Origin: Deltaproteobacteria bacterium
GTDB lineage: Bacteria > Chloroflexota > Dehalococcoidia > Dehalococcoidales > BS750m-G39
Length of the DNA: 64,000 bases
Reading direction: 5' to 3'
Assembly (NCBI GenBank): GCA_030603275.1
Contig: JAUVYB010000008.1
Coordinates: 98 to 64,097, forward strand
In this document: piece by piece, positions 1 through 64,000 of the stretch
Position numbering within the stretch: position 1 is the first letter of the stretch
Layout: every line of letters begins with the position of its first letter
Made by a program: the position numbers and the translations under genes
Notes under the pieces: model-generated
What the model was told of the DNA's origin: nothing
The model's database searches: none
What the model saw: the letters and a program-made list of their open reading frames with translations, nothing else

Positions 1-269
1 AGGAAATCAACGCCTGGCTGCTCTTCGATTGCGGTCTGGTCGCCGAGAACATCATGCTCCTGGCTACCGACTACGGACTGGGCCCCGTGGCTCAGGCGCA
101 GGCGGTTCAATATCCCGATGTCTTGAGAAAGGCGCTGGGGATAGCGGACTCTAAGCTCATCGTGCTCGGCATCGCCATCGGCTATCCCGATGAAGAAGAC
201 CCCATAAATCAATTCCGCACGGAGAGGGAGACATTGGATAGTGTCGCTAAGTGGTACGGCTTCGACTAG
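1..269 (+). CDS. nitroreductase-family protein, C-terminal fragment (5' end outside window)
   Basis: Open frame from the window edge (frame of nt 3). The tail ...LLFDCGLVAENIMLLA...GIAIGYPDEE resembles the C-terminus of NADH/FMN nitroreductase-fold proteins. Confidence 0.55.
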   Translation, partial: EINAWLLFDCGLVAENIMLLATDYGLGPVAQAQAVQYPDVLRKALGIADSKLIVLGIAIGYPDEEDPINQFRTERETLDSVAKWYGFD

Positions 270-279
270 CGTCGAACGG

Positions 280-1449
280 CTACTTCGCCACCACCAGTTT
301 TCCCACCGCTTCCTCCAGCCCTCCCAGCGTTAGCGAGTACATGGGAAAGAGCTTCCCAATCATCTGGACCGTGGCGTGAATCCAGAAGCGCGGGTCGTCG
401 GGGTTGAGCCAGACGCAGTGGCTGAAGTGGTCCCTGATTCTTTTCAGCCATAGTATGCCCGGTATCTCGTTGCGCTCGTAGTAGTTGATGGCTCCGTAGC
501 GCTCGGTCAGCTCCCAGGGCCCCATTCGGGCGTCGCCGACCAGCAGCAGCTTGTAGTCGGGCTCCAGCGTGTGCAGCAGGTGGACGGTGCTTATGGCGTC
601 TTCCCGCTCGACATCTTTGTAAAGGTAGTCGTAGATGCAGTTGTGGAAGTAGTAGTACTGGAAGTCCTTAAAATGTGTGCTGGAGTGCGCCGCCGAGAAT
701 AGCTGGCTGCAGAGCATGGCGAAGGGCTCCATGGAGCCGCCGACATCCATTAACAAAAGCAGTTTAACCGTGTTCTTGCGGCTGCGCTGCCAGATAAAGT
801 CAAGGTCGCCAGCATTTTTAGCGGTAGCCTTGATTGTCCCCTCAAGGTCTAATTCGTCCTCAAGACCGGTGCGGCGCAGCTGCCTCAGCTTTTTAAGCGC
901 CATACCTATCTGGCGCACGTCCAGCGTCAGGTCGCTGCGGTAGTTCTTGAAGCGCCGCTCCTGGGCAATCTGTACGGCGTGTCTACCCCCCGGCTGCCCC
1001 CCGATTCTGATGCCCGCGGGATGGTAGCCGGAGTGCCCGAAGGGAGAGGTGCCCCCCCTCCCGATCCAGTGGCCGCCCCCGTCGTGCTGCCCGGTCTGCT
1101 CTTCGAGTCGCTTCTCCAGCTCCTTAATCAGCTCGTCGAAGTCCATGCTCTCGAACTTGGCTTGCTCCTCCTCGCTCAAGAAGAGGCGGCTGAGGGGGTC
1201 TTTGAGCCAGTCCAGCACCTGCTCGGTAATCTCCTCGGGGGCTTCCACCCCCTGGAAATACTGCTGGAAGGCGATGTCGTACTGGTCGTAGTAGGCTTCG
1301 CTCTTGACCAGTATGGCTCGGGCCAGGAAATAGAACTCATCTAAGTTCTTGATGTGCCCCTTGGCCAGGGCTTCCATGAGGGTCATCCACTCCACGAGGG
1401 AAACGGGGACCTTGTTTTGCCTTAGGATATAGAAAAAATCGGTAAACAT
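280..1449 (-). CDS. VWA domain protein (CoxE-like), partner of the MoxR ATPase
   Basis: 389 aa, N-terminus MFTDFFYILRQNKVPVSLVEW typical of CoxE/VWA_CoxE proteins. Abuts the upstream AAA+ gene. Confidence 0.75.
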   Translation of the reverse strand: MFTDFFYILRQNKVPVSLVEWMTLMEALAKGHIKNLDEFYFLARAILVKSEAYYDQYDIAFQQYFQGVEAPEEITEQVLDWLKDPLSRLFLSEEEQAKFESMDFDELIKELEKRLEEQTGQHDGGGHWIGRGGTSPFGHSGYHPAGIRIGGQPGGRHAVQIAQERRFKNYRSDLTLDVRQIGMALKKLRQLRRTGLEDELDLEGTIKATAKNAGDLDFIWQRSRKNTVKLLLLMDVGGSMEPFAMLCSQLFSAAHSSTHFKDFQYYYFHNCIYDYLYKDVEREDAISTVHLLHTLEPDYKLLLVGDARMGPWELTERYGAINYYERNEIPGILWLKRIRDHFSHCVWLNPDDPRFWIHATVQMIGKLFPMYSLTLGGLEEAVGKLVVAK

Positions 1450-1451
1450 GG

Positions 1452-2288
1452 CTACCAGCGCCGGGTGGCGAAGTTCCTGACGAAGAAGTCGTAGTCGTTC
1501 TCTTTTTTAAGCAGGGTGCCGACGAAAGGTACCTGCTTGGCGATATCCTCATGGGGGATACCGCCGGCTATGAGCGCCCGTATCCAGTCAAGCAGCTCGC
1601 TGGTGGAAGGTTTCTTGCGGAAATCGTCAACTTTTCTTAATGAATAAAAGGTCTTGAGGGCCTCACTGATCAGATTGTCCTTGATATCGGGGAAGTGCAC
1701 CCGCACGATTTCCTCCATCAGCTCCGGCGTCGGGAACTCGATGTAATGAAAGATACAGCGCCGCAGGAAGGCGTCGGGCAACTCTTTTTCGGCGTTGCTG
1801 GTGATGACGGTTATCGGCCGGTGGATGGCACTGATGGTCTCGTTGGTCTCGGGGATATAAAAGCTCATCTCATCCAGCTCGTTGAGCAGGTCGTTGGGAA
1901 ACTCGATGTCGGCCTTATCCACCTCGTCAATCAGTAAGACCACCTGCTCCGGGGCGATAAAGGCCTGCCCCAGCTTGCCCAGCTTGATGTACTGCTTGAT
2001 GTCGCCGACGTCCTTATCGCCGAAGCGGCTGTCGTTCAAGCGCTGCACGGTATCGTAAACGTAAAGCCCTTCCTGGGCCTTGGTGGTCGATTTCACGTTC
2101 CAGATTGTCAGCTTTTTCTCCAGCCCGCGGGCGATGCTGTGGGCCAGCAGCGTTTTTCCCGTCCCCGCCTCCCCCCTGATTAACAGCGGCCTGCCCAGGG
2201 CTATGGAAACATTAACCGCGTTTCTAATCGGTTCCGAGGTAACGTAATCCTCCGAGCCGCTAAATTGGGCAAAGTTATCCTTTTTCAC
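1452..2288 (-). CDS. MoxR-like AAA+ ATPase
   Basis: 278 aa with Walker A GEAGTGKT and Walker B LLIDEVDK. The size and the pairing with a VWA gene are typical of MoxR/CbbQ-type ATPases. Confidence 0.8.
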   Translation of the reverse strand: MKKDNFAQFSGSEDYVTSEPIRNAVNVSIALGRPLLIRGEAGTGKTLLAHSIARGLEKKLTIWNVKSTTKAQEGLYVYDTVQRLNDSRFGDKDVGDIKQYIKLGKLGQAFIAPEQVVLLIDEVDKADIEFPNDLLNELDEMSFYIPETNETISAIHRPITVITSNAEKELPDAFLRRCIFHYIEFPTPELMEEIVRVHFPDIKDNLISEALKTFYSLRKVDDFRKKPSTSELLDWIRALIAGGIPHEDIAKQVPFVGTLLKKENDYDFFVRNFATRRW

Positions 2289-2437
2289 TTATTTATCGCC
2301 TCCTGGAATAAAGATTCACCGCGGACGCTATATCTCGTCGCCGCTAAGGTTGCTTTAAAGGGGTTGTAATTATCCCTGTTATAATTGTTCCCGCTATAAT
2401 TATACCCGATAGTGAGAGTTGGAATCAAATTAGGAAT

Positions 2438-2467
2438 TTGACAACCCCCCTGAATCCGGCCTATAAT
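2438..2467 (+). promoter_or_regulatory. sigma-70-type promoter for marR-MMPL operon (TTGACA-18-TATAAT)
   Basis: Exact TTGACA at 2438-2443 and TATAAT at 2462-2467. AATATT...AATATT inverted hexamers lie in the leader at about 2485-2510. Confidence 0.6.
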
Positions 2468-2526
2468 AATTAGGTCTAACCGTAATATTGCCTTTTGGCG
2501 AAATATTATTGCAGAGGGAGCGTGAT

Positions 2527-2985
2527 ATGAAGCAGGGCGAGCAGGAGATGGTCAAACGAATCCAAAAGCTTTCGGGGGATATATTCAATGCTATGCCCTC
2601 CGATATTCCGGCGGAGTGGCTGAGTTTAGACCTGACCCTGGCCCAGCTGCGGGCGCTGTTGGTGCTCAAGGCTAAAGGCCCCAGCCGGATGAGCGCCATC
2701 GCCGCCGTGCTCGGCATCGCTCTGCCTACCGCCACCGGCATCGTTGATAATCTGGTCAGGAAAGAGTTGGCCGTGCGTGAGACTGACCCCCAGGACCGGC
2801 GGCTGGTCATCTGCGAACTGTCTACGCGGGGACAGGATTTGATAAACCGGCTCTGGACATCGGGTGAGTTCGGCATGGAACAGCTCCTTGAGGGGCTGAC
2901 ATCTGACCAGATGGAGAAGGCTGTCGATGTAGCCCAGATGCTCTTTGATAATTTATCCCGTAAAACGGGTGGAGAAGCAACTTGA
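2527..2985 (+). CDS. MarR family transcriptional regulator
   Basis: Winged-helix pattern LTLAQLRALLVL...MSAIAAVLGIALPTATGIVDNLVRKELAVRETDPQDRR. The ATG at 2527 has a GGGAG RBS. The track ORF starts at 2488 on a non-ATG codon. Confidence 0.85.
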   Translation: MKQGEQEMVKRIQKLSGDIFNAMPSDIPAEWLSLDLTLAQLRALLVLKAKGPSRMSAIAAVLGIALPTATGIVDNLVRKELAVRETDPQDRRLVICELSTRGQDLINRLWTSGEFGMEQLLEGLTSDQMEKAVDVAQMLFDNLSRKTGGEAT

Positions 2986-5408
2986 TAAAGCGGTTCTCGG
3001 CGGCACTGGCGCGGTTCATTAAGCGCTGGCCCTGGTTAATAATAGCGGTCGCCCTGTTACTCTCGGCGGCGGCGGTACCGGGCGTTACCATGCTGGAGAC
3101 GGAGACCGGTTTTGCCGCCTTAGTTTCACCCGATTCGAAGATAGCCCAGGACAACGCTCGCTACCAGGAGCAGTTCGGCGGGGAGCCGATTACCGTTCTG
3201 CTTACCGGGCAGCTTGACGATATATTCTCCACCCAAAACCTGGCCATCCTCTCCGATTTTGAACAGGAATTCTCCGGTGATGAGTGTTACCGTGCCATTA
3301 ACGGCCCGCTGACTATTTTACAGTTAGCCCAGCAGGAAACCGAACAGGCCATGCGGGCCTTTGAAGAGCAGCTTGCCCTGGCCCAGGAACAGGCGGCGGA
3401 GGCCAGAGCGGCGGCGGCGGCAATGGGGCTTGGCGAGGCGGAGCAGGAGATAGCCGCCGAACAAGCGCGGGCTGAGGTTCTGCAAAAGCTCCAGCCCCAG
3501 ATAGAGCAGCTGCAGCTCATTGGCGAACCCTCGCTGGACAACCCCGCCTTTATCGCCTCGGTCCTCTACGATGCCGAAGGCGCCGTCAGCCCGGTGATGC
3601 AATCTTTCGTTCCCGATATCGCCCATGCCCTCATCAGCGTTACCCCCCGGGGGAACATGAGCGACCAGGAATCCCTACAGGCGGTCATTGATATTGAAGC
3701 TTTCTTCTCCAGCTATCCCCTGGACGGGGTAGAGGTTACCGTAGTCTCGGATGCCAAGCTGGTGGACGCCATCAGTAACAGCATCGGCAATAATATAAAT
3801 GTCCTGCTGGCGCTGTCGGTGGCTGTTATGGTGCTTATCCTGGTATTCATGTTCCGGGTGCGCTGGCGGCTGCTCTCCCTGGGTATGGTAGGATTAAGCG
3901 CCCTGTGGACCTTCGGTCTGATGGGCTATCTGGGGGTGCCGCTCACTATGGCTACCATGGCGGCGCTGACGATACTGCTCGGTCTGGGAATAGATTTTTC
4001 CATACAGTTCCACAACCGTTATCAGGAAGAGGTTGCCAGGAGCGAGACCGTCGGTGAAGCCATGGTTACTTCAATCTCAAACATGTTTCCCACTATAGGC
4101 ATTGCCCTGCTGGCAACCATAATCGGCTTTATCACGCTGTACATATCCGAGGTGCCCATGATACGCCAGTTCGGCATGATGCTGGCTACCGGCATCGTCA
4201 TCAGCTATATCGTCGCCCTCTTTCTATTGCACAGCATCGTCTACCTGGGCGATAAGAAAATAGAAATTAAAAAGCTAAAAGAGGCGGCGTCAAAGGCAAG
4301 CGGCCGAATCGAGCGCATTTTACTGCGCCTGGGCAAGCTGGTGATTAACCATACCCTCTGGATTTTCATTGTGGCGGTGGCTTTCGCCGTTGGCGGTGGC
4401 ATTGTCGACCACTGGCTGCCCACCAATACCGACTATGAGGACTTGATGCCTCAGAGTACGCCGGCGCTGGTAGAGCTGAGGGAGATGCGCCAGATTGTCG
4501 GCATCGGGGGGACGGTACACCTCATGGTGGAGACCGGTGATGTCACCACCCCGGCGGTACTCAGCTGGTTGAAAGACTATGGGGATAACGCTCTATCGGC
4601 CCACCCCGAGATTATTTCGGCCAGCAGCCTGGCGACAGTGGTCAGCACCGCCGCCGGAGGGGTAATCCCCGCCCAGCCCCAGATCGATGCCATACTGGAA
4701 AGCATTCCCCAATCCTATCTGGCGCCGCTCCTCTCCGGCGACCGCAGTATGGCCGGCGTCTCGTTCAACATAGAGTACATACCCATGGAAGAGACCCATG
4801 ACCTTTTAGTGCTTTTACAGGAAGAGGCCAGCCCCCCGTCCGGGGTGAGCATTTCACCGGTGGGCAGTCTTGCCCTCGGGGCGAGCACGATGGATGCTTT
4901 AGTCGGCGCCAGGATGACCATGAATCTCATCTGCCTGGGAGCGATACTCCTGGTGCTTCTGGTGGTTTACCGTCGTCTGGGCAGCATCATCTTCACCATC
5001 ATACCGGTCGGGGCCGTCATTGCCTGGTCCTCGCTGGACATGTATCTCATCGGTATTCCCCTTAACCCGCTTACCGCCATTCTGGGTGTGCTTATCATCG
5101 GCATCTGTACCGAGTTCATGGTGCTGCTCATGGGGCGCTATGAGGAAGAGAAAAGGCGGGGAGTGCCCCCTAAAGAGGCCATGGTTACGGCCATCTCAAA
5201 GATAGGGCGGGCCATTGTCACCACCGCCCTGACCACCCTGGGGGGGTTCGGGGTGCTGATAGCCTCCAGCTTTGTCATGATCCGTGATTTCGGCATCGCC
5301 ACCGTGATCAGCGTTTTCCTCAGCCTGCTGATAACGATTACGGTAATGCCCGGGCTGATTGTCTGGTACGATGAGTGGCGGCAGAGGCGCCGCACCGGTA
5401 AGGCCTAG
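2982..5408 (+). CDS. MMPL/RND-superfamily membrane transporter
   Basis: 808 aa with two blocks of about 5-6 TM helices separated by large loops. It has an Ala/Gln/Glu coiled-coil-like insert and a 4-nt overlap with marR. Confidence 0.8.
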   Translation: MIKRFSAALARFIKRWPWLIIAVALLLSAAAVPGVTMLETETGFAALVSPDSKIAQDNARYQEQFGGEPITVLLTGQLDDIFSTQNLAILSDFEQEFSGDECYRAINGPLTILQLAQQETEQAMRAFEEQLALAQEQAAEARAAAAAMGLGEAEQEIAAEQARAEVLQKLQPQIEQLQLIGEPSLDNPAFIASVLYDAEGAVSPVMQSFVPDIAHALISVTPRGNMSDQESLQAVIDIEAFFSSYPLDGVEVTVVSDAKLVDAISNSIGNNINVLLALSVAVMVLILVFMFRVRWRLLSLGMVGLSALWTFGLMGYLGVPLTMATMAALTILLGLGIDFSIQFHNRYQEEVARSETVGEAMVTSISNMFPTIGIALLATIIGFITLYISEVPMIRQFGMMLATGIVISYIVALFLLHSIVYLGDKKIEIKKLKEAASKASGRIERILLRLGKLVINHTLWIFIVAVAFAVGGGIVDHWLPTNTDYEDLMPQSTPALVELREMRQIVGIGGTVHLMVETGDVTTPAVLSWLKDYGDNALSAHPEIISASSLATVVSTAAGGVIPAQPQIDAILESIPQSYLAPLLSGDRSMAGVSFNIEYIPMEETHDLLVLLQEEASPPSGVSISPVGSLALGASTMDALVGARMTMNLICLGAILLVLLVVYRRLGSIIFTIIPVGAVIAWSSLDMYLIGIPLNPLTAILGVLIIGICTEFMVLLMGRYEEEKRRGVPPKEAMVTAISKIGRAIVTTALTTLGGFGVLIASSFVMIRDFGIATVISVFLSLLITITVMPGLIVWYDEWRQRRRTGKA

Positions 5409-6328
5409 CCCCGCCCCGCCCCGATAAGCTCATTTATATCCTCAACCCCCTCTTTTTTCATGAACTCCTCTATTCCCTCCAGGATTTCAAGAGGTGAGTC
5501 GGGGTTGGTGAAGTTGGCCGTGCCCATCTGGACGGCGCTGGCTCCGGCCATGATGAACTCCAGGGCGTCGCTGGCGCTGGCGATACCGCCTATACCCACC
5601 ACCGGCACCTCCACGGCGCCGGCCACCTTGTAAACCAGGTACAGGGCCAGCGGCCTTATCGCCGGTCCGGAAAGCCCCCCGAAAATATTGCCCAGCAGCG
5701 GCCGGCGTTTACCAATGTCGATGACCATACCCTTGGGCGTATTAATCAGGGATATAGCATCGGCTCCGGCTTTAGCCACCGCCTCAGCCACCCCGGCGAT
5801 GTCGCCGGTGTTGGGGGTCAGCTTGACCATTACCGGCAGCGAGGTGGCTGCCTTAACCGCCGCCGTCACCTCGGCGGCGGGCTCCGGTCTGGTACCGAAC
5901 TCAGCCCCGCCGGCTTCTATATTGGGACAGCCGATGTTAACCTCAATACCGCCGATGCCGGTAGCCCCGTCCAGCATACCCGCCAGACGGGCGTACTCTT
6001 CGACTGTCTCCCCCACGATATTTACGATAACCGGCACCTGCCACCCCGCCCATACCGGCGCCTTTTCTTTGAGCACGGCTTCGATGCCGATATTCTGCAG
6101 CCCGATGGAATTAAGCACGCCGCAGGGTGTCTCCGCCAGCCTTGGCTGGGGATTGCCCTCCCTGGGTTTGAGGGTAGTCCCCTTGCAGACGATAGCCCCC
6201 AGCCTCTGGATATCAAAGGGGTGCTCGTACTCGGTGCCCCAGCCGAAGGTGCCCGATGCGGTCATTACCGGGTTGGCCAAAGTCAGGCCTTTTTTATTTT
6301 TCGGTGCCAGTTGGACCGATAGGTTCAT
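5405..6328 (-). CDS. pyrD: dihydroorotate dehydrogenase, class 1B catalytic subunit
   Basis: 307 aa with motifs MTASGTFG, NIGCPN and GIGGI typical of class-1 DHODH. Confidence 0.9.
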   Translation of the reverse strand: MNLSVQLAPKNKKGLTLANPVMTASGTFGWGTEYEHPFDIQRLGAIVCKGTTLKPREGNPQPRLAETPCGVLNSIGLQNIGIEAVLKEKAPVWAGWQVPVIVNIVGETVEEYARLAGMLDGATGIGGIEVNIGCPNIEAGGAEFGTRPEPAAEVTAAVKAATSLPVMVKLTPNTGDIAGVAEAVAKAGADAISLINTPKGMVIDIGKRRPLLGNIFGGLSGPAIRPLALYLVYKVAGAVEVPVVGIGGIASASDALEFIMAGASAVQMGTANFTNPDSPLEILEGIEEFMKKEGVEDINELIGAGRG

Positions 6329-6340
6329 TTTAGCTCCTCG

Positions 6341-7180
6341 TCACAGGCTGATACTGGTGCCGGCGATATTAAATAAAAAGCTGTCACCGAACTCCCGGGC
6401 CATTATGGCCGATGCCGCCAGCCCGGTGCAATGGCCGAAGCCCAGCTGTTGCACCCCCAGCTCTTTAAGGGCGGCGATGGTCAGCCATATCCGCTCCTCG
6501 GTGGCATTTATCAGGTGGCAGCCGCCGAAGACGGCCTGTATTGCTTTCACACCGGTCAGCTTCCGGGCGTGGTAGAGGGTGTTGATGACGCCGTGGTGGG
6601 CACAGCCCAGGATGACCACCAGCCCCGCCCCGGTGGTTATTATCAGCGCCTGGTCATCCAGCAGCTTATCCGGCTTAAAGCGGTCACCCTCCTTGACCAC
6701 CAGGTAGGGCTCTATCGTCTCGTACTCGGTGGTCATGGGAATCTCGCCGGTGGTCATTATATTATCGGTTATTTTCACCGGCTTCCGGCTTAAGCTAAAG
6801 TGGGCGCCCAGGCTCTCCAGCGTCTGGCGGTGGAAGGGTACGCCGATATATCTGGCCTCCTCCCCCTCAAGGCGGCCGTACTTGGCCGCCCAGATATCGG
6901 GGTGGGCGATTATCTCTATCTCCTTACCCATGCGGAGCAGTAGCTGCTTTAGCCCGCCGGTGTGGTCAAAGTGGCCGTGGCTTAAGACAATCTTATCAAC
7001 CCGTTTCAGGTCGATGCCCATCAGGTCGGCATTGTGGCTGGCGGAGAGGCTTTGCCCGGTGTCGAAGAGGATGTTTATCTCCTCGCTTTCCACCAGGATG
7101 CTTAAGCCCCACTCCGCCATAAGACCACCTAGGCCGGCGGTATTCTCGCTCAGGGTGGTGATTTGCAGCCCCATTTTCAT
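6341..7180 (-). CDS. MBL-fold metallo-hydrolase (COG1237-like)
   Basis: 279 aa with HGHFDHTGG metal-binding motif and N-terminus TTLSENTAG...EWGLSILVE as in the MBL superfamily II group. Confidence 0.75.
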   Translation of the reverse strand: MKMGLQITTLSENTAGLGGLMAEWGLSILVESEEINILFDTGQSLSASHNADLMGIDLKRVDKIVLSHGHFDHTGGLKQLLLRMGKEIEIIAHPDIWAAKYGRLEGEEARYIGVPFHRQTLESLGAHFSLSRKPVKITDNIMTTGEIPMTTEYETIEPYLVVKEGDRFKPDKLLDDQALIITTGAGLVVILGCAHHGVINTLYHARKLTGVKAIQAVFGGCHLINATEERIWLTIAALKELGVQQLGFGHCTGLAASAIMAREFGDSFLFNIAGTSISL

Positions 7181-7845
7181 TCTCCTCCGTGGTGGTGATT
7201 AGTATAGGCTATATCCTCCCGGCTAGCAACCCGTCTTATAAATAACAGGGGAAAGATGATATCGCTCAGGCAGCAGGGGAGCCAGACGGCCAGGAAGAGG
7301 AAGACGAAAATGAGGGGGAGCAGGGGGAGCCAGGCAGCCGTGCCGAAGGCGGTGAAGTAGAACAGCGAGGCCCAGGTGCTCAGTAACACATGCCCAAAGT
7401 GGGGGAACTTGGTGGTCTGCTTCCAGCAACCGAGGGCGATGCCAATCACCGCCGCCGAGTTTATCACCACCCACGTGGGCGCACCCAAATAAGGGAAGGC
7501 CTCCGTCTCCAGGAAGGGGGCGTGGAAGCCGAGGTCAATGTTCAGGGTGGCGCCTCCCAGGAAAGGGATGACGGCGTCGCTAAGGGTGGCGATACCCACC
7601 GAGCCCAGGTAGCCGATTAAAACCGCCGCCCAGAGCCTGCCCCGGCTGTACCTCCGGTAGAGGGCGGTGGTTACCAGGGCGCTCAAGACCACGTGTAGCG
7701 GGTGCAGGGTATAGAAAGCGGCTTCGGAGATATGGGCCGGTATCTGGGCAAAGATAATTATCAACATTATGGCGATGCCGGTAACGGCCCCGATGGCGGT
7801 GAAGGGGGCGTGCTCTTTAAGTTCGCTTAATATCCGTCTAAGCAT
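7177..7845 (-). CDS. polytopic membrane protein, possibly a Fur-controlled metal transporter
   Basis: About 6-7 predicted TM helices and a C-terminal His cluster (NHHHGGE). The ATG at 7845 overlaps the fur stop by 8 nt. The function is inferred only from linkage to fur. Confidence 0.45.
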   Translation of the reverse strand: MLRRILSELKEHAPFTAIGAVTGIAIMLIIIFAQIPAHISEAAFYTLHPLHVVLSALVTTALYRRYSRGRLWAAVLIGYLGSVGIATLSDAVIPFLGGATLNIDLGFHAPFLETEAFPYLGAPTWVVINSAAVIGIALGCWKQTTKFPHFGHVLLSTWASLFYFTAFGTAAWLPLLPLIFVFLFLAVWLPCCLSDIIFPLLFIRRVASREDIAYTNHHHGGE

Positions 7846-8269
7846 TTTGCCGGCACCTCTGGCACCGCCCGGTGAACTCAAGCAAGTGCCCTTCAATCTC
7901 AAACCCGGTCTCCCGGGTCAGCCTCTCTTCCAGGGGGGAGATGTCGTAGCCGCTAAAGTCAACCACCTCGCCGCAGCCGGAGCAGATAATGTGGTGGTGG
8001 TGCTCCGGGGTGCCGATGGTATAGCTGCGGCCGCTACCGCCGGCGTGCAGCTCACAGACAAGCTCTAAACTGCCCAGTATCTCCAGGGTGCGGTAGATAG
8101 TGGTCAGCCCGATATTGGGGTGTTCTTGATGCACCTTCCGGTAGAGCTCGGCGGGGGTAAGTTGACCGCGGCTGGCGGTAATGGCGCCGATGACTACCCG
8201 GCGCTGGGGGGTGAGCTTGTAGCCGTGCTGTCTCAAAGCGGCGGCTATTCTTTTCTCGGTAAGCCTCAT
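7838..8269 (-). CDS. fur: Fur-family metal-responsive repressor
   Basis: LTPQRRVVIGAI DNA-binding helix, HHHHIICSGCG and CQRC metal sites. The ATG at 8269 is preferred over the TTG at 8311. Confidence 0.85.
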   Translation of the reverse strand: MRLTEKRIAAALRQHGYKLTPQRRVVIGAITASRGQLTPAELYRKVHQEHPNIGLTTIYRTLEILGSLELVCELHAGGSGRSYTIGTPEHHHHIICSGCGEVVDFSGYDISPLEERLTRETGFEIEGHLLEFTGRCQRCRQNA

Positions 8270-8282
8270 TTCAATCTCTAAA

Positions 8283-8297
8283 TGAAAACGATTATCA
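8283..8297 (-). promoter_or_regulatory. Fur-box-like 7-1-7 operator (TGAAAAC-G-ATTATCA)
   Basis: Matches TGATAAT-N-ATTATCA at 12 of 14 arm positions. It lies between the predicted -10 and the fur start codon. Confidence 0.55.
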
Positions 8298-8302
8298 TTT
8301 AT

Positions 8303-8330
8303 ATAATACAAATATTAGCGGGTTTGTCAA
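8303..8330 (-). promoter_or_regulatory. sigma-70-type promoter of fur operon (TTGACA-16-TATTAT)
   Basis: The reverse complement of 8303-8330 reads TTGACAaacccgctaatatttgTATTAT. Confidence 0.5.
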
Positions 8331-8355
8331 TAGTTTTATAGGGGAGTTTTTTAAA

Positions 8356-8415
8356 CCCCACCCCGTTTTATATCTTTTCCCGCCCGCCGCCCTTAAAGGA
8401 AGGGCTAAAGCCCTT
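8356..8415 (+). repeat. family B repeat copy
   Basis: accccaccccgttttatatcttttcccgcccgccgcccttaaaggaagggctaaagccc is close to the copy at 35314-35376 and related to those at 10577 and 17878. Confidence 0.7.
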
Positions 8416-8462
8416 TTATCCCCCCACCAAAGAAGGTGGGATAAGCCCGATACAGGTTTTAC

Positions 8463-8495
8463 ACCCCAAAAAAACTTTGTTTTTCCGGGGGCCCC
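8463..8495 (+). repeat. family C A/T-run hairpin element
   Basis: accccaaaaaaactttgtttttccgggggcccc. Its reverse complement matches 24703-24735 at 31 of 33 positions, and a related copy is nested at 45410-45451. Confidence 0.7.
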
Positions 8496-8781
8496 GTATT
8501 TGCCCCCTTTTTAACTCCTCGTGATTTAACTTTAGCTCTCTCTTTTTGAATATACCCCTTGTAGGGCATTGACCAAACAAAATAATTGAGCTACACTTGG
8601 GTTATGGTATACTTCAGTACTTCGGGATTTAGCTATAGTGGTTGGGTAGGCAGGCGGTGGATACCATTAGCCAGTTGCGGGTGATGCTGGACTAAACTTT
8701 TTTGCCCGCTTACGGCTCTCTAAAAAATCATTGACTATAAGTGCTTACCTGCTAGCATAGGTAGACGGAGGTCAGGGAAAG

Positions 8782-9168
8782 ATGAAGAAGACGGATAAAA
8801 CGAATGCAACCTTCAATCTGCTGCGGGCTCGTCTGGAGGGCGAGCGCAAGCGGTCGACTGAAGAAATGAAGCAATTAAAAGCCACTGTGCGCCCGGCTGA
8901 CGAGCGGCGTGAGGGCAGCCCCTTCGGCAAGAGGGAGGAGGAGGCTACCGAGAGCTACGAGCTGGAGCGGCGGCTGACTCTGGAGAAGAACATCAGGGAG
9001 CAGCTGGCGGCGGTGGAGCACGCCCTGCAGAAGTTTGAAGACGGCACCTATGGCCTGTGTGATAGCTGCGGTGAGCCCATACCGCCGGAACGGCTGGAAG
9101 CCCTGCCTCAGGCCACTCTGTGCCTGGACTGTAAGGCGCGTCAGGCGAAGGATGCCAAAGGTAAATAA
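8782..9168 (+). CDS. DksA/TraR-family C4 zinc-finger protein
   Basis: 128 aa with CDSCGEPIP...LCLDCK four-Cys finger after a coiled-coil region. GGAGG RBS. Confidence 0.8.
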   Translation: MKKTDKTNATFNLLRARLEGERKRSTEEMKQLKATVRPADERREGSPFGKREEEATESYELERRLTLEKNIREQLAAVEHALQKFEDGTYGLCDSCGEPIPPERLEALPQATLCLDCKARQAKDAKGK

Positions 9169-9661
9169 CCCCCGGGCCGGGCGGTATGTAGCCTTTTTTC
9201 TTATCGCCTTACTGCTGGCGGTTGCCGACCAGCTCATCAAGTTCTGGATAAGGGAAAATCTGGCTATCGGGCAATCGCTGTGGAGATGGGGGATATTTGA
9301 GATAGCCCGTGTCCCCCCCAACACCGGTGCCGCCTTCGGCCTTTTCCCGGACCAGACGTTGCTCCTGGTCATAGTTTCCGGTATCGGCATCGCCTTTATT
9401 CTGGTCTACGCCTTTATTATGTACCGCCGCTACCCCTTTTTAGACAGCTGGCTTAGCCGGGTGGCGCTGGGCTTGATTTTAGGCGGTACCATCGGCAACC
9501 TGATTGAACGTATTCGCTACCTGCTGGGCCAGCTGGGCGGGGTCACCGACTTCATCCATATCGGCTGGTGGCCGCCGTTTAACCTGGCCGATTCGGCGGT
9601 GGTGGTCGGTGTTATTTTGTTTATATATACTCTCTTTCCCCTGGCCCAGAAGCGTGATTAG
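9152..9661 (+). CDS. lspA: lipoprotein signal peptidase II
   Basis: Motifs ADQLIKFWI, NTGAAFG and FNLADSAVVVG. The ATG at 9152 is preferred, because the longer track ORF from 9035 overlaps the dksA-like gene. Confidence 0.85.
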   Translation: MPKVNNPRAGRYVAFFLIALLLAVADQLIKFWIRENLAIGQSLWRWGIFEIARVPPNTGAAFGLFPDQTLLLVIVSGIGIAFILVYAFIMYRRYPFLDSWLSRVALGLILGGTIGNLIERIRYLLGQLGGVTDFIHIGWWPPFNLADSAVVVGVILFIYTLFPLAQKRD

Positions 9662-9666
9662 TCGGC

Positions 9667-10569
9667 TTGGTGATGGACAAGTTACACAGTCTTATCGTTG
9701 ACGAGGGGGATGTCCGCCTCGATAAATACGTCTGCCAGCAACTCCCCGAGCTTTCCCGTGCCCGGGCGCAGAAGCTGATTGCCGACGGCTATATCACGGT
9801 AAACGGCCAGCTGGCCAAGCCGGGGCTTAAGTTACATACCGGCGATAAGCTTAAGATAGCTATACCCCCCACCCCTTCTGAACAGTTGATGCCGGAATCT
9901 ATACCCCTCAATATCCTCTATGAGGACGACGACCTTTTGGTCGTCGATAAACCGGCCGGGCTGACCGTCCATCCGGCGCCGGGGCATACCAGCCATACTT
10001 TAGTCAACGCCCTGCTGGCGTACTTTCCCCACCTGGCTGACATCGGGGATTCACTGCGCCCCGGTATCGTCCACCGTCTGGACAAGGATACCTCGGGATT
10101 GATGCTGGTGGCTAAGAACAGCTCAGCTCAAGCCAACCTTATCGGCCAGTTCAAGTCCCACTCGGTGACCAAGGCCTATATGGTGCTGGTCAAGGGGCGT
10201 TTGACCCCGGAAACCGGCATTATCGAGGCAGCTATAGGCCGCGACCCCCGCCACCGCCAGCGCATGGCGGTAGTCGTCGGTGGCCGGGAAGCCAGCACCG
10301 AATACCAGGTCATTAAATATATCGGGGACTATACTTTGCTTGAGGTCAGGCCGGAGACGGGGCGCACCCACCAGATAAGGGTGCACCTGGGGGCAATCGG
10401 CTTTCCCGTGGCCGGCGATAAGGTTTACGGGGTCAGGGCCCCGTTTCTGTCCCGCCAGTTCCTGCACGCCTGCCGGCTGGGCTTTAGCCTCCCCTCCAGC
10501 GGGGAGTACATTGAGTTTAAGTCGGAGCTGCCGGAGGATTTAGAGCAGGCGCTTAAGGATATAGCCTAG
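9667..10569 (+). CDS. rluD: RluA-family 23S rRNA pseudouridine synthase (RluD-like)
   Basis: N-terminal S4-like domain plus catalytic HRLDKDTSG motif. The start could be the ATG at 9673. Confidence 0.85.
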   Translation: MVMDKLHSLIVDEGDVRLDKYVCQQLPELSRARAQKLIADGYITVNGQLAKPGLKLHTGDKLKIAIPPTPSEQLMPESIPLNILYEDDDLLVVDKPAGLTVHPAPGHTSHTLVNALLAYFPHLADIGDSLRPGIVHRLDKDTSGLMLVAKNSSAQANLIGQFKSHSVTKAYMVLVKGRLTPETGIIEAAIGRDPRHRQRMAVVVGGREASTEYQVIKYIGDYTLLEVRPETGRTHQIRVHLGAIGFPVAGDKVYGVRAPFLSRQFLHACRLGFSLPSSGEYIEFKSELPEDLEQALKDIA

Positions 10570-10576
10570 TTATTTG

Positions 10577-10727
10577 CCCCTCCCCGTTTTTTATCTTAAC
10601 CCACCCACCAACCCTTTAAGGTAAAGAGGGGGCGTTGCCCCCTCTTAAACACCCCCTTCAAGGGATTTTTAGAGGCGCAGCCTATGAGGGTGGGAGGGTG
10701 GGAAGCAGAACCAGCGCTAAAAATCAT
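10577..10727 (+). repeat. family B composite repeat
   Basis: Left arm cccacccaccaaccc, internal hairpin aagagggggcgttgccccctctt, right arm gggtgggagggtgggaagca. It parallels the copy at 17878-18054. Confidence 0.7.
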
Positions 10728-10803
10728 GCTATACCTCCCCTTATCCCCCCACCCTAGAATGTCTCCAGATTAGATGGTAGAATGGGTGACAGGATAAAGG
10801 AAA

Positions 10804-11436
10804 ATGGAAGTTCAAAGGATTGTAGATAGACTGGACAGTCTAATTAGCATGGGTGATGGGGTTCTGGCTATGAGAGAGGATGATGCCGTAAACGTTAGTT
10901 TGTTTCAACAATGGCGCACAAGTTCACTGGCTTTCTTGAATGCAGCCCTTGGTCCTGGTAGTGTTCACTATCGCGAATTTGAACAAAACTGTAAGTCTAA
11001 TTGGTATTACCAAGCCGCTCAAGGAGTAGCAATACTTCGAGCAGCAAAAGATGATATCGAAGGTGGCTACCTCCAGAAAGTGGATACGTTTGTTTCCGCT
11101 GAAATCTTTGACGATTTTTTAGAAATGGCAGAATATCTCTTGGATAACGGCTATAAAGACCCCGCAGCTTCGCTGACAGGAGCAGTCCTTGAAAATGAAC
11201 TTCGCAGAATGTGTAGGGACAATGATATCCCTGTTAAAAGTGATGATAATATTGGTTCACTAAATCAGAAACTTTTTCAAAAACCCCTATACGGTAAGCC
11301 TCAGATGAGGCAAATTAGTATTTGGCAAGCAATACGTGATAGTGCTGACCACGGCAAATTTGAAGATTATAATGCCGAGTCTGTGAAAGATATGCTTAAA
11401 GGAGTTAGGAGCTTCTTAGCCGAGTATTTAAAGTAG
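10804..11436 (+). CDS. hypothetical protein with C-terminal HEPN-like domain (R-x4-H)
   Basis: 210 aa in a visibly AT-richer gene. The C-terminal helical region holds IRDSADHG (R-x4-H) between helices AVLENELRRMC and VKDMLKGVRSFLAEYL. Confidence 0.5.
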   Translation: MEVQRIVDRLDSLISMGDGVLAMREDDAVNVSLFQQWRTSSLAFLNAALGPGSVHYREFEQNCKSNWYYQAAQGVAILRAAKDDIEGGYLQKVDTFVSAEIFDDFLEMAEYLLDNGYKDPAASLTGAVLENELRRMCRDNDIPVKSDDNIGSLNQKLFQKPLYGKPQMRQISIWQAIRDSADHGKFEDYNAESVKDMLKGVRSFLAEYLK

Positions 11437-11450
11437 AGAAAGGCTATTAA

Positions 11451-12911
11451 ATGACCCAACCCGTTAGAGTCCGTTTTGCCCCCAGCCCCACCGGCTACCC
11501 CCATGTCGGCAATATACGCACGGCCATGTTCAACTGGCTGCTGGCGCGGCACACCGGCGGCAAGCTGATTCTGCGCATTGAGGATACCGATGTCGCCCGC
11601 AAGGTGGAGGGGGCCGTTAAGGCCATCATGGAGGGGCTGAGCTGGCTGGGTATTGACTGGGACGAGGGCCCCGATATCGGCGGCGACTACGGCCCCTACT
11701 ATCAGTCGCAGCGGCTGGAGCTTTATAAAGAGGCCGCCGAAAGGCTGGTAGAGCAGGGGGATGCCTACTACTGCTACTGCTCGCCGGAGCGCCTTGAGGA
11801 GATGCGCGCCGGGCAGGTGAAGCTTAAACAGCCCCCCGGCTACGACCGCCTCTGCCGCGATTTAACCAGGGATGAGTGCGCCCGCAGAGAGGCCGAGGGC
11901 ATCAGGCCGGTGGTGCGCTTCAAGACCCCGCTTGACGGGCAGACCCCCTATGACGATGTAATCTGGGGCAGGGTTGTTATTGAAAACAGCACCCTGGACG
12001 ACTTTGTTTTGCTCAAATCGGACGGCTACCCGACCTACCACCTGGCCAATGTCGTCGACGACCATGCCATGGAAATAAGCCATGTCATCCGCGCCGAGGA
12101 GTGGATATCCAGCACCCCCCGCCACCTTCTGCTGTATCAGGCGCTCGGCTTTGAGCCGCCGCTTTACGTCCACCACCCCATGATTTTAGGCCCCGACCGC
12201 GCCAAGCTGAGCAAGCGGCACGGCGCCGTCTCCATCCTTGACTACCGGGATATGGGCTACCTGCCCCAGACCATGTTCAACTTCCTCTCCCTCATCGGCT
12301 GGTCGCTGGACGATAAGACCGAGCTGATGACCCGCCAGGAGCTTGTCGATAATTTCTCTCTGGAGAGAATCGGCAAGACGGGGGCTATCTTCAACCGGGA
12401 GAAGCTCGACTGGATGAACGGCGTCTATATCCGCAAGCTGACCGCCGATGAATTCTTCGCTGCCGTTCAGCCCTATCTGATGGACGATTTGGACGCCGGC
12501 AAGGCGTTAATCTCCGACGAAGAATACGTCAGGGCAATTCTGCCCTTGGTCCAGGAGCGGGCCAAGACCCTGCTCGAGGTGGCCGAGCTGACCCGTTTCT
12601 TCTTTGTTGACCAGCTTGACTATGATGCCGGCCTGCTTATCGGCAAGAACATGGACGCCGCCGCCACGCTAAAGGCGTTGAAGGCGGCGCAGGATAAGCT
12701 TACCCCCCTGTCAATCTTTGACCCCGATTCACTGGAGGCGGTGCTCCGCCCCCTGGCCGCCGAGCTGGGCTTAAAGGCCGGCCAGCTCTTCTCGGTGTTA
12801 AGGGTAGCCGTTACCGGCCGGGTTGCCGCCCCGCCCCTCTTCGCTACAATGGCGGTGCTGGGCAAAGAGCGCTGCATGAAGCGGATTGAAGTCGCTCTTA
12901 AAATGTTATGA
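11451..12911 (+). CDS. gltX: glutamate--tRNA ligase
   Basis: HIGH-type motif PTGYPHVGNIRTA and KMSKS-type motif KLSKRHG; 486 aa. Confidence 0.95.
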   Translation: MTQPVRVRFAPSPTGYPHVGNIRTAMFNWLLARHTGGKLILRIEDTDVARKVEGAVKAIMEGLSWLGIDWDEGPDIGGDYGPYYQSQRLELYKEAAERLVEQGDAYYCYCSPERLEEMRAGQVKLKQPPGYDRLCRDLTRDECARREAEGIRPVVRFKTPLDGQTPYDDVIWGRVVIENSTLDDFVLLKSDGYPTYHLANVVDDHAMEISHVIRAEEWISSTPRHLLLYQALGFEPPLYVHHPMILGPDRAKLSKRHGAVSILDYRDMGYLPQTMFNFLSLIGWSLDDKTELMTRQELVDNFSLERIGKTGAIFNREKLDWMNGVYIRKLTADEFFAAVQPYLMDDLDAGKALISDEEYVRAILPLVQERAKTLLEVAELTRFFFVDQLDYDAGLLIGKNMDAAATLKALKAAQDKLTPLSIFDPDSLEAVLRPLAAELGLKAGQLFSVLRVAVTGRVAAPPLFATMAVLGKERCMKRIEVALKML

Positions 12912-13981
12912 ACGGTCAGGGTTCCATCCTCTCCGGCTGTCGTGTCCTCGATTTAACCGATGCAAAAGGCCGGCTCTGCTCCCGCTGTATGGCCGATATG
13001 GGAGCGGAGGTTATCCGCCTGGAGAAGCCTTCCCAAAGCGCTGACTTTCACTGGGAGAATCTGGGCAAGCGCTTGGTAACCCTGGATATAGAATCCAAGC
13101 CGGGGCAGGATATGCTCCGGCGTCTGCTTAAGACCGCCGATATTCTGGTGGAAAGCCGCCCCCCCGGCTATCTGGAGACTCTCGGCCTCGGCTATTCCAG
13201 TCTCAGCAGGCTCAACCCCCGCCTGATTTTTGCTTCTATAACCCCCTTCGGGCAGACTGGCCCCTACCGTGACTATAAGTCTTGCGATATTGTCGCCAGC
13301 GCTATGGGCGGCCAGCTTTACCTCAACGGCCAGCCCGACCTGCCGCCGCTCAAACCCTTCGGCAACCAGAGCTACTATCTCGCCTCCCTCTTTGCCGCCA
13401 TCGGCGTTATGCTGGCGCTGTGGCGTCGCCATTCTTCGGGCAGGGGCCAGCATATTGATATCTCGCTGCAGGAGTGTACCGCCGCCGCCCTTGACCACGC
13501 CCTGGTGCGCTATCTTTATCAGGGAGAAGTGGCTAAACGCCGGGGCAGTTTGCACTGGAACGGCGCCTTCCGCGTCTTTCCCGCCAGGGACGGCTATGTA
13601 CTGCTCTCTCTGCTTTACCAGTGGGAGACGCTGGTGGAGTGGCTGGCCGCTGAGGACATGGCGGAGGACTTAACCGGCGAAAAATGGCGGGACAGGGACT
13701 ACCGCCTTGAGCATATTGACCATGTCATTGAGGTATTGGGGCGCTGGACTAAAAGCCACCCCGCCGCCGAACTGGTTGAGAAAGGGCAGGCGATGCGCTT
13801 CCCTTGGGCGGAGGTAGCCTCAATACCGGAGCTTTTAGCCAGCCCCCAGCTTAAGGAGAGGGGCTTCTGGACTGAGATAGAGCACCCGGAGACGGGTGAG
13901 AAAATTAAGTTCCCCGCCCCCGTTTTAAGCCGGTGTTTTTCGTCCCATACCCACCCGCCCAATAGGGAGCTTGAGCCGTGA
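12908..13981 (+). CDS. family III CoA-transferase (CaiB/BaiF-like)
   Basis: N-terminus L(S)GCRVLDLT...MGAEVI(R/K) typical of family III CoA-transferases. ATGA overlap with gltX. Confidence 0.8.
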   Translation: MNGQGSILSGCRVLDLTDAKGRLCSRCMADMGAEVIRLEKPSQSADFHWENLGKRLVTLDIESKPGQDMLRRLLKTADILVESRPPGYLETLGLGYSSLSRLNPRLIFASITPFGQTGPYRDYKSCDIVASAMGGQLYLNGQPDLPPLKPFGNQSYYLASLFAAIGVMLALWRRHSSGRGQHIDISLQECTAAALDHALVRYLYQGEVAKRRGSLHWNGAFRVFPARDGYVLLSLLYQWETLVEWLAAEDMAEDLTGEKWRDRDYRLEHIDHVIEVLGRWTKSHPAAELVEKGQAMRFPWAEVASIPELLASPQLKERGFWTEIEHPETGEKIKFPAPVLSRCFSSHTHPPNRELEP

Positions 13982-14985
13982 AAGATATTGAGCCGGGCTA
14001 TATCGCCCTCTACCGTTCGGGGGAGCTGGAGCGCCGGGCGGAGGCGCTTGAGGCGCGGCTGAACGCCTGCGATATCTGCCCCCGGGAGTGTGGGGTCAAC
14101 CGTTGGGAGGGGGAACGGGGGTTTTGCCACTCGGCTTACCTCCCGATGGTGGCTACGGTCGGCGCTCACCACGGCGAGGAGCCGGTGCTTTCCGGCCACC
14201 GGGGTTCGGGGACAATATTCTTCGGCAGCTGCAATATGCGCTGTGTCTATTGCCAGAACTACCAGATAAGCCAGGACTACAGGGCTCAAAGGCGCCACGA
14301 GGTTGAGACTCGTATTCTGGCGGAGAATATGCTCTTTCTTCAGGATGAGCTTGGCTGCCATAACATTAATTTTGTCTCCCCGTCGCACTTCGTGCCGCAG
14401 ATAGTCCGGGCGGTGCTGGAGGCGGTACCCCTGGGGCTTCGGCTGCCGCTGGTCTATAACTCCAGCGGCTATGATTCCGTGGCCACTCTGCGGGAGCTTG
14501 ACGGCATTATAAGCGTTTACCTGTCAGATTTGAGGTACGCCTCCAATAAATGGGGCAAGAGGTTTTCCAAAGCCCCCGATTATGTGGAACGGGCGCGGGC
14601 CGCCATCAAGGAGATGTACCGGCAGGTGGGCAACCTGGTGGTGGATGAGGAAAATATTGCCCAGAAGGGGTTGATTGTGCGCCACCTGATACTGCCCAAC
14701 GGCATCGCCGGCAGCCGGGACTCGCTTAGCTGGCTGGTCAGGGAGGTTTCTCCTCAGGTTACGGTGAGCCTGATGTCCCAGTACTTTCCGGCGCACCTGG
14801 CCCCCCGCCTCCCCATGCTGTCGAGGGCAATCACACCGGAGGAATATAACGAGGTTGTGGAGCTGGTAGAGGAGCTGGGGATAGAGAACGGCTGGCTACA
14901 GGGAATGGGTGCCCCGGCAGATTACCGGCCTGATTTCTCCGGCGATGGTTGTCCGTTTCCGCCGGTGGAGGATGTTAAGCGGTGA
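13978..14985 (+). CDS. radical SAM protein, PflX-like (PFL-activase homolog)
   Basis: CNMRCVYCQN (CX3CX2C) plus an N-terminal CDICPRECGVNR cysteine cluster. GTGA overlap with the upstream gene. Confidence 0.8.
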   Translation: MKDIEPGYIALYRSGELERRAEALEARLNACDICPRECGVNRWEGERGFCHSAYLPMVATVGAHHGEEPVLSGHRGSGTIFFGSCNMRCVYCQNYQISQDYRAQRRHEVETRILAENMLFLQDELGCHNINFVSPSHFVPQIVRAVLEAVPLGLRLPLVYNSSGYDSVATLRELDGIISVYLSDLRYASNKWGKRFSKAPDYVERARAAIKEMYRQVGNLVVDEENIAQKGLIVRHLILPNGIAGSRDSLSWLVREVSPQVTVSLMSQYFPAHLAPRLPMLSRAITPEEYNEVVELVEELGIENGWLQGMGAPADYRPDFSGDGCPFPPVEDVKR

Positions 14986-15001
14986 GATTCTACGCTGGCT
15001 A

Positions 15002-15145
15002 TTACCGCTTGCGCTTGGTAAAGCCAAAGCGTATCTTCAAGCCGTTGAGCTTGTCTTTCTTGTTGACATTCTCGATGAATGTCTTGAGGTCGAGCATGGG
15101 TTTCTCAGCCACTTTGGGTTCCTTTTTGTTCAGTTTAGCAGACAC
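15002..15145 (-). CDS. candidate unannotated small basic protein (47 aa)
   Basis: GTG at 15145 lies 7 nt downstream of an exact TATAAT (15153-15158) with TTGGCC 18 nt further upstream. Product is MSAKLNKKEPKVAEKPMLDLKTFIENVNKKDKLNGLKIRFGFTKRKR with G/C-rich third codon positions like neighbouring genes. Too short for the ORF track. Confidence 0.4.
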   Translation of the reverse strand: MSAKLNKKEPKVAEKPMLDLKTFIENVNKKDKLNGLKIRFGFTKRKR

Positions 15146-15188
15146 GGGGTTGATTATAGCATATGTTCGGGGGCTAGGCCAAATAAAA

Positions 15189-15278
15189 GTTATCTACCTC
15201 ACCCCCTTTATCCCCCTCTCCTTCAAAGGAGAGGGGGAAGATAGATTAAAAAGAGGGGCGAAGCCCCTCTTAAACACC
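15189..15278 (+). repeat. family A double-hairpin repeat, copy A1
   Basis: 90 nt. Hairpin 1 is tccccctctcc-ttcaaa-ggagaggggga and hairpin 2 is aagaggggc-gaa-gcccctctt. It matches copy A2 at 89 of 90 positions. Confidence 0.9.
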
Positions 15279-15298
15279 CCGATAAGAGGTAAAAAACT

Positions 15299-15922
15299 AT
15301 GGAATTAGATTCAGGCGGTCTGATACGGTTAGAGAAAGGGCAGGCCAGGCCGGCCAGCGAGGTCTTGGCCCGTGCCTTTATTGACGACCCGCAGCTTATT
15401 CGGTTCGTTACCGAGCCGCGTAAGAGAGTGGAACTGCTGCGCTCCATGTTCCGGATAGTGCTTTTCCACGCCGTTTTGAAGGGTGAGGTGTACGCCGTCT
15501 CCCCCAAGATGGAGGGTATCGCCATCTGGCTTCCCTCCGGGGTTCCCCATATCACGTTCCGGGTGATGCTCCGCTGCGGCGGGCTGTCGTTCCTGTTTAA
15601 GGTAGGCTGGGAGTTTTTGTGGAAGATGAAACAGGACGATGATTTCGCCTTCAAGTTGCGCCGGCGTCTGGCTCCTACCCCCCACTGGTATCTGGCGGTT
15701 CTGGGAGTTGACCCCGAATTCCAGGGTCAGGGCTGTGCCAGCCGCCTGCTCAAGCCCATGCTGGCCCGGCTGGATGTGGAAAAGCTGCCCGCCTATCTGG
15801 AAGCCTCAACCGAAGAGAATGCCCTGATATACCGGCACTTCGGCTTTAAGGTACTCCAGGAGGCGGTGCTCCCCGGTAGCGGTAGTAGAATGTGGATAAT
15901 GTTGAGGGAGAAGGGTGATTAA
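15299..15922 (+). CDS. GNAT-family N-acetyltransferase
   Basis: 207 aa with acetyl-CoA binding-type motif LAVLGVDPEFQGQGCASRLL and C-terminal YRHFGF. Confidence 0.8.
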   Translation: MELDSGGLIRLEKGQARPASEVLARAFIDDPQLIRFVTEPRKRVELLRSMFRIVLFHAVLKGEVYAVSPKMEGIAIWLPSGVPHITFRVMLRCGGLSFLFKVGWEFLWKMKQDDDFAFKLRRRLAPTPHWYLAVLGVDPEFQGQGCASRLLKPMLARLDVEKLPAYLEASTEENALIYRHFGFKVLQEAVLPGSGSRMWIMLREKGD

Positions 15923-15925
15923 AGT

Positions 15926-16015
15926 GTTATCTACCTCACCCCCTTTATCCCCCTCTCCTTCAAAGGAGAGGGGGAAGATAAATTAAAAAGAGGGGCGAAG
16001 CCCCTCTTAAACACC
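15926..16015 (+). repeat. family A double-hairpin repeat, copy A2
   Basis: Direct repeat of 15189-15278 with a single G/A difference (15244 vs 15981). Confidence 0.9.
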
Positions 16016-16061
16016 TGTGGAGACGTTGGGTGGGAGTAGATAAAGAAAGGAGGTAACGGCG

Positions 16062-16739
16062 ATGGATATGGTTGACTGGATTGCGGTTGGCTCAGTCGGG
16101 ACATTTCTTATAGTTCTAATTAATCTATATCTTATATTTTGTAAACCCTGGCTAGAAAAGCCTAAATTTGCTGTGGAATTTAAGATGGGCGAGCCATTTT
16201 GCGGAAAGACTTCTAGCAGTAAGCTTGACCCATTCATACCTGCCAATAAGGATGTTGATGTTAGAAGTGCTCATTGGGTTAGAGTTAGTGTCAGGAATTC
16301 GGGAAGGTCTGTAGCTCATCGGTGCCTCGGTAAATTAATAGAAATATGGAACAATGACGAAGGTAAAGTGATAGACCAATTTGACCCAACTCAACTTCAC
16401 TGGGTTACCACCAGTTGGGGAGAAGTGCCTTTTGGGAACATCAGCCTCAATCGTAATGATTACCAATATCTGGATGTAATAGTAACACAGCAAGGAAACG
16501 AGCACTTATATATTTGTGGTGATCAATTTCCATGGGCAAAGTACGAACAAAGAGCTATTAGGAATCGCCTAAAGCCAGGAAATTATATATTGCGCATTAC
16601 AGTTTATGGGGACAACGCTGATCCAAAAACTAAATATTTGAGCTTAATATGGGGTGGTCAGAATTTTAAGGATATATCTGTAGAAATGCATGATACCCCT
16701 AAGAAAGCAAAAGGTTGGTTAAAGGATAAGAAAAAATGA
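16062..16739 (+). CDS. hypothetical membrane-anchored protein (AT-rich ORFan)
   Basis: 225 aa with one N-terminal TM helix, then a beta-rich region and a Lys-rich tail. GGAGGT RBS 7 nt upstream. Composition is visibly AT-richer than its neighbours. Confidence 0.6.
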   Translation: MDMVDWIAVGSVGTFLIVLINLYLIFCKPWLEKPKFAVEFKMGEPFCGKTSSSKLDPFIPANKDVDVRSAHWVRVSVRNSGRSVAHRCLGKLIEIWNNDEGKVIDQFDPTQLHWVTTSWGEVPFGNISLNRNDYQYLDVIVTQQGNEHLYICGDQFPWAKYEQRAIRNRLKPGNYILRITVYGDNADPKTKYLSLIWGGQNFKDISVEMHDTPKKAKGWLKDKKK

Positions 16740-17872
16740 CTAACTCCGTCTTAAAAAACATCCGCATCCTGGACTTCACCTGGGTTTTGGCTGGCCCCTA
16801 TGCCACCCGCCTGCTGGCTGATTTCGGCGCCGAGGTGATTAAGGTCCAGCCCCTACTCCCTCAAGAAGAGGACGCCTTCGCCCGTGGCTACTATAACACC
16901 TGGAACCGCAATAAACTGGGCATTACCCTGGACATGGCCACCCCCGAAGGGATAGCTCTGGCCAAAAAGCTGGTGGCTTTAAGTGACGCCGTTGTCGAGA
17001 ACTTTACCCCCCGCGTCATGGCCAACTGGGGGCTGGACTACCAAAATCTTAAAGCTATAAAGCCCGATATCATCATGCTCAGCCTGTCAACGATGGGCAA
17101 TACCGGCCCCCGGCGGGGCAATACCGGCTTTGGCCCCACCATCCAGGCCTTTTCCGGCCTGACCCATCTTATGTCTTACCCCGGCGGGTCGCCGCTGGGG
17201 CCGGGCACGGCCTACGCCGACCATATTGGCGGTCTGTTCGCCTGCCTGGCCCTGCTCGGCGCTCTGGAGTACCACCGGCGGACGGGCGAGGGGCAGTATA
17301 TAGATGTCTCGCAGGTGGAGGCGATGACCAGTTTACTGGGCGATGCCTTTGTTCCCGGAAAGGAGGAGGAGGCACCTTGCGGCGCCTATCGCTGTAAAGG
17401 CGAAGACCGCTGGTGCGCTCTGGCCGTCTTCACCGATGAAGAATGGCGGGGCTTTAAAAAGGCTCTGGGCAGCCCGCCCTGGGCTGACGGTAAAAGGTTC
17501 GCCACTCTATCCGCTCGTCTCAAGAATAAGAAAGCGCTGGACGGCTTGATAGAAGACTGGACGCAGCAGCGCACCGCCGAAGAGGCGATGACTTTACTCC
17601 AGAAGAATGGGGTAGCCGCCGGCGTGGTGCAGGACGCCCGCGATTTGGCTCAAGACCCCCAGCTAAGGCAGCGGGGCTTCTTTATCGAGCTTGACCACCC
17701 CCGGATGGGCAAGACTGTATCTGACGCCGCCCCGGTAAGGCTCTCGGATACTCCCCCAGGCTATAGCTGCCCCGCCCCGCTTCCCGGCCAGGACAACGAC
17801 TATGTCTACGGCGAGCTTTTGGGGTTGAGTGATAGTGAAATTAATAAGCTCAAGAAGCAGAAGGTAATATAG
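16736..17872 (+). CDS. family III CoA-transferase (CaiB/BaiF-like), paralog of 12908-13981
   Basis: N-terminus IRILDFTWVLAGPYATRLLADFGAEVIKV. ATGA overlap with the upstream ORFan. Confidence 0.8.
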   Translation: MTNSVLKNIRILDFTWVLAGPYATRLLADFGAEVIKVQPLLPQEEDAFARGYYNTWNRNKLGITLDMATPEGIALAKKLVALSDAVVENFTPRVMANWGLDYQNLKAIKPDIIMLSLSTMGNTGPRRGNTGFGPTIQAFSGLTHLMSYPGGSPLGPGTAYADHIGGLFACLALLGALEYHRRTGEGQYIDVSQVEAMTSLLGDAFVPGKEEEAPCGAYRCKGEDRWCALAVFTDEEWRGFKKALGSPPWADGKRFATLSARLKNKKALDGLIEDWTQQRTAEEAMTLLQKNGVAAGVVQDARDLAQDPQLRQRGFFIELDHPRMGKTVSDAAPVRLSDTPPGYSCPAPLPGQDNDYVYGELLGLSDSEINKLKKQKVI

Positions 17873-17877
17873 GTTTT

Positions 17878-18054
17878 ACCCCACCCCATTTTATATCTTA
17901 ACCCACCCACCAACCCTTTAAGGTAAAGAGGGGGCTATGCCCCCTCTTAGATACCCCCATTCTCCAGCCCCTTCTCCCCCCACCCCGATAAGGAGTGAAA
18001 AGAGGTCTAACCTCTATTGGGTGGGAGGGTGGGAAGCAAAACGCTCTCTAAAAA
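17878..18054 (+). repeat. family B composite repeat
   Basis: The left part is almost identical to 10577-10650. The right 54 nt (18001-18054) are identical to 19406-19459. Confidence 0.85.
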
Positions 18055-18182
18055 TCAGGCAATCCCCTCCGTTTTTAACAGCAGCGGCGCATAATTTGAC
18101 ATGCAAGGTTTTTATCGGTTAAAGTCGGCTGATACTGTCTCATCTATAGCCTATAGCCGCCATCTCCAGATAGGATACGATA

Positions 18183-19352
18183 TTGCCCCAAGAGAAGTTA
18201 TATAAGAATAGAAACTTTCAAATAGTACTAGGTATAACCCTGATGGCGGTGATGGGGGTATCCAGCATTTCCCCCGCCTTTCCCCGAATTATTGAAGCGT
18301 TAAACATATCCGAGACAGAGGTGGGGATGCTGATAGTCGCCTTCACCATCCCCGGCGTGGTTCTGTCCCCATTTATCGGCATCCTCGCCGACAGGTTAGG
18401 CAGAAAGCGGATAATAGTGCCATCCCTTTTCCTCTTCGGACTGGCTGGTGGCGCCTGCGCTCTGGTAACCGAATTTGACACTCTCATCGCTCTCAGAGTG
18501 GTACAGGGGATTGGCGCTATTTCTCTGGCTACCCTTAATATTACCATTCTCGGCGACCTGTTTCACGGAGAGCAGAGAGCGGCGGCGATAGGGCTTAATG
18601 CCAGTGTGCTGAACGTAGGGGTTGCCGCCTATCCCCTGCTTGGTGGAGCCCTGGCAATATTCGCCTGGAACTACCCCTTTCTCCTGCCGTTGATTGCCAT
18701 ACCCATTGGCTTTATCGTCCTTTTCGGGTTAAACAACCCCGAACCCAGGAGCAGAGAAAGCCTGCGGGAATATCTGGGCAGCGCCTGGGGCTATCTTAAG
18801 AACATCAAAGTTGCCAGCGCCTTTACAGCGGGCGTGATTCTCTTCGTAATTCTTTATGGACCTTATCAAACCTACTTGAGCATTTACCTGGCGGATTCTT
18901 TTGAGGCCTCATCCCTTCTTATCGGCGTTATTCTTTCCACTGCGGCAGTTACCTCGGCGCTGGTTTCTTCACAGCTGGGGAAAATAGTCAGGCTGATATC
19001 GGTGCCAGACCTGGTTAAGCTCGGTTTCGTCCTGCAAGCGGTATCCCTGGCCCTGCTCCCCTTTTTACCACGAGCGGGGTTAATACTGATATCCACCTTC
19101 ATTATGGGACTGGGCATGGGGGTATTGCTTCCTGGCTTAATGACTTACATCGCTGGAGTGGCACCCCTGGAATACCGCGCCGCCGTGATGTCGATAAACT
19201 CGACAATGATACGGGTGGGGCAGACTCTGGGGCCGCTGATTTTCGGGCTGGTCTATATCTATTCTGACTTTGAGGGTGTCTTCCTTTGTGGTGCCGGATT
19301 AGCACTGCTCACGGCTGTTGTCGGCTTTGTCGGCGGGAAAATGATTCGCTGA
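18183..19352 (+). CDS. MFS transporter
   Basis: 389 aa with about 12 TM helices and the MFS loop motif ADRLGRKR. The start codon (TTG at 18183) is uncertain. Confidence 0.8.
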   Translation: MPQEKLYKNRNFQIVLGITLMAVMGVSSISPAFPRIIEALNISETEVGMLIVAFTIPGVVLSPFIGILADRLGRKRIIVPSLFLFGLAGGACALVTEFDTLIALRVVQGIGAISLATLNITILGDLFHGEQRAAAIGLNASVLNVGVAAYPLLGGALAIFAWNYPFLLPLIAIPIGFIVLFGLNNPEPRSRESLREYLGSAWGYLKNIKVASAFTAGVILFVILYGPYQTYLSIYLADSFEASSLLIGVILSTAAVTSALVSSQLGKIVRLISVPDLVKLGFVLQAVSLALLPFLPRAGLILISTFIMGLGMGVLLPGLMTYIAGVAPLEYRAAVMSINSTMIRVGQTLGPLIFGLVYIYSDFEGVFLCGAGLALLTAVVGFVGGKMIR

Positions 19353-19405
19353 CTGGCACTTCTCTCCAAAATTTTGTTGTTCCCCCCTTTCCCCCAAAGT
19401 GTGAG

Positions 19406-19459
19406 AGAGGTCTAACCTCTATTGGGTGGGAGGGTGGGAAGCAAAACGCTCTCTAAAAA
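19406..19459 (+). repeat. 54-nt direct repeat identical to 18001-18054
   Basis: agaggtctaacctctattgggtgggagggtgggaagcaaaacgctctctaaaaa occurs at both sites, flanking the MFS gene. Confidence 0.9.
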
Positions 19460-19565
19460 CTGGGCGATTCCCCCTTTTTGATAGTTCTCTTGCTTCCCAC
19501 CATCTACCTTCAGGGGCTGTGCCCCCAATCTCCAGCTTTTGTTGGGGGTAATATAAACGAAACTA

Positions 19566-19594
19566 TTGACAGTTACTATCAGGTGGAGTAAATT
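19566..19594 (+). promoter_or_regulatory. sigma-70-type promoter (TTGACA-17-TAAATT)
   Basis: Exact -35 and a TAnnnT -10, upstream of a small ORF and the DUF4389-like gene. Confidence 0.5.
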
Positions 19595-19727
19595 TTGTCT
19601 AGCTAACCAAAAAATAATGGAGGTGAAGAATGGCACAGCCAAGCGGTTATTCGGTTTCGGTCAGGGGCGAGCTTACCGAGCCGCTGGCGCAGGGGGCGGC
19701 TATAAAAAAGAGTAAGGAGGGACTGAC

Positions 19728-20366
19728 ATGGTAGAAATTTCAAATAAGTACCCGATGAGCCTATCCATTGATTACCCCGACAGAGCGTTAAACAGACTGA
19801 CTACTTTTTTTAGGATTTTCACCGTAATTCCAATTTTTATCATCTTGAGCTTACTTACCGGTGGCTCAGGCCAAGGGGGCGGAGATGGTGGCTGGAGTTA
19901 CCAGTATGCCGTTACTGGACTTGTTGTTCTACCCCTCGTATTAATGCTGCTCTTCCGAAAGAAATATCCCAGGTGGTGGTTTGACTGGAATATAGCTTTA
20001 ATCAAGTTTAGCACCCGCGTCTCAGCTTACCTGGCGCTTCTCGGGGATGAATATCCCTCCACGGATGAAGAACAGGCTGTCCATCTTGAAATACCATACC
20101 CGGACGCATCAGCAGCCCTTAAGCGTGGGCTACCGCTGGTAAAATGGTTTTTGGCCATCCCGCACTACATCATTCTTTTTTTCCTTTTTATCGCTGTCCT
20201 GGTGTCCGTAGTGATTGCCTGGTTTGCCATATTGTTTACCGGCCGTTATCCCCGGGGCCTGTTTGATTTTGTGGTCGGCGTAGTCCGGTGGTCTCTGAGA
20301 GTAGAAGTGTATGCTTTGCTGTTGACCACCGACCGCTACCCGCCTTTCCGCCTCTGGGACGATTAA
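19728..20366 (+). CDS. DUF4389-like membrane protein
   Basis: 212 aa with four hydrophobic segments and a C-terminal TGRYPRGLFDF...RYPPF pattern as in DUF4389 proteins. GGAGG RBS. Confidence 0.6.
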   Translation: MVEISNKYPMSLSIDYPDRALNRLTTFFRIFTVIPIFIILSLLTGGSGQGGGDGGWSYQYAVTGLVVLPLVLMLLFRKKYPRWWFDWNIALIKFSTRVSAYLALLGDEYPSTDEEQAVHLEIPYPDASAALKRGLPLVKWFLAIPHYIILFFLFIAVLVSVVIAWFAILFTGRYPRGLFDFVVGVVRWSLRVEVYALLLTTDRYPPFRLWDD

Positions 20367-21169
20367 ACTTCCGGCTGGCATTTGGGGCAGAAGTAGCTGC
20401 CCCGGTTTCGTACCGGGATTCGTTGTAAGGGCGTGCCGCAGACAGGGCAGGACTGCCCCCGGCGGTGGGCCACCCGGAACTGGAAGTGGGCGGTGCCTAT
20501 TTGCCCGTCGGGGCGGAAGTAGGTATCGACGCTGGCTCCCTTATCGTTGATAGCGGCGGTTAGGACCTGCCGTATAGCGTTGTATAGACGCTTGATTTCT
20601 GCTGGCTTCAGGCTTCCCCCTGGTCTCATCGGGTGGATTTTAGCCAGGAAGAGGGCTTCGTCGGCGTACATATTGCCGATACCGGCGATAACATTCTGGT
20701 CACAGAGCAGGGCCTTTATCGGCGCCGTGCGCCTGGCCAAAGCTTTAGACAGCCTTTTAGCGGTGAAGCCCTCCTCCAGCGGTTCGGGGCCGAGCTTATC
20801 GGTGACGGTATTTTTATCCTCAACCAGCCACATCACCCCGAACTTGCGCGGGTCTCGGAAGTAGATTTTTTTGTCGCCGTCCAGGTGGATTACCGCCCGG
20901 GTAAACCGGTCCGGCGGGATTAGCCACAGCGAGCCGGTCATCTTGAGGTGAATTACCAGCGTCTGGCCGCTGGTCAAACTAAATAATAGATACTTTCCCC
21001 GCCTCCCTATTTCGGTTATCGTCTCCCCGATGAGGCGGGAGCCGAATTCCTCCACCGGGGGCTGGCGCACTATCCTCTCGTCGAAGAGGGTAATGCCGGT
21101 GATGGTGTGGCCGATAATATGGGGGGCCAGCTCGTTTTTTATGGTTTCTACTTCAGGCAGTTCCGGCAT
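20363..21169 (-). CDS. mutM: formamidopyrimidine-DNA glycosylase
   Basis: N-terminus MPELPEVE and C-terminal zinc finger CPVCG...CPKCQ. Confidence 0.92.
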   Translation of the reverse strand: MPELPEVETIKNELAPHIIGHTITGITLFDERIVRQPPVEEFGSRLIGETITEIGRRGKYLLFSLTSGQTLVIHLKMTGSLWLIPPDRFTRAVIHLDGDKKIYFRDPRKFGVMWLVEDKNTVTDKLGPEPLEEGFTAKRLSKALARRTAPIKALLCDQNVIAGIGNMYADEALFLAKIHPMRPGGSLKPAEIKRLYNAIRQVLTAAINDKGASVDTYFRPDGQIGTAHFQFRVAHRRGQSCPVCGTPLQRIPVRNRGSYFCPKCQPEV

Positions 21170-21185
21170 CTATTTTTATGGGGTG

Positions 21186-21268
21186 ACCCCATCCCCTTTA
21201 TCCCCTTCCTCTTGACAAGGGGAAGGGGAAGAATATTTTGAAAGAGGGGCGAAGCCCCTCTTAAACTC
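21186..21268 (+). repeat. family A repeat copy A3
   Basis: ccatcccctttatccccttcctcttgacaaggggaagggg...aaagaggggcgaagcccctcttaaac. On the minus strand hairpin 2 is followed by TTTC, so it could act as the polA terminator. Confidence 0.75.
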
Positions 21269-21312
21269 CTCATAATTGGGAGCTTTTGCTCCTTTTGGGC
21301 TTTCTTTCCCCC

Positions 21313-24027
21313 CTAAGGCTCCATCTCCCCCCAGTTGGGGCCGGTCTTGATATCCACCTTCAGGGGCACGCTGAGTTCTATAGCGGTGGACATCAGCTCG
21401 GCAGCCAGCTTTCCCATCTCTTTCTCCTCGGCTTCGGGCACCTCAAAGATAAGCTCGTCGTGCACCTGGAGCAGCATTCGGCTCTTTAGCTGGCGCCTGG
21501 CCATCTCGCGGTCGAGGTTTATCATGGCCACCTTGATGATATCGGCCGAGGTTCCCTGCACCGGCATATTTATGGCCATTCTCTCGGCGGCTTCCCGCAG
21601 CTGGCGGTTGGGGTGGTTTATTTCGGGGATGGCGCGCCTTCGGCCCAGGATGGTCTGGACGTAGCCATCTTTTCGGGCCTTTTCCTTGGTGGACTCCAGG
21701 TACTGCTTGACGCCGGGGTATTTCTCAAAGTAGGCGCTGATGAAGGCGGCGGCCTCCTCCCGTGAAAGCTCGGTAGCCTGCTGCAGCCCGTAGTCGCTCA
21801 TGCCGTAGATAACGCCGAAGTTGACCGTTTTGGCCGTACGCCGCATCTCCGGGGTCACTTTTCCGGGGTCGACGCCGAAGACCTGGGCAGCGGTGGCGCT
21901 ATGGATGTCCTCGTCGTGGCGGAAGGCGTCCAGCAGGCTCCTGTCCTGGGAAAGGTGGGCCAGGGCGCGCAGGTCAATCTGCGAATAGTCGGCCGACAGC
22001 AGATACGAACCCCTGGGGGCGATAAAGGCCTGCCTGACCTCTTTACCCATCTCCCCCCGCACCGGAATATTCTGCAGATTGGGCTCGCTGGAGGAGAGCC
22101 TTCCGGTGGCGGTGCGTGTCTGGTTGAAGCTGGTGTGCACCCGCCCCGTCCTGGGGTTGATTAAGTTAGGCAGGGCGTCGATGTAGGTGGACTTTATCTT
22201 GCTCAGCTGGCGGTAGTCCAGGATAAAGCCGATTACGGGGTGGACGCCGCGCAGCTCCTCCAGTATGGCGGCGCCGGTGGAGTAGCCGCCCTTGGTCTTG
22301 CGGGCGGTGGGCAGCCCCAGTTCATCAAAGAGGACGTTGCTCAGCTGCTGCGGCGAGTTTATGTTGAACTGGTGCCCCACGTTATCATATATATCTTTCT
22401 CCAGCTTAAAGAGCTGCTCGCCCAGGCGTTTGGACATCTGCTTTAGCAGCTCGGTATCCAGGGCGATTCCGGTTCTTTCCATGCCAAGAAGCACCGGCGT
22501 CAGCGGCATCTCGACCTCGGCGAATAATTGCCAGAGCCCCTGTTCTTTGAGCTCCGGCTCGAATATTTCGGCCAGCCTTAGCGTCATGTCGGCGTCGGCG
22601 CTGGCGTAGTCGGCGGCGCGGGTGATTTCTACCTGGGACATGGGAATCCGCTTGGCCCCCGCCCCGATAAGCTCACTGATGGGCGTCATCTCGATAGCCA
22701 GCCTGGCAAAGGCGAGGTTTTTTAAGCCCATAGATTTCTCCCCCAGCAGATAGGCGGCCACCATGCTGTCAAAGGTCAAATTTTGCACGGTTACGCCGTG
22801 TTCGGCCAGCACCGTCATGTCGTATTTGCCGTTGTGGGCCAGCTTGGCTAATTTCTTATCTTCCAGAAGTGGCTTGAGCTTCTCTATGACCTCTTCCAGG
22901 GGCAGCTGCCCTATCGGGTCCAGCCCCATGTGCCCCACCGGGACGTAATAGGCCTCCCCCGGCGCCGGCGAAAAAGATAAACCCACCAGCCGGGCGGCCA
23001 TCGGGTTGAGGCTGGTGGTCTCGGTGTCAAAGGCAAAGGTTTTAGCCGCGGACAGGCGCTTTACCAGCTTATCAAGGTCTTTGGTTGTACTCACGATTTT
23101 GTAGGCGCCCTGCGGCGGCTTGGCTTCAAGACTGGCGGCCCCCCCGGTCTCCATCTGGGGCAGCTTGGGCAGCAGGCTGGCGAACTCAAGCTCGCGGAAG
23201 AGCTCGGTCGCCTTACTGCGGTCGTACCGGCTCACCCGGCAGTCATCGGGTTTTAGCTCCACCGGCGTCCCGGTAACGATGGTGGCCAGCTCCTTGCTCT
23301 GGCGGGCGATGGCCTCGTTATCTTTGAGCAGGCTCTGGAGCCTGGGCGGCGTCACCTCATCTATGTGCCTGTAAATTTCCTCTATGGAGCCGAACTGCTG
23401 GATAAGCTTTACCGCCGTCTTGGCGCCGATGCCGGCCACACCGGGGATATTATCCGATGGGTCACCCGCCAGCCCTTTCAGGTCGGTAATCTGCTCCGGC
23501 TTAACGCCGTACTTCTCGCCTACCGCCGCCGCGTCGTAGAGCATGGTGTTGCTGAAACCCCCCTTGGGTCTGGGGTAGAGCACTTTTACCTTTGGCGAGA
23601 CCAGCTGCATGGTGTCGGCGTCGCCGGTAACGATTATGGTATCTATGTCCTTCCGGCTGGCCTGCCGGCTCAACGCCCCCAGGATGTCGTCGGCTTCATA
23701 GCCCTGCAGCTCAAAGATGGGGATGTTAAAGGCTTCCACCAGCTGCTTTACCCGCCCCAGCTGCCCCACCAGCTCCTCCGGGGTCTTGGGCCGGTGCGCC
23801 TTGTACTGGTCGAAAAGCTCGTGCCGGAAGGTGGGCCCTTTCATGTCGAAGGCGATGGCACAGTGGCTGGGCTTTATTTCGTTGATGACTTTGAGCAGCA
23901 TCAGGGCGAAGCCGTAGACGGCGCCGACGGTCTCGCCGGTCTGGCGCACGGTGAGCGGGGGCAGGGCGTGGAAGGCACGGTGAATCAGGGCATTGCCGTC
24001 AAACAGCACCAGCAGCGGCTTTTTCAT
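21313..24027 (-). CDS. polA: DNA polymerase I
   Basis: 904 aa with a 5'-nuclease N-terminus, a 3'-5' exonuclease-like region and pol motifs DYSQIDLR and QVHDELIFE. Confidence 0.97.
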   Translation of the reverse strand: MKKPLLVLFDGNALIHRAFHALPPLTVRQTGETVGAVYGFALMLLKVINEIKPSHCAIAFDMKGPTFRHELFDQYKAHRPKTPEELVGQLGRVKQLVEAFNIPIFELQGYEADDILGALSRQASRKDIDTIIVTGDADTMQLVSPKVKVLYPRPKGGFSNTMLYDAAAVGEKYGVKPEQITDLKGLAGDPSDNIPGVAGIGAKTAVKLIQQFGSIEEIYRHIDEVTPPRLQSLLKDNEAIARQSKELATIVTGTPVELKPDDCRVSRYDRSKATELFRELEFASLLPKLPQMETGGAASLEAKPPQGAYKIVSTTKDLDKLVKRLSAAKTFAFDTETTSLNPMAARLVGLSFSPAPGEAYYVPVGHMGLDPIGQLPLEEVIEKLKPLLEDKKLAKLAHNGKYDMTVLAEHGVTVQNLTFDSMVAAYLLGEKSMGLKNLAFARLAIEMTPISELIGAGAKRIPMSQVEITRAADYASADADMTLRLAEIFEPELKEQGLWQLFAEVEMPLTPVLLGMERTGIALDTELLKQMSKRLGEQLFKLEKDIYDNVGHQFNINSPQQLSNVLFDELGLPTARKTKGGYSTGAAILEELRGVHPVIGFILDYRQLSKIKSTYIDALPNLINPRTGRVHTSFNQTRTATGRLSSSEPNLQNIPVRGEMGKEVRQAFIAPRGSYLLSADYSQIDLRALAHLSQDRSLLDAFRHDEDIHSATAAQVFGVDPGKVTPEMRRTAKTVNFGVIYGMSDYGLQQATELSREEAAAFISAYFEKYPGVKQYLESTKEKARKDGYVQTILGRRRAIPEINHPNRQLREAAERMAINMPVQGTSADIIKVAMINLDREMARRQLKSRMLLQVHDELIFEVPEAEEKEMGKLAAELMSTAIELSVPLKVDIKTGPNWGEMEP

Positions 24028-24033
24028 AGCTTA

Positions 24034-24062
24034 ATTATAGCAGAGTGAGGGGATAATGGCAG
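24034..24062 (-). promoter_or_regulatory. promoter of polA with the -10 only 6 nt from the ATG (CTGCCA-17-TATAAT)
   Basis: The reverse complement reads ctgccattatcccctcactctgcTATAATtaagctATG. No SD fits in the 6-nt gap. Confidence 0.45.
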
Positions 24063-24132
24063 GAGAAAGTGGCGCTGTTTTGGGTTGTTTTTCTTTCCAC
24101 TCCTCCCCCCATTTTTAACAGTTCTCTTTCAC

Positions 24133-24214
24133 TCTCCCCCTTTATCCCCAATCTCCCGTTTTCGTGAGGGGGAAGAATAAATAAGAGGGGGCTTTAGCCC
24201 CCTCTTAAACTCCC
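24133..24214 (+). repeat. family A repeat copy A4 (degenerate hairpin 1)
   Basis: ctccccctttatcccca...gagggggaag...aagagggggctttagccccctcttaaac. Confidence 0.65.
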
Positions 24215-24241
24215 TGTGTCAGGATAATTTCGGTCATTTGC

Positions 24242-24496
24242 CTATGACTCTTCTATCTTCTCCACCTCGAGGGTGCACTCGGTGACCAGGGCGGCAAAGG
24301 CGCCCAGGGCCGCCAGCAGCGGGGCTATCATGATGGTTGCTGCCGCCGCCGGCGCTCCTACCGAAAGCGGTATCTCCAGCACCGTCCGCCCCTCGTGAAT
24401 CACCCGCACTGTTCTGATGTTGCCTTCGTGGATGAGTTGCTTGACCTTCTCCACTACTTTATCCCCGTCTATGGTGAATTTCTCATTGGTGCTCAT
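24242..24496 (-). CDS. DUF4342-like small protein
   Basis: 84 aa. N-terminal FTIDGDKVVEKVKQLIHEGNIR..V....G..VLEIPL followed by one hydrophobic helix. Confidence 0.6.
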   Translation of the reverse strand: MSTNEKFTIDGDKVVEKVKQLIHEGNIRTVRVIHEGRTVLEIPLSVGAPAAAATIMIAPLLAALGAFAALVTECTLEVEKIEES

Positions 24497-24565
24497 AGTT
24501 TTTACCCTCCAGGGGCATATTAGGTGGTCGCTTAAAGGGTGTCAAGACCTATTTTATGGACTTTA

Positions 24566-24657
24566 TCAACCTCACCCCCTGTATCCCCCTCTCCACTCTT
24601 GGAGAGGGGGAGGATTTTTTTAAGAAGAGGGGGCGTTAGCCCCCTCTTAAACACCCC
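24566..24657 (+). repeat. family A repeat copy A5
   Basis: tcaacctcaccccctgtatccccctctccactcttggagagggggagg...aagagggggcgttagccccctcttaaacaccc. Confidence 0.8.
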
Positions 24658-24702
24658 CACTTCTCAGTTCTAACCCCCACCAGAACGTCTTAGAAACTTC
24701 AC

Positions 24703-24735
24703 GGGGCCCCCGAAAAAACGAAGTTTTTTTGGGGT
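24703..24735 (-). repeat. family C hairpin element (inverted relative to 8463-8495)
   Basis: ggggcccccgaaaaaacgaagtttttttggggt matches the reverse complement of 8463-8495 at 31 of 33 positions. Confidence 0.7.
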
Positions 24736-24935
24736 AAAAGCCCCCTCTTAAACACCCTCTTAGCCTCTACTTACCATAACGCTAAAAACAAATCCCCGTC
24801 GCTAGCCACGCCTGAATTGTTTCCCCCATTTTTTTAGTGCTGTTTTTGTCGCCTCCCCTTTTCCCCCCACCCAATAAGGAAAAACTAGCCCATCAGAGGC
24901 TCCATCCCCACTGTTTTTCGTGCCTGAAATCCGTA

Positions 24936-24963
24936 TTGAATAATTCTCTTTTCGTGCTATACT
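24936..24963 (+). promoter_or_regulatory. promoter of argF (TTGAAT-16-TATACT), -10 is 7 nt from the ATG
   Basis: TTGAATaattctcttttcgtgcTATACTgaggtcaATG. Confidence 0.45.
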
Positions 24964-24970
24964 GAGGTCA

Positions 24971-25909
24971 ATGAAGAAAGATTTACTCTCAATAGCTGAC
25001 CTCGGCGTTGAGGACATCCGCCTGCTCATCTCGGACGCCATTGACATGAAAGCGCAGGGCTGGGTATCCAGCTTAAGCGGCAAGACGCTGGCGCTCATGT
25101 TCCAAAAGCCCTCGCTGCGCACCCGCGTCAGCTTCGAACTGGCCATGCGCCAGCTGGGCGGCCAGACGGTCTATCTGTCCCCGGCCGAAGTCGGCCTGGG
25201 AGAGCGGGAATCTGTTGCCGATGTGGCCCGTGTGCTCAGCCGCTATGTGGATGCCATCACCGCCCGCACCTTTTCCCACCAGACCCTGGAGGCTCTGGCC
25301 GGTTACGCCGGGGTGCCGGTGATAAACGCCCTCTCCGACCGTGAGCACCCCTGTCAGGCGCTGGCCGACCTTATGACCGTCTGCGAGAAGAAAGGGGACT
25401 TAAGCGGTCTCACTCTGGCCTTCATCGGCGATGGCAACAACGTAGCCCGCAGCCTGATGCTGGCGGCCTCGCTTGCCGGCATGAATTTCCGTATTGCCAC
25501 CCCTGCCGGCTACGCTATTGATGATAAAACGTTCAATCTGGCGCAGAGCAACGCCGTCGGCACCGGCGCCCGGATATTCTGCACCGAAGACCCCCGCCAG
25601 GCGGTCACCGATGCTGATGTCGTCTACACCGATGTCTGGACCAGCATGGGGCAGGAGGCCGAAGCCAAATCACGGCGCAAGGCATTTGCCAAATATCAGG
25701 TGGATAATGAGTTACTCTCCCTGGCCAGGGAGAATGTCATATTCATGCACCCCTTACCGGCTCATCACGGGGAGGAGGTGGCGGAGGGGATTATAGATAG
25801 TCCCGCTTCAGTGGTCTTCGACCAGGCGGAAAACCGGCTGCACCTGCAGAAAGCGTTGCTGGCGGCCATGCTGGGGGGCCTGGAGATTCCGCTGGCGGGC
25901 TATCGTTAG
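24971..25909 (+). CDS. argF: ornithine carbamoyltransferase
   Basis: Motifs SLRTRVSFE, HPCQALAD, GDGNNVA, DVWTSMGQE and DQAENRLHLQKA are of the OTCase rather than the ATCase type. Confidence 0.88.
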   Translation: MKKDLLSIADLGVEDIRLLISDAIDMKAQGWVSSLSGKTLALMFQKPSLRTRVSFELAMRQLGGQTVYLSPAEVGLGERESVADVARVLSRYVDAITARTFSHQTLEALAGYAGVPVINALSDREHPCQALADLMTVCEKKGDLSGLTLAFIGDGNNVARSLMLAASLAGMNFRIATPAGYAIDDKTFNLAQSNAVGTGARIFCTEDPRQAVTDADVVYTDVWTSMGQEAEAKSRRKAFAKYQVDNELLSLARENVIFMHPLPAHHGEEVAEGIIDSPASVVFDQAENRLHLQKALLAAMLGGLEIPLAGYR

Positions 25910-25921
25910 GAGGTGGCTAAG

Positions 25922-26647
25922 ATGTTAAGAAAATTAGTGAGCTGGGGCTGGAGCCCCTTCTTGATTACGGCGCTGGCGGTGGTTGGAGCTATCTTTGAGT
26001 GGCCTATAGAAGCCTTAGGACCGTTGATGGTGGTTATCCTGATTATCGGCCTGGTGATAGTGGCCACCGCCGCCAGGGAAAAGCGGCTGGAAGAGCTGGC
26101 GCTCAGGCTGAATGAGCTGGGCGGGCATTTCCACCGCCGCTTCATGGGTGATTCCTCGCTGTCTATCTTCATCGTTATCCGCACCCTGCTCACCACCGAT
26201 AACGCCCGGGTCTGGGCCTGGGCACGGGAGTGTGAGGTAGCCCAGCGGATTTTCAACACCTGGTGCAGCAGCTTTGCCACCCGGCTGGAGAGCGATATCA
26301 GGGGACGGCGCTTTAAAACCTACCTGCGCACCAGCCTGAACGAGCTCTGGTTGCTCAACACCCACTACTACGAGTTCATCGAGCAGTTCACCGAGGTGGC
26401 GGAGAAGACTGATCTGCCGCCGGAGACGATGGAGCTTTATAATCGGTTTGCCGTGGAATATAACGCCTTTATCCAGGACTTCCGGAACAGCATTGCCGAA
26501 CTGAGGGAGTTTGCCCGCACCGAGATTGAGCCCCCCAGCGTCAACTTCGCCAAGGAGCTGCGGTGTAGGCCCCTTCCGGTGGAACCGAAGCGGGAGGAGA
26601 GGAAGCCGCCCCCGCCGAGACACGAAGGCGGCTTTATCACCGGTTAG
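25922..26647 (+). CDS. hypothetical membrane protein
   Basis: Two N-terminal TM helices, then a helical cytoplasmic region and a Pro/Arg-rich tail. The ATG at 25922 is 8 nt after a GGAGG. No recognisable motif. Confidence 0.6.
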   Translation: MLRKLVSWGWSPFLITALAVVGAIFEWPIEALGPLMVVILIIGLVIVATAAREKRLEELALRLNELGGHFHRRFMGDSSLSIFIVIRTLLTTDNARVWAWARECEVAQRIFNTWCSSFATRLESDIRGRRFKTYLRTSLNELWLLNTHYYEFIEQFTEVAEKTDLPPETMELYNRFAVEYNAFIQDFRNSIAELREFARTEIEPPSVNFAKELRCRPLPVEPKREERKPPPPRHEGGFITG

Positions 26648-26653
26648 CTGGAG

Positions 26654-27976
26654 ATGGGTGTGAGCAAACCGATTGTAGCTATTATCGGCCGTCAGAACGT
26701 GGGCAAGTCCACCCTCTTAAACCGTCTGGCCGGCCGGCGGGTGGCCATTGTTGAGGATATGCCCGGCACCACCCGGGACCGCATCTTCGCCGATGTCACC
26801 TGGGGTGGGGTCGGCTTCACCCTGGTTGATACCGGCGGCCTGGAGGTTAACCCCCGCACTGCTATCGCCCGCGGCATAAAGGGGCAGGTAGAAACGGCTA
26901 TCGCCGAAGCCGATGTTATTATTTTTATGGTCAATGTCAGGGACGGCGTGGTCCCCGCTGACCTGGAGATAGCCGAGATGCTGCGCAGCTCACCCAGGCC
27001 CGTGGTGCTGGTGGCGAATAAGGCGGATAGCCCAAAGCTGGAGATCGGGGCCGCCGAATTCTATCAGCTGGGGCTGGAAGATTTATTTATTACCAGCGCC
27101 TATCACGGGCGGGGCACCGCCGAGCTACTGGATAAGATTATCTCCCTCCTCCCCGCCCCAACGCCGGCTGAGCCGGAGGCGGAGATGATGAAGCTGGCCA
27201 TTGTCGGCCGGCCCAACGTGGGCAAGTCCACCCTGCTCAACGCCCTCCTCGGCGAAGAACGCTCAATCGTTGACGACGTCCCCGGCACCACCCATGATGC
27301 GGTCGACACCCTACTTGACTTTAATGGCCAAAATGTGTTACTTATTGATACCGCCGGTATCAGGCGGCGGGGTCGGTGGGGGGTCGGAGTAGAACGTTAC
27401 GGCATAATCCGGGCCCTGCGGGCAATTGACCGGGCGGACGTAGTTTTACTGGTGCTGGATGCCACCGAGATGGTCACCGCTCAGGACAAACACATCGCCG
27501 GTTACGTGCAGGAGGCGATTAAAGGGGTGGTACTGGTGGTCAATAAGTGGGATTTATTGGAGAGTAAGGATATAGCTGAATATAACCGACATATCCGGAG
27601 CCAGCTAAGGTTTGTCTCCCATGCGCCGATAGTATATACTTCTGCCATGCTGGGACAGGAGGTAGACCGGGTAGTGCCCGAGGCGTTTGGGGTATACCAG
27701 GAAAGGCACAAGCGCCTGCCGACTACGGTCGTCAACAGCGTGGTGCAGGAGGCGATAGCCGCCCACCATCCCCCCCGCGTGAGCGGCCGGCAGCTCAAGA
27801 TTCTCTACACCACCCAGGCCGAGGTCAATCCTCCCACCTTCGTCTTCTTCGTCAACGATGCCAAGCTAATATCGGCTTCCTACCGCAACTATCTGGAAAA
27901 CAAACTGCGTAAGGCGCAGGGCTTCAACGGCACGCCGCTCCGTTTCATCTTTAAAAACAGGAGTAAGCAGCCATGA
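26654..27976 (+). CDS. der: ribosome-associated GTPase Der (EngA)
   Basis: Tandem GTPase domains with P-loops GRQNVGKST and GRPNVGKST, plus a KH-like C-terminus. Confidence 0.95.
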   Translation: MGVSKPIVAIIGRQNVGKSTLLNRLAGRRVAIVEDMPGTTRDRIFADVTWGGVGFTLVDTGGLEVNPRTAIARGIKGQVETAIAEADVIIFMVNVRDGVVPADLEIAEMLRSSPRPVVLVANKADSPKLEIGAAEFYQLGLEDLFITSAYHGRGTAELLDKIISLLPAPTPAEPEAEMMKLAIVGRPNVGKSTLLNALLGEERSIVDDVPGTTHDAVDTLLDFNGQNVLLIDTAGIRRRGRWGVGVERYGIIRALRAIDRADVVLLVLDATEMVTAQDKHIAGYVQEAIKGVVLVVNKWDLLESKDIAEYNRHIRSQLRFVSHAPIVYTSAMLGQEVDRVVPEAFGVYQERHKRLPTTVVNSVVQEAIAAHHPPRVSGRQLKILYTTQAEVNPPTFVFFVNDAKLISASYRNYLENKLRKAQGFNGTPLRFIFKNRSKQP

Positions 27977-28665
27977 TGATGGCCAAGTTTGCCGCCGTGG
28001 TGATAATGGGTTACCTGCTGGGTGCTATTCCCATCGGTTACCTGCTGACCAGGCGTCAGGCCAAGGTAGATGTTACGGCCTATGGCAGCGGCAAGGTGGG
28101 GGCGACCAACGTGCTTCGCACCGCTGGCCGCAAGTCGGCCGCCCTGGTGGCTACCATGGACCTGCTAAAGGGGGTGCTGGCGGTAGTCCTGGCTGGCCTG
28201 ATAATGGGCAAAGGCTACCTGGTAGTGGGCGATTTTGGCTTCGGCACGCTGGTAGCCCAGGTTCTGGCGGCTCTGGCCGCCGTCGTCGGCCATAACTGGT
28301 CGGTATTCCTCGGGTTTAAAGGGGGCCGGGGTGTGGCCACCTTCTTCGGCGGGCTGATTGCCCTCTGTCCGATAGCGGCCATAGTCGGCGGCGAGATTCT
28401 CATCATTGGCGCCGGTCTTACCCAGTACGCGTCTCTGGCCTCCATTGCCGGGGTGGTAGGCGCTTACGCCATACTGGTGCCGCTGACCATTATGAACGGC
28501 TTCCCCCTGGAGTACCTGTTCTACACTCTGGTGGGGTCGGTAATAATCATCGTTATGCACCGGGACAACATCAGTCGCCTGTTAAAAGGCAAAGAGCGCC
28601 GGCTCGGCGAGAAAGGGGAGAAGCGGGACTCACCTGCTTCCAGCCCCACCGATGGTGCGGGATAA
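27973..28665 (+). CDS. plsY: glycerol-3-phosphate acyltransferase PlsY
   Basis: GSGKVGATNVLRTAG motif and multiple TM helices. ATGA overlap with der. Confidence 0.9.
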   Translation: MMMAKFAAVVIMGYLLGAIPIGYLLTRRQAKVDVTAYGSGKVGATNVLRTAGRKSAALVATMDLLKGVLAVVLAGLIMGKGYLVVGDFGFGTLVAQVLAALAAVVGHNWSVFLGFKGGRGVATFFGGLIALCPIAAIVGGEILIIGAGLTQYASLASIAGVVGAYAILVPLTIMNGFPLEYLFYTLVGSVIIIVMHRDNISRLLKGKERRLGEKGEKRDSPASSPTDGAG

Positions 28666-28668
28666 GGC

Positions 28669-29715
28669 ATGCCCAAGGTTGCCATTATTGGTACCACCAC
28701 ATGGGGGCTTACCTTGGGAGTGGCTCTGGCGGTTAAGCGGGCGGAGGTCAGGCTGTGGGCGCGGACGGAGGAGGAAGCCGCCAGGTTACTAAACGCCGAG
28801 TTCCCCTCGGAGTCGTTTGCCGGAATTAGCCTCCCCCGCAAGCTGGTCATTACCAGCTCGCTGGAAGAAGCCCTGGCCGATGTCAGGGTGGTAATCATGG
28901 CGGTGCCCTCCCAGAGCATGCGGTCCAACATAAAGGCGGTGGCCCTCCACCTGGATAGCTCCATGCTGGTCGTCAACGCCGCCAAGGGCCTGGAATTAGA
29001 GACAAACCTGCGGATGTCGCAGGTAATCGCCGAAGAAATCCCCCCCGATTTTCACCCCGGCATCTGTGTCCTTTCCGGCCCCAATTTAGCCCAGGAGATT
29101 CTGCGTGACCTGCCGGCGGCGGCGGTGGTAGCCGCCCACAGCGAGGCGGTGGCCAGGAAGGCGCAGAAGTTCCTAAACACCCCCAACCTCTGTATCTACA
29201 CCAATACCGATGTCATCGGCGTAGAGCTGGGGGGAGCCCTAAAGAACATTATCGCCCTGGGTGCCGGCATCGTTGATGGGCTGGGCTACGGCGATAACGC
29301 TAAATCGGCTTTCATTACCCGTGGTCTTACCGAGATAACGGCGCTGGGGATGGCTTTGGGGGCCAACCCCCTAACTTTTTCCGGGCTTACCGGCCTGGGC
29401 GACCTGGTGGCTACCTGCTCCAGCAATTTAAGCCGCAATCACCACGTGGGAGAGGAATTGACCAAGGGGCGCTCACTGGAGGAAATAACCGGCTCGATGA
29501 GCGGTGTCGCCGAGGGGGTGACCACCACCCTGGCGGCCTATAATCTGGCCCAGCAGCTCGGGCTGGAGATGCCCATTACCGAAAAGATTTACCGGGTGCT
29601 CTACGAAGGACTTGGTCCCAAGGAGGCCGCTTTAGAGTTGATGGAAGCTAACGTCAAGCACGAGCTGTCGGGTCGGCGCTGGCGGCTGTTCTCCTTTTTC
29701 AAGCGCCGCAAGTAA
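28669..29715 (+). CDS. gpsA: NAD(P)H-dependent glycerol-3-phosphate dehydrogenase
   Basis: 348 aa with motifs GPNLAQE, GALKNIIALGAG and SRNHHVG. Confidence 0.92.
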   Translation: MPKVAIIGTTTWGLTLGVALAVKRAEVRLWARTEEEAARLLNAEFPSESFAGISLPRKLVITSSLEEALADVRVVIMAVPSQSMRSNIKAVALHLDSSMLVVNAAKGLELETNLRMSQVIAEEIPPDFHPGICVLSGPNLAQEILRDLPAAAVVAAHSEAVARKAQKFLNTPNLCIYTNTDVIGVELGGALKNIIALGAGIVDGLGYGDNAKSAFITRGLTEITALGMALGANPLTFSGLTGLGDLVATCSSNLSRNHHVGEELTKGRSLEEITGSMSGVAEGVTTTLAAYNLAQQLGLEMPITEKIYRVLYEGLGPKEAALELMEANVKHELSGRRWRLFSFFKRRK

Positions 29716-29739
29716 CTATTACCGCTGGGTAAAGCATCT

Positions 29740-30846
29740 CTAGAAACCGCTCTGGGAAAATCCCTGCCACTTTTTGGGCTTGGGCATATTCTTTTCCCCT
29801 AAGTGTTTCCCCAGCTCCTCGAGCAGCTGGCGCTGCTTTTTGGTCAGCGAATCGGGGGTAGCCACGAACAGGGCGACCAGCTGGTCGCCCCGCCCCCCTC
29901 CCCGCAGGTGGGGGACCCCCTGTCCTTTGAGCTTAAATACCTGCCCGGTCTGAGAGCCGGCCGGTATCTTGAGCTTGGCGTTGCCGTTGAGGGTGGGCAC
30001 CTCTACCTCGGTGCCCAGCGCCGCCTGGACAAAATTGATGGGCAGCTCATAGAGCAGGTCATAGTTATGGCGGGTGAAGAGCTCGTGCTCCTTGACCGAT
30101 AAGCTTATATAGATATCGCCCGCCGGTCCGCCCCTTCTCCCCGCCTCCCCCTCGCCGCCGAGGCGTATCTGGGCGCCGTTATCGACTCCTGCGGGGATGT
30201 GAACCACGATATTACGCTTGCGCTTCTCCTGGCCTCTGCCCCGGCACTGGGGGCAGGGCTCGGTGATAATTCGGCCTTCACCCTGGCACTGGGGGCAGGG
30301 AACAGTGTGGGCGAAGCGCCCGAACAAGCTCTGGTGGACGCGGCGCACCTGCCCGCTGCCGTCGCAGTTGGGGCATCGCGCTGGCTGGCTACCCGGCTTG
30401 CTGCCGGTGCCCTGGCACATCGAGCAGTGCTCGGTGCGGGTGATGGTTATCTCCTTTTCACAGCCGAGGGCGGCTTCCTCAAAGGTGATGGTCATCCGGT
30501 AGCGCAGGTGGGCGCCGCGCTGCGGTGCCTGGCGGCTGGCGGCCGCCCCGCCGAAGAAGGCGTCGAAGATATCGCCAAAGCCGCCGAAGTCAAAGCCCTC
30601 AAACCCGCGCCCGAAGGGCCCCTCGGCGCCGCCGTGCCCGAAGCGGTCGAAAGCGGCCCGCTTATCGGGGTCGGAGAGCACCTCGTAGGCTTCGTTGATT
30701 TCCTTAAATTTTTCCCCGGTCTTATCTTCGTGATTGTGGTCGGGGTGATATTTAAAGGCCAGCTTGCGGAAGGCTCTTCTTAGCTCCTCGTCGGTGGCGT
30801 TTCTCTCCACACCGAGTACTTCATAATAATCGCGCTTTGTTGGCAT
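29740..30846 (-). CDS. dnaJ: chaperone DnaJ (class I, with zinc-finger domain)
   Basis: J domain with YHPD, a G/F-rich linker and four CxxCxG motifs ([32 protein letters not shown]). Confidence 0.95.
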
Positions 30847-30854
30847 ATTATTGG

Positions 30855-30943
30855 AACCCTATCCCCTTTATCCCCTTCCCCTTAGCAAGGGGAAGGGGAA
30901 ATTAGTTTTTTGCAAGGGGGACTTCGTCCCCCTAAAACCCCCT
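30855..30943 (+). repeat. family A repeat copy A6
   Basis: aaccctatcccctttatccccttccccttagcaaggggaaggggaaatt...aagggggacttcgtccccctaaaaccccct. Close direct repeat of 31451-31539. Confidence 0.85.
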
Positions 30944-30966
30944 GTTATAGTTTGGGGTTTCACCCC

Positions 30967-31419
30967 CTATTTCTTTACCGATTTAATCGCCTCGCAGAAT
31001 CTTTCCGGCGTCCGTGATGAGATTACATAGGTCTGCTCGGCCGTTTCCAGCTTTATGGCATCATTAACAAAAGCCTGGGTGATGGCAAAGGTGCCGTCCC
31101 GGCCTTTTCTGATACCCCACCCCCCGTAGTTCTTTAACGGGTGAGCCACCTTGTAGGGGGAGCAGTCCTCTATCTGGCCTACCTCGATAGTCTTGCGGTA
31201 GATAAAGCCGAACCTTATTACCAGCTTATCCTCGAACAGCGCCACCTTCATCTGGAAGAAGCAGGCTACGATGGCGACGGTCAGGGCGATGTAGAAGGCG
31301 GCGAACCACCATACTCCGCCGAGGAGAATACCCGGCACCAGGCCCACGGCCAGCGCCCATAACACCAGGCCGCCGGCAAAGGGGTAATTTTCGTTTATCC
31401 TTTCCTGGTAGATAGGCAT
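30967..31419 (-). CDS. membrane protein with two TM helices and a PH-like (bPH) C-terminal domain
   Basis: 150 aa with hydrophobic helices at residues about 15-60, then a beta-rich region. It sits between dnaK and dnaJ. Confidence 0.55.
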   Translation of the reverse strand: MPIYQERINENYPFAGGLVLWALAVGLVPGILLGGVWWFAAFYIALTVAIVACFFQMKVALFEDKLVIRFGFIYRKTIEVGQIEDCSPYKVAHPLKNYGGWGIRKGRDGTFAITQAFVNDAIKLETAEQTYVISSRTPERFCEAIKSVKK

Positions 31420-31450
31420 TCTACCCCACCCCCTTTTAAGTTTTTAAGGT

Positions 31451-31539
31451 AACCCTATCCCCTTTATCCCCTTCCCCTTACTAAGGGGAAGGGGAAATTG
31501 ATTCTATATAAGGGGGACTCCGTCCCCCTAAAACCCCCT
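31451..31539 (+). repeat. family A repeat copy A7
   Basis: Shares aaccctatcccctttatccccttcccctt and aagggggac..cgtccccctaaaaccccct with 30855-30943. Confidence 0.85.
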
Positions 31540-31548
31540 ATTTAGTGT

Positions 31549-33507
31549 TTAGACCTCTCTAAACTCGCCCTCAACGGTGCCTTCATCGCCGCCTTCGCCT
31601 CCCTGGCCGCCTTCTCCCCCCGCTTCTCCCTCACCGCCCGGAGGTGTCTCGCCTCCCGGCGGGGGTGGGGGCTGTTGTTGCTGTTGATATACGGCGGAAC
31701 CGACCTTCTGCATCGTCTCGTTGAGCTCCTGGGTGGCTTTGCGGATAGCCTCGATGTCGGTGCCCTGCAGGGCATCCTTTACCGCTTTAACCTTTTCCTC
31801 CACCTCTTTATTCAGGTCGTCGGAAATCTTATCTTTATTTTCCCGCAGTGTCTTTTCGGCGGTATAGGCCAGGTTGTCGGCCATATTTCGGGTCTCCACC
31901 TCCTCCTTGCGCTTGCTGTCCTCGGAGGCATGCTGCTCGGCTTCCTGCTGCATCTTCTCGACCTCTTCTTTGGCCAGTCCGGACGAGGCGGTGATGGTGA
32001 TTTTCTGCTCCTTGCCGGTGCCCTTGTCGTGGGCTTTGACGTTGATGATGCCGTTGGCGTCGATGTCAAAGGTAACCTCAATCTGGGGCAACCCTCTCGG
32101 TGCCGGCAGGATGCCGTCGAGCATGAACCTCCCCAGGGTTCTATTGTCGGCGGCCATCGGCCGCTCCCCCTGGAGGACGTGAATCTCAACACTGGGCTGG
32201 TTGTCGGCGGCGGTGCTGAAAACCTGGCTCTTGCCGGTAGGGATGGTGGTGTTGCGCGGAATAAGCGGTGTCGCTACGCTACCGAGGGTCTCGATACCCA
32301 GCGTCAGCGGGGTAACATCGAGCAGGAGAACATCCTTGACCTCTCCCCCTAGCACCCCGGCCTGGATAGCCGCCCCTACGGCGACCACCTCGTCGGGGTT
32401 GACCCCTTTATGGAGCTCCTTGCCGAAGAACTGTTTTACCTTCTCCTGGACCAGGGGCATCCTGGTCTGTCCGCCGACCATGACCACCTCGTCTATCTGG
32501 GCGGTTGTCTTCTTGGCATCGGCCATTGCCTGTTTGCAGGGCTCGATGCTCTTTTCCACCAGTTCGCCCACCAGCTGTTCCAGCTTGGCCCGGGTCAGGT
32601 TGATGTTGAGGTGCTTGGGGCCGCTGGCGTCGGCGGTAACGAAGGGCAGGTTGACCTCGGTCTGCTGGACGGTGGATAGCTCGCTTTTAGCCTTTTCGGC
32701 GGCTTCCTTAAGCCGCTGCAGGGCCATCTTGTCCTGCCGCAGGTCTATGCCCTGGTCTTTCTTGAACTCGTCGCAGAGCCAGTCCATCACCCTCTGGTCG
32801 AAGTCGTCGCCGCCCAGGTGGGTATCGCCGTTGGTGGAGACAACCTCGTGTTGCACAGAGCTTAGGCCTTCGACGTCCACTTTGCCTATTTCCAATATCG
32901 ATATATCAAATGTACCACCGCCAAGATCATAGACAGCAATAACTTCCTCTTCCTTATCTTTACCTATTCCGTAGGCCAGCGATGCGGCCGTGGGCTCGTT
33001 GATTATCCGGAGTACTTCCAGACCGGCTATCTTGCCGGCATCTTTAGTCGCCTGCCGCTGGGAGTCGTTGAAGTAGGCGGGCACGGTGATGACCGCCTCG
33101 GTAACCTTCTCCCCCAGGTAGGCCTCGGCGTCCGTCTTCAGCTTTTGCAGAATCATGGCCGATATTTCCGGTGGGCTGTACTCTTTATCGCCCATCTTCA
33201 CCCAGGCGTCGCCGTTTTCCGCCTTGACTATCTTATAGGGCAGCAGTTTGCGGTCATACTCCACGGTGGGCTCGTCGTACTTGCGCCCCATCAGCCGCTT
33301 GATGCTGGATATAGTATTATCGGGGTTGGTGATAGCCTGGCGCTTGGCCACCTGCCCCACCAGCCGCTCCCCGGTCTTGCTCATGGCTACTACCGAAGGC
33401 GTGGTGCGCCCCCCCTCGGCGTTGGTGATAATTTTAGGCTCTCCCGCCTCCATCACCGCCACCGCCGAAAAGGTGGTGCCCAGGTCAATACCGATTACTT
33501 TTCCCAT
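31549..33507 (-). CDS. dnaK: chaperone DnaK (Hsp70)
   Basis: 652 aa with GIDLGTTFS and DLGGGTFD. The C-terminal tail is Gln/Pro/Gly/Glu-rich. Confidence 0.98.
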
Positions 33508-33511
33508 TGGT

Positions 33512-34069
33512 TTAGTCCTCCTCTCCGTTGCCCACTACGACCATGGTGGGTCGAATTACTCTATCTTCTAACAGGTAGCCCTTCTGTACCTCCTCGATAA
33601 CTACCCCTTCCTTGCCCTTGTCCTGCCTGACCGCCTCGTGGAACTGGGGGTCGAAGGGCTCGCCCAGCGCCTTAATCGGGGACACCCCCTGTGCCTGCAG
33701 GACGGCCCACAGCTTGCGCTCGATAAGCCTGGCGCCGTCCAGCCAGCTCAGTTTTTCCATCTTGGGCGGAAGGGAACTGAAGGCCCGCTCAAAATCATCC
33801 AGGACGGGCAGCAGGTTGAGTATCAGCACCGAGTTGGCGAATTTGCCCAAATCCTGCTTTTCCTGCTCGCTGCGCTTTTTGTAGTTGACGAAATCGGCCT
33901 GGGCGCGTTGCCACCCCGCCAGGTTGGCTTCGGCTTTGGCTTCGGCTTCGGCCAGCGTTTCCTTCAAAGTCTCGATGTCGGTTATCTCGCCGGCCTCTGC
34001 CTCAACCTCCCCGGTGGGGGTTTCGTTTATCTGGTTGTTTGGTTCTTCCTCGGGTTCTTTTGGCATCAT
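33512..34069 (-). CDS. grpE: nucleotide exchange factor GrpE
   Basis: 185 aa with a coiled-coil N-terminus and motifs DFVNYKKR and FDPQFHEAV. Confidence 0.93.
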
Positions 34070-34095
34070 TGTTATCTGCCCTACCCCCTCTTAAA

Positions 34096-35127
34096 TTAAT
34101 TGCCTTCGGGTTTTCGGCCGTACAGCTCGGCCATCATCTGGCTTAAGACCGATGATATATAGTACACCGCCGAAATAGTGCGGGCGTAGGGCATGCGGGT
34201 CGGCCCCACCACGCTTATAACGCCCACGGCTTCTTCGGGCAGCCCGTATTTGTTGATGACCACGCTGCATTTCTGGATGGTTTCCGCCCTGTTTTCTTTA
34301 CCGATGATTACCTGCACCTTGCTGCCGCCCATCTTTTCAGGGGTGATGGTTCGCATCAGGTTACGCCCGTCGGCCAGTTCTATCAAGACCTGCCCCCCCT
34401 CCCCGCGGCGGAATTCGGGCTGGTTAAGGGTGAAGTGCAGCCCGTCCAAGCTGGTATGCTCATACTCCTGCTCGTCTTCGTCCTGCATTATCTTGAGCAG
34501 GCAGTCGGCCACCTGCTGTTCGGCGGCGGCCAGCTTTATTTTCTTGGCCGAAATCTTGGCTCTGGTCTTGTCGGCGTAGGAGTCGTTTAATTTATTGGCG
34601 ATTGCGGTCAGCTCTTCCTGAGATATGGCCTGGTCGAAGGTTATCAACTGCTGCCGGAGCAAGGCCCCGTGGAGCACCAGCACCACCAGCGCCAGCGAAT
34701 CTTTAAGGGCGACCAGTTCCAGGTGCTGGAACTGGCAGTGGGCCGGCTTGGGCAGGGTAACCACGGCCACATTCTGCACCAGCTGGGCGGTAAGGGTCGC
34801 CGCCAGGCTCAGCCAGTCCTCTAATTCTCTCTCCACCTGGTGGAAGAGGTGGCTCACCAGCAGCCTCTCCGTCAGGGGCAGCTCGATGTCGCTTAAGGTC
34901 TCCACGTAGTAGCGGTAGCCCTTGTCCAGCGGGATGCTTCCGGCCGAGGAGTGGGGGCGGGTGATATAGCCCTCTTGCTCCAGGTGCGCCATCTCGTTGC
35001 GGATGGTAGCCGAGCTTACCGCCAGCTCGAAGTCGTTGACGATGCTCTGGGACGGCACCGGTGCCGCCTTTACGATATACTGTCCCACTATGGATTTTAG
35101 TATTGCCTCGCTTCTATCGGATAGCAT
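34096..35127 (-). CDS. hrcA: heat-inducible transcription repressor HrcA
   Basis: 343 aa. The winged-helix N-terminus (SSATIRNEMAHLEQEGYITRPHSSAG) is canonical HrcA. A CIRCE element lies upstream. Confidence 0.93.
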   Translation of the reverse strand: MLSDRSEAILKSIVGQYIVKAAPVPSQSIVNDFELAVSSATIRNEMAHLEQEGYITRPHSSAGSIPLDKGYRYYVETLSDIELPLTERLLVSHLFHQVERELEDWLSLAATLTAQLVQNVAVVTLPKPAHCQFQHLELVALKDSLALVVLVLHGALLRQQLITFDQAISQEELTAIANKLNDSYADKTRAKISAKKIKLAAAEQQVADCLLKIMQDEDEQEYEHTSLDGLHFTLNQPEFRRGEGGQVLIELADGRNLMRTITPEKMGGSKVQVIIGKENRAETIQKCSVVINKYGLPEEAVGVISVVGPTRMPYARTISAVYYISSVLSQMMAELYGRKPEGN

Positions 35128-35147
35128 TTTTGCCCCCGTAGCTTTAA

Positions 35148-35174
35148 TTAGCAGTCTAAGTCTTAGAGTGCTAA
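35148..35174 (-). promoter_or_regulatory. CIRCE operator (TTAGCAGTC-N9-GAGTGCTAA)
   Basis: One mismatch to the consensus TTAGCACTC-N9-GAGTGCTAA. It lies 21 nt upstream of the hrcA ATG and downstream of TTGACA-17-TAAGTT (35185-35213). Confidence 0.85.
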
Positions 35175-35214
35175 TTATAGTTTTAACTTATCACTTTAGA
35201 CACTGATTGTCAAG

Positions 35215-35990
35215 ACATTAGGGGGTTATTTTTCCTCCCCACCCCATTTTTACCGGTCCTTATTTTTCCCATACCCACCCGCCCAAAAAGGCTCCGCCTC
35301 TTTTCATTTCTTTACCCCGCCCCTGTTTTATATCTTATCCCGCCCGCCGCCCTTAGTGGAAGAGGGCTAAAGCCCTTTTTGCCCCACCCCGCATTTTAAG
35401 GAGTTTTAAAAGGTCTGACCTCTTTAGGGTGGGTCAGGGTGGGAAGAAGAACACCCGCTGACAGGGGGAGGGGCTGTGCCCCAACCCCCCTTTTTTAAAA
35501 CCCATCAATTTTTCGCCCCCCAAAAACTCCACCCCAAAAAACCCAGTTTTTAAAAACTTCTACCCCCCAAAAACCTTTTTCAATAGCCTTGACCATGTAA
35601 CACCTCGGAAAATTTATTTAACCCCCCTATAAATGGCTCTCAGGGGCTTGGAACGTAAAAAATACGAGTGGGGTGGATAAGGGATGCCAGTCAAAGATTT
35701 TACGGGGTAAAAAGCCTTTTTTTATCCCCATTTTTGACAGTTGTCATTTTCCCCAACCCGCCCCCATTTTTAAGTTTTTCCTTTTTTCATTTCTTTAACT
35801 CCTCCCACCCTTTTTAACGGTTCTCTTACTTCCCACCCACCCGCCCTCAAAGGCTTTGCCTCCAAAACTTTCTTTCCACCCCTATTCCTTTGAAAAAGGA
35901 CTAACCCCTCTTCTTAAAAAAAACCTTCCCCCTCCCTTGTAAGGGAGGGGGATAAAGGGGGAGGGTTGGTAAGAAATAAAGGCAAAATAT
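35215..35990. repeat. about 780-bp non-coding spacer packed with degenerate family A/B/C repeat units
   Basis: Contains a family B copy (35314-35376), cccacccacccgccc units at about 35273 and about 35833, A/T-run units at about 35510-35570 and an inverted family A copy (35893-35970). The track shows no ORF of 60 aa or more here. Confidence 0.8.
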
Positions 35991-36019
35991 TTGATTGCCA
36001 GCCTCGGCTATGCTATATT
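35991..36019 (+). promoter_or_regulatory. promoter (TTGATT-17-TATATT), -10 is 6 nt from the ATG at 36026
   Basis: TTGATTgccagcctcggctatgcTATATTtagacgATG. Confidence 0.5.
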
Positions 36020-36025
36020 TAGACG

Positions 36026-36664
36026 ATGGAAATTAGTTGGCTGGGTCATTCCTGTTTCAAGCTCAAGGGCAGCCAGGCCACCGTTATCACCGACCCCTAT
36101 TCCCCGGAGCTGGGTTACAAGCTGGGCAAGCCCACCGCCCGCGTGGTCACCGTCAGCCACCAGCACCCCGGTCACTCCTACGTTGAGGGCGTCGGCGGTG
36201 AGCCCAGGGTGCTCAATGGCCCCGGTGAATACGAAATCAGCGGCGTGCTGATTACGGGGATAGCCACCTTCCATGACGGCGAAAAGGGTGAAAAGAGGGG
36301 CAAGAACACCGCCTATCATATGGAGATAGACGAGATATCGGTCTGCCACCTGGGTGACCTGGGGCACGTCCTCAGCGTGGAGCAGGTCGAAGAACTAGAC
36401 GATGTTGATGTCCTGCTGCTCCCGGTAGGCGGCGTCTCCACCATAAACGCGCCGGTGGCGGCCGAGGTCGTGCGCCAGCTTGAGCCCAAGGTGGTAATCC
36501 CGATGCACTACCAGACGCCGGCGCTAAAAAAAGAGCTGGAGTCGGTAGAAAGGTTCCTCAAGGAGATAGGGGCCAGGGACGTTGTCCCCCAGCCCAAGCT
36601 CACTGTTTCCAAATCAAACCTGCCCGATACCACCCAGGTCTTCCTCTTAGATTACCCCCACTAA
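36026..36664 (+). CDS. MBL-fold metal-dependent hydrolase (UPF0173-like)
   Basis: 212 aa starting MEISWLGHSCFKLK, with SHQHPGH and a downstream HLGDLGH. Confidence 0.75.
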   Translation: MEISWLGHSCFKLKGSQATVITDPYSPELGYKLGKPTARVVTVSHQHPGHSYVEGVGGEPRVLNGPGEYEISGVLITGIATFHDGEKGEKRGKNTAYHMEIDEISVCHLGDLGHVLSVEQVEELDDVDVLLLPVGGVSTINAPVAAEVVRQLEPKVVIPMHYQTPALKKELESVERFLKEIGARDVVPQPKLTVSKSNLPDTTQVFLLDYPH

Positions 36665-36672
36665 GCCCCACC

Positions 36673-39636
36673 CTACAGCTTCGCCACCTTGATTACCAGC
36701 ACTATCATGGTAATCAGCATGGCCATCATCACCAGCATAAAGACCAGGAACATTATGCCCCCCATCGGCATAATCAACTCCGTCCAGTCAAAAGCGCTGG
36801 TCTGTGGCGGTGGAGGCGGCTCCAGTGGCGGTTCCGCCTCTAAAGGCGCTGGACCGGTAGAGAAGGCGCCGACGGCGCTCCAGGCGCTGTGAGTATCGCC
36901 GTTTACCGCCCTCACCTTCCAGTAGTAGGTGGTATCGTAGTCCAGGCTTACGTTGCACTGCCAGGCGGTGCTGGCCAGGGTGTAGCTATCGGTCTTGAGG
37001 ATGGTGGGGTTGTCAAACTCGGCCCGGGTGGAAACCACCAGCTCGTAGCTATCGGCGCCGGCGATGGCGCTCCACTGGAAGATGGGCTTTACCGAAACGG
37101 CGCTGGCGCCGGCCTCGGGGCTTTCCAGCAGCGGGGCCAGGACCTCACTGCCGATGCTGGTGGTAAAAGACCACTTATCCGACCAGGGGCTTAACACCGG
37201 CTCGGTGACCCTCACCCGCCAGTAGCAGGTGGTGCCCGGTTCCAGGGCGGGCAGCTGGGCGGTGCTGGCCTTGGTATCGCCCTCAAAGCCTAAGGGGACG
37301 GCGGAAAAATCGGTGTCGTAGTCAAGCTGCCATCGGTACTGGTCGGCGCCCTCCAGCGTCTCCCAGTCGAGGCTTACATTTCGGGCGGTGTCGTTAACCA
37401 GGGTGCCCACGCCCGGCGCTTTATCTCCCGGTGAGGTGAGGCTGACCGGCTGGGTCAGGCTGTCGTAGTAGCTCACCAGCCTCGTATTAGCGCTGTCAAC
37501 CGACCACAGCCGGTGCCCGGCCAGCCACAGCCCGGCCAGCTTAGCCCCCTCGTCCAGCCCCTTGGTCACGGTCTCAAAGGTCGGCCCCAGGGAGTAGGTC
37601 GGGTTAAGGCAGCGCTCCATGCCCCCGTCCGCCTTAAAATTACTGGCGTACAGGGTGCCCTCGCCGGAGACTATTAGCTGACCGAGCATACCCTCGGCGG
37701 GGCTGTCGATAGCCTCCCAGCGTTCGCTCTTGCCGATGATAAAGCGGTAGATACTCTCCCCCTCGGTGTCGCCGGCGGCATAGACGGTGCTATTATCGCT
37801 GTAACCGGGGTCAAGGGCGACTGTTACCGTGCCGTTCAGCGGGCTTGAGGCGGCCTCTGGCGGCAGCGACTCGAACGAGGCACCGTTATCCCTGGACCAG
37901 TACACCCGGCCGTCCTTATTGCCGATTAAGACGGTCTCGTCCTGTTCGTAGCTTGGGGATAAGACTATGGAGTTCAGCGGTTGGCTGCCGGCAACTTCCC
38001 CGTCGGAGTAGCTCAGGCCGCTGTTGGTGGTTAGGTAGACCCGCCCGTTAGTGCCGTCGTAGCTGCCGATAAACAGGCTGTCGTCACCAGCCACCGCCCA
38101 GCAATCAATGGGGAAGCGGGCAATCTTACGCTTAAAGCTCTGCCCGTTATCGGTTGACTTCCATACCGCCGCTTTGCCGTTGCTAGAGCCGGTCAAGAAG
38201 ACCACCTGGCTGTCTTCGTCGTACTGCGGGGAAAGCGCCACCCGGTCAATCTCGTCCACATCGGCCAGGGCGCTGGTGTAGGTCCTCTCCCAATCGGCTC
38301 CCCCGTTAAGGCTGCGCCAGAGGCTGTGGGCGCCGGCGGTATAGTAGGTGAGCATAAAGAGGCTGTTATCCCGGTTGTAGTGAGGCGACGGCGCCAGGTC
38401 AACTATATCTTCGATGACGGTATCGATAAAGCTTAGCTGGTTCCAGATGAGGCCGCCGTCCCGGCTTATGGAGAAGGCGCTCTCGGTGCCGCTGGTGGCG
38501 GCGTAAACCAGCCCGTTAGCCATAAGCAGGTAGGTCTGGCCATCTCCGGTGGGCGGTTTGGCGCTCTTCTCCCAGTTCTGGCCGCCGTCCTGGCTGAGGT
38601 AGATATCGGTACTGCCGGCGGCGCCGGCGATAAGATAAGCACTGTCAGCCTTGCCGCTGACCGCCAGGCCGATGACGTCAACATTGTCAACGTATTCAGC
38701 TTGGCCTATGTCGAGGTCAATAGCCAGCGACTTTGCCGGTGCCGCTTTCCCCATAATCCGGTAAACATCGCCGTTCTCACTGCCGGCGTCAATGCCGATA
38801 AACAGGACGCAGGCACTATTGGGCACATCGCAGTTGTAGTCATCAGGGAAAACGATGATGGCCGAGGTATCCACGGCTACCGAAACAGCAGTCATCGAGT
38901 TATCCTGGTTCAGCCGGGCGTCGCCGATAGCGGCGCCCCACGCCTGGTCAGCGATTTTGCCGGTAACAAAGGTATCAACCTCGTCGGTAACCACCGCCAC
39001 CAGCTGGCCGTCGTCGGTGTGGTTAGGCGAAAAGGCGATGTCATAAACATCGTAGTTGCCCACCCCGGCGTCGGTCCAGGCGAAGGGGCTGTCGGGTTTA
39101 AGCAGGTAGACGCCGCCAAACTCACCCCCGTCTTTATCTCTGGTGCCCACGGCGATGATGTTGCTGTCCGGTTCGGCAAAATCCCTGGCTATATCCAGAG
39201 AGGTAATTTCAATGTTGTTATCCCCCGCCCCGCCCGGGCCCTTCGGCAGGGGCAGGAAGCTCTCGGCGCCGTCGTCGGACTCGTAGACCCGGGAGGCGGT
39301 GGCGTAGTAGACCAGGCTGGCGTCATCGGGGGCGGTAGCTATAGCGACGATATCGTCGGCCACTTCGCCCCTGGCCTGCCAGCTATAGCCGTCGTCCACC
39401 GAGCTATAAAGGGTGTAGTCCAGCCCTTGGCCGCAGGCGTACAGGGTGCCGTCGTTGGCCATGGTAAGGTGCTGTATATCGGAACCCCAGGCCAGCCCCC
39501 AGTCCCCCTTTTCGCCATCGGCGGGGACATTAACCCGCGACCATTTTAACAAATCGGGGGCGGCCGCAGCCGGGGTGGTGAAGCTGCTCAATATTAACAG
39601 GAGAAGCCCTAGAGTTATCGCCGTTGCTTTCGCCAT
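36673..39636 (-). CDS. giant surface protein: signal peptide, Asp-box (BNR) beta-propeller region, two FN3-like modules, Pro-rich linker, C-terminal TM anchor
   Basis: Asp-box-like motifs include SVDDGYSW, SQDGGQNW, SRDGGLIW, SLNGGADW, STDNGQSF and SRDNGASF. Two roughly 85-aa modules end in YWRVR/YWKVR..W. The C-terminal hydrophobic helix is LIMPMGGIMFLVFMLVMMAMLITMIVLVI. The ATG at 39636 gives a signal peptide. Confidence 0.8.
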   Translation of the reverse strand: MAKATAITLGLLLLILSSFTTPAAAAPDLLKWSRVNVPADGEKGDWGLAWGSDIQHLTMANDGTLYACGQGLDYTLYSSVDDGYSWQARGEVADDIVAIATAPDDASLVYYATASRVYESDDGAESFLPLPKGPGGAGDNNIEITSLDIARDFAEPDSNIIAVGTRDKDGGEFGGVYLLKPDSPFAWTDAGVGNYDVYDIAFSPNHTDDGQLVAVVTDEVDTFVTGKIADQAWGAAIGDARLNQDNSMTAVSVAVDTSAIIVFPDDYNCDVPNSACVLFIGIDAGSENGDVYRIMGKAAPAKSLAIDLDIGQAEYVDNVDVIGLAVSGKADSAYLIAGAAGSTDIYLSQDGGQNWEKSAKPPTGDGQTYLLMANGLVYAATSGTESAFSISRDGGLIWNQLSFIDTVIEDIVDLAPSPHYNRDNSLFMLTYYTAGAHSLWRSLNGGADWERTYTSALADVDEIDRVALSPQYDEDSQVVFLTGSSNGKAAVWKSTDNGQSFKRKIARFPIDCWAVAGDDSLFIGSYDGTNGRVYLTTNSGLSYSDGEVAGSQPLNSIVLSPSYEQDETVLIGNKDGRVYWSRDNGASFESLPPEAASSPLNGTVTVALDPGYSDNSTVYAAGDTEGESIYRFIIGKSERWEAIDSPAEGMLGQLIVSGEGTLYASNFKADGGMERCLNPTYSLGPTFETVTKGLDEGAKLAGLWLAGHRLWSVDSANTRLVSYYDSLTQPVSLTSPGDKAPGVGTLVNDTARNVSLDWETLEGADQYRWQLDYDTDFSAVPLGFEGDTKASTAQLPALEPGTTCYWRVRVTEPVLSPWSDKWSFTTSIGSEVLAPLLESPEAGASAVSVKPIFQWSAIAGADSYELVVSTRAEFDNPTILKTDSYTLASTAWQCNVSLDYDTTYYWKVRAVNGDTHSAWSAVGAFSTGPAPLEAEPPLEPPPPPQTSAFDWTELIMPMGGIMFLVFMLVMMAMLITMIVLVIKVAKL

Positions 39637-39643
39637 ATGGCAA

Positions 39644-39672
39644 ATTCTAGTCACCTGTTGGACGCAAGTCAT
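39644..39672 (-). promoter_or_regulatory. promoter (ATGACT-17-TAGAAT), -10 is 7 nt from the ATG at 39636
   Basis: The reverse complement reads ATGACTtgcgtccaacaggtgacTAGAATttgccatATG. Confidence 0.4.
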
Positions 39673-39686
39673 AGAACATTGTTCTA
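39672..39686. promoter_or_regulatory. perfect 7-1-7 palindrome TAGAACA-T-TGTTCTA abutting the -35 region
   Basis: Read directly from the sequence. It lies 36-50 nt upstream of the surface-protein start codon. Confidence 0.4.
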
Positions 39687-39713
39687 CCCCACCCCGTTAT
39701 GCAGGGGAAAAGG

Positions 39714-39742
39714 GGAAGCCCCCCGCACTGCGGGGGGCTTCC
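39714..39742 (-). terminator. intrinsic terminator hairpin after the 39793-43101 gene
   Basis: 13-bp perfect GC-rich stem ggaagccccccgc/gcggggggcttcc with a 3-nt loop, followed on the minus strand by CCTTTTCC. Confidence 0.6.
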
Positions 39743-39792
39743 GGTATTGGCTTAAGGTGTTACCCTTTTAGCTACCTAACAGGTTAGTACCG

Positions 39793-42700
39793 TCAGGGTA
39801 CTCTCCTGGTGGTGACTATCAGGACTATCACCGCAATTACCAATATGGCGCCGATGATAACTATCGCCCAGATCCAGGCAGGAGTTATCACGTCAGGTTG
39901 CTCCACTACTATCGGTGGTGGTGCATCAGTAACCACGGGTGGCGTACCCATGGTAGTGAATGTACCAACATCACTCCATGGAGTATCGGTATCAACACCA
40001 ATAGCCTTCACATGCCAGTAGTAGCGAGTTTCGTAATCAAGGGTGGTATCGCACTTCCAGGCAGTGCTGACCAGAGAGTCGGTACCGACCAGTGCCACCA
40101 GAGGCGCAGCGAAGTAACCGCCGGCAGTGGTCGTTGGGTCAATGGCGAGCTCGTACTCGTAAACCTCTGCCCACTCAATGCCAGACCACTCAAAGGTCGG
40201 GCTTAGAGGAACATCAGGCTCGCCGGGCCATGGCGCCTGCAGGTCAGGTCGTGCCATAGAGGCACCGATAGCCGTCTTGAACTTCCAGGTCTCAGACCAG
40301 GGAGAAATCAGCGGTGCGCCGATAAGGCTACCCTGATTAGCAACCCTCACCCTCCAGTAGTAGGTCATGTTGGGATTGAGTGTCAGAGGCGGTGTTGCCA
40401 GTGATCTGGTGTAGCTATTAGGTGGAGTCACCACGGTCTTGAAGGCGGCGTCAATGGCTACCTGGTACTGGTAGCTGGTAGCGCCGGCCATCTCCTGCCA
40501 GGCTAGGTTGACTTCGGGATACACATAGCCCTCAGGCAGCAGCCCGACTCCGGTTTCATCCGCAGCCGGCATTGCCAGCGGCACACCGACGTTCAAAATG
40601 TCGGTGAACATTACTACCTGATCCCAGTAGTTGGCAGGGAGAGCAGCGCCGTTGAAGCAGAAGAATGTCGGTGCCAGTGCCGGTGGCGCTAGGTCCAGGC
40701 TCAGCAGCCCGAGTGCGTCGCCGGTATCAAGTCCCTTGTTCTCCCTCTCAAAGTAGGGTGGAACAACGCTGTCGGTATCGGCGGTGGCATTGGTGCTGCG
40801 CCACAGGCCGCCCTCGTCAGTGCCCACAGTCGTGGCGTCGATTGCGTAGAGGACGCCGCTGGGCGGCAGGGCTATCGCCGGTCCGCCGGCTGTAAAGTTG
40901 CTCTCGTCGTAAACCACGGCACCCGTGGAATCCTGGTTGTTATCTATCCGCTCCCACTCGGCATCGCCGGGGTTGTCAAGGTCAACCACGCAGCGCATTA
41001 CACCCTGATCGATACCAACGGGGGTGGTGGCGTAGAGGATGCCGTTGCCGGCAAAGCCGAGGTCAGAGGTGGCTATTGTCGGCAGGCCGGTGAAGGGGTT
41101 GTCAGTCCCCACATTCTCCACCGTCTCGCCGCCGTCGCTGGAGATGAACACTCCACCCACAGCGCCGATAAGGACGACATCTCCCATAATGCCTATATTG
41201 ATTATCCCAGCCGCAGCCGGAATCTCACTGTCGTCGGGTTTGTTCCAGCCCGTGCCGGACCTGGTCGTCCACCATATCTCGCCTGCGCTACCGGTGTAGA
41301 GCGTCGTCGCCGATACGGGGGCAACCGTTGTCAGAGGTGTCTTGGCGGATATCTTCTTCGGGAAGGTGGTGCCCATGTCGGTTGACCGCCAGATCAATTC
41401 GGCACCCAGGTCGGTAGCGAACATGGCGCTGCCGTCCCCCAGGATGTCAAGCCGGTTTAGCCCGTCGGTCACGCCGGGGGTGGCGTAGGAGAGTATCCTC
41501 TCCCAGTTCTTGCCGTCAATTCTGCCCCACAGCGCGCCGTCGTTGGCGTCAACCTGGGTAATCGCCCACAGCGTGCCGTTGGCGTTGTAGCCGTTGGCGC
41601 TGAAGCCCGTCGGAGCTGTGATGGCGTAGCAAGGCTCGTCTAAGGTGTCATCAAAGCCGTAGTCTATTATGCTTATCTGGTTCCAGCTCGCGTTGCCGTT
41701 GGTGGTGCGCTGGAAGGCGTCGGTCATGTAGCCCCAGGTTGATGCGTAGGCCAGACCGCTGTCACAGTAGCCGGGCGCCATCAGCACCCCGGTGTTGACA
41801 CGCTGGTATTGTAGGTTAGGCGCATTCTCGGCTCCGCCGGTGGGGCACTTGAAGGAGAACATCCAGCTATCGCCGCTGTCCTCACTGTGGTAGGTGGACC
41901 AGCACGCCGGCGTATCGGTCAGGTCTATGAGGTCGGTGCCCACCAGTATGGTGGCTGCCTCGGCATCGCCGCACACGTCAATGCTGGTAACCGGCGTTGA
42001 CGTCGGCAGCAGGGTGGTGATTACCCCCCTCACGTCAAGGTCTATCGTCGAGGAGGGTCCCGCCTCCTTGAGCACTACCTTGTAGGCGTCGCTGCCGCCA
42101 TTTTCATTAAAGTTAACGCCCAGGTTTCCGAGGAAACCGTTTTCAACTATGCCCGCGAAGCAGACGTTGTTGCCGATGCCGAATGCGTCAAAGTCGTCGG
42201 GGAAGGCAATCTTGGCCCAGTCCGAATCGAAAGGAGTGCCCCAGGCATTGGTGAAGGGTCCGTTGGAGATGTCGTCTCCCCATTCACCGCCGTCAGCGAC
42301 GTTGGCGAAGGAGAACGTCATCGTGGTTGTCCAAGGGCTATCGTAGTCGGTGACTATGGCGCAGATGCCTATGTCGCCGTCAGCTGCGAAGGTGGGCAGG
42401 AAGGCGCAGGCCAGCACATTGTCGGTGGCGTCAAGGGGTGGGTCAGCGGCAATAAGCTGTGGCGTCCAGGCCAGCAGCCCCGATGTCACGTATACTTCGG
42501 GCTCGGTGGTGGCCACTATTAATGACAGGTCGCCGTCCTCGGCGATGGCTATATCCAGATCGTTAATAGTGCCGCCCCAGGGGTCATTAAGCGCAGTAAA
42601 GTTCTTGCCGCCGTCCTCCGAAATGTAGACGAAGTCCTCGGTGGCTACGGCCAGGGTGGTGTCGTCGTCGTACTCCGGCGAGGTCACGATGTCCACTATG

Positions 42701-43101
42701 GGGTCGCCAGTCACAGCATCATCGTAGAAGCCGGTGACTATCCAGGAGTAGCCGCCGTCGGTGGACTTCAGCAGGTGGAACCAGCTGGAGCCGAGGTAGA
42801 AGCCGTCAGCCACCGCCGCGAACAGGATGCCGCCGTCGGGCGTCTGGGCTATCGGCCCTAGGTCAGCCGCCGGTGTCGCCCAGAAATCGCCCTCGGAGTC
42901 AGCAAACTCGCCGGCGAGAATGGTGGTGCCGTAGCTCGTATAAGTGGCGCCGTAGTCCTCAACCTTGGGCAGTTCCAGCTTGGTAAACTTCAGGTTGCTG
43001 GAAGCCGCTCCGGCCGGGACTCCTGCCAGGCCAACTGTTAGGCTGGCCAGCAGCACCACTGTCAGGGCCACTCCCACTATTTTATAAAGTTTTGTTTTCA
43101 T
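39793..43101 (-). CDS. giant surface protein, paralog of 36673-39636
   Basis: Asp-box-like motifs include STDGGYSW, SEDGGKNF, SEDSGDSW, TTNGNASW, STDMGTTF and SSDGGETV. Two YYWRVR/YYWHVK modules and a C-terminal TM (WIWAIVIIGAILVIAVIVLIV) with a TTRRVP tail. The ATG at 43101 (MKTKLYKIVG...) is preferred over the TTG at 43158. Confidence 0.8.
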   Translation of the reverse strand: MKTKLYKIVGVALTVVLLASLTVGLAGVPAGAASSNLKFTKLELPKVEDYGATYTSYGTTILAGEFADSEGDFWATPAADLGPIAQTPDGGILFAAVADGFYLGSSWFHLLKSTDGGYSWIVTGFYDDAVTGDPIVDIVTSPEYDDDTTLAVATEDFVYISEDGGKNFTALNDPWGGTINDLDIAIAEDGDLSLIVATTEPEVYVTSGLLAWTPQLIAADPPLDATDNVLACAFLPTFAADGDIGICAIVTDYDSPWTTTMTFSFANVADGGEWGDDISNGPFTNAWGTPFDSDWAKIAFPDDFDAFGIGNNVCFAGIVENGFLGNLGVNFNENGGSDAYKVVLKEAGPSSTIDLDVRGVITTLLPTSTPVTSIDVCGDAEAATILVGTDLIDLTDTPACWSTYHSEDSGDSWMFSFKCPTGGAENAPNLQYQRVNTGVLMAPGYCDSGLAYASTWGYMTDAFQRTTNGNASWNQISIIDYGFDDTLDEPCYAITAPTGFSANGYNANGTLWAITQVDANDGALWGRIDGKNWERILSYATPGVTDGLNRLDILGDGSAMFATDLGAELIWRSTDMGTTFPKKISAKTPLTTVAPVSATTLYTGSAGEIWWTTRSGTGWNKPDDSEIPAAAGIINIGIMGDVVLIGAVGGVFISSDGGETVENVGTDNPFTGLPTIATSDLGFAGNGILYATTPVGIDQGVMRCVVDLDNPGDAEWERIDNNQDSTGAVVYDESNFTAGGPAIALPPSGVLYAIDATTVGTDEGGLWRSTNATADTDSVVPPYFERENKGLDTGDALGLLSLDLAPPALAPTFFCFNGAALPANYWDQVVMFTDILNVGVPLAMPAADETGVGLLPEGYVYPEVNLAWQEMAGATSYQYQVAIDAAFKTVVTPPNSYTRSLATPPLTLNPNMTYYWRVRVANQGSLIGAPLISPWSETWKFKTAIGASMARPDLQAPWPGEPDVPLSPTFEWSGIEWAEVYEYELAIDPTTTAGGYFAAPLVALVGTDSLVSTAWKCDTTLDYETRYYWHVKAIGVDTDTPWSDVGTFTTMGTPPVVTDAPPPIVVEQPDVITPAWIWAIVIIGAILVIAVIVLIVTTRRVP

Positions 43102-43308
43102 CGACCTTAAATTATCCTCCTTATGTTGTTCCCCACATGAAGGGCAATTACCCCTCAATATGGAGACAAGGTTATAGTTTTTCTCGAAGTTAGACTCCTT
43201 TCCCTCGGGCTTAACTGCCCTTGGGCTCTCACCATCGCATCACCTCCTTTTAAAGTTATATCAATATATCAAAACTTTTCAGTTGTCAACCTGCTCATTG
43301 ATGTCTGA

Positions 43309-43959
43309 CTAGCTAGGAGGTGCATACAGCGGGCAGGTGTCCATCAGCTCGTCCTCATCCTCGTCGAAGCTCTCGTCGCCGTCGTCAACCCAGGCTCTCA
43401 CCGAGATGGCGCCAGAAAAGCTAGGTACGGTTGTTGGTTCATAGAAGGCGCCGCAACTGTTGGTCGTAACTTCTTCCCAAAGCGTATTATCGTCGCAGTA
43501 GGTTATGAAGACGAGCTCATTCTCCGGGAAGCCGGAGCCCAGGATTACCACAGGCTTTCCCGAGTAGCCATACCATGTAACTATAAACTTATCTTCAAAA
43601 GAACCATAGAAGTCGTCCACGTAGGGGTGGCCATACGAAGGGTCATCGTCGTAGCCATAATACACGTCGTAGCCGTACATCAACGTGTTTGTCTCCCCAA
43701 TCACTATCTCGGCTGCCGGGCCAATTTCACCTTGTGATCCGGCTGGTCCCGCTGGTCCCGCTGGTCCCGCTGGCCCTGGTAATCCCCTGGCTCCATCTGT
43801 GCCTGGCGGTCCCATAGGTCCGCGCTCACCCTTCTCGCCCTGGGCGCCGGTTGCTCCGGCTGGCCCGGATGAGCCCTGCGGTCCGGGGCAAGCGGTCAGT
43901 GGCACCACAATTAAAGCTATAATTATCAAAAAGGCAATTATCTTGCCTGCTTTCTTCAT
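43309..43959 (-). CDS. collagen-like lipoprotein 1
   Basis: Signal peptide with lipobox-like LTAC, 19 uninterrupted G-X-Y triplets (GPQGSS...GEIGPA), then a Tyr/Asp-rich globular C-terminus of about 130 aa. Confidence 0.8.
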
Positions 43960-44097
43960 TTCGCCTCCTTAAGATTCAGGATATCCTCAGAAATTCTCCC
44001 GTTTAGTCTTTTCCTTATATAGTCACCCCCTTTACCTTTAGAAATTACAATTTTACCCACACTACACCCATAGCGTGGCTGTAAACGCTCGCTAACT

Positions 44098-44125
44098 ACT
44101 ATATCACAAGTTCGCCGTTTGTCAA
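44098..44125 (-). promoter_or_regulatory. sigma-70-type promoter of collagen-like gene 1 (TTGACA-16-TATAGT)
   Basis: The reverse complement reads TTGACAaacggcgaacttgtgaTATAGT. It implies a 5' leader of about 130 nt. Confidence 0.55.
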
Positions 44126-44203
44126 GCCCCAAATCATATCTCGCCCCGCCCCTCCTCCGGGGCTGGCAAGTTAACCGTTTTTCCTCTCGCCGGCTGGTAG
44201 AAA

Positions 44204-45265
44204 CTAATCAATTCCTATTGCTATCCAGCTGACCTCGGTAGCAGTGGTGCACGCGACGATAGCAGGAGGACCCGTGAGGTCTATCTCCCACACATAGATG
44301 TCAATCAGGCCGCCGCTTGTGCCGTCATACCAGGTGGCGAGGGCCCAGTCGGCGCTTGCCGAGTTAGCCCTTATTGTCAGCACGCACTCTGTGACTGATG
44401 AAAGCCCGGTATCAATGTCGGTAACGGAGCCGGTGAAGGTAGTGCCGCCCCAGGCTACCGTGCGGCCGGCGCTCTCACCCATGAGTGCGTTGGTGACGTC
44501 GGGACTAATCTTGGAGCCGTCTATAGCCGCCGTCCCGCTGATATCCTCATTAACTATTGCGGAATTCCCTATCTCCAGTGAGCCCACGGCATTGAAATCT
44601 ATGTCCTCTCTCTGGATTGTTCTGTCGTCTATATCCTCGGACAAGATCGACTCGTTGATTATCTCAGCGGAGCCAACCGAATTATCAGCCATCTCAGCAT
44701 TGCCTATGGCGTTGTCGGCCATCTTGCCCCAGGTCACCGCATTGTTGTCTATCTTTTCCTCGGTCACCGCCTCAGTGGCCAGGTCAGCGGTGTCAACCTC
44801 GCCGTCAAGTATTTTGGCCGTGGTCACCGCATCGTCGGCAAGCTGCGCTGTGCCAACGCTCCCGTCAAAAATATCGGCGCCGTCAATCTTCTCCAGGTCA
44901 CCGGCGTGGCGCCAGTCGCTCAGGTGGATTAAACCGGATAGAAGAATCTTGGCCGGGTCGATGTCAGCCGTATCGCTGATATCGGCATCAACTATTGTGC
45001 CGTCGGCTATCTTACCCGAGGTCACCGCGCCGCCGGCTATCTTGGCCGCGGTTATGGCGCCGGTTCCGATTTGCGGCTGACCGGCTGGTCCCGCTGGCCC
45101 CTGTGTGCCTGGCGGTCCGGATGGTCCCCGTGGCCCTGTTGCCCCCGGGGCTCCGGCTGGTCCGGCTGGTCCGGTTGCTCCCTGCCCTGTAGGGCAAGCT
45201 GTTAAGGGCACCACAAATAAAGCGATAATTATTAAGAAACCAACTATCTTAACTGCTTTCTTCAT
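44204..45265 (-). CDS. collagen-like lipoprotein 2
   Basis: The leader is nearly the same as in gene 1 (MKKAVKIVGFLIIIALFVVPLTAC). It has 12 G-X-Y triplets, about 18 tandem 9-10-aa repeats of the type AVTxxKIxDG, and a distinct C-terminal domain. Confidence 0.8.
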   Translation of the reverse strand: MKKAVKIVGFLIIIALFVVPLTACPTGQGATGPAGPAGAPGATGPRGPSGPPGTQGPAGPAGQPQIGTGAITAAKIAGGAVTSGKIADGTIVDADISDTADIDPAKILLSGLIHLSDWRHAGDLEKIDGADIFDGSVGTAQLADDAVTTAKILDGEVDTADLATEAVTEEKIDNNAVTWGKMADNAIGNAEMADNSVGSAEIINESILSEDIDDRTIQREDIDFNAVGSLEIGNSAIVNEDISGTAAIDGSKISPDVTNALMGESAGRTVAWGGTTFTGSVTDIDTGLSSVTECVLTIRANSASADWALATWYDGTSGGLIDIYVWEIDLTGPPAIVACTTATEVSWIAIGID

Positions 45266-45343
45266 TTCGCCTCCTTTAGATTTAAGCGTTTTTCGCCATA
45301 AATTAACTGGTTGATTATACCATAACTGTCAACACTTACAACT

Positions 45344-45371
45344 TTTATAACAGAAGTTAGCCATTTGTCAA
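45344..45371 (-). promoter_or_regulatory. sigma-70-type promoter of collagen-like gene 2 (TTGACA-16-TATAAA)
   Basis: The reverse complement reads TTGACAaatggctaacttctgtTATAAA. A second candidate, TTGTAA-16-TATAAT, lies at 45314-45341. Confidence 0.5.
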
Positions 45372-45390
45372 GTCCTTTTACTTTTATTTA

Positions 45391-45518
45391 TCAACCTCAC
45401 CCCCTGTATGCACCCTAAAAAATCTTTGATTTTTCAGGGAACCCGCTGTATCCCCCTCTCCAAGAGTGGAGAGGGGGAATAAAAGAAAAGAGGGGCTAAC
45501 GCCCCTCTTAAACACCCC
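45391..45518 (+). repeat. family A repeat copy A8 interrupted by a 42-nt nested family C-like hairpin
   Basis: Compared with copy A5 (ctcaccccctgtatccccctctcc), 45410-45451 is an insertion. It is bounded by a duplicated ctgtat (45404-45409 and 45446-45451). Confidence 0.75.
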
Positions 45519-45582
45519 TGATTAGTCGCCCCACCTTCTCCCCCCGCCCCAAACTGGGAGAAGAAAACCCCCAAGCTGAGAT

Positions 45583-45612
45583 AAAAAAGAGGGGCCTTAA
45601 AGTGCCCCTCTT
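45583..45612 (-). terminator. intrinsic terminator after rho
   Basis: On the minus strand: AAGAGGGGC-actttaag-GCCCCTCTT followed by TTTTTAT. Confidence 0.65.
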
Positions 45613-45650
45613 AACTCTCCCTCTCTCCTTGCGGGTTTAAGGCAAAATCC

Positions 45651-46913
45651 CTATGTCTCTTTGGTCAGGTTAGCCAGGAACTCGGCGTTGGACTTGGTCC
45701 GGCGCATGCGGTCAAGCACCCGCTCGGTGGTCTCGGCAAAGTTGACGGAGTCAGAAGCAATTATGGAAGCCATACGCCTCAGCAGCCGTACCTGCTTCAG
45801 TGTCTCCTCGTCCAGCAGCAGCTCCTCGCGCCGGGTGCTACTGCGCTGAATATCCATTGCCGGGAAGACGTGGCGCTCCGCCAGCCGGCGGTCCAGGTGA
45901 AGCTCCATATTCCCCGTTCCCTTAAACTCCTCATAGATAAGCTCGTCCATGCGGCTGCCGGTATCTATGAGGCAGGTGGCGATGATGGTCAGGCTGCCGC
46001 CCTCATCCATGTTGCGGGCGGCCCCGAAGAAACGCTTGGAGGGGTGAAGGGCCGCCGGGTCGATACCGCCGGATAGAGTACGCCCGCTGGGAGGCATGGC
46101 CAGGTTATAGGAGCGGGTGAGGCGGGTAATGCCGTCGAGCAAAATCACCACATCCCGGCCCGTCTCCACCATCCGCTTGGCTTTCTCCAGCGCCAGCTCG
46201 GCGACGCGGGTGTGGTTCTCCACCGGCTCGTCGAAGGTAGCCGCTATCACCTCCCCCTTCACCGACCGCCTCATGTCGGTAACCTCCTCCGGCCGCTCTC
46301 CGATGAGGCAGACCATGATATCAATATCGCTGTAGTTGGTGCTGATGGCGTTGGCGATAGATTTAAGCAGAATCGTCTTACCGGCTTTAGGCGGCGATAC
46401 AATCAGGCCCCTCTGTCCCCGGCCGATGGGGGCGATGAGATTTATAAGTCGGGTGGACAGGTCTTCGGAGGCGGTCTCCAGGTTGATCAGTTTATCGGGG
46501 TAGGTAGGCGTCAGCGCCCCGAAATGGGGCCGTTTCTTGGCCATCTCGGGGTTAATATCGTTAATTGCCTCCACCCGGACCAGCCCGTAGTATTTCTCGC
46601 CGTTTTTCGGCGGCCGGCCCTGGCCGGCGACGACATCGCCGGTGCGCAGGCCGAAGCGGCGGATTTGGGATTGAGAAACGTAGACGTCCGCCGAGCTGGG
46701 CAGCAGGCTGCCCTGTCTCAGGAAGCCGTAGCCCTCGGCGGTAATCTCCAGGGTGCCGCCGCAGAAGATAAAGCCCTGGCTCTCGGCGTTGGCCTGAAGC
46801 AGGCGCATGACCAGCTCCTGCTTCTTGAGGCCGGTGTAGCTGGATATACCTACACCCTTGGCCAGCTCCAGCAGCTCCTCCCGGCTTTTAGTTTCCAGTT
46901 CGGTAATATTCAT
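45651..46913 (-). CDS. rho: transcription termination factor Rho
   Basis: N-terminus [19 protein letters not shown], Walker A PPKAGKT and RNA-binding domain motifs. The ATG at 46913 has a GGAGGT RBS. Confidence 0.96.
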
Positions 46914-46939
46914 GTTATTGCTACCTCCACCCTCCATGG

Positions 46940-47599
46940 CTATTCCCCCTTTCCCCGTGATATGCCCCGCCAGTCGCTTGCGAAGCGGGCGACACCGACA
47001 TCGGTAAGCGGGTGTTTAGTCATCTGCATCAGCACTTTATAGGGCACGGTGGCGATGTGAGCCCCCGCCTTAGCCGCCGCCAGGCAGTGCTCGGGGTGGC
47101 GGATGCTGGCGGCAATCACCTTGGTTGAGAACTGGTAATAGTCAAAGGTATCGACGATGTCCTCTACAAGCTCCATGCCGTCGTGGCCGGCGTCATCCAG
47201 CCGGCCGACGAAGGGGCTGACGAAGGCAGCCCCGGCCAGAGCGCCCAGCAGAGCCTGGTTCAGTGAAAAGCACAGGGTAAAGTTGACCTTTATCTTCTCC
47301 CTGGCCAGCGCCGAAGTTACCTCCAGCCCCTCGGCAGTAGCCGGGATTTTAATCACCACATTAGGCGCCCAGGCGGCGATTTTTCTGGCCTCCTCAATCA
47401 TCGCCGGCGCCCCCTCCACCACCACCTCCGCCGAAACCGGCCCGGGGATAATGGTGCAGATTTCCTTGACCACCGCCTCGTAATCAGCGGTGCCTTCTTT
47501 GGCCATCAGGCTGGGGTTGGTGGTAACCCCGCTGACCACCCCCAGCCTGGCCCCCTGCCTTATCTCTTTAACGTTAGCTGTATCCAGAAAGATTTCCAT
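46940..47599 (-). CDS. fsa: fructose-6-phosphate aldolase / type 3B transaldolase
   Basis: 219 aa starting [13 protein letters not shown], with GVTTNPSL and the catalytic-Lys region VVIKIPAT. Confidence 0.9.
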
Positions 47600-47610
47600 T
47601 TTTTTAACCT

Positions 47611-50295
47611 CTATTCAATTTCACCCTCGGTGGTGTTGAAGACCTTGGGTAAGTAGGCCTCCAGGCCGAGCGAGTTGGTGGCCATCAGCTCTATATGAAG
47701 ATCCTGCCCGCAGTAGGCATCTATCTCCATCATATCCTCAAAGAACTCCGTAGATATATCTTGGAGATTGACCAGCGGCTCTCCGTTCACATTCAGAGCT
47801 ATACTGGTGACCGGCAGCAGGCCGCCGGTGAGGTCACGGGCGTGGAATCTGATGGTAACCAGGCAACCCTGGCATTCCTCGTCCACATAGGAGCAGTTGG
47901 AATAGCCTTCAAGGTAAATTTGCAGCACATCCTGGGATAGCGGCATAGTCACCCAGACGCTGGCAGAGTCCTGGTCGTTAACGACCACGTTGTAGTCATA
48001 GCCGCAGTGGGCGCTGGCGTAAACTGTATTTATGTTCTCCCCCGTGTCCTTGGCGATGGCTTCATATTCAATAGCTATACTTTCTCCCGGCGCCAGGGCC
48101 TCTATCTCCATCAGGTTCCAGTTCAGCGTTACTCCCCCCTCGCCCGGGCTGATGCTACCGGGTTCTCTGCCGTAAGATTCGCCGTCGATGTAAATCACCG
48201 CCCCACCGCCGTACTCCAGGCAGTCGGGCAGGAAGTCCACTATCTCCATCTCGACGATGTCGCGGCACTTGCCGCTGCTCTCGATATCCACTCTAAAGGT
48301 AACCATCTGGTCGGGCCAGACTTCAATCTCATCCACCCACTCCTCACCCATCTCGTCCCAGACCCATTTCTCCACATCTATGCCCGGTGAGCAGGGGCAC
48401 GTGCAGTCGCACCACTGGTTATCGCTCCAGGGCTGCTGCCCCGTACCGTTGGCATCTCGGTGCTCGTTTACCGCCGCCTCGCCTGAAGCACCGGCTTCGG
48501 CGGGGTCAACGCCGTCGGGCGGGTCGGTGGTATCCGCTTTGGGGTCGCCGGCAGCCTCGGCAAAGCCGTTGGTATAGACGCCCCCGCTGGGGGTGGCCCG
48601 TGACGGGGTGTCGGTTGACGTGCCCACCACCGCCCTTCCCTGCCCGGTCACCCCGGGCTTATTAAAGTTGCCCGCGTAACAGGACTCTATTATCACACTA
48701 ACGTGGCAGCACTTGCTCGGCGTTTCGCAGTCTTCATCGGGGCAGGGGGCGATTTTAGCCAGAAGGGCGGATAGGTCACCCGGTTTCATTTCCTCCTGCG
48801 TTTTACCACTGCTGTTCTTCAGGGCGATACCCCCGCCCCCCGTCTTCTGGCCGTGTCCGCAGATATATATCAGGACATAGTCCCCGCACTTAACGCTATC
48901 GGCCAGGTCGTCAAAGGCCTGGGCGATGCTGGCCAGGGAGTTATTGCCGGGGCCGAGATTACCCATTGAGGAATAGCCCTGTTCGGCGGCAACCTTGTTT
49001 ATCGTGTCAACGGAACGCTGCACGATAGGTGTCCCCTGGGCTGTATGTTTGGCCATATCGCCGCCGCTGATGGTAATCACGTAATAATTTATATCGTAGC
49101 CGCAGGGGCCCTTGGCCGGACCCGGCGGGGGCGGTCCCCCGTTACCGTTGCCGTTGGGTGGTGGTGGCGGTGGAGGTGGTGGAGGAGGCGGCGGCGGTGG
49201 CGGCGGGTTATCGGTCAGGAAACCGCAGTAGTCCTCGATTTCGCCGTAGTCAAACTGGCCGCTGCCGTCCCAGCCGCCCACATTGGCGAACTGGCTTTCC
49301 TCGATTTTAGCCCGGGTCAGGGCCAGTCTCATCCATACCGGCCAGACCGGCGGGGTCGCTTTCCCCCAGGCAAAGAGGGGGGTCATTATCGTATCCGAGG
49401 TGCCGGGCTTGACTTTTACCTCCAGGTTGACGGTAACCCACTCCGCCCCGGCGGCACCGCTACTCCAGTTCCCGCTCTGGTCAAAGTCAATCAGGGCGTT
49501 GGCGTAGCGGGTAATATCGGGGGCGCCGGCGCTGACGGCCACGGTAAAGGCCAGCCTGGCCTGGCTCTGTTCGGTAATGATATATATTCTCTCGTCGCTG
49601 TCGGCATCAACCAGGTTAGGCACGCCGTCGGGGTCACTGGGGTCGCTGGCGTCGACCTCGGCGCTGACGTTAAAGCCGAGGGTTTCTTCGCCGGTGTTGA
49701 GGGTATGCCCTCCCGGTCGGCCGAAATGACTGTTGGTGGTATTAAATAGGGTTGGGTAGCGCCCCATGACCCCGTAGTAGGCGTCCTGCCCGTCGGGGGC
49801 GTCCCCGTAGTCGCCAATGGGGTTGGTATTGGCGCTGCCGGCAATCGGCCCGGGGAAGCCCAGTACCGACCAGACCTCGATGAGGTGTCCCCGCCCCACA
49901 TTATCGGTATCCCACATCGAGAAATTATTGATCAGGGGCGGCCAGCTTTCATTGACGATGTTATAAGTGCCGTTTCGGGTGTCGATAAAAACATAGCGGG
50001 TAGCGTGGGCGTAGAATGCCTGCGGGTCATCATCGATAAAAATAAACCAGGTGCTGGCGTTTATCGGGTAATCGGTGCCGCTCTCCGAGGTGACCACGTC
50101 GCCCTTCTTCAGCGGCTCGGAGGGCATAAAGGCCGAAATTCGGGTGTCGTCGGCGGCCGGGGGTATTATCTCACCCACCAGTATATCGATAGCCCCCCAC
50201 TTATCGATACCGGGCTTGGGACATCCGGTCAAGGGTATAGTGATAAGGACAACAATTAGCAGACAGGAAATTAATATTTTTTTGGTGGTGTTCAT
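47611..50295 (-). CDS. multidomain lipoprotein: GEVED-like domain, poly-Pro spacer, clan CD (C13/caspase-like) peptidase-like domain, Ig-like (CARDB/DUF11-type) C-terminal domains
   Basis: Lipobox-like [13 protein letters not shown]...FDYGEIEDY brackets a GEVED-type domain. There are 17 consecutive Pro, then [24 protein letters not shown]...[13 protein letters not shown] resembles the His-Gly/Cys dyad of clan CD peptidases. Confidence 0.65.
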
Positions 50296-50325
50296 CGTTT
50301 GTGCCTCCTTTAGGGAGTGCGGTTC

Positions 50326-51966
50326 TTATAAATTAGAGGAAAGGGGCAGGGGTGGTTGCGCCCCTTCCCTTAAGACATTCTTGGCGGCGCCGATAAAATC
50401 ACGGAACAGGGGGTGTGGGTGGCCGGGGCGGGAGCCGAATTCGGGGTGGAACTGGCAGGCCAGCATCCAGGGGTGGTCGGCGACCTCGCAGACCTCAACC
50501 AGCCGCCCGTCGGGGGAAAGCCCGCTGTAGACCAGCCCCGCCTTCTCCAGCCGCTGGCGGTATTCATTGTTAAATTCATAGCGGTGCCGGTGGCGCTCGT
50601 ATATCAGGCTCTGCCCGTAGGCCCTATCGGCCCGGCTGCCGCTGGCCAGTTTACAGGGGTAGTTGCCCAGGCGCATGGTGCCCCCCTTGATTTTCTGGCC
50701 CTTCTGGTCGGGGAGGAAGTCGATGACGGGATGGCTGGTTTTAGCGTCGAACTCGGTGGAATTGGCCTCCTCCGAGCCCAGGGCATAGCGGGCAAACTCG
50801 ATGACCATGACGTGCATCCCCAGGCACAGCCCCAGGTAGGGTATCTTATTCTCACGGGCGTAAGTTGCCGCTCTCACCATGCCCTCTATGCCCCTGATGC
50901 CGAAGCCGCCGGGCACGATAATACCCTGCACCGGGCGCAGCACCGAATCATCCCCGCTGTTTTCCAGTGTCTCCGAAGGCACCCAGATAAGCTCCAGGTC
51001 CCGCCCGTGGTGCAGTATGGCGTGTTGCAGTGCCTCCCGCACCGAAAAGTAGGCGTCCTGCAACTCCACGTATTTACCCACCAGCGCGATTTTCACCGGC
51101 TCACGCGGCGTCTTGATAAGATTAACCAGCTCCTTCCACTGGCTCAGGTCGGGTTTTTGGGGCTTTAGCTTCAGCTTATCGGTAATTAATTGTCCCAGCC
51201 CCTCCTCCTCCAGCACCAGCGGCACCTCATAAATAGTAGATACCGTGGTCAGGGGGATGACCGCTTTTCTTTCCACGTCGCAGAACAGGGATATCTTATT
51301 TCTTATCTCCTCCGAGATGGGGTGGTCACTGCGGCAGGCTATAATATCGGGCTGGATACCGATGCGCCTCAGCTCGTTGACGCTGTGCTGGGTGGGCTTG
51401 GTCTTCAGCTCCTTGGTGGAATTAAGGTAGGGGAGCAGGGTGACGTGGACATAGAGAATATTATCCCGCCCCACCTCGTTGCGCATCTGCCGGGCGGCCT
51501 CCAGGAAGGGCAGCCCCTCGATATCGCCCACGGTACCCCCCACCTCGATGATAACCACGTCGGCTTTAGATTTCTCGGCCAGCCGCTTGAAGCGGTCCTT
51601 TATCTCGGTGGTAACGTGGGGCACCACCTGGATAGTCCCCCCCAGGAAATCCCCCCGCCGCTCCTTGGCGATAACCTCGCTGTAGATTTGCCCCGAGGTA
51701 ACGCTGGACTCGGTGGTCAGGTTGACGTCGATAAAGCGCTCGTAGTTGCCCAGGTCCAGGTCGGTCTCGGCGCCGTCCTGGGTAACGAAGACCTCACCGT
51801 GCTGGTAGGGGGACATCGTTCCCGGGTCGACGTTAAGATAGGGGTCAAGCTTCTGCGCCGTTACCGATATCTGCCGACTCTTCAGGATGGTGCCAATAGA
51901 AGCGACGGTGATACCCTTGCCAACGGAACTAACTACGCCACCGGTTACAAAGATATATTTTGACAT
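50326..51966 (-). CDS. pyrG: CTP synthase
   Basis: 546 aa starting [19 protein letters not shown], with glutaminase motif GLCLGMH. Confidence 0.97.
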
Positions 51967-51996
51967 GGGGAAACCAAACCTAGGAATTCAATTGAA

Positions 51997-52020
51997 GTAA
52001 TCAAGACAGTAATCAAGACA
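51997..52020. repeat. perfect 12-nt tandem duplication (gtaatcaagaca x2) in the pyrG 5' leader
   Basis: Read directly from the sequence. It lies between the predicted pyrG promoter and the start codon. Confidence 0.85.
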
Positions 52021-52040
52021 ATAAGTGGGGGTTTCTTAAT

Positions 52041-52069
52041 ATTATAATGATGGAGATACCACTTGTCAA
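52041..52069 (-). promoter_or_regulatory. consensus sigma-70 promoter of pyrG (TTGACA-17-TATAAT)
   Basis: The reverse complement reads TTGACAagtggtatctccatcatTATAAT. Confidence 0.7.
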
Positions 52070-52108
52070 TAGTTGTCTTAAGCCGATTTGCAATGTTATA
52101 TTATAGCT

Positions 52109-52675
52109 GTGGACGAAAAGCTGAAAGAAATCCTCTCCCGCCGCCCCAAAAAGCGCATCACCGATGATAAGCTTATGCCCGCGGCGGTGCTGCTGCCCAT
52201 CTACTATAAGGAAGGGGAGATACATATCCTGTTCACCCGGCGGACGGAGAATGTCAGGGTGCACAAGCGGCAGATATCCTTCCCCGGCGGCGCCCACCAG
52301 GGTGGCGAAAGCCTGCTCCAGACCGCCCTCCGTGAGAGCACCGAGGAAATAGGTTTAGCCCCGGATAAGGTAAAGATACTGGGGGAGATGGATGATGAGG
52401 TTACGGTGGACACGAACTACGTTGTCACCCCCTTCGTCGGCGTCGTTCCCTGGCCCTATGACTTCAAGGTGGACGGTGTGGAGACCGACGAGATAATCGA
52501 AGCCCCCATTCCGGCGCTGCTGGATGAAGAATCCTGGCATCACAAGACCGAGGTCGTCGCCGGCAGAAAGGTCACCTCATACTTCTATCACTACCGGGAG
52601 GACGTGATCTGGGGGGCCACCGCCCGCATACTGCACCAGTTCCTGGATATCTTTGTCCAGGCGGTGAAAAGCTAA
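52109..52675 (+). CDS. NUDIX hydrolase (CoA pyrophosphatase-like)
   Basis: Nudix box GGAHQGGESLLQTALRESTEEIGL. The GTG at 52109 lies 6 nt after TATATT (TTGTCT-18-TATATT). The track ORF starts at the TTG at 52088. Confidence 0.8.
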   Translation: MDEKLKEILSRRPKKRITDDKLMPAAVLLPIYYKEGEIHILFTRRTENVRVHKRQISFPGGAHQGGESLLQTALRESTEEIGLAPDKVKILGEMDDEVTVDTNYVVTPFVGVVPWPYDFKVDGVETDEIIEAPIPALLDEESWHHKTEVVAGRKVTSYFYHYREDVIWGATARILHQFLDIFVQAVKS

Positions 52676-52727
52676 GCCGCCACCCTCAGCATCTTTATAC
52701 TGATTTGTTAACTTTCCTCGTAAATTA

Positions 52728-52756
52728 TTGACAAATCTCTTAATATAGTCTATAAT
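52728..52756 (+). promoter_or_regulatory. consensus sigma-70 promoter of cbpA-hspR-clpC (TTGACA-17-TATAAT)
   Basis: TTGACAaatctcttaatatagtcTATAAT. The imperfect palindrome TACCCCTGTAGGTGTA follows at 52756-52771. Confidence 0.7.
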
Positions 52757-52776
52757 ACCCCTGTAGGTGTAGTAAT

Positions 52777-53652
52777 ATGGCGGGCAAGGATTATTATAAA
52801 ATATTAGGGGTTAGCCGTAACGCCAGCGAGCGTGAGCTCAAGCAGGCTTACCGCAGGCTGGCGCGCCAGTATCACCCCGATGTCAACCCCGGCGATAAAT
52901 TGGCCGAGGAAACGTTTAAGCAGATAAACGAGGCTTACGAGGTCCTCTCCGATAAAGAGAACCGCCAGAAGTACGATAAGTACGGTGACCAGTGGCAGTA
53001 CGCCGAACAGTTTGAAAAGGCCCGGCGCCAGCAGGCGCAGGGCCGGGATTTCAGCCAGGGCGGCCGCCGGGTTTACTCTAGCGAGGGCGATTTCGGCAGC
53101 CTCTTTGAAGACCTGCTGGGCGGCTTTCGCTTTGGCCGCGGGCAGGCCAAGCCGAGTCGGGCCCGTAGCCAGGAGCACCCGGTTGAAGTTACCCTGGAGG
53201 AAGCCTACCGGGGGACGACGCGCACCCTCAGCTTCGCCGACGGCAAGCGCCTTGAGGTCAGGGTCCCCGCTGGGGTCAGGACCGGCTCCAGGGTCAGGCT
53301 GGCCGGCAAGGGCGCCCGGGGCGGCGACCTTTATTTAAAAGTTACGGTCAAGCCCCACCCCACCTTCGAACGCCGCGGCGACGACCTCTATGTCGGGGTT
53401 TCGGTGCCGCTGGTGGTGGCCATGCTCGGCGGTGAGGTACAGGTGACCACCCTTAAAGGTAAAGTGGCCCTCAAGGTTCCCCCCGAAACCCAGAACGGCC
53501 GCATCTTCCGCCTGGCCGGGCAGGGCATGCCCCATTTAGGCAACTCGTCCCGCGGCGACCTGATGGCCAGGGTCAGGGTGGTGCTGCCCACCAGGCTCTC
53601 GGCTGAGGAAAAGGAATTATTTAAACAGCTCGGCGAGCTGCGGCCCGCTTAA
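52777..53652 (+). CDS. cbpA: DnaJ-class co-chaperone without zinc finger (CbpA-like)
   Basis: J domain (DYYKILGV...YHPDVNP), a G/F-like linker and C-terminal DnaJ_C repeats. No CxxCxG motifs. Confidence 0.85.
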
Positions 53653-53667
53653 GGGGAGGTTATAAGT

Positions 53668-53985
53668 ATGGATGATTTTGACGAAAGAGAACCACGGTAT
53701 GTGATAAGTATCGCCGCCCGGATGGTGGGGGTGCGGACTCACACCCTGCGCTACTACGAAAGGGTCGGCATCGTCGGGCCCTCCCGCTCGCGGGGCAATA
53801 TCCGGCTCTATTCGGAAAGCGACATCGCCCAGCTGAGGCGGGTGAAGACGCTGATGGACGACCTGGGGGTCAATCTGGCCGGGGTGGAGGTTATCATGCG
53901 GATGATGCAGCGCATGCTGGAGCTTCAGGGACAGGTGCAGGAGCTGGAGGATGAGATGGATAGAATAAGGGAAGATGGGACTTAA
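53668..53985 (+). CDS. hspR: MerR-family heat-shock regulator (HspR-like)
   Basis: 105 aa with the HTH YVISIAARMVGVRTHTLRYYERVGIV. It sits directly after a cbpA-type gene, as in known cbpA-hspR operons. Confidence 0.75.
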   Translation: MDDFDEREPRYVISIAARMVGVRTHTLRYYERVGIVGPSRSRGNIRLYSESDIAQLRRVKTLMDDLGVNLAGVEVIMRMMQRMLELQGQVQELEDEMDRIREDGT

Positions 53986-54038
53986 TAACCTGCCGGCAAG
54001 GCGATAAAATGTTAAATCCTGGAGGGATGAGTTAGATT

Positions 54039-56522
54039 ATGAAACAGGAAAGATTTACCGAACAGGCTCAGGAGGCCTTAGCCGCCTCCCAGGAGCTGGT
54101 TCGTCAGTACCACCACAGCCAGTGGGACGTGGAGCATATCCTGCTGGCGCTGCTCCAGCAGGAGCGCGGTCTGGTCGGCGATATCCTGCGGGAGCTTGGC
54201 GTTGACGTCGAGGCGGTCAAGCGTGAAATCGAGACCGCTCTGGAGAAGACGCCCAGAGTTACCTATGAAACGGGACAGCTTTACGCCACCCCCCGCATCG
54301 CCGACTTGATAAAGGCGGCCGGCGAGGAGGCCGATAGGCTCAAGGACGAGTTCATCGGCACCGAGCACCTGCTCATCGCCATCGCCGGTGAACAGAAGGG
54401 CGAAGTGGCCGGTATTTTAAAACGGGTGGGCGTTGACCAGGAGAAGGTCTATTCCGCCCTGCAGAAGCTCAGGGGCGGCCACCGCGTCACCGACGCCAGG
54501 GCGGAGAGCAAGTACCGCTCACTGGAAAAATACGGCCGCGACCTGACCGAGATGGCCCGCCGCGGCAAGCTGGACCCGGTGATAGGCCGCGACGACGAGA
54601 TCAAGCGGGTGATGCAGGTGCTCACCCGGCGCACCAAGAACAATCCGGTCATTGTCGGTGAGGCCGGCGTGGGTAAAACCGCCATCGCCGAGGGGCTGGC
54701 GCAGAAGATTGCCGCCGATGACGTCCCCGATTCCCTCAAAGGCAGAAAAGTAGTGGCCCTGGACATGGGAGCCCTGGTCGCCGGCAGCAAGTTCCGCGGC
54801 GAGTTTGAAGAACGGCTCAAGGCGGTCATGGACGAGGTGCGCCAGGCGCAGGGAGAGGTGATACTATTTATTGACGAAATCCATACTGTGGTCGGCGCCG
54901 GCGCCGCCGAAGGCGCTATTGATGCCAGCAACATGCTCAAGCCGGCTTTGGCTCACGGCGAGCTGCAGTGTATCGGCGCCACCACTCTGGACGAATACCG
55001 CAAGTTCATTGAAAAGGACAAGGCGCTGGAGCGCCGTCTCCAGCCGGTCTTTCTCGGTGAGCCTACGGTTGAGGACACTATTGAGATGCTTAAAGGCCTC
55101 CGCCCCCGCTACGAGGCGCACCACAAGGTCAAGATTACTGATGAGGCGCTGGAGGCAGCGGCCAAGCTCAGCCAGCGCTATATCTCGGATAGGCAGCTGC
55201 CGGATAAGGCCATTGACCTTATTGACGAAGCCGCCTCGAAGCTGCGCATCGATACCGAGAGCGCCCCGCCCGAGGTCAAATCCCTGGAGCAGGAGGTCAA
55301 GCAGCTGGCCAACGAGGAAGAAGCCGCCTCGCAGCGGCAGGACTATGAGAGGGTGGCCCAGATTAAGAGTGAGCGCCTGCGTTTAGAGGACGAATATAAC
55401 CAGGCCAAGAGTAAGTGGCTCAAAGAGGAAAAGATTGACGAGGTGGTCGGTGAAGAAGACATCGCCCATCTCATATCTAAATGGACCGGCATCCCCGTCT
55501 CCCAGATGCTGGAGGGCGAGGCCGAAAAACTGCTCCACATGGAGGAGCGTATCCACGAGCGCCTGATAAACCAGGAGGAGGCGGTCACAGCCATCTCCGA
55601 GGCCATCCGGCGCAGCCGGGCCGGGCTCAAGGACCCCCGCCGCCCTATCGGCAGCTTTATCTTCCTCGGCCCCACCGGCGTGGGCAAGACCGAGCTGGTG
55701 CGCACTCTGGCCCGCTTCCTCTTTGATGACGAGAACGCCATGGTGCGGCTGGATATGTCGGAATACCAGGAAAGGCATACTGTGTCCCGGCTTATCGGCG
55801 CCCCGCCGGGCTATGTCGGCTACGACGAAGGCGGCCAGCTTACCGAAGCGGTCAGGCGCCGCCCCTATAGAGTGATTCTCCTGGACGAAATAGAAAAGGC
55901 GCACCCCGAGGTTTTTAATAGCCTCTTACAGATACTTGACGACGGCCGCCTGACCGACGGGCACGGGCGGACGGTAGACTTCAAGAACACGGTGGTCATC
56001 ATGACCAGCAACGTCGGCGCCGAGCTAATCCGCCGCCAGATGAGTCTGGGCTTTGCCGCTGCCAAGGAAACCAAGGCGGAAAAGCTGGACTACGAAGCCA
56101 TGAAGGAGCGGGTGCTGGGGGAGATGAAAAAGACCTTCCGCCCCGAGTTCATCAACCGCATCGATGAAATCATCGTCTTCCACCAGCTGACTGCGGAGCA
56201 GCTCCGCCAGATTGTCGACCTGCTGGTCAAAGACCTTCAGGAGCGCCTGGCTGACCGCAAGCTCAATATTGAGCTCAGCGAAGAGGCCAAGTCCTGGCTG
56301 GCCAGGGAAGGCTACGACCCGGTATTCGGCGCCCGGCCCTTAAGGCGGGCTATAGAGCGCTACGTGGAAAACCCGCTCTCGGCCAAAATCCTGAGCGGCG
56401 AACTCAAAGAGGGCGATACCATCAGGGTTGATGCGGGCAAGGACGGCTTAACCTTTAACGGCAAGACCAGGAAGACGGCTAAAACGCCTAAAACGGCCAA
56501 GAAAGCCGGAGCGGCCAGATAG
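54039..56522 (+). CDS. clpC: AAA+ chaperone ClpC-type (Clp ATPase with short M-domain)
   Basis: Two AAA+ modules ([16 protein letters not shown]), a Clp_N repeat N-terminus and a short middle domain with UVR-like [10 protein letters not shown]. An LGF tripeptide fits a ClpP-docking loop. Confidence 0.85.
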
Positions 56523-56585
56523 CATTATCTTAATAAGTTGTGATAAAGTATAGCCCAATAGGGTGAGTGAAAGGGACTCTAAACC

Positions 56586-57215
56586 ATGAGCCAGGAAGTT
56601 GAGCGGCGGAGCCTGCCTAAAAAGGGGATTTCCCTCGGTATCCTCACCGTGGTGGTTACCGTGGCTCTCTGTTTGGCGGTAATATTCTATAGAGACGCCC
56701 TGATGGACATAGTTCACATCGAAAAGTACGGTCTTCTGGGTGTCTTTATCTTCGCCTTCATCGCCGGCAGCGTGGTCAACTTCGTGGCTACCCCCTTCCC
56801 CTACTGGCTGCTGGTATTCACCCTGCCCTCACTGCTGGCCCCCTCTTGGGGAATCTTCGCCCCGATGTGGGTGGGGATAATTTCCGCCATTGGCGCCAGT
56901 TTGGGCCAGCTGCTTACCTTCCTGGTGGGCTATAGCAGCAGCCGTCTCTATCACAAATTCACTGTTAAAATTGATAATAGATACTATAACCGGGCCATCG
57001 GCTGGGCGCAGCGGCACGGCTCCTGGGCGGTCTTTGCCATGTCGGCGATGTTCAATCCCATCCATTTACCGATGACCATTGCCATCGCCGCCCTCCGTTA
57101 TCCGCCCCTGAAATTCTTTGTTTTCTCCCTGCTCGGCAATCTGGTCAAGAGCTTATTCATCGCTTTTTGCGGCTATTTCGGCCTGACTTCACTATTCAAC
57201 TTCTTAGGGGTATAA
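56586..57215 (+). CDS. YqaA/DedA-like (SNARE-associated/VTT family) membrane protein
   Basis: 209 aa with 5-6 TM helices and an overall YqaA-like layout. The call is made on architecture only. Confidence 0.5.
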   Translation: MSQEVERRSLPKKGISLGILTVVVTVALCLAVIFYRDALMDIVHIEKYGLLGVFIFAFIAGSVVNFVATPFPYWLLVFTLPSLLAPSWGIFAPMWVGIISAIGASLGQLLTFLVGYSSSRLYHKFTVKIDNRYYNRAIGWAQRHGSWAVFAMSAMFNPIHLPMTIAIAALRYPPLKFFVFSLLGNLVKSLFIAFCGYFGLTSLFNFLGV

Positions 57216-57224
57216 TAAGAAGTT

Positions 57225-57779
57225 ATGGAGTATCTCTGGTTCATAGCCTTGGCCGTGGTAGTGGTCGGGGTGGGCGGCTGGCAGCTGGCGGTCTGGATAG
57301 TCGAAAGCCGGGCCAAAAGCCGGCAATACAAGGCCGCCTGTGCCTGCGCCCGGGAGAAAGGCAAGCCACTGCTGGTGGCCGGCGGCCCCTGGGGCGCTAC
57401 CCGGACCCGCCACCGGTTGAACAAACCGGCTCACGGCAGCGGTGACGTCTGCTTGGATATTAACCCGCGCGCCTTTGACGGCCACCCCAGGGCGATAATG
57501 GCCAGTGTTACCCATATTCCCTTTGCCGATAAATGCTTCGGGGCCGTTTTTGCCAGCCACCTGCTGGAGCACCTGCCCACGGTGGATGCCGCCAGCCAGG
57601 CCTTGGCCGAGCTTAACCGGGTAGCCGAGGCGGTCTATATCGTCTATCCCTCGCGGCAGTCCTTCGGCGGCTGGATGGTACCCGACCACCACCTCTGGGT
57701 CTGGCAGAAGGACAACACCACCTACCTCAGGCAGAGAGGTAAATCAAACGGCAAGAGGGCGGCAGAATATTATGGTTGA
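57225..57779 (+). CDS. membrane-anchored class I SAM-dependent methyltransferase-like protein
   Basis: N-terminal TM helix, then DVCLDINP...THIPFADKCFGAVFASHLLEHLP, which resembles the Methyltransf_11 core. Confidence 0.55.
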   Translation: MEYLWFIALAVVVVGVGGWQLAVWIVESRAKSRQYKAACACAREKGKPLLVAGGPWGATRTRHRLNKPAHGSGDVCLDINPRAFDGHPRAIMASVTHIPFADKCFGAVFASHLLEHLPTVDAASQALAELNRVAEAVYIVYPSRQSFGGWMVPDHHLWVWQKDNTTYLRQRGKSNGKRAAEYYG

Positions 57780-58599
57780 ATTAGCCGGAACCGACTTTAA
57801 TAATAAAGATAGTGCGGTAGATATGGCCGATGTCGCCCTGGCCTTGTGGGAAGAAGCCCGCCATATCGGCCGCCAGCTTTTCGGCGATGATGTGGAGAAA
57901 GGCGTCGGCTTTGCCGACCGGCTCATGGCAATCTACCAGGACGCCCAGGGCAAGGACTTTCTGCTTATCCATAACCCCGGCGGCTGGGGCAACTCGCCGC
58001 TGGAAAACTGCATGCACTGGGAGAGAAGCGTGATCGCCGGAATCAGCGCCACCCTGGAAAAGCTGGGCTACAGCTGGTTCTTAAGCCAGCACTTCCGCGC
58101 CAGCGTCGGCTGGCGGGCACACCTGCGGGATATCAGGGATTACCTTCGTTTCTTTACCGTCAAGCGCCGGGTTTTAGCCGCCGAGGTGGAATTTTTAACC
58201 AAACACCTGAAAAACCTCAAGGTGATACTCATCGGCATCAGCCAGGGCGCCGGCTTCAGCAATGCGGTGATGCAGCGTTTAAGCGAGCTCAAGCGCGTTT
58301 ACAGCATAGAGCTGGGCGTCTTTTTCTTCCTCCGGCCGCGGCGGGTAATTACCGAAAGGACGCTGATAATAGACCATAACGGGCTGATGCCCGATGCCGT
58401 TTTCGAGGGGGACTTAATCACCATGGTCATGACCCTGCCCATGGCTTTCTTGCGGTGGGTCAAGTGTCGGCTCAAGGGCAAGCCAGTTAACTTCAGCCAC
58501 TGCATCAAGCTCGCCGGTCATGATTATCACTGGAAATACCCCAAGGTCAGCCAGCAGATTGGGAGCTTCCTCAAGGTCAACTTCGGCGCCAGGCGTTAG
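57772..58599 (+). CDS. hypothetical protein, possible alpha/beta-hydrolase fold
   Basis: 275 aa. GISQG (G-x-S-x-G nucleophile-elbow pattern) follows a beta-strand-like VILI. Overlaps the upstream gene by 8 nt. Confidence 0.4.
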   Translation: MVELAGTDFNNKDSAVDMADVALALWEEARHIGRQLFGDDVEKGVGFADRLMAIYQDAQGKDFLLIHNPGGWGNSPLENCMHWERSVIAGISATLEKLGYSWFLSQHFRASVGWRAHLRDIRDYLRFFTVKRRVLAAEVEFLTKHLKNLKVILIGISQGAGFSNAVMQRLSELKRVYSIELGVFFFLRPRRVITERTLIIDHNGLMPDAVFEGDLITMVMTLPMAFLRWVKCRLKGKPVNFSHCIKLAGHDYHWKYPKVSQQIGSFLKVNFGARR

Positions 58600-58607
58600 C
58601 GGTGGGG

Positions 58608-58636
58608 TTGCACTTCCGGCTGTTTTCGGCTAAATT
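58608..58636 (+). promoter_or_regulatory. promoter of tRNA-Ala (TTGCAC-17-TAAATT)
   Basis: It lies 16 nt upstream of the mature tRNA 5' end. Confidence 0.5.
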
Positions 58637-58651
58637 AGATACTGTCTTTAT

Positions 58652-58727
58652 GGGGCCGTAGTTCACTTGGGAGAACGTTTGACTGGCAGTCAAAAGGTAG
58701 GGGGTTCGAATCCCCCCGGCTCCACCA
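58652..58727 (+). tRNA. tRNA-Ala (anticodon GGC), CCA encoded
   Basis: Manual cloverleaf: acceptor GGGGCCG/CGGCTCC with the G3:U70 alanine identity pair, D stem GTTC/GAAC, anticodon stem TTTGA/TCAAA with loop CTGGCAG, and T arm GGGGG-TTCGAAT-CCCCC. Confidence 0.93.
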
Positions 58728-58825
58728 CCAGCTCTCCGCTCTATCCCCCGCGGCTGAAGCGCACCGCTACAATATCGCCGTCCTGCGCCTGACGGCAACG
58801 AAGGTGGTTAAACAGCAAGCCGATA

Positions 58826-59443
58826 CTAATCTAAGCCTGGCTTTGCCTTTTCCACAAAATGCGCCGAGGCATACCGGCATAGCCTTTGACTGCCGGGCAA
58901 TTTCTTAAACCTGGCCACTTCATCGTCACCGATAACCGCTATCGTGCCGAATCTATCCTGTATATCCTGGGCAAAAGCACAGTGCCCGCATTCATATTCA
59001 CGGTCGCAAAGACGGTAAGAGACGGCGCCGAGTTCCAGCCACAGGTGTTTCTTAGCGGCTTTTTTTGCTTCTGCCTCCCCCAGCGCCTGGGAAATCAACT
59101 TTTCCAGGTCCTCGACCTTGAAAGGCTTGGCCAGATAGTCCATCAGCCCCAGCTTTTTAGCTCTGTCCTGGGTTTCCTTGGAAGGGTAGGCGGTAATTAT
59201 TACTCCCTTGGTTTCAGGCTTAAGCTCTTTGGCATGTTCGAACACCTGCAGGCCATCGATATCCGGCAGCTTCAAATCCAGAACGATGACCCCAAACTCT
59301 TCCTTCTTAATTTTCTTTAGTGCCTCCTCCCCACTCTCGGCAACTTCAACATCATAGCCGTCCTCAACCAGCCACTCCCGCACGCTGTCCCTCACTACTG
59401 CCTCATCCTCCACGATGAGCACCTTTCTTTTCTTCGTTGCCAT
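58826..59443 (-). CDS. response regulator: receiver domain plus C-terminal Cys-rich module (RR1)
   Basis: Receiver with VEDE, acceptor VLDLKLPD and AKPF. The C-terminus has SYRLCDREYECGHCAFAQ and LPGSQRLCRYA. GGAGG RBS. Confidence 0.85.
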   Translation of the reverse strand: MATKKRKVLIVEDEAVVRDSVREWLVEDGYDVEVAESGEEALKKIKKEEFGVIVLDLKLPDIDGLQVFEHAKELKPETKGVIITAYPSKETQDRAKKLGLMDYLAKPFKVEDLEKLISQALGEAEAKKAAKKHLWLELGAVSYRLCDREYECGHCAFAQDIQDRFGTIAVIGDDEVARFKKLPGSQRLCRYASAHFVEKAKPGLD

Positions 59444-59533
59444 CGTTTTCCTCCTTCCTTAAAATAAAGGGCACGCTCTGATTTGAAGCATACCCTCTAC
59501 TATAAATCTATGTCAATAGCCGGAATTTCTTGG

Positions 59534-60550
59534 CTAAGCCTTGGTCTTCTGCTCCTTCTTCAGCAGCGCTTCCCGCCGCGCCTGTAGCTTGACCAGCTTT
59601 TGCTGCGTGGCGTCTTCCATCATCTGGCCGAACTCACAGGTGGCGCACTTGAAGGTCCGGGTGCACAGGCGGTGGGAGACGTCCCCTTTAAGGGCATAGC
59701 GGCAGAGTCTCTGGCTCCCCGGCAGTTCCTTGAACCGCTCCAGCGCCTGGTCAAGCTCAGGGGTTGCCCCGCTGGCTATTTTCTCCTGCATCATCTGGTC
59801 AAACTCGCAGGTCAGGCAGTCGTAATCCCGGGTGCACAGGCGGTAAGATACCAGCCCCATCTTCATCCACAGGCACTCCTTGGGCTTTACCTCTTCGGCG
59901 ATAGCCTCCTCCCCGGCCACTGCCTCAACCCTCGGTGTTTCCAGTGCTTCCCTTGTCTTCCGTATCCAGACACGGGCCTCGATATTGCCCGGGGCGATGC
60001 CGAGGATAGCCTCAAATTCCCTCAGTGCCTCGCCGTAGCGGCCGGCCTCAAAGTGGGCCTTGCCCTGCTTGAGGTGGACCGGTATTTCTTCCGGAGCGAC
60101 CGTTGTAACCTTCTCAACCTCCACTTCCTCAACCGCTGGCGGCTCAACTTTAGCTTTTTCAGGGGCGGCCTTGGGCTTTATCTCCACCTGCACTGGGCCC
60201 AGGGTATCCCGGATTATTTTCTCCAGCTGATTAAGGTCAAAGGGCTTGGGCAAATAATCAAGAGCCCCCTCCTTGGTTGCCTCCACCGCCGTCTCCACCG
60301 ATGGGTAAGCGGTAATAATGACCCCCTTAAGCTGTGGGCTCTTCTCCTTAGCCTCTCTTAACACCTCAATCCCGTCCTTCCCCGGCAGCTTCAGGTCAAG
60401 GATAACAATGCCAAAGTCCCGCTCGGCAATAGCTTCCAGTGCTTCCTCTCCAGCCTCAGCCGTCTCCACCTTATAACCACCGTCGGTCAGCCAGTCCCTG
60501 AGTGCCTCCCTGGTGATGGCCTCGTCCTCTACTATCAATATCGGCTTCAT
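59534..60550 (-). CDS. response regulator: receiver, TPR-like helix pair, duplicated Cys-rich module (RR2)
   Basis: The ATG at 60550 has a GGAGG RBS. The longer track ORF would run through the sigma-54 promoter. C-terminal motifs are SYRLCTRDYDCLTCEFDQ, LPGSQRLCRYA and SHRLCTRTFKCATCEFGQ. Confidence 0.85.
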   Translation of the reverse strand: MKPILIVEDEAITREALRDWLTDGGYKVETAEAGEEALEAIAERDFGIVILDLKLPGKDGIEVLREAKEKSPQLKGVIITAYPSVETAVEATKEGALDYLPKPFDLNQLEKIIRDTLGPVQVEIKPKAAPEKAKVEPPAVEEVEVEKVTTVAPEEIPVHLKQGKAHFEAGRYGEALREFEAILGIAPGNIEARVWIRKTREALETPRVEAVAGEEAIAEEVKPKECLWMKMGLVSYRLCTRDYDCLTCEFDQMMQEKIASGATPELDQALERFKELPGSQRLCRYALKGDVSHRLCTRTFKCATCEFGQMMEDATQQKLVKLQARREALLKKEQKTKA

Positions 60551-60594
60551 CTTTTTGCCTCCTTTTCTCTTTTCTATCTCCCACCCTATATGAG

Positions 60595-60610
60595 TGCAAT
60601 TTTCCTGCCA
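60595..60610 (-). promoter_or_regulatory. sigma-54 (-24/-12) promoter TGGCAGGAAAATTGCA
   Basis: Matches TGGCAC-N5-TTGCW with exact GG-N10-GC spacing. It is 45 nt upstream of the RR2 ATG and directly downstream of a sigma-54 activator gene. Confidence 0.75.
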
Positions 60611-60657
60611 AAAGAAAAGGCCACCCTTAACATTCAGGATAGCCTCTCTCATATTTC

Positions 60658-60678
60658 AAGCGTCACATTTAAACGCTT
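60658..60678. promoter_or_regulatory. inverted repeat AAGCGT-N9-ACGCTT, candidate activator binding site or weak terminator
   Basis: It sits 48-68 nt upstream of the -24 element. No T-run follows on either strand. Confidence 0.35.
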
Positions 60679-60683
60679 AAAAA

Positions 60684-62048
60684 TTATCGCTTATTGTCTA
60701 TTTTCTTTACATTTAATCTATAGGCCTTGATCTTATTATAGAGGGTCATCCGGGAAATACCCAGTATTCTAGCCGCCTCGGTATAATTTCCTCTGGCTTT
60801 GGCCAGCACATCCTGGATATGCTTTTCCTCCACCTGTTTAAGGTTCTTCGCCGGTGAGGTTGAGCCGGCCGGCATCAGCTCCTGCTGGGACAGGTCGGCA
60901 GCCTCAATAACGGAATTTTGGGCCAGGATGACGGCTCTTTCAATAGCGTTTTCCAGCTCCCGGACATTACCCGGCCAATCATGTTTCAGCAGAAAATCGG
61001 TGGCCTCAGGGGAAAATCCGGCTATCTCCTTCTGGTTCTCCAGGGCAAACCCCTTTAAGAAATGCTCAGCCAGCAGGGGAATATCCTCCGTCCTTTCTCT
61101 CAAGGGGGGCAGTTCAATGTTAACCACGTTCAGCCGGTAGTAAAGGTCTTCCCTGAATTTCCCCTGGGCTATCGCTTCTTTCATATCCACGTTGGTAGCC
61201 GAGATAACCCGCACATCAACCTTAACCGGCTCATTGCCGCCCACCCGGTTAAACTCCTTCTCCTCCAGGACTCTGAGCAAGTGGACCTGGATATTGGCGC
61301 TCATCTCGCCAATCTCGTCCAGGAACAGCGTGCCACCGTCAGCCGCCTCAAACTTCCCCTTCTTCTGGGCGTAGGCCCCGGTAAAGGAGCCTTTCTCATG
61401 GCCGAATAGCTCACTTTCCAGCAGGCTCTCGGGCAGGGCGGCGCAGCTGACGGCGACAAAGGGCCTGTCACGGCGGTAGCTCTGGGAATGGACGGCCCGC
61501 GCCACCAGCTCCTTACCGGTGCCGGTATCGCCGGTAATCAATACGGTGGCGTTGCTCTTGGCTACCATCTTGATTACCTCAATCACCTGCTGCATCCTGG
61601 AGCTTTTGGCGACGATATTCTCAAACCGGTAGCGCTCCTCCAGTTTCTGGTGCAGGGCGATGTTCTCCTCCCGCAGCCGCCGGTGCTCCATCAGCTTCTC
61701 AATCAATATCTCGGCCCGTTCCGGGCAGAAAGGCTTCTCGATGTAGTCATAAGCGCCCTCCCTGATGGCATTAATGGCGGTGGGGATGCTGCCATAGGCG
61801 GTAATGATAATCACCTCTATGCCGGGGAGTAGTTCCCTGGCCTTTTTCATCACCTCAATCCCGTCCATTCCCGGCATCACCAGGTCGGTAATAAGGACTG
61901 CCGGCTTCTCTTTCCGGATAATCTCCAGGGCCTGGGGGCCGTTCTCGGCGGTAAGCACCTGGTGGCCAACGTCGTCCAGCCAATCACGCAGCGATTCGCG
62001 GACGATGGCTTCATCATCAGCGACCAGTACTTTAGTTTTCTTCTTCAT
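60684..62048 (-). CDS. sigma-54-dependent response regulator (NtrC-type enhancer-binding protein)
   Basis: Receiver (VADDE, ITDLVMPGMDG), AAA+ core with GDTGTGKE and the GSFTGA sigma-54 contact loop, and a C-terminal Fis-type HTH (AARILGISRMTLYNKIK). Confidence 0.93.
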   Translation of the reverse strand: MKKKTKVLVADDEAIVRESLRDWLDDVGHQVLTAENGPQALEIIRKEKPAVLITDLVMPGMDGIEVMKKARELLPGIEVIIITAYGSIPTAINAIREGAYDYIEKPFCPERAEILIEKLMEHRRLREENIALHQKLEERYRFENIVAKSSRMQQVIEVIKMVAKSNATVLITGDTGTGKELVARAVHSQSYRRDRPFVAVSCAALPESLLESELFGHEKGSFTGAYAQKKGKFEAADGGTLFLDEIGEMSANIQVHLLRVLEEKEFNRVGGNEPVKVDVRVISATNVDMKEAIAQGKFREDLYYRLNVVNIELPPLRERTEDIPLLAEHFLKGFALENQKEIAGFSPEATDFLLKHDWPGNVRELENAIERAVILAQNSVIEAADLSQQELMPAGSTSPAKNLKQVEEKHIQDVLAKARGNYTEAARILGISRMTLYNKIKAYRLNVKKIDNKR

Positions 62049-63267
62049 GGTGCCGTGGCAGGTAGATAGTAAAGGTGGTACCCTCTCCTTCTTTACTCTG
62101 GACTTCTATTCGGCCTTTATGGCGCTGGATAATGCCGTAGGCCACCGCCAGACCGAGGCCCACCCCCTTCCCCTTCTCCTTGGTGGTAAAGAAGGGGGTG
62201 AACAGTTTGTGCATATTCTCTTTAGAGATACCCTGACCCGTGTCCTGGACCTCTATTTTAAGCTGATTGTCGTCGGCCGAGGTGCGCAGGGTCAGCCTGC
62301 CCCCTTTGGGCATGGCCTGAAGGGCGTTCATAATGAGGTTGAGGCTAACCTGTTGAAGCTGGTCGAAATCAGCCATAATATTAGGCAGGGAAGAGGCAAG
62401 CTCTTTGCTCACCTGGATATTCTGTAGTTGAGCCGAATGAGCAGCAAGTTCAAGGGCCCGTCCCAGGACTTCGTTGGCATTCACCTCTCTTAGAGCTGGT
62501 GGCGACTGGCGAGCAAAATCCAGAAGGTTGCGGATTAATCTGGAGCTTCGGATAAGTTCAGTCTCCATTTTAGCCAGGGATTCAAGGGCACCCTCTTTGG
62601 TGAATGTGCCGCTATTCAGCTTTTTAGCCAGCAACTGGGTATAGACCAGGACTCCGGCCAGGGGATTATTTACCTCGTGGGCAATAGAAGCCGCCATCTG
62701 ACCCAGAGAAGTCAGCTTCTCCGCCTGGATTAGCTGTTCCTGGTTTTCCCTGAGGCGTTTATCATATTGGCTGAGTTCCTTATAGGCTTTATCCAGTGCG
62801 GCACGTGCCCTTCTTTCACCCTCAATCCGGCTGAGCTGCATTGCCACCAGCGTGCCAATAAAAGCGGCAAGGATGACAAAGAGGGCCGCCCGGACGAGCG
62901 GGTCGGTGTAAGGGGAGAAAAGCAAGGCACGCGGCAGTACCACGCAGAGAAAAGTGAAGGAGGTTATCAGGCTTCCCCACACCCCGAATACCATAGCCGC
63001 GTAGACTATGGGAATGAAGAACAAGGTCCGGTGTAAATCGTGGACGCCGGTGAAAAAGCTGTGGCTAAACGGCGCCAGGCTAACCAGCGGAGTCTGGTCA
63101 ATATAGTAAACGAGAGTAAGAAAGGCCATCAGCGCCACTATTATCCAGCAATGGGGACTGCGCACGCCTCTTGGCCTCCGCTCATCGGATAGCCATGCCA
63201 CCAGCCTTCCGGCGCTGTTTTCCTCCCAGCGCTGCCAGGTGCTCTTTGGGGTGTTATCGTTGTTCAT
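62032..63267 (-). CDS. membrane sensor histidine kinase
   Basis: About 4-5 N-terminal TM helices with no large extracytoplasmic loop. H-box SIAHEVNNPL, N-box LNLIMNALQA, G-boxes VQDTGQGI and GKGVGLGL. Overlaps the activator gene by 17 nt. Confidence 0.9.
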   Translation of the reverse strand: MNNDNTPKSTWQRWEENSAGRLVAWLSDERRPRGVRSPHCWIIVALMAFLTLVYYIDQTPLVSLAPFSHSFFTGVHDLHRTLFFIPIVYAAMVFGVWGSLITSFTFLCVVLPRALLFSPYTDPLVRAALFVILAAFIGTLVAMQLSRIEGERRARAALDKAYKELSQYDKRLRENQEQLIQAEKLTSLGQMAASIAHEVNNPLAGVLVYTQLLAKKLNSGTFTKEGALESLAKMETELIRSSRLIRNLLDFARQSPPALREVNANEVLGRALELAAHSAQLQNIQVSKELASSLPNIMADFDQLQQVSLNLIMNALQAMPKGGRLTLRTSADDNQLKIEVQDTGQGISKENMHKLFTPFFTTKEKGKGVGLGLAVAYGIIQRHKGRIEVQSKEGEGTTFTIYLPRHHEEEN

Positions 63268-64000
63268 GATTCCCTCCCCTGAGTTAAGGCTTGTTTTCGC
63301 TTACGCACCGCCGGTATCTTCAATTCCTTCCTCAAATCGGCCACCGAGCGCCGGGAGATAGCCACGCCGAATTTCTCCAGCAGCTTTGCCCTGATTGCCT
63401 CATCGGAGAGAAGCCCCTCCTCGGCCTCAAGCAGCTGCTTTAGGAGTTCCTTCTTGAACATCCTCGGCCTGGGGAAAAAGTGTTTCAGGGGAACTTCTTC
63501 ACCCCAGGGTGTACCAATGCTCTTGCCCCTTGTGGCACGGCTTACCGAGCTTGTGGCCAGCCCAATCTTTTTGGCCAGCTCCTGCTGGCTGAAGGGCAGG
63601 AGGGCCTTCAGGTTGCCGGAGTCCAGGTAAAGCGCCTGCTTATCAATGATGTTCTGCAATATCTGAGTGATTGTGTCCTTGCGGCTGTTGACTAGCTCCA
63701 GCTTATTAAATAGCTGCCTGGCTTGCTTGCTTTCGGCCTTGGTGAAAGCCCCACTTGCTTTCAACTCCTCGAACCTCTGGTAATTAATGGAGTACCGCCC
63801 CCTGGCTAACGAGGCTGAAGAGTAGCCGATAACAAAGCCCCGTTCGTCCTTATCCACCGTGGCAACTTTATAATAGTGAATCGCCTCTGAGCTGAGGGCG
63901 GAAGGGTTATAGAACTCGCTCAGGATAGAAAGCTCATCGATAAGGCTGTTGATCTTTTGAACCTCGGAAACGGCCAGCCCACATTCTGCGGCTATTCCTT
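63264..64000 (-). CDS. rpoN: RNA polymerase sigma-54 factor, C-terminal part (5' end outside window)
   Basis: The frame stays open to the window edge. HTH ELAKKIGLATSSVSRATRGKS and an RpoN-box-like ISRRSVADLRKELKIP. The stop overlaps the kinase start (ATGA). Confidence 0.8.
   Translation of the reverse strand, partial: GIAAECGLAVSEVQKINSLIDELSILSEFYNPSALSSEAIHYYKVATVDKDERGFVIGYSSASLARGRYSINYQRFEELKASGAFTKAESKQARQLFNKLELVNSRKDTITQILQNIIDKQALYLDSGNLKALLPFSQQELAKKIGLATSSVSRATRGKSIGTPWGEEVPLKHFFPRPRMFKKELLKQLLEAEEGLLSDEAIRAKLLEKFGVAISRRSVADLRKELKIPAVRKRKQALTQGRES

Follow-up and report, generated by a model that had tools for sequence, protein, structure and literature searches.

The window analysed here (the whole stretch of 64,000 nucleotides, from an uncultured Dehalococcoidales bacterium that lacks a cell wall) contains two adjacent genes on the minus strand, gene A and gene B, each encoding a putative lipoprotein in which a lipobox leader is followed almost at once by a perfect run of G-X-Y triplets and then by a C-terminal head (Table 1). 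Both occupy a slot between rho and two genes for giant BNR/Asp-box proteins. Close full-length relatives of gene B (P0002-P0005) carry the same leader.

Table 1. Features of the collagen-gene slot in the window (positions count from the first nucleotide of the window; residues count from the first residue of each product).
Feature	Position	Strand	Description	Evidence
Gene A	43309-43959	minus	216 aa, putative collagen-like lipoprotein with predicted Ig-like head	ORF; >100 full-length relatives
Gene A leader, residues 1-24	43888-43959	minus	Lipobox L-T-A-C	Leader profile, E = 3.8e-17
Gene A collagen run, residues 26-82	43714-43884	minus	19 uninterrupted G-X-Y triplets	Pfam Collagen
Gene A insert, residues 83-132	43564-43713	minus	Hypervariable, Tyr/Asp/Gly-rich	Mean pairwise identity 0.17
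Gene A C-terminal domain, residues 133-213	43321-43563	minus	Modelled Ig-like (IPT/TIG-like) beta-sandwich	AF2 pLDDT >90
Gene A promoter-like site	44098-44125	minus	TTGACA-16-TATAGT with TG	Promoter scan, 11/12 matches
Gene B	44204-45265	minus	353 aa, putative collagen-like lipoprotein with tail-fibre-type head	ORF
Gene B leader, residues 1-24	45194-45265	minus	MKKAVK n-region, hydrophobic core, lipobox L-T-A-C	Leader profile A6, E = 1.9e-15
Gene B collagen run, residues 29-64	45074-45181	minus	12 G-X-Y triplets	
Gene B repeat array, residues 70-258	44492-45058	minus	~16 ten-residue repeats (AVTxxKIxDG type)	Segmentation
Gene B C-terminal knob, residues 259-353	44207-44491	minus		AF2 pLDDT ~40
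Gene B promoter region	45314-45375	minus	TTGACA block homologous to gene A promoter, plus TTGTAA-16-TATAAT with extended -10	
rho	45651-46937	minus	Upstream border of variable slot	Synteny
Two giant BNR/Asp-box proteins	36673-43158	minus	Sortilin-like, with C-terminal membrane anchors (S-layer-type); downstream border of slot	Pfam, synteny

The two genes share the promoter block, the ribosome-binding site (RBS), the lipobox leader and the start of the G-X-Y run. An earlier sequence-only reading of this DNA had proposed a duplicated 5' module with near-identical RBS and leader, and comparison of the two gene starts bore this out: a direct repeat of 184 nt (43793-43976 and 45099-45282) is 77% identical, a promoter block of 36 nt (44094-44129 and 45340-45375) is 81% identical, the 14 nt AAGGAGGCGAAATG are the same in both genes and the leaders agree in 20 of 24 residues (the leader listed second for the pair gene A, gene B is MKKAVKIVGFLIIIALFVVPLTAC). 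Among the 24 leader codons, 14 are identical, six differ synonymously and four non-synonymously. That each gene has its own TTGACA promoter was borne out for gene A only; for gene B the best site in the promoter scan is TTGTAA-16-TATAAT, and its TTGACA sits further upstream, within the duplicated block, where a TATAAA follows it. In the 1.52-Mb genome, genes A and B are the only two collagen-like ORFs and the only two matches to the leader profile, so that a chance resemblance between them is excluded. The same reading had extended the leader to the neighbouring 894-aa protein with its PLTGC motif. This is an ordinary lipobox, of a kind found in ~18 ORFs of the genome (many with Cys-Pro), and the leader profile does not match it at E <= 0.001.

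Both leaders consist of MKKAxK, 15 hydrophobic residues and L-T-A-C, which fits the lipobox consensus [LVI][ASTVI][GAS]C. In the family the motif reads L-(T/A/V)-A-C, with Cys24 and Ala23 invariant (29 and 18 aligned members), and the LPXTG motif is absent from both sequences. The genome encodes Lgt (PF01790, E = 1.9e-51) and signal peptidase II, LspA (PF01252, E = 1.5e-31), both above the cut-off, and we infer that both products are lipidated at the leader Cys. Across the family the leader is the best conserved part (identity 0.82, against 0.32 for the head), which is the reverse of ordinary lipoproteins, as judged from two controls with leaders (0.62 and 0.53) below the mature parts (0.74 and 0.67). 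At the nucleotide level, leader codon identity in a test of synonymous-site conservation was 0.77-0.81 compared with 0.64-0.74 for rho, on only 21-23 leader codons.

There is no obvious reason for a cleaved signal peptide to be better conserved than the rest of the protein, and the pattern could mean that the N-terminus stays uncleaved or is otherwise used. One alternative is that the leader is an uncleaved signal anchor of a type II membrane protein, similar to eukaryotic membrane collagens, in which the conserved helix trimerises and registers the chains and the Cys has another use. The inverted conservation pattern and a helix at residues 5-22 of gene A in the AF2 model are in line with this idea. 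Nevertheless, we consider it improbable, given the exact fit to the lipobox consensus, the invariant Cys and the invariant Ala at -1, the ...AC-P junction shared with other predicted lipoproteins of the genome, and the presence of Lgt and LspA.

The counts of G-X-Y triplets that had been read directly after the Cys, 19 and 12, were both confirmed. The Pfam Collagen model (PF01391) scored 39.3 bits for gene A, above its cut-off of 27.2, and 22.2 bits for gene B, below it, the run of gene B being short though perfect. Relatives have 13-36 triplets, and rod lengths predicted from triplet counts are 10-27 nm across the family. Such runs suggest a collagen triple helix, and hence a trimer, for both products; the AF2 models are of monomers and cannot show trimers. 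Ig-like heads are not among the known trimerisation domains of collagens, so that the head of gene A does not account for nucleation of a triple helix.

The C-terminal domain of gene A is confidently modelled as an Ig-like, IPT/TIG-like sandwich. It has six invariant residues (G141, F144, C155, C169, G170 and F172) and carries an acidic DDGDxxFDxDxDEL loop. The insert that precedes it ranges from 13 to 84 aa across relatives, contains 15% Tyr and has an AF2 pLDDT of ~50. Foldseek matched head A to generic Ig-like folds only (Ig, CARDB, PKD, Big and FN3; best E-value 1.1e-3), with no C1q/TNF structures among the matches, and the head alone had no Pfam match even at E <= 1, PF01833 included. Within the genome, an HMM of head A gave weak matches to TIG repeats in two further surface proteins (domain E-values 0.0016-0.014), one of which matches TIG at 8.7e-22. 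A search of the genome for leaderless silent head cassettes found none, only these weak TIG-domain relatives of head A. Against PHROGs gene A matched through its collagen run only, and against PDB sequences neither head gave anything meaningful.

Gene B has a repeat array followed by a further domain, as had been read from its translation. The array is interrupted by 28 aa at residues 108-135 and has AF2 pLDDT values of 80-90 over residues 140-230. Its repeats match tail-fibre families of PHROGs (phrog_892, 8.5e-24; phrog_28766, 7e-22) and, by tblastn, annotated tail fibres in 58 phage records. Some distant relatives of gene B carry Mtd_N, and the S74 domain was found in neither gene A nor gene B. 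For the knob, a clearly similar C-terminus was present only in P0005 among the sequences examined; it had no Pfam or PDB match, and head B alone gave only noise in Pfam at E <= 1. Foldseek returned no match for the gene B model, which is unsurprising for a monomer modelled in extended form. The Mtd_N of the distant relatives had prompted the idea of a diversity-generating retroelement, but the locus contains no template-like repeat of either head.

Judged by sequence comparison, the two heads are unrelated: BLASTP of A against B gave nothing beyond residue ~83, and profile-profile comparison of the head alignments with hhalign gave a probability of 0.05%. The complete divergence described in the sequence-only reading thus withstood a sensitive comparison, and the modular family proposed there turned out to be wider than two genes. 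Among the proteins retrieved, 109 combine the leader with a collagen stalk. The head is of the gene-A type in 98 of them and the fibre repeat of gene B in 8, and the remaining 3 bear other heads. At least six head classes are found on one leader, namely TIG-like, fibre repeat, NHL propeller, P0278 type, P0313 (weakly GspG-like) and the P0356 / G241:C34 type; NHL-propeller and Cys-rich heads are present in related genomes. A profile search with the leader and 26 collagen residues against 1.84 billion representatives was dominated by long collagen proteins, and new heads were found among the ~23 of the 150 matches listed that start at residue 1. A word-index search with residues 1-40 of gene B returned the query itself only.

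The leader family was found only in the GTDB family of the window, in 17 of 30 genomes with 1-14 copies, and within this family in only 4 of 10 genera. From the genomes covered, it is a lineage-specific, Dehalococcoidales-specific and fast-evolving family. Its extent bears on the idea that the shared 5' module is a mere remnant of a recent tandem duplication with no functional meaning, for which the adjacency of the genes and the duplication of their promoter blocks could be cited. We give almost no credence to this idea: the synonymous changes make up 6 of the 10 leader codon differences, and the leader persists from genus to genus and in over 100 metagenomic proteins with heads that are 15-50% identical. 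Family-wide conservation of the leader already contradicts it.

Direct evidence for head swapping through the 5' module, which had been raised as a possibility, came from G424, a genome of the same genus. There, the first gene has the promoter, RBS, leader and first ~13 triplets of gene B, followed by collagen and head of the gene-A type. Of the informative sites, 31 of 36 resemble gene B as far as alignment column 166, and 33 of 34 beyond it resemble gene A (Fisher p = 1.5e-13), which places the junction inside the collagen run. This chimera demonstrates that recombination within the shared stalk has exchanged heads. The heads also diverge rapidly in place: between gene A and its G424 counterpart the leader is identical (24/24), the collagen run 78% and the head 32% identical, although ordinary orthologues of the two genomes are ~92% identical, which indicates fast evolution of the head. 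No homopolymer tract was found in the promoter spacers of A or B, nor are the genes flanked by convincing inverted repeats.

The order pyrG-tal-rho-[collagen genes]-BNR-BNR recurs in at least nine contigs and across genera, and the slot holds 0, 1, 2 or 6 collagen genes in related genomes. In none of these contigs does the slot contain phage genes. A prophage origin, under which the pair would be simple tail fibres, was therefore rejected, since this is a chromosomal slot, syntenic across genera and devoid of phage genes. A tyrosine recombinase adjoins a triple array of the family in L005, and one probably lies beside the syntenic L006 array; there is none near the slot of the window.

Fibres can also be encoded apart from the particle that they serve, as in RcGTA, whose fibre genes lie outside its main cluster. 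In this manner gene B, possibly together with gene A, might be a tail or head fibre that is assembled in the cytoplasm onto a phage or gene-transfer-agent-like particle. The match of the gene B repeats to phage tail fibres and their PHROGs, and the frequency of collagen runs in phage fibres, would agree with such a role. Against it, a protein with the invariant lipobox leader would be exported from the cytoplasm, the slot is free of phage genes throughout the contigs, the leader family is confined to a few genera of one family and most members bear the Ig-like head and not a fibre head. We regard a particle-borne fibre as very unlikely.

The neighbouring genes raise another alternative, in which the products are not adhesins but envelope struts, i.e. 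lipid-anchored collagen rods with heads docked on the BNR/Asp-box S-layer proteins, setting the distance between membrane and S-layer. In three genera the collagen genes directly precede the two BNR genes even though the BNR proteins have diverged to 28-35% identity, and the computed rod lengths are on the scale of an envelope. On the other hand, the slot is empty in four related genomes (G402, G404, G415 and G427) that keep both BNR genes, the BNR proteins have C-terminal membrane anchors of their own, and other arrays of the leader family sit away from any BNR gene. The head types are also too diverse, and even close relatives have divergent or replaced heads; adjacency to the BNR genes, whose full-length homologues extend to complete genomes from a different family within the order, may merely reflect regional synteny. 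A strut function is therefore doubtful.

Several known systems resemble genes A and B in part. BclA, Scl1/Scl2, Lcl and Pasteuria Pcl likewise present a globular head on a G-X-Y triple-helix stalk at the bacterial surface, with triplet numbers that vary between relatives, and the Pcl adhesins form large polymorphic families serving attachment (PMC10987987). Genes A and B differ from them by their N-terminal lipobox anchor, in place of LPXTG, an exosporium-targeting N-terminus or an autotransporter, and by their host, a wall-less, S-layered Chloroflexota bacterium. The NCBIfam Scl and Lcl models scored 15-38 bits against cut-offs of 325-500 and covered only the collagen run. The suggested likeness to exosporium proteins is architectural only, as head A is modelled as Ig-like and not as a C1q/TNF-like jelly roll or V domain; that to phage fibres holds for gene B only, through its repeats. 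These shaft repeats are homologous to phage tail fibres (PHROG 892, 28766, 5073 and 6320; cyanophage S-TIM5, Synechococcus phage S-TIP37 and Lactobacillus phage LP65), with E-values of 1e-9 to 1e-24, and tail fibres with collagen motifs show the same order of collagen run, shaft and knob. Unlike them, gene B has a lipoprotein leader and a chromosomal housekeeping slot with no virion genes nearby.

The mosaic adhesive trimer (MAT) fibres of Bdellovibrio bacteriovorus are phage-tail-fibre-like proteins on the bacterium's own surface, a multi-membered family with mosaic C-terminal tips on a common scaffold (PMC10769870). The likeness to the present family lies in these exchangeable binding tips, but MAT fibres are long beta-prism or beta-helix trimers, many with an S74 chaperone, whereas the scaffold here would be a short, lipid-anchored collagen helix, and fibre repeats occur only in the minority gene-B type. 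The Vpma, Vsp, Vlp and Vsa families of Mycoplasma are arrays of lipoprotein genes in a wall-less host in which the mature parts diverge while the shared signal peptide and lipobox are highly conserved, as here. Conservation in Vsp and Vpma genes covers the 5' UTR as well as the signal sequence. Copy number in these Mycoplasma families differs strongly between strains, with 23 against 6 vpma genes, and a spma family is also known (PMC2824730). A phase-variation switch of their kind was not found at this locus (no promoter homopolymer and no flanking inversion sites); here each gene has its own promoter, and the mature part opens with collagen and not with short tandem repeats.

Membrane collagens are also known from eukaryotes. 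Collagens XIII and XVII, MARCO and SR-A have N-terminal membrane attachment by a type II transmembrane helix, a coiled coil, an extracellular collagen stalk and a C-terminal ligand-binding domain. This layout is similar to that of the A/B family, which has a lipobox and no coiled coil and is unrelated by descent.

Overall, genes A and B probably encode surface-exposed, lipid-anchored trimeric adhesins or receptor-binding fibres with swappable heads, of a Dehalococcoidales-specific family. Each gene would be expressed from its own sigma-70-like promoter with a strong RBS, and the exported precursor would be lipidated at Cys24 by Lgt and relieved of its leader by LspA, so that the mature chain would begin with the lipidated Cys and enter the G-X-Y triplets within 1-4 residues. 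Three chains could then form a collagen triple helix of ~16 nm in A and ~10 nm in B (from residue counts), to which B would add the fibre-repeat shaft. Such a rod would stand on the cytoplasmic membrane of the wall-less cell and hold the C-terminal head at or beyond an S-layer presumably built by the neighbouring BNR/Asp-box proteins. The heads would act as binding modules: in A an IPT/TIG-like Ig domain that bears the Tyr-rich variable insert, in B a phage-tail-fibre-type shaft and knob. Promoter, RBS, leader and proximal collagen may be kept by selection, and the conserved 5' module may serve as a homology handle for head exchange, gene duplication and gene loss.

A broader and more tentative possibility is that recombination in this family drives a variable-surface system in the wall-less, S-layered Dehalococcoidales, with the unusually conserved promoter-RBS-leader-proximal-collagen cassette as the exchange handle for a pool of unrelated binding heads. 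If so, the fibres would decide to what a cell adheres or what docks on it (particles of mineral or organic matter, partner cells, phages or gene-transfer-agent-like particles), and the system would be a free-living environmental counterpart of the mycoplasma variable lipoproteins and the Bdellovibrio MAT fibres. Dehalococcoidia are abundant in the subsurface and in marine sediments and lack a peptidoglycan wall; to our knowledge, the contact of their cells with surfaces, partners and viruses has been little studied. The leader-collagen family offers concrete candidate surface fibres with clear natural variation: genomes hold between 0 and 14 copies, the head types number at least six, and head exchange within the collagen-coding repeat is documented.

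This is not a new principle, as bacterial surface proteins with collagen stalks and lipoprotein families with conserved leaders are already known. Our literature search found no paper describing attachment by a lipobox directly followed by collagen. In addition, a short hydroxyproline-free collagen stalk on small folded heads might be a useful model for the nucleation of the triple helix.

Genes A and B are neighbours that the sequence-only reading had paired because of a common leader and RBS, followed by 19 and 12 G-X-Y triplets, respectively. Both proved to be intact ORFs, and a direct repeat of 184 nt with 77% identity covers the RBS, the leader and the proximal collagen of the two genes. 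In the leader comparison the first 24 residues of gene B are MKKAVKIVGFLIIIALFVVPLTAC, and 14 nt spanning the start codon (AAGGAGGCGAAATG) are the same in both genes. A second, separate repeat is a 36-nt block with the TTGACA promoter element (81%). The perfect triplets occupy residues 26-82 of gene A and 29-64 of gene B; gene A is over the Pfam Collagen threshold and gene B just under it. The two genes are the only collagen-like ORFs in this 1.52-Mb, 93%-complete genome and its only matches to the leader profile. The proposed link to the 894-aa neighbour with a similar PLTGC leader had to be abandoned: such a lipobox, often with Pro after it, is found in approximately 18 ORFs of the genome, and the leader profile places this protein outside the family.

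Location and product of the two collagen-like genes in the window
Gene	Position	Strand	Product
Gene A	43309-43959	minus	intact ORF, 216 aa
Gene B	44204-45265	minus	intact ORF, 353 aa

Past the collagen run, no similarity between the two heads was detected by BLASTP, and hhalign of the head-A and head-B alignments gave a probability of 0.05%, in agreement with the earlier view that they are unrelated. The AlphaFold2 (AF2) model of gene A (mean pLDDT 76.7) has a helix at residues 5-22, an extended collagen run, a low-confidence region (residues 83-132) and a sandwich of six to seven strands with pLDDT above 90 (residues 133-213). Foldseek against PDB and viral models found only generic Ig-like folds for this head (CARDB, PKD, Big, FN3; best E-value near 1e-3), and the head-A HMM weakly matched repeated IPT/TIG domains that this genome encodes in two further surface proteins with membrane anchors. 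On this evidence, a divergent TIG-like Ig domain is the most fitting name for the head, in which two cysteines are invariant. In A-type proteins (those resembling gene A), the stalk and the Ig domain are joined by a hypervariable segment of 13-84 aa (mean identity 0.17, 15% Tyr). In the window's genome, two proteins of ~550 aa (C7:48681-50354 and C48:34106-35728, both minus strand) carry a signal peptide, 3-4 IPT/TIG repeats and, as in the giant BNR proteins, a C-terminal 'YYWR(I/V)RAVD...W' FN3-like module plus membrane anchor, which suggests one anchoring module common to several envelope proteins.

The head of gene B contains ~16 ten-residue repeats with one interruption of 28 residues (residues 70-258). 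These repeats have matches among PHROG tail-fibre families (1e-22 to 1e-24) and are 30-35% identical to annotated tail fibres of cyanophages and of Lactobacillus and Gordonia phages. Its AF2 model reaches pLDDT 80-90 over the repeats and ~40 over the last 95 residues, and had no Foldseek match.

The idea of a modular family was strengthened by 109 leader carriers among all fetched proteins, of which 98 have the A head, 8 the B-type fibre repeat and 3 others. Gene A alone has more than 100 full-length metagenome relatives; source records label the family proteins hypothetical. Further heads in related genomes include an NHL-propeller and a Cys-rich repeat, and the head of one relative (P0313) weakly resembles the pseudopilin GspG. 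When a 27-residue leader profile was run on 401 genomes sampled across the class, strong matches were confined to the window's own GTDB family, in which 17 of 30 genomes and 4 of 10 genera carry the leader in 1-14 copies each, with a tandem array of six family genes in one genome. The MAGs with related loci are labelled Dehalococcoidales or Dehalococcoidia, bar one labelled Deltaproteobacteria. This locus, L002 (JABMRW010000057.1, 'Deltaproteobacteria bacterium'), yet has the Dehalococcoidales gene arrangement and a second giant BNR protein (BNR999) 92% identical to that of the window; a wrong label or contamination of the bin is the probable cause.

Among 29 A-type proteins the leader is the best conserved part, with a mean pairwise identity of 0.82; the collagen run reaches 0.56 (0.39 when Gly is left out), the Ig domain 0.32 and the insert 0.17. 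For two ordinary lipoproteins of the same genomes, used as controls, the leaders scored 0.62 and 0.53 and the mature parts higher, 0.74 and 0.67. Six of the ten codons that differ between the leaders of genes A and B differ synonymously, which means that the likeness comes from selection on the peptide and not from a fresh duplication; no extra constraint at the synonymous sites was demonstrable. Despite predicted cleavage, the constraint on the peptide might reflect an anchor that stays uncleaved, a specific part in export or registration, or selection tied to its use as a recombination handle. The first of these corresponds to a rival explanation in which the leader is an uncleaved signal-anchor. 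Every aligned family member has the lipobox Cys and the Ala at -1, and lipoprotein maturation is available since Lgt and signal peptidase II are encoded in the genome. Codons 4-10 of gene A (window 43932-43948) contain a hairpin with a 6-bp stem (GGCAAG-AUAAU-UGCC type), after which comes a T-run. A-type genes from several genera have the hairpin with the same sequence or with the stem preserved, and B-type leaders lack it; it could be a translational/attenuation element or a by-product of the conserved peptide.

Head swapping, which had been proposed for the duplicated 5' module, received direct support from the same-genus genome G424. The first gene in its slot between rho and the BNR genes is a chimera: promoter, RBS, leader and ~13 triplets are B-like at 31 of 36 informative sites, and beyond them the collagen is that of gene A (A-like at 33 of 34), with the breakpoint inside the collagen run, bounded by alignment columns 166 and 171 (Fisher p = 1.5e-13). 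In the protein alignment, residues 1-39 equal B at 38 of 39 positions and residues 38-76 equal A at 36 of 39; a Thr-rich linker and an A-type head follow. Gene A and its G424 counterpart agree at 24 of 24 leader residues, 78% of the stalk and only 32% of the head, and ordinary orthologues of the two genomes are ~92% identical. A relative with a fibre-type head on an A-type 5' module (P0213) was also found. Thus, module type and head type are unlinked. The stretch coding for PLYAP at the end of gene A (window 43317-43333) shows 88-93% complementarity to a short repeat element that occurs twice upstream of gene B (window 45400-45414 and 45442-45458), and the two-gene cassette is therefore flanked by weak inverted repeats; the chance expectation for such matches is about 0.15 by a rough estimate.

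The tail-fibre likeness of gene B bears on a second rival, that the family proteins are fibres of phage or GTA-like particles. The gene order pyrG-(lipoprotein)-tal-rho-[collagen genes]-BNR-BNR is kept in the window, L001-L004, L007, G241:C28, G416:C9, L047 and L049, and no phage genes were found in the slot between rho and the BNR genes in these loci; the prophage location that the sequence-only reading had allowed for was not borne out. A third rival, suggested by the S-layer-type neighbours, takes the proteins as S-layer struts. Occupied slots hold one, two or six family genes, and the slot is empty in four genomes (G402, G404, G415 and G427), where rho directly precedes the first BNR gene; other family arrays have housekeeping genes around them (uvrC, a GTPase, pcm, EF-G). 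Full-length homologues of BNR999 exist in complete genomes from another family of the order, and these homologues are presumably the published protein. The two giant BNR proteins of the window's genome differ in how well they agree with their G424 counterparts, with only 65% identity for the first (1121 aa; window 39793-43158) and 92% for the second (999 aa; window 36673-39672); the hypervariable zone therefore seems to take in the adjacent S-layer-type gene as well as the collagen genes. At L005 (G416:C4), a 302-aa XerC/D-like tyrosine recombinase (8921-9829; Phage_integrase and SAM-like N domain), which may be the housekeeping Xer enzyme, is encoded just downstream of three A-type genes in tandem; a syntenic copy is expected in L006. 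The same Dehalococcoidales MAG locus encodes a 283-aa ORF (2418-3269) matching Pfam PorA (porin) at 1.4e-28, an unexpected match in a bacterium that is taken to have a single membrane.

It is most likely that the family consists of lipid-anchored trimeric collagen-stalk fibres with variable binding heads. The fibres would stand on the outer face of the sole membrane and carry their heads at S-layer level. Because collagen rises 0.29 nm per residue, the predicted rods measure about 16 nm in A and about 10 nm in B, and those of relatives reach about 30 nm. An adhesin or receptor-binding role is suggested by the kinds of head seen (an Ig-like domain bearing a Tyr-rich insert, a tail-fibre shaft, an NHL propeller), by the fast turnover of heads, by the presence/absence polymorphism, and by analogy with the BclA, Scl and Pcl proteins and the Bdellovibrio MAT fibres (PMC10769870). 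The building blocks are already known; what sets the family apart is the way they are combined, together with its restriction to one lineage, its inverted pattern of conservation and the head exchange documented here. Our literature search found no paper tying collagen-like proteins to Dehalococcoidia or describing a lipobox-collagen junction. In an unrelated metagenome protein of 1021 aa (P0345), G-X-Y follows the lipobox Cys at once (…GALASC-GVQGPAG…), with long collagen runs and other repeats beyond, and therefore this junction also occurs outside the present lineage.

Follow-up and report, generated by a model that had tools for sequence, protein, structure and literature searches.

Gene organization at the locus

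The window, the whole stretch of DNA that was analysed, comprises 64,000 nt of the forward strand of contig JAUVYB010000008.1 (positions 98 to 64,097). Inspection of its open reading frames (ORFs) identified five co-directional genes on the minus strand: the 3' part of rpoN, a histidine kinase, an NtrC/AtoC-type bacterial enhancer-binding protein (the activator) and two receiver proteins, RR2 and RR1 (Table 1). This arrangement, proposed in the first-pass annotation, was borne out by the ORF coordinates and by Pfam, which matched Sigma54_DBD, HisKA, HATPase_c, Sigma54_activat and Response_reg in the expected genes. The ATGA overlap of rpoN with the kinase (63264-63267) and the 17-nt overlap of kinase and activator (62032-62048) were also found as described. 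Between the stop of the activator and the start of RR2 lie 133 nt (60551-60683), against the 134 nt given earlier.

Table 1. Features of the sigma-54 region, in window coordinates
Feature	Position	Strand	Details and evidence
rpoN, 3' part	63264..>64000	-	last 244 codons and stop; Sigma54_DBD 4e-24 (Pfam); TIGR02395 positions 195-434
Histidine kinase, 411 aa	62032-63267	-	HisKA 8e-13, HATPase_c 9e-29 (Pfam)
NtrC/AtoC-type activator, 454 aa	60684-62048	-	REC, AAA+, Fis-type HTH; Response_reg 4e-28, Sigma54_activat 8e-76, AAA_lid_14 6e-29, HTH_8 9e-15 (Pfam); NCBIfam
Inverted repeat/hairpin, directly 3' of activator stop	60654..60682	-	UUAAGCGU-N-ACGCUUGAA; fold
Intrinsic terminator of the rpoN-kinase-activator operon	60611..60650	-	stem GGCUAUCCU/AGGGUGGCC, then UUUUCUUUU; fold
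Predicted sigma-54 promoter	60595-60610	-	TGGCAGGAAAATTGCA; one mismatch to TGGCACN5TTGCW
RR2, 338 aa	59534-60550	-	Response_reg 4e-29, weak TPR_2 3e-4 (Pfam)
Tandem 4-Cys module of RR2	59606..59887	-	two C-x12-C-x5-C-x2-C repeats
Candidate sigma-70-like promoter	59487..59516	-	TTGACA-18-TATGCT; 10/12 consensus positions; weak
RR2/RR1 hairpin	59463..59501	-	core GGGUAUGCUU/GAGCGUGCCC, then UUUAUUUU; fold z = -3.7
RR1, 205 aa	58826-59443	-	REC 1-125 and single-site Cys module; Response_reg 3e-28 (Pfam)
Cys module of RR1	58829..59053	-	His133, Cys146, Cys152, Cys155, Cys189; motif comparison

The rpoN gene is cut by the window end. The part inside the window encodes a helix-turn-helix (LATSSVSRATRGKSIGTP) and an RpoN-box-like sequence (ISRRSVADLRKEL). 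Orthologues at 93-95% identity are 340-365 aa long, and a profile of orthologues matched PDB sigma-54 chains (1e-17). Similarly, the AF2 model of a full-length orthologue (93% identical) matched sigma-54 structures exclusively (best E 2.6e-9; ~290-446 alignment columns).

Hydropathy peaks place approximately four transmembrane helices in the kinase (aa ~40-146), in agreement with its earlier description as membrane-embedded; these are followed by a coiled coil, a DHp domain with the H-box SIAHEVNNPL and a CA domain. No extracytoplasmic domain was seen in the hydropathy profile of the 411-aa protein. The activator carries the GSFTGA loop (HEKGSFTGA) and the Fis-type HTH that had been noted before, the latter matched by HTH_8. 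The best NCBIfam models were AtoS for the kinase and AtoC (3e-151) for the activator, with scores far under the equivalog cut-offs. No second activator was found in the window.

Together, rpoN, the four-helix membrane kinase and the activator form one translationally coupled operon with an intrinsic terminator at its end. The two-hairpin fold at the terminator has an energy of -31.7 kcal/mol (z = -6.8) and abuts the -24 element of the RR2 promoter. A hairpin with a T-run occupies this position in most related loci, with stems wholly different in sequence in L017, L020, L024, L034 and L037. The inverted repeat next to the activator stop may be bound by the activator or may fold as a hairpin in the RNA; it is not a shared motif among the relatives, and the region upstream of the sigma-54 promoter showed no conserved site for activator binding across the related loci.

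Transcriptional signals before RR2 and RR1

The near-consensus -24/-12 promoter reported earlier before RR2 is present, with its GG at 60609-60608 and its GC at 60597-60596, and the RR2 transcript is expected to start near 60583-60585. It is the sole intergenic one-mismatch match to TGGCACN5TTGCW in the window. Such matches occur in the 64 kb at chance level (2 found, 1.94 expected), so what lends weight to this one is where it lies and that relatives conserve it. Of 32 loci, 31 keep the core upstream of RR2; sequence information peaks there at the -24/-12 element only, and the flanks are not conserved. Exact-core and weight-matrix scans, run on the window and on related Dehalococcoidia loci, placed the motif almost solely before RR2 or before receiver-fusion paralogues; the few additional exact-core matches lay within coding sequence or had no gene behind them. 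Position and conservation thus strongly support the predicted promoter, directly behind the terminator, as the one that drives RR2. The longest ORF for RR2 would start at 60652, within the promoter region; this start was rejected in favour of the ATG at 60550, which lies behind AAGGAGG.

The first-pass annotation had the activator switching on two receivers, which is supported for RR2 with its conserved promoter and probably does not hold for RR1. A hairpin separates the two genes and is predicted to act as a terminator or attenuator that sets RR1 apart from the sigma-54 unit. Hairpins with different inner stems stand at the same position in L010-L016, and hairpins also follow RR2 in L020, L023, L026, L032 and L034. 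A candidate sigma-70-like promoter overlaps the 5' arm of the hairpin in the window, and in L010, L013 and L014 a TGnTATAAT sequence follows the hairpin ahead of RR1. No sigma-54 motif was found before RR1 in the window or the related loci. The location of RR1 also varies: the gene lies within the rpoN-kinase-activator operon in five loci and is absent from ~17. Because of the conserved hairpin with its U-run, the lack of a sigma-54 motif and the variable location or absence, RR1 is best seen as a probable mobile accessory and not as a constant output of sigma-54.

The cysteine module of the receiver proteins

RR2 consists of a receiver domain (residues 1-118), a Pro/Glu/Lys-rich linker, a TPR-like unit (~156-195), a tandem 4-Cys module (222-315) and a basic C-terminal helix. 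Its orthologues at 37 Dehalococcoidia loci share 55-78% identity. The output proteins had been described as lacking a recognisable effector domain; this description has to be revised, as a conserved, unannotated tandem 4-Cys domain is present. In RR2, its cysteines are residues 226, 239, 245 and 248 in the first repeat and 283, 296, 302 and 305 in the second. The family comprises 280 representative clusters with eight conserved cysteines. In RR1, the second repeat ends after its first cysteine, and the four cysteines kept are exactly the four that are invariant in the family alignment. In this pseudo-symmetric duplication, three cysteines of one repeat and one of the other appear to make up a ligand set.

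The module had no match in Pfam, NCBIfam or PDB. Its AF2 model (pLDDT 88) shows a helix after the CxxC; it has no solved relative, and no DNA-binding fold was among its matches. The module stands N-terminal to GCV_H (41/147), is also fused to REC (13) and HisKA/HATPase (2), and occurs with Fer2/Fer4, a spread of fusions that argues against DNA binding and makes a DNA-binding role unlikely. The unit of TPR and tandem Cys module (TPR-Cys2) is reused in three further settings: by itself as a protein, at the N-terminus of a kinase and attached to GcvH-like proteins. Based on the pattern of cysteine conservation and on the domain neighbours, the module is probably a metal-binding, likely Fe-S, signalling or redox module. 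Ferredoxins with two [4Fe-4S] clusters and WhiB-like 4-Cys Fe-S proteins offer a comparison by analogy only: they share the pseudo-symmetric duplication and the use of a small Cys4 unit in regulation, whereas the present module has the spacing C-x12-C-x5-C-x2-C, no solved match in sequence or fold, and a putative cofactor.

Conservation, mechanism and alternative explanations

The order rpoN-kinase-activator-RR2 is kept in all 29 informative Dehalococcoidia loci, i.e. those that extend far enough, and spans an order-level clade of uncultured Dehalococcoidia. Of the five-gene order, this four-gene part is conserved, and RR1 varies in position or is absent. With rpoN upstream of the kinase and activator and RR2 behind a conserved -24/-12 element in these 29 loci, the adjacency of rpoN is not incidental.

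In most relatives (L036 and 22 other loci), the kinase is an [FeFe]-hydrogenase-like sensor fusion. The 646-aa kinase of L036 contains two Fer4 domains, Fe_hyd_lg_C (7e-50), PF04060, HisKA and HATPase_c; its core and that of the window kinase (aa 170-408) share 72% identity and have the same DHp helix following the His. NuoE/F-like or HdrCB/HdrA/MvhD-like genes lie 3' of RR2 in 11 loci. The Hdr-like genes behind RR2 are preceded in six loci by a sigma-70-like promoter of their own, so that their neighbourhood there does not mean co-transcription. Some proteins join a receiver ~75% identical to the RR2 receiver with Fer2/Fer4 or with a GltD-like Fe-S flavoprotein, and one such fusion gene is itself preceded by a copy of the sigma-54 promoter. 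A standalone TPR-Cys2 gene adjoins HdrCBA-like genes. In Desulfobacterota, genes for the tandem module, with or without a GcvH-like part, are divergent to pairs of PAS-kinase and activator, with a conserved element TGGCATG-N4-TTG(T/G).

In the standard mechanism, the kinase phosphorylates the receiver of the activator, which then uses the GSFTGA loops of its AAA+ ring to remodel the sigma-54 holoenzyme. Domain and motif matches strongly support the view that the region carries every recognisable part of this mechanism, by which phosphorylated activator would act on the holoenzyme at the promoter and RR2 would be made. The receivers of the activator, RR2 and RR1 are 43-54% identical to each other (54% between RR1 and RR2), against 29-30% for a LuxR-type receiver encoded nearby, and have almost the same alpha-1 helix. 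Because of this close paralogy and nearly shared helix, it is plausible that one kinase feeds all three; for RR1 it is paralogy that points to this partner. RR2 would in that case have to be induced and also phosphorylated, forming a feed-forward branch that may drain phosphate as well. RR2 also carries a TPR unit, and the Cys module probably acts by protein contacts on partners in redox or energy metabolism, or senses their state.

The cassette resembles NtrB/NtrC, AtoS/AtoC and ZraS/ZraR in its HisKA kinase, its REC-AAA+(GAFTGA-type)-HTH_8 activator and its -24/-12 promoter, but differs in having rpoN in the same operon, a four-helix membrane sensor and, as target gene, a receiver protein with an undescribed Cys module. 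Small genomes have minimal sigma-54 cascades, i.e. Hk2-Rrp2-RpoN-RpoS of Borrelia and CtcB-CtcC-sigma-54 of Chlamydia. As there, a single two-component activator appears dedicated to sigma-54 with very few targets, an exclusivity that is putative for the cassette; in those systems, however, rpoN lies outside the kinase/activator operon. The CheY phosphate sink of Sinorhizobium meliloti is a branched two-component pathway with extra receivers. It is similar in that a single kinase would serve more than one paralogous receiver, with a possible phosphate drain among them, but in the cassette one branch would induce another at the level of transcription, and a conserved output module is attached to the additional receivers. 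In Cupriavidus necator, the NiFe group 2b sensor HoxBC, the kinase HoxJ and the NtrC-type activator HoxA control sigma-54 hydrogenase promoters. The relatives of the cassette likewise link a hydrogenase-like sensor and a kinase to an NtrC-type activator and, before redox genes, to a sigma-54 promoter, although their sensor is an [FeFe] group C1-type domain fused to the kinase and not a separate [NiFe] dimer (both groups listed in HydDB, PMC5037454). Group C1 comprises 'histidine kinase-linked' putative sensory hydrogenases (PMC5037454), which the L036 kinase and its 22 counterparts resemble in joining hydrogenase and kinase domains. The window kinase has no hydrogenase sensor and shares the kinase core alone, and the first target of the cassette is a receiver protein.

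A doubtful alternative that deserves consideration is that rpoN encodes a general sigma-54, serving many further activators and promoters elsewhere in the genome, and that its adjacency to the two-component genes is a lineage habit without functional exclusivity. From the source genome the data cover the 64-kb window, and from each related locus ~20 kb; sigma-54 regulons are usually scattered (PMC3162934). The invariant gene order across the clade, the translational coupling in the window, the placement of the motif almost solely before RR2 and receiver-fusion paralogues in the sequences covered, and the single activator of the window all speak against it.

Two further explanations concern the receivers. 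RR2 and RR1 might mainly be phosphate sinks or negative-feedback elements, with induced RR2 competing with the activator for phosphoryl groups of the kinase until the response is shut off, and the Cys module a structural zinc domain without its own output. The close paralogy of the receivers suits such a role, as does RR2 being the only gene behind the promoter, bracketed by hairpins, in the window and most loci. A sink has no need of a 200-residue C-terminal extension, however, nor does it account for a TPR-Cys2 unit that is well conserved and reused on kinases, on GcvH-like proteins and alone, or for fusion of the same receiver to bona fide redox modules. We consider it unlikely as the main role, and compatible with the preferred reading as a side effect. 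A two-step transcriptional cascade, with RR2 and RR1 as second-tier transcription factors and the Cys module as a new zinc-finger DNA-binding domain, is quite improbable. Most receiver proteins with a C-terminal domain do bind DNA, RR2 ends in a basic helix, and zinc fingers can take the form of small Cys4 units in which a helix follows CxxC. Histidine kinases, GcvH-like proteins and the vicinity of Fer2/Fer4 are nevertheless odd places for a DNA-binding domain, the model of the module matched no DNA-binding fold, and no recurrent motif resembling an operator stood out in the loci.

On balance, we favour, with moderate confidence, the reading of the region as a sigma-54 regulatory cassette specific to Dehalococcoidia, in which an operon, a promoter and paralogous receivers with a probable Fe-S module had a probable ancestral role in H2/redox control. 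A hydrogenase-like kinase heads the cassette in most relatives and NuoE/NuoF-like or Hdr-like genes follow RR2, so H2- or redox-responsive control was probably its ancestral task. The hydrogenase-like kinase and the Nuo/Hdr genes are absent from the window, so this reading is extrapolated from relatives; the window itself carries a minimal variant with a membrane sensor. The wiring of the cassette is of a familiar kind; what is new is the eight-cysteine module and its link, in relatives, to hydrogen and redox enzymes.

Gene organization, sigma-54, kinase and activator

The five co-directional minus-strand open reading frames of the cassette were all found, with Pfam domains that fit the genes named in the first-pass annotation. 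As described there, rpoN stop and kinase start share an ATGA, and the kinase and activator genes overlap by 17 nt. The activator is indeed separated by a gap from RR2, the first of two receiver proteins with Cys-rich C-termini, although this gap measures 133 rather than 134 nt; rpoN does belong to the cassette, but is incomplete within the window. The longest open reading frame of RR2 begins within the promoter, at 60652; the true start codon is the ATG at 60550, which follows AAGGAGG.

Features of the cassette and of its surroundings
Feature	Position	Strand	Evidence and remarks
rpoN, 3' part	63264..>64000	-	Sigma54_DBD 4e-24 (Pfam); 244 codons visible, gene cut by window end
Kinase	62032-63267	-	HisKA 8e-13 and HATPase_c 9e-29 (Pfam); H-box SIAHEVNNPL
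Activator	60684-62048	-	Response_reg, Sigma54_activat 8e-76, AAA_lid_14, HTH_8 (Pfam)
Predicted terminator	60611-60650	-	Hairpin then U-run, immediately upstream of promoter; two-hairpin fold z = -6.8
Sigma-54 promoter	60595-60610	-	TGGCAGGAAAATTGCA; sole intergenic one-mismatch match to TGGCACN5TTGCW in window
RR2	59534-60550	-	Response_reg and weak TPR match (Pfam)
RR2-RR1 hairpin with U-run	59463-59501	-	z = -3.7; kept in relatives, inner stems vary
RR1	58826-59443	-	Response_reg as sole Pfam domain
tRNA-Ala(GGC)	58652-58727	+	Converges on RR1, marking cassette end
275-aa ORF	57772-58599	+	No Pfam match at 1e-5
894-aa ORF	47611-50295	-	No Pfam match at 1e-5
999- and 1121-aa proteins	36673-43158	-	Adjoining; Ig-like (Rha78A_N) domains

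The remaining window is ordinary chromosome, encoding PolA, DnaK, CTP synthase and ClpB. The two Rha78A_N-bearing proteins, of which the 999-aa one additionally has a Sortilin-type domain, are probably surface proteins.

The rpoN product is accepted as a short, divergent sigma-54. Its Sigma54_DBD match spans profile positions 4-160 of 160, and the alignment with Aquifex sigma-54 covers the HTH and the RpoN box (SRRSVADLR in the window, ARRTVAKYR in Aquifex). A C-terminal DNA-binding domain with both elements is accompanied by a cognate promoter, with GG at -24 and GC at -12, beside an activator gene. Its close homologues fall into 607 clusters, of which the listed ones range from 228 to 388 aa, most being of 340-380 aa; the few NCBI records with a name call them hypothetical. 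Solved sigma-54 proteins align by sequence to the C-terminal half only of these short homologues. Region I and the core-binding domain were undetected by sequence methods in orthologues of 358-372 aa, and the window copy is cut before both; a region-I-like motif, LRMEQANLLEMPEEEF..LI.EIE..PLF, is visible at orthologue N-termini. For one full-length orthologue, 93% identical, the AF2 model (pLDDT 71) matched sigma-54 chains and no other structures (best E 2.6e-9, approximately 290-446 alignment columns). A full-text literature search found no paper on sigma-54 in Dehalococcoidia, and the sigma factor of this class is essentially undescribed.

The window kinase is a HisKA-type sensor histidine kinase, combining an H-box DHp domain with HATPase_c; its N-terminus consists of about four hydrophobic (TM) helices without an extracytoplasmic domain. 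An exact look-up of this kinase in the contig collection gave no match. The activator is an NtrC-class bacterial enhancer-binding protein with GDTGTGKE and LFLDEIGE motifs. The GSFTGA loop and Fis-type HTH reported earlier were recovered, the former in the sequence and the latter as HTH_8. The best NCBIfam models were AtoS for the kinase and AtoC for the activator, both well below their equivalog cut-offs. Naming the activator as an AtoC, ZraR or NtrC equivalog was rejected, the AtoC model scoring 504 bits against a cut-off of 714 and the NtrC model 457 against 559. Within the 64-kb window, no second activator, other kinase or further receiver of the RR2/RR1/activator type was found.

Promoter, hairpins and conservation of the cassette

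One-mismatch matches to the promoter consensus occur twice in the window, with 1.94 expected. This match alone is at chance level, and the weight of the promoter comes from comparison with relatives. Scanning one genome per species with RR2 yielded 37 loci in Dehalococcoidales, Dehalococcoidia and Chloroflexota MAGs, with RR2 orthologues 55-78% identical. In 31 of the 32 loci whose sequence includes the upstream region, RR2 is preceded by the element at a distance of 56-111 nt from its start, and 28 loci have the exact core TGGCA-N6-TTGC at this position. In a promoter-anchored alignment, near-maximal information is confined to TTGGCA..AAATTGCA, and the flanks are low. The near-consensus -24/-12 promoter proposed in front of RR2 is borne out. 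Away from RR2 and its receiver-fusion paralogues, the related loci contain few further exact-core matches, each of them either within a coding sequence or with no gene following. A search for the activator binding site, as a dyad shared among 32 loci in the 260 nt preceding the promoter, recovered the terminator palindrome as the only recurring one; the inverted repeat at 60654-60682 showed no conservation.

Shortly after the -12 element, at 60575-60590, comes a block (ATAGGGTGGAGG) that is conserved at the equivalent place in related loci. Many RR2 orthologues have an additional in-frame ATG behind it, which would lengthen the protein by some 17 residues; the window copy lacks this ATG. One related locus, L007, carries a second promoter core with a ATAGGGTGG block at 10303-10340, intergenic and 2.7 kb downstream of RR2. 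This copy may be a remnant, since no gene lies behind it.

The GC-rich hairpin and U-run directly upstream of the promoter are what one expects of an intrinsic terminator that would close the rpoN-kinase-activator operon. A hairpin with T-run occupies this position in most loci, in several of them with entirely different stems. A further hairpin with U-run separates RR2 from RR1, and some relatives have TGnTATAAT between it and RR1; no sigma-54 motif precedes RR1 in any locus scanned. The earlier proposal that one sigma-54 promoter feeds both receivers is supported for RR2; RR1 is probably no fixed output of it. In the window and in loci L010-L016, the outer arms of the post-RR2 hairpin (AAAGGGTA...TACCCTTT) are kept and the inner stem is variable; besides forming an RNA hairpin, this element could bind a protein.

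Window proteins were also mapped onto the related loci by tblastn. In all 29 loci extending far enough, the order is sigma-54, then kinase and activator, then RR2, so that the placement of rpoN next to these genes is conserved across the clade, in keeping with the gene order first described. A 95%-identical strain has a radical-SAM gene, rpoN, the 411-aa kinase and the activator in sequence. The position of RR1 is not fixed: it follows RR2 as in the window in eight loci, lies between sigma-54 or a first kinase and the membrane kinase in two, is immediately upstream of the activator in three and is missing from approximately 17. In locus L016 (11175-11672), an RR1 orthologue shortened to 165 aa has lost its Cys ligands (SYRLCTKNYKYDSYAF) and is probably decaying.

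The receivers and their cysteine module

Activator, RR2 and RR1 each contain a receiver domain (REC; Response_reg 3e-28 to 4e-29) with the phospho-acceptor set of (D/E)D, D in LDL/TDL, T in ITAY and K in KPF. The three domains are 43-54% identical to one another, compared with 29-30% to the neighbouring LuxR-type receiver, and their alpha-1 helices are nearly alike (DEA[IV][VT]R[ED][SA][LV]R[DE]WL). It is reasonable to suppose from these sequences that one kinase serves all three receivers, and RR2 and RR1 would, with somewhat better than even probability, be fed by the same kinase as the activator.

No Pfam or NCBIfam model beyond REC and TPR describes an output domain in RR2 or RR1. A PDB sequence search with their Cys-rich region found no match at E<=10, and a Foldseek comparison of its AF2 model (pLDDT 88) with the PDB gave a best E of 4.4. 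The first-pass statement that the output proteins have no recognisable effector domain holds for described families and structures; it does not hold for the region itself, as both receivers carry a conserved, unannotated Cys module. In RR2 this module consists of two repeats of C-x12-C-x5-C-x2-C, while RR1 has H-x12-C-x5-C-x2-C, followed by a second repeat cut short after its first Cys. Only four fragments came from a word-indexed search with the 75-aa tail of RR1, and the family was revealed by an exhaustive profile search, which returned 280 representative clusters. The module has eight conserved Cys, with His replacing the first in RR1-type proteins. Among 147 members, the module is joined N-terminally to GCV_H (41), REC (13), TPR (7) and HisKA/HATPase (2), and also to Fer2/Fer4 domains. 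The listed matches are named 'hypothetical protein' or given generic names (TPR repeat protein, thymidine phosphorylase, glycine cleavage system protein H) that do not describe the Cys module; named members originate from Dehalococcoidia/Chloroflexota, Syntrophobacteraceae, Desulfobaccales and Desulfobacteraceae. No specific work on the module or on GcvH-like Cys-rich proteins came up in literature searches.

In the family alignment, the last three Cys of repeat 1 and the first of repeat 2 are invariant, and RR1 retains exactly these four. This pattern suggests two interleaved 3+1 ligand sets, of which one site would be kept in RR1. Such interleaving is the logic of 2x[4Fe-4S] ferredoxins. On balance, we favour a redox or signalling module that holds a metal or Fe-S cluster over a DNA binder.

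Two related loci, L036 (14630-17024) and L041 (10254-12718), encode a LuxR-type response regulator followed by a kinase with an N-terminal TPR and tandem 4-Cys sensor. The TPR-Cys unit of these kinases is 43-47% identical to that of RR2. Standalone TPR-Cys2 genes adjoin HdrCBA-like or nitroreductase-Fer4 genes and GAF-kinase/LuxR pairs. The SWWWSYW aromatic tail that ends many RR2 orthologues (L036 RR2; P0007, P0021 and P0034) is absent from the window RR2.

On Syntrophobacteraceae-type contigs (L059/L060, L061 and L062), a Cys2(+GcvH-like) gene at 6001 is divergent to a PAS-kinase and REC-activator pair, and a TGTACA-containing repeat is common to them further upstream. These Desulfobacterota genes share a conserved TGGCATG-N4-TTG(T/G) about 95 nt upstream (approximately 5900, L059-L062). 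This sequence fits sigma-54 control if T or G is tolerated at the -12 C position, and the Cys module may be a sigma-54 target in a second phylum.

Hydrogenase-like kinases and redox genes in relatives

On the complete chromosome CP070842.1 (L036), a 646-aa fusion kinase lies between rpoN and the activator (6536-8476), containing two Fer4 motifs, Fe_hyd_lg_C (7e-50), PF04060, HisKA and HATPase_c. Kinases with Fe_hyd_lg_C occur in 23 related loci (L036 and 22 others), and the sequence shows the motifs SSNCP, GPCVAKK and FCHGCIDGP. The [FeFe] group C1 'histidine kinase-linked' hydrogenases are a putative sensory type whose function is listed as undetermined (PMC5037454). Judged by its domains, the L036 fusion kinase is of this type. 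The same assignment was rejected for the window kinase, which, unlike that of these relatives, has no Fe_hyd_lg_C domain (Pfam) and bears the TM helices instead. Nor does its N-terminus resemble the MASE3-like membrane protein encoded upstream of rpoN in L036. The core of the window kinase is 72% identical to that of the L036 hydrogenase-like kinase and 51% to that of the L036/L041 TPR-Cys2 kinases. The hydrogenase-like kinase occurs alone in 20 loci and together with a 4-TM kinase in three; the 4-TM kinase occurs alone in six, in the window and in locus L063. In the relatives, a sensory-hydrogenase kinase is predicted to signal through an NtrC-type activator and sigma-54, and these loci offer a concrete downstream pathway for these 'putative sensory' group C1 enzymes.

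Redox genes are found behind RR2 in several relatives. NuoE-like, NuoF-like and Fer2/Fer4 genes follow in five loci, in three of them directly, with only an RBS between, and HdrCB-like, HdrA/GltD-like and MvhD genes follow in six, after a hairpin and a sigma-70-like promoter. A receiver approximately 75% identical to that of RR2 is fused to Fer2_4/Fer4 in L036 (13548-14549), and another of the same similarity is fused to a GltD-like Fe-S flavoprotein in L016 (7609-9804), with its own sigma-54 promoter copy at 7566. In L042 (approximately 10001-12232), an RR2-like receiver with the latter fusion follows HdrB/HdrA-like genes. No NuoE/F-like, hydrogenase-like or Hdr-like gene was found in the window.

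The transcriptional core, in which the kinase would act on the activator, the activator on the sigma-54 promoter and the promoter on RR2, is well supported by anatomy and conservation and very probably correct. The first observation of the cassette stands as a whole, and its interpretation in part. Control of Nuo/Hdr-type complexes in response to H2 or redox state would be the ancestral role. The window holds a minimal variant, with a membrane sensor, RR1 added after a hairpin, and no redox genes following RR2. A wider scheme is unlikely on present evidence, though possible. Sigma-54 of Dehalococcoidia would be single-purpose and packaged with its kinase and activator, and the induced receivers (REC-TPR-Cys2, REC-Fer2/Fer4 and REC-GltD-like) would serve electron-bifurcating Nuo/Hdr-type complexes as subunits or adaptors under phosphorylation control. 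Electron flow would be gated at the protein level, directly by the phosphorelay, which in most lineages would respond to H2. The tandem 4-Cys module would represent a new Fe-S-binding fold that recurs as a sigma-54 target in two or more phyla.

The cassette is a variant of the two-component/activator/sigma-54 cascade with an undescribed output domain family, and its relatives tie it informatively to sensory [FeFe] hydrogenases. Within approximately 5 kb lies a small closed system of sigma factor, kinase, activator, promoter and first target, which suits in vitro reconstitution from unculturable organisms. In Chloroflexota and Desulfobacterota, the unannotated eight-cysteine family connects two-component signalling with sigma-54 control and with redox enzymes of the Hdr/Nuo type.

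Follow-up and report, generated by a model that had tools for sequence, protein, structure and literature searches.

The two response regulators RR1 and RR2 encoded in the window (the whole stretch of 64,000 nucleotides analyzed here) share a cysteine-rich tail that is a tandem duplication of a four-ligand unit, and this Cys module represents a domain family that none of the databases searched (Pfam, NCBIfam and PDB sequences) contains. We somewhat favor the view that the tandem units bind metal, Zn(II) or Fe-S, and that the module is a sensor or partner-binding part of a two-component cassette. We infer metal binding, a shared kinase, an output through a protein partner and any redox role, with the shared kinase and the partner binding drawn from the arrangement of the genes and their paralogy. 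The classification of response regulators and sensor kinases relies on their input and output domains, and a recurrent but unlisted Cys domain is a gap in that catalogue. Defining the module would annotate many "hypothetical protein" entries as well as mis-named "glycine cleavage system protein H" entries. Dehalococcoidia are important in organohalide respiration and subsurface hydrogen cycling, and to our knowledge almost none of their regulation has been studied. Once the metal and the partner of the module are defined, hydrogen and redox regulation in uncultured anaerobes would become directly testable.

Two receivers with a duplicated Cys unit

The features of the two genes are as follows.

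58826..59443, minus strand: RR1 gene, an ORF of 205 aa with REC, one Cys unit and a truncated second unit
59093..59425, minus strand: RR1 receiver (REC), Pfam Response_reg at residues 8-117, E 2.6e-28, profile positions 1-110 of 111
58952..59053, minus strand: RR1 Cys unit 1, KKHLWLELGAVSYRLCDREYECGHCAFAQDIQDR, ligand candidates H133, C146, C152 and C155
58856..58885, minus strand: RR1 unit 2 remnant RLCRYASAHF, with C189 and H195, 9 residues before the protein end
59487..59516, minus strand: candidate sigma-70-like promoter 5' of RR1, TTGACA-18-TATGCT, from a consensus scan (10/12 matches)
59534..60550, minus strand: RR2 gene, 338 aa with REC, linker, TPR-like hairpin, two Cys units and a basic C-terminal helix
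60212..60541, minus strand: RR2 receiver (REC), Pfam Response_reg E 4.7e-29, full receiver domain
59942..60085, minus strand: RR2 TPR-like helical hairpin, TPR_2 E 3.6e-4 with 20.9 bits, short of the gathering cut-off (27)
59780..59881, minus strand: RR2 Cys unit 1, KECLWMKMGLVSYRLCTRDYDCLTCEFDQMMQEK, with C226, C239, C245 and C248
59609..59710, minus strand: RR2 Cys unit 2, RLCRYALKGDVSHRLCTRTFKCATCEFGQMMEDA, with C283, C296, C302 and C305
59537..59608, minus strand: RR2 C-terminal basic helix, TQQKLVKLQARREALLKKEQKTKA, where AF2 starts a helix (model residues 88-105)

Both receivers contain the acidic pocket (VEDE), the phospho-acceptor Asp (VLDLKLP), the Thr (IITAY) and the Lys (KPF; AKPF in RR1), and with this complete REC signature RR1 and RR2 are predicted to be phospho-accepting receivers. 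Their REC domains are 56% identical. In RR1 and RR2 the NCBIfam matches to AtoC/NtrC models are confined to the receiver, and Pfam revealed neither Sigma54_activat nor HTH_8. The RR2 start at 60550 is an ATG with a ribosome-binding site, AAAGGAGG, just upstream; the 338 aa are counted from this ATG, and the 372-aa ORF found at RR2 is an upstream extension. RR2 orthologs of the same length and architecture are P0410 (338 aa) and a 360-aa gene in locus L015. In the AF2 run with close homologs, the hairpin region formed three confident helices with block-mean pLDDT of 88-96, and several homologs carry precomputed TPR matches. The K, R and R of the basic C-terminal helix are invariant in the Dehalococcoidia subfamily, the only subfamily that has this helix, and it is absent from RR1. 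The helix could bind nucleic acid or membrane.

The earlier note had described a Cys-rich tail common to both response regulators, and the ORFs, the Pfam REC matches and a regex for the unit all agree with this. Each repeat spans 34 residues, C/H-x-W-x3-G-x-V-S-Y-R-L-C-x5-C-x2-C-x-F-x-Q, and carries four ligand candidates spaced C-x12-C-x5-C-x2-C (C or H at the first position). When the profiles of unit 1 and unit 2 were compared by hhalign, they aligned over 34 columns with a probability of 99.3% and an E-value of 1e-20, first Cys on first Cys. The shared tail is thus a tandem duplication of a four-ligand unit. What had been described as the motif and a separate partner, LPGSQRLCRYA, is actually the linker end and the first Cys of the second unit (C-R-Y-x-L-x-G-x-V-S-H-R-L-C...). 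The count of four Cys given for RR1 is right (146, 152, 155 and 189, beside the conserved His133 at the first-Cys position and His195), but RR2 has eight Cys and not seven, the one overlooked being the Cys in K-E-C-L-W. A regex search in all six frames of the window found C-x5-C-x2-C with its flanks three times, in the RR1 and RR2 genes only, and the G-S-Q-x2-C-R element twice. Chance or low complexity was rejected as the origin of the pattern, given this regex specificity, the hhalign match between the units and the 481 cluster representatives of the family described below.

All eight tail Cys of the RR2 type are invariant in 59 close homologs. In a diverse alignment of 42 homologs with 25-66% identity, seven are invariant, including every Cys of unit 2, and one is at least 90% conserved. 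This is the opposite of the non-conservation that would have spoken against a metal site; conservation over this range is what a metal site predicts, and four ligand positions kept across distant homologs are the general mark of a metal-binding Cys4 site. In a few members His, Ser or Gly takes the place of the first ligand of unit 1, and a strict Cys4 site is therefore not universal. After the last Cys, the residues F-D-Q-M..D/E are kept. The net charge of the module averages +1.2 among family members and ranges from -10 to +12.

RR1 orthologs were found in 10 Dehalococcoidia species loci, with ORF lengths of 194-229 aa, and the His in place of the first Cys is kept in all 10. The unit 1 stretch of RR1 is 52% identical to unit 1 plus linker of RR2, and its second unit breaks off after CRYA. 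In all 10 orthologs the C-R-Y and S-x-H-F of this remnant are also kept. Considering that RR1 retains CRYA despite the loss of the remaining unit 2, we considered a swapped fourth ligand, C-x5-C-x2-C-x33/34-C, in an adrenodoxin-like manner. As a general rule this finds no support: the length of the linker between the units varies widely across the family, and the single-unit GcvH fusions P0235, P0254 and P0267 keep all four in-unit Cys. The full sequence of P0267 has no additional Cys between the unit and the GcvH-like domain, so a single unit looks self-sufficient. In RR1 itself the fourth ligand may be swapped.

A domain family outside the profiles searched

The RR1 and RR2 tails had no significant match in Pfam (searched at E ≤ 10), NCBIfam or PDB sequences. 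Two module profiles found no match among PDB sequences either, and no Pfam or NCBIfam profile covers the module in 147 homologs. The best Pfam match of the tails was zf-CHY at E 0.021, whose 15.7 bits fall short of the cut-off (31.3), and HVO_2753 scored E 1. No zinc-finger family in Pfam exceeded its gathering threshold in the tails, and none was found among the 147 homologs. The tails have no Pfam match to Fer4 or Fer2, and the Fer4 and Fer2 matches in the homolog P0205 lie outside the Cys units. In the GcvH fusions the GCV_H match begins after the module, and the NCBIfam model GcvH_rel_desulf covers only the GcvH-like part. A derivation of the Cys unit (W-x3-G...) from the GcvH N-terminal strand was rejected, because the hhalign comparison of either unit with 34 GcvH-like domains gave a probability of 0.3%. 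No description of the module was found in the literature searched.

An AF2 model built with the 59 close homologs was unusable in the Cys part (pLDDT below 50), whereas the diverse alignment gave a mean pLDDT of 89.1 and a pTM of 0.72. In this model the module is mostly helical, with the last two Cys at the N-terminus of a helix. A Foldseek search with a threshold of E ≤ 0.001 revealed no neighbor in PDB (best E 9.6, TM 0.22) or among the viral predicted folds of BFVD (best E 2.7). The predicted fold is therefore compact and mostly helical, with no structural neighbor in PDB or BFVD. Structure prediction and a Foldseek search were among the checks proposed in the earlier note, which could not map the tail to a standard output such as an HTH, GGDEF or AAA+ domain; the Foldseek result and the profile searches above agree that it is none of these, and no already characterized domain emerged with confidence from Pfam, NCBIfam or PDB.

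An exhaustive HMMER search at E ≤ 1e-3 gave 481 cluster representatives. Among 243 homologs whose architectures were tabulated, two units alone make up the protein in 134 (about 140 aa), at least 39 have two units followed by a GcvH-like domain and seven have a TPR ahead of two units. The receiver forms comprise ten of REC with two units, two of REC-TPR with two units and two of REC with a single unit. In P0141, TPR and two units form the N-terminus, i.e., the sensor position, of a histidine kinase. The tabulation of fusion partners, suggested at the outset, thus yields REC, TPR, GcvH-like and histidine kinase partners around a mostly standalone module. The module occurs standalone, N-terminal to GcvH-like domains, C-terminal to REC and N-terminal to the kinase. 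It is not special to response regulators; the majority of homologs stand alone or are joined to a GcvH-like domain.

Signaling genes adjoin family members in nearly all cases. Standalone TPR-unit-unit genes are divergent from a NarL-type regulator and a kinase in 14 of 19 loci, and the form fused to a kinase adjoins a NarL-type regulator too. In Desulfobacterota and one other lineage, module genes adjoin a kinase and a sigma-54 activator and lie behind sigma-54-like promoters. The family is widespread among anaerobes. The named hosts are Dehalococcoidia, Syntrophobacteraceae, Desulfobaccales, Desulfococcaceae, Aminicenantes and candidate division B38, all from lineages known to be anaerobic.

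A conserved sigma-54 cassette

Upstream of RR2 the window contains the following features.

60595..60610, minus strand: predicted sigma-54 -24/-12 promoter, TGGCAGGAAAATTGCA, 45-60 nt upstream of the RR2 start
60684..62048, minus strand: NtrC-type sigma-54 activator with REC, AAA+ and Fis HTH (Sigma54_activat E 7.8e-76, Response_reg, HTH_8)
62032..63267, minus strand: histidine kinase with a membrane N-terminus, HisKA and HATPase_c (Pfam)
63264..64000, minus strand: RpoN-like gene (Sigma54_DBD, Pfam E 2.2e-24), its ORF continuing past the window end

The pattern TGGCA-N6-TTGCW has a single match in the window, which is the RR2 promoter. With a promoter at the right distance and an enhancer-binding protein nearby, RR2 is predicted to be a sigma-54-dependent gene. 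We surveyed 62 Dehalococcoidia species loci (GTDB), including 40 RR2-type and 19 standalone genes. In other genomes a -24/-12 element lies upstream of 35 of 40 RR2-type genes but none of the 19 standalone genes, against a background rate of 0.046 per 400 nt. The conserved Dehalococcoidia order is a short RpoN-like gene, the kinase, the sigma-54 activator, the sigma-54 promoter, RR2 and then RR1. The activator is directly upstream of the RR2-type gene in 32 of the 40 loci, the RpoN-like gene is found in 30 of the 40 cassettes, and RR1 is present in 10 of these loci, in six of them directly downstream of RR2.

The REC domains of RR2 and the adjacent sigma-54 activator are 52% identical. The histidine kinase at 62032..63267 is likely to be the cognate kinase, and in locus L013 an ortholog of it is followed directly by an RR1 ortholog. 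About 10 cassettes have a membrane kinase of the type in the window. In about 25 related cassettes the kinase beside the NtrC-type activator carries Fe_hyd_lg_C ([FeFe]-hydrogenase-like) and Fe-S domains, and the cassettes of relatives often adjoin hydrogenase, maturation/HypF, Hdr-like or NuoEF-like genes. In the window, a Pfam scan of ORFs between 39.8 kb and 58.6 kb found no hydrogenase gene near RR1 and RR2. Because the window kinase is of the membrane type and not hydrogenase-like, any link to H2 at this locus is indirect.

The ORFs with Pfam matches in the interval from 39.8 to 58.6 kb have housekeeping functions or bear no relation to the cassette; they encode Rho, transaldolase, CTP synthase, DnaJ, a ClpB-like protein, a VTT-domain protein and a methyltransferase. 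Several others there have no Pfam match.

Possible functions and related systems

Most likely, each unit would hold one metal centre, Zn(II) or an Fe-S cluster, and the module would be a sensor or partner binder in two-component signaling rather than a DNA-binding output. In such a scheme the kinase would transfer phosphate to the sigma-54 activator, which would raise RR2 expression from the sigma-54 promoter; RR2 and RR1 would be phosphorylated by the same kinase as the activator, and the Cys module would relay the signal, or integrate metal or redox state, through a protein partner. Sensing or partner binding fits both the N-terminal sensor position in a kinase and the standalone genes beside two-component systems. 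A more specific version is possible but doubtful, namely that the module is an Fe-S signaling domain responsive to redox or H2 state in a new cascade controlling hydrogenase and Hdr-type electron-bifurcating complexes of Dehalococcoidia. The cascade would consist of the RpoN-like sigma factor, a sensor kinase (often [FeFe]-hydrogenase-like), the sigma-54 activator and the Cys module. RR2 and RR1 would act post-transcriptionally, with the tail binding either the activator or sigma-54 polymerase, as a PspA/NifL-like feedback, or redox enzymes. Desulfobacterota would have this switch in a receiver-free version, as the standalone and GcvH-fused proteins.

We think it unlikely that the tail is instead a new zinc-finger DNA-binding output with purely structural Zn at its Cys4 sites, which would make RR1 and RR2 conventional transcription factors activated by phosphorylation. 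A receiver followed by a small C-terminal domain, the layout of RR1 and RR2, is the commonest among regulators and typical of DNA-binding ones; a four-ligand site with a Cys-to-His swap (His133 of RR1) is typical of structural Zn, and the last two Cys at the modeled helix N-terminus recall many zinc fingers. The invariant basic helix of the RR2 subfamily points the same way, yet it is found in one subfamily only and RR1 does without it. The single predicted sigma-54 promoter in the window would serve only RR2, or perhaps RR1 as well, so that an RR2 target must be elsewhere. DNA binding is harder to reconcile with a family in which most members are not regulators, 134 of 243 being standalone and at least 39 fused N-terminally to a GcvH-like domain, while one group occupies the sensor position of a histidine kinase. 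Moreover, the positions conserved beyond the last Cys carry acidic or neutral residues, the net charge is near +1 on average but varies widely, and no similarity to DNA-binding families was found in Pfam or PDB.

The cassette itself raises the question of whether RR1 and RR2 are phosphate sinks or competitors that tune the path from kinase to activator, with RR2 providing negative feedback and the tail serving stability or dimerization without a signal of its own, a reading to which we assign a low probability. Auxiliary receivers are well known as phosphate sinks, e.g., those of the CheY type; here a single kinase is accompanied by three receivers that are paralogs of each other (52-56% identity), and RR2 appears to be the product of a sigma-54 promoter under the neighboring activator, an arrangement seen in 35 of 40 loci. 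However, if the tail were passive, one would not expect it to retain eight (nearly) invariant Cys over 25-66% identity or to recur standalone beside other two-component systems and as a kinase N-terminus, and the GcvH-like fusions are left unexplained. The two roles are not exclusive, and the explanation that we prefer, in which the module binds metal and senses or contacts a partner, includes a sink whose tail is regulated. Very improbable in our view is that the Cys hold no metal and form a thiol/disulfide redox switch or structural disulfides. CxxC pairs, which the unit contains, are classical thiol switches, and relatives have redox neighbors (hydrogenase, Hdr-like and NuoEF-like genes). 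The proteins are nevertheless cytoplasmic and come from lineages known to be strictly anaerobic, which makes stable disulfides unlikely. Exactly four positions are conserved per unit, and one of them is changed from Cys to His across the RR1 subfamily; this fits metal ligation, as His cannot stand in for a disulfide partner.

CheY, RssB and CpdR combine a receiver with a short or atypical C-terminal part and act through protein-protein contacts. RR1 and RR2 likewise have a canonical receiver, and RssB and CpdR models are among their NCBIfam REC matches, but the similarity is confined to the receiver and those proteins have no Cys-rich tail. The Wbl (WhiB-like) proteins of Actinobacteria are small (about 80-140 aa) [4Fe-4S] proteins that respond to redox or NO and act by binding a component of the transcription machinery. 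Like the module they are cytoplasmic and have four invariant Cys of which three lie close together, although their spacing, C-xn-C-x2-C-x5-C, is the mirror image of C-x12-C-x5-C-x2-C. No Whib match was found by Pfam in the tails or in the 147 homologs; in contrast to Wbl, the Cys unit is in tandem, belongs to other phyla, has REC, GcvH-like or kinase domains as fusion partners and is predicted to adopt a fold without a PDB neighbor. The ZAS domains (zf-HC2; e.g., RsrA) are redox-sensitive protein-binding modules in transcription control with an H-x3-C-x2-C motif. They resemble the module in a ligand set of the His/Cys-x-C-x2-C type with the last ligands at a helix N-terminus, but the ligand spacing differs, and the module has no zf-HC2 match and no link to a sigma-70-family partner.

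Ferredoxins of the adrenodoxin/putidaredoxin type bind [2Fe-2S] through C-x5-C-x2-C-x35-37-C (CX5CX2C also occurs in the literature as a ferredoxin motif), and counting from the sequences gives C-x5-C-x2-C-x33-C for RR1 and C-x5-C-x2-C-x34-C for RR2. The resemblance is probably coincidental: the module has no Fer2 match, is predicted to be mainly helical and not a beta-grasp, has a linker of variable length across its family and, in the single-unit P0267, lacks a downstream Cys before the GcvH-like domain. In HydDB, [FeFe] group C1 hydrogenases are putative H2 sensors acting via histidine kinases (PMC5037454). Neither these nor the H2-sensing HoxBC/HupUV-HoxJ/HupT-HoxA/HupR two-component systems ([NiFe] group 2b, with HoxA/HupR of the NtrC type) include extra REC-Cys-module regulators, and the membrane-type kinase of the window has no hydrogenase-like domain; the likeness lies in the pairing of a hydrogenase-like kinase with an NtrC-type activator in the roughly 25 related cassettes.

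The tandem Cys unit in RR1 and RR2

RR1 and RR2 are adjoining response-regulator genes on the minus strand, and the Cys-rich finding lies in the 3' part of each. They stand among the following features.

58652-58727, plus strand: tRNA-Ala (GGC), about 100 nt past the RR1 stop codon
58826-59443, minus strand: RR1, 205 aa, with a full receiver (Pfam Response_reg, E 2.6e-28)
60684-62048, minus strand: NtrC-type sigma-54 activator, upstream of RR2
62032-63267, minus strand: histidine kinase, upstream of the activator
63264-64000, minus strand: RpoN-like gene, upstream of the kinase, running off the window end

The RR1 receiver is followed by about 75 residues that match nothing in Pfam or NCBIfam. 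RR2 starts at the ATG at 60550, with AAAGGAGG just before it, which gives 338 aa (372 aa for the ORF as listed). Its order, from Pfam, is a receiver (E 4.7e-29), an acidic linker, one TPR-like hairpin (TPR_2, sub-threshold at E 3.6e-4) and about 115 Cys-rich residues. Judging from identities of 56% between receivers and 52% between tails, the two proteins are paralogs. Several RR2 orthologs (L010 7001-8017, L015 310-1392 and P0126) carry, after a conserved basic helix, a Trp-rich tail, SWWWSYW[SD], which may be a membrane-interface anchor; RR2 of the window ends in KKEQKTKA, without this tail.

The repeat in the RR2 tail spans 34 residues and has four ligand positions with the spacing C-x12-C-x5-C-x2-C. 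Unit 1 reads K-E-C-L-W-M-K-M-G-L-V-S-Y-R-L-C-T-R-D-Y-D-C-L-T-C-E-F-D-Q-M-M-Q-E-K and unit 2 reads R-L-C-R-Y-A-L-K-G-D-V-S-H-R-L-C-T-R-T-F-K-C-A-T-C-E-F-G-Q. Profiles of the two units, built from 42 diverse homologs, aligned end to end with the first Cys in register (hhalign probability 99.3%, E 1e-20). The earlier note had counted seven Cys in RR2 and described a separate partner motif, LPGSQRLCRYA. Because two four-ligand units stand in tandem, the count is 2 x 4 = 8 (residues 226, 239, 245, 248, 283, 296, 302 and 305), and the supposed partner is the linker end plus the first Cys of the second unit. RR1 has a single unit, with His133 at the first-Cys position; its second unit stops right after C189-R-Y-A and is followed by S-x-H195-F. 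His133, the truncation and both of these motifs were kept in 10 of 10 RR1 orthologs. A six-frame regex scan of the 64 kb picked up the Cys motif at three places, all within RR1 and RR2.

Conservation, predicted fold and family of the module

All eight Cys are invariant in 59 close homologs. Across 42 homologs with identities of 25-66%, seven stay invariant and the first is conserved to at least 90%, as the metal-binding module proposed in the earlier note would lead one to expect; the W, the G and the Q that follows the last Cys hardly vary either. The first ligand of the unit is more variable, with His, Ser or Gly replacing Cys in certain members, and the three other Cys are strictly invariant. 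The single-unit GcvH fusions P0235, P0254 and P0267 keep all four in-unit Cys. The full sequence of P0267 has zero further Cys ahead of the GcvH-like part, which suggests that a single unit can suffice by itself.

AlphaFold gave a pLDDT below 50 over the Cys part from close homologs alone, and a mean pLDDT of 89.1 with a pTM of 0.72 from a diverse alignment. The predicted unit consists of a short strand, Cys1, a one-turn helix, a strand, Cys2, a Cys3-bearing loop, Cys4 and a long helix, with Cys4 of each unit at the N-terminus of that helix. The fold prediction of the module is confident, and a Foldseek search revealed no structural neighbour, the best E being 9.6 against the PDB and 2.7 against BFVD. 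The idea that the Cys unit is part of the GcvH fold was ruled out (probability 0.3%).

No known domain covered the module in Pfam (whole proteins; tails at E<=10), NCBIfam or the PDB sequences (two different profiles), and the top 147 homologs had no Pfam family over it, so the earlier note was right that it lacks an assigned domain. A word-indexed search found 214 close homologs of the RR2 tail, most of them ~206-aa TPR plus two-unit proteins of Dehalococcoidia/Chloroflexi without a receiver; for the RR1 tail, relatives are few. When 1.84 billion representatives were searched exhaustively by HMMER with a profile of one unit plus linker, 481 passed E<=1e-3, of which 87 also passed E<=1e-10. 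The family is large, and none of the databases searched contains it. Pfam domains among the top 147 matches were GCV_H (39), Response_reg (13) and TPR (8), with single cases each of HisKA/HATPase_c, Fer2/Fer4 and glycosyltransferase.

Architectures among 243 homologs (among the matches listed; the set is enriched for standalone forms by a third search). u, one Cys unit; REC, receiver domain; TPR, TPR-like hairpin.
u-u alone: 134
u-u-GcvH-like: 39
REC-u-u: 10
TPR-u-u: 7
REC-TPR-u-u: 2
REC-u: 2

In the GcvH fusions, two N-terminal units precede a GcvH-like domain, which by eye lacks the lipoyl-lysine of the canonical motif. The source names of the homologs are solely "hypothetical protein", "response regulator" or "glycine cleavage system protein H". 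The hosts with a name, taken from MAG labels, are Dehalococcoidia, Syntrophobacteraceae, Desulfobaccales, Desulfococcaceae, Aminicenantes/Acidobacteriota and candidate division B38, all presumably anaerobic. One protein from the representative search, P0205 (533 aa), is ordered unit, unit, 2Fe-2S (Fer2_4), 4Fe-4S (Fer4), unit, GcvH-like, the sole case seen of the module embedded among bona fide Fe-S domains.

Sigma-54 cassettes and other gene neighbourhoods

RR2 belongs to a conserved sigma-54 cassette. Upstream on its strand lie, in order, the activator, the histidine kinase and the RpoN-like gene, and TGGCA-N6-TTGCW matches just once in the window, 45-60 nt ahead of the RR2 start codon. A candidate promoter of sigma-70-like type precedes RR1; downstream of RR1 the tRNA-Ala is on the opposite strand, and therefore the operon ends at RR1. 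The RR2 receiver is 52% identical to that of the activator, and one kinase would feed three paralogous receivers. Sigma54_DBD was the sole profile match of the RpoN-like gene, with no activator-interacting or core-binding domain at the thresholds used. In relatives the RpoN-like gene is short (362-369 aa; L019 1773-2880, L010 2305-3393), and it could be a shortened sigma-54 paralog particular to the cassette. Elsewhere in the window, three ORFs had no Pfam match at E<=1e-5 (47611-50295, minus, 894 aa; 44204-45265, minus, 353 aa; 57772-58599, plus, 275 aa), and 39793-43158 (1121 aa) had a weak Ig-like match alone.

A scan with the TPR-u-u alignment, in which each GTDB species was represented by a single genome, revealed 62 loci, all in Dehalococcoidia/Chloroflexota MAGs save one labelled "delta proteobacterium". 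Two contexts were found, 40 REC-TPR-u-u genes versus 19 standalone TPR-u-u genes. The former have a sigma-54 activator directly upstream in 32 of 40, an RpoN-like gene in the locus in 30, and TGG[CT]-N7-TTG[CT] within 260 nt upstream in 35 (background, 0.046 per 400 nt); RR1-type genes occur in 10 of these 40 loci, directly downstream of RR2 in six, like in the window. The standalone genes have a sigma-54 element in 0 of 19, and 14 of the 19 are divergent from a NarL-type regulator and HisKA_3 kinase. At two further loci TPR-u-u is the N-terminus of a HisKA kinase, with a NarL-type regulator adjoining.

The kinase upstream of the activator is of two types. In about 25 cassettes it is ~650 aa long and combines Fe_hyd_lg_C with an Fe-S domain, HisKA and HATPase_c, matching a putative class of sensory [FeFe] hydrogenases called "histidine kinase-linked" (PMC5037454). 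A ~415-aa membrane kinase stands in about 10 cassettes, the window's among them. Kinases of the first type (L010 3390-5315, L022 2013-3956 and about 25 GTDB loci) place the [FeFe]-hydrogenase large-subunit domain and the PF04060 Fe-S domain ahead of HisKA/HATPase_c, and the L010 kinase begins with a 2x[4Fe-4S] ferredoxin-like stretch. Such kinases are candidates for H2 sensors of an [FeFe] group C1-like type, coupled to a sigma-54 activator. Downstream of RR2, other genomes encode NuoE/NuoF-like subunits, [NiFe] hydrogenase, HypF, a HycI-type protease, an HdrD-like CCG protein and a 1133-aa HdrA/GltD-like protein. No hydrogenase genes were found in the scanned part of the window, whose own kinase is the membrane type; the link to H2 comes from relatives, by association. 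At L013 an ortholog of this membrane-type kinase directly precedes an RR1 ortholog, and right after the pair (8793-10199) an RR2-like receiver is fused to a GltD/NfnB-like Fe-S flavoprotein (by eye, from sequence motifs), an unusual architecture of receiver and redox enzyme.

The association also recurs beyond Chloroflexota. In Desulfobacterota, standalone u-u and u-u-GcvH genes adjoin a PAS kinase and sigma-54 activator, and at three loci module genes stand behind a conserved TGGCATG-N4-TTGT. Another lineage has, in order, a HAMP-kinase, activator, sigma-54 promoter and REC-u-u. Upstream of the sigma-54-like promoter of a standalone module gene, L004 5700-5770 and L006 5670-5720 share a conserved inverted-repeat-like element, GGTGTACAG...(C)TGTACAC(C), which is a candidate for the site bound by the activator; the -12 element of that promoter is TTGT, not TTGC. 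At five Desulfobacterota loci (L004, L005, L007, L008 and L009) a conserved Peptidase_M54 (archaemetzincin-like) gene directly follows the u-u / u-u-GcvH pair on the opposite strand. The u-u gene (173 aa) and GcvH-like gene (159 aa) at L007 6001-6899 overlap in different frames, which looks like a u-u-GcvH fusion that was frameshifted or mis-assembled.

Proposed function and metal of the module

The module is systematically tied to two-component systems, fused to the receiver output end, fused to the kinase sensor end or in an adjoining gene. Three points speak against a DNA-binding role: the module is also found on proteins that are not regulators, acidic or neutral residues fill the conserved positions behind Cys4, and the net charge, with a mean of +1.2 and a range of -10 to +12, is not basic throughout. 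We instead propose a sensor or partner-binding domain in which each unit would bind one metal centre. Zn and Fe-S carry roughly equal weight for that metal: the Cys-to-His swap in RR1 and the CxxC at a helix N-terminus point to Zn, and Fe-S is suggested by the anaerobic lineages of all named hosts, the three strictly invariant Cys with a more variable first ligand, and the redox- or hydrogenase-related neighbourhoods.

In function the Cys-unit module comes closest to WhiB-like Fe-S proteins, zinc-containing anti-sigma domains and other small Cys4 regulators, and H2-sensing kinase/NtrC-type systems resemble the RR2 cassette at the system level. All profile and fold tests for membership in these families were negative. 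The module is a new family, though its general type is familiar, a small signalling domain that probably binds metal and that occurs in response regulators, in kinases and standalone.
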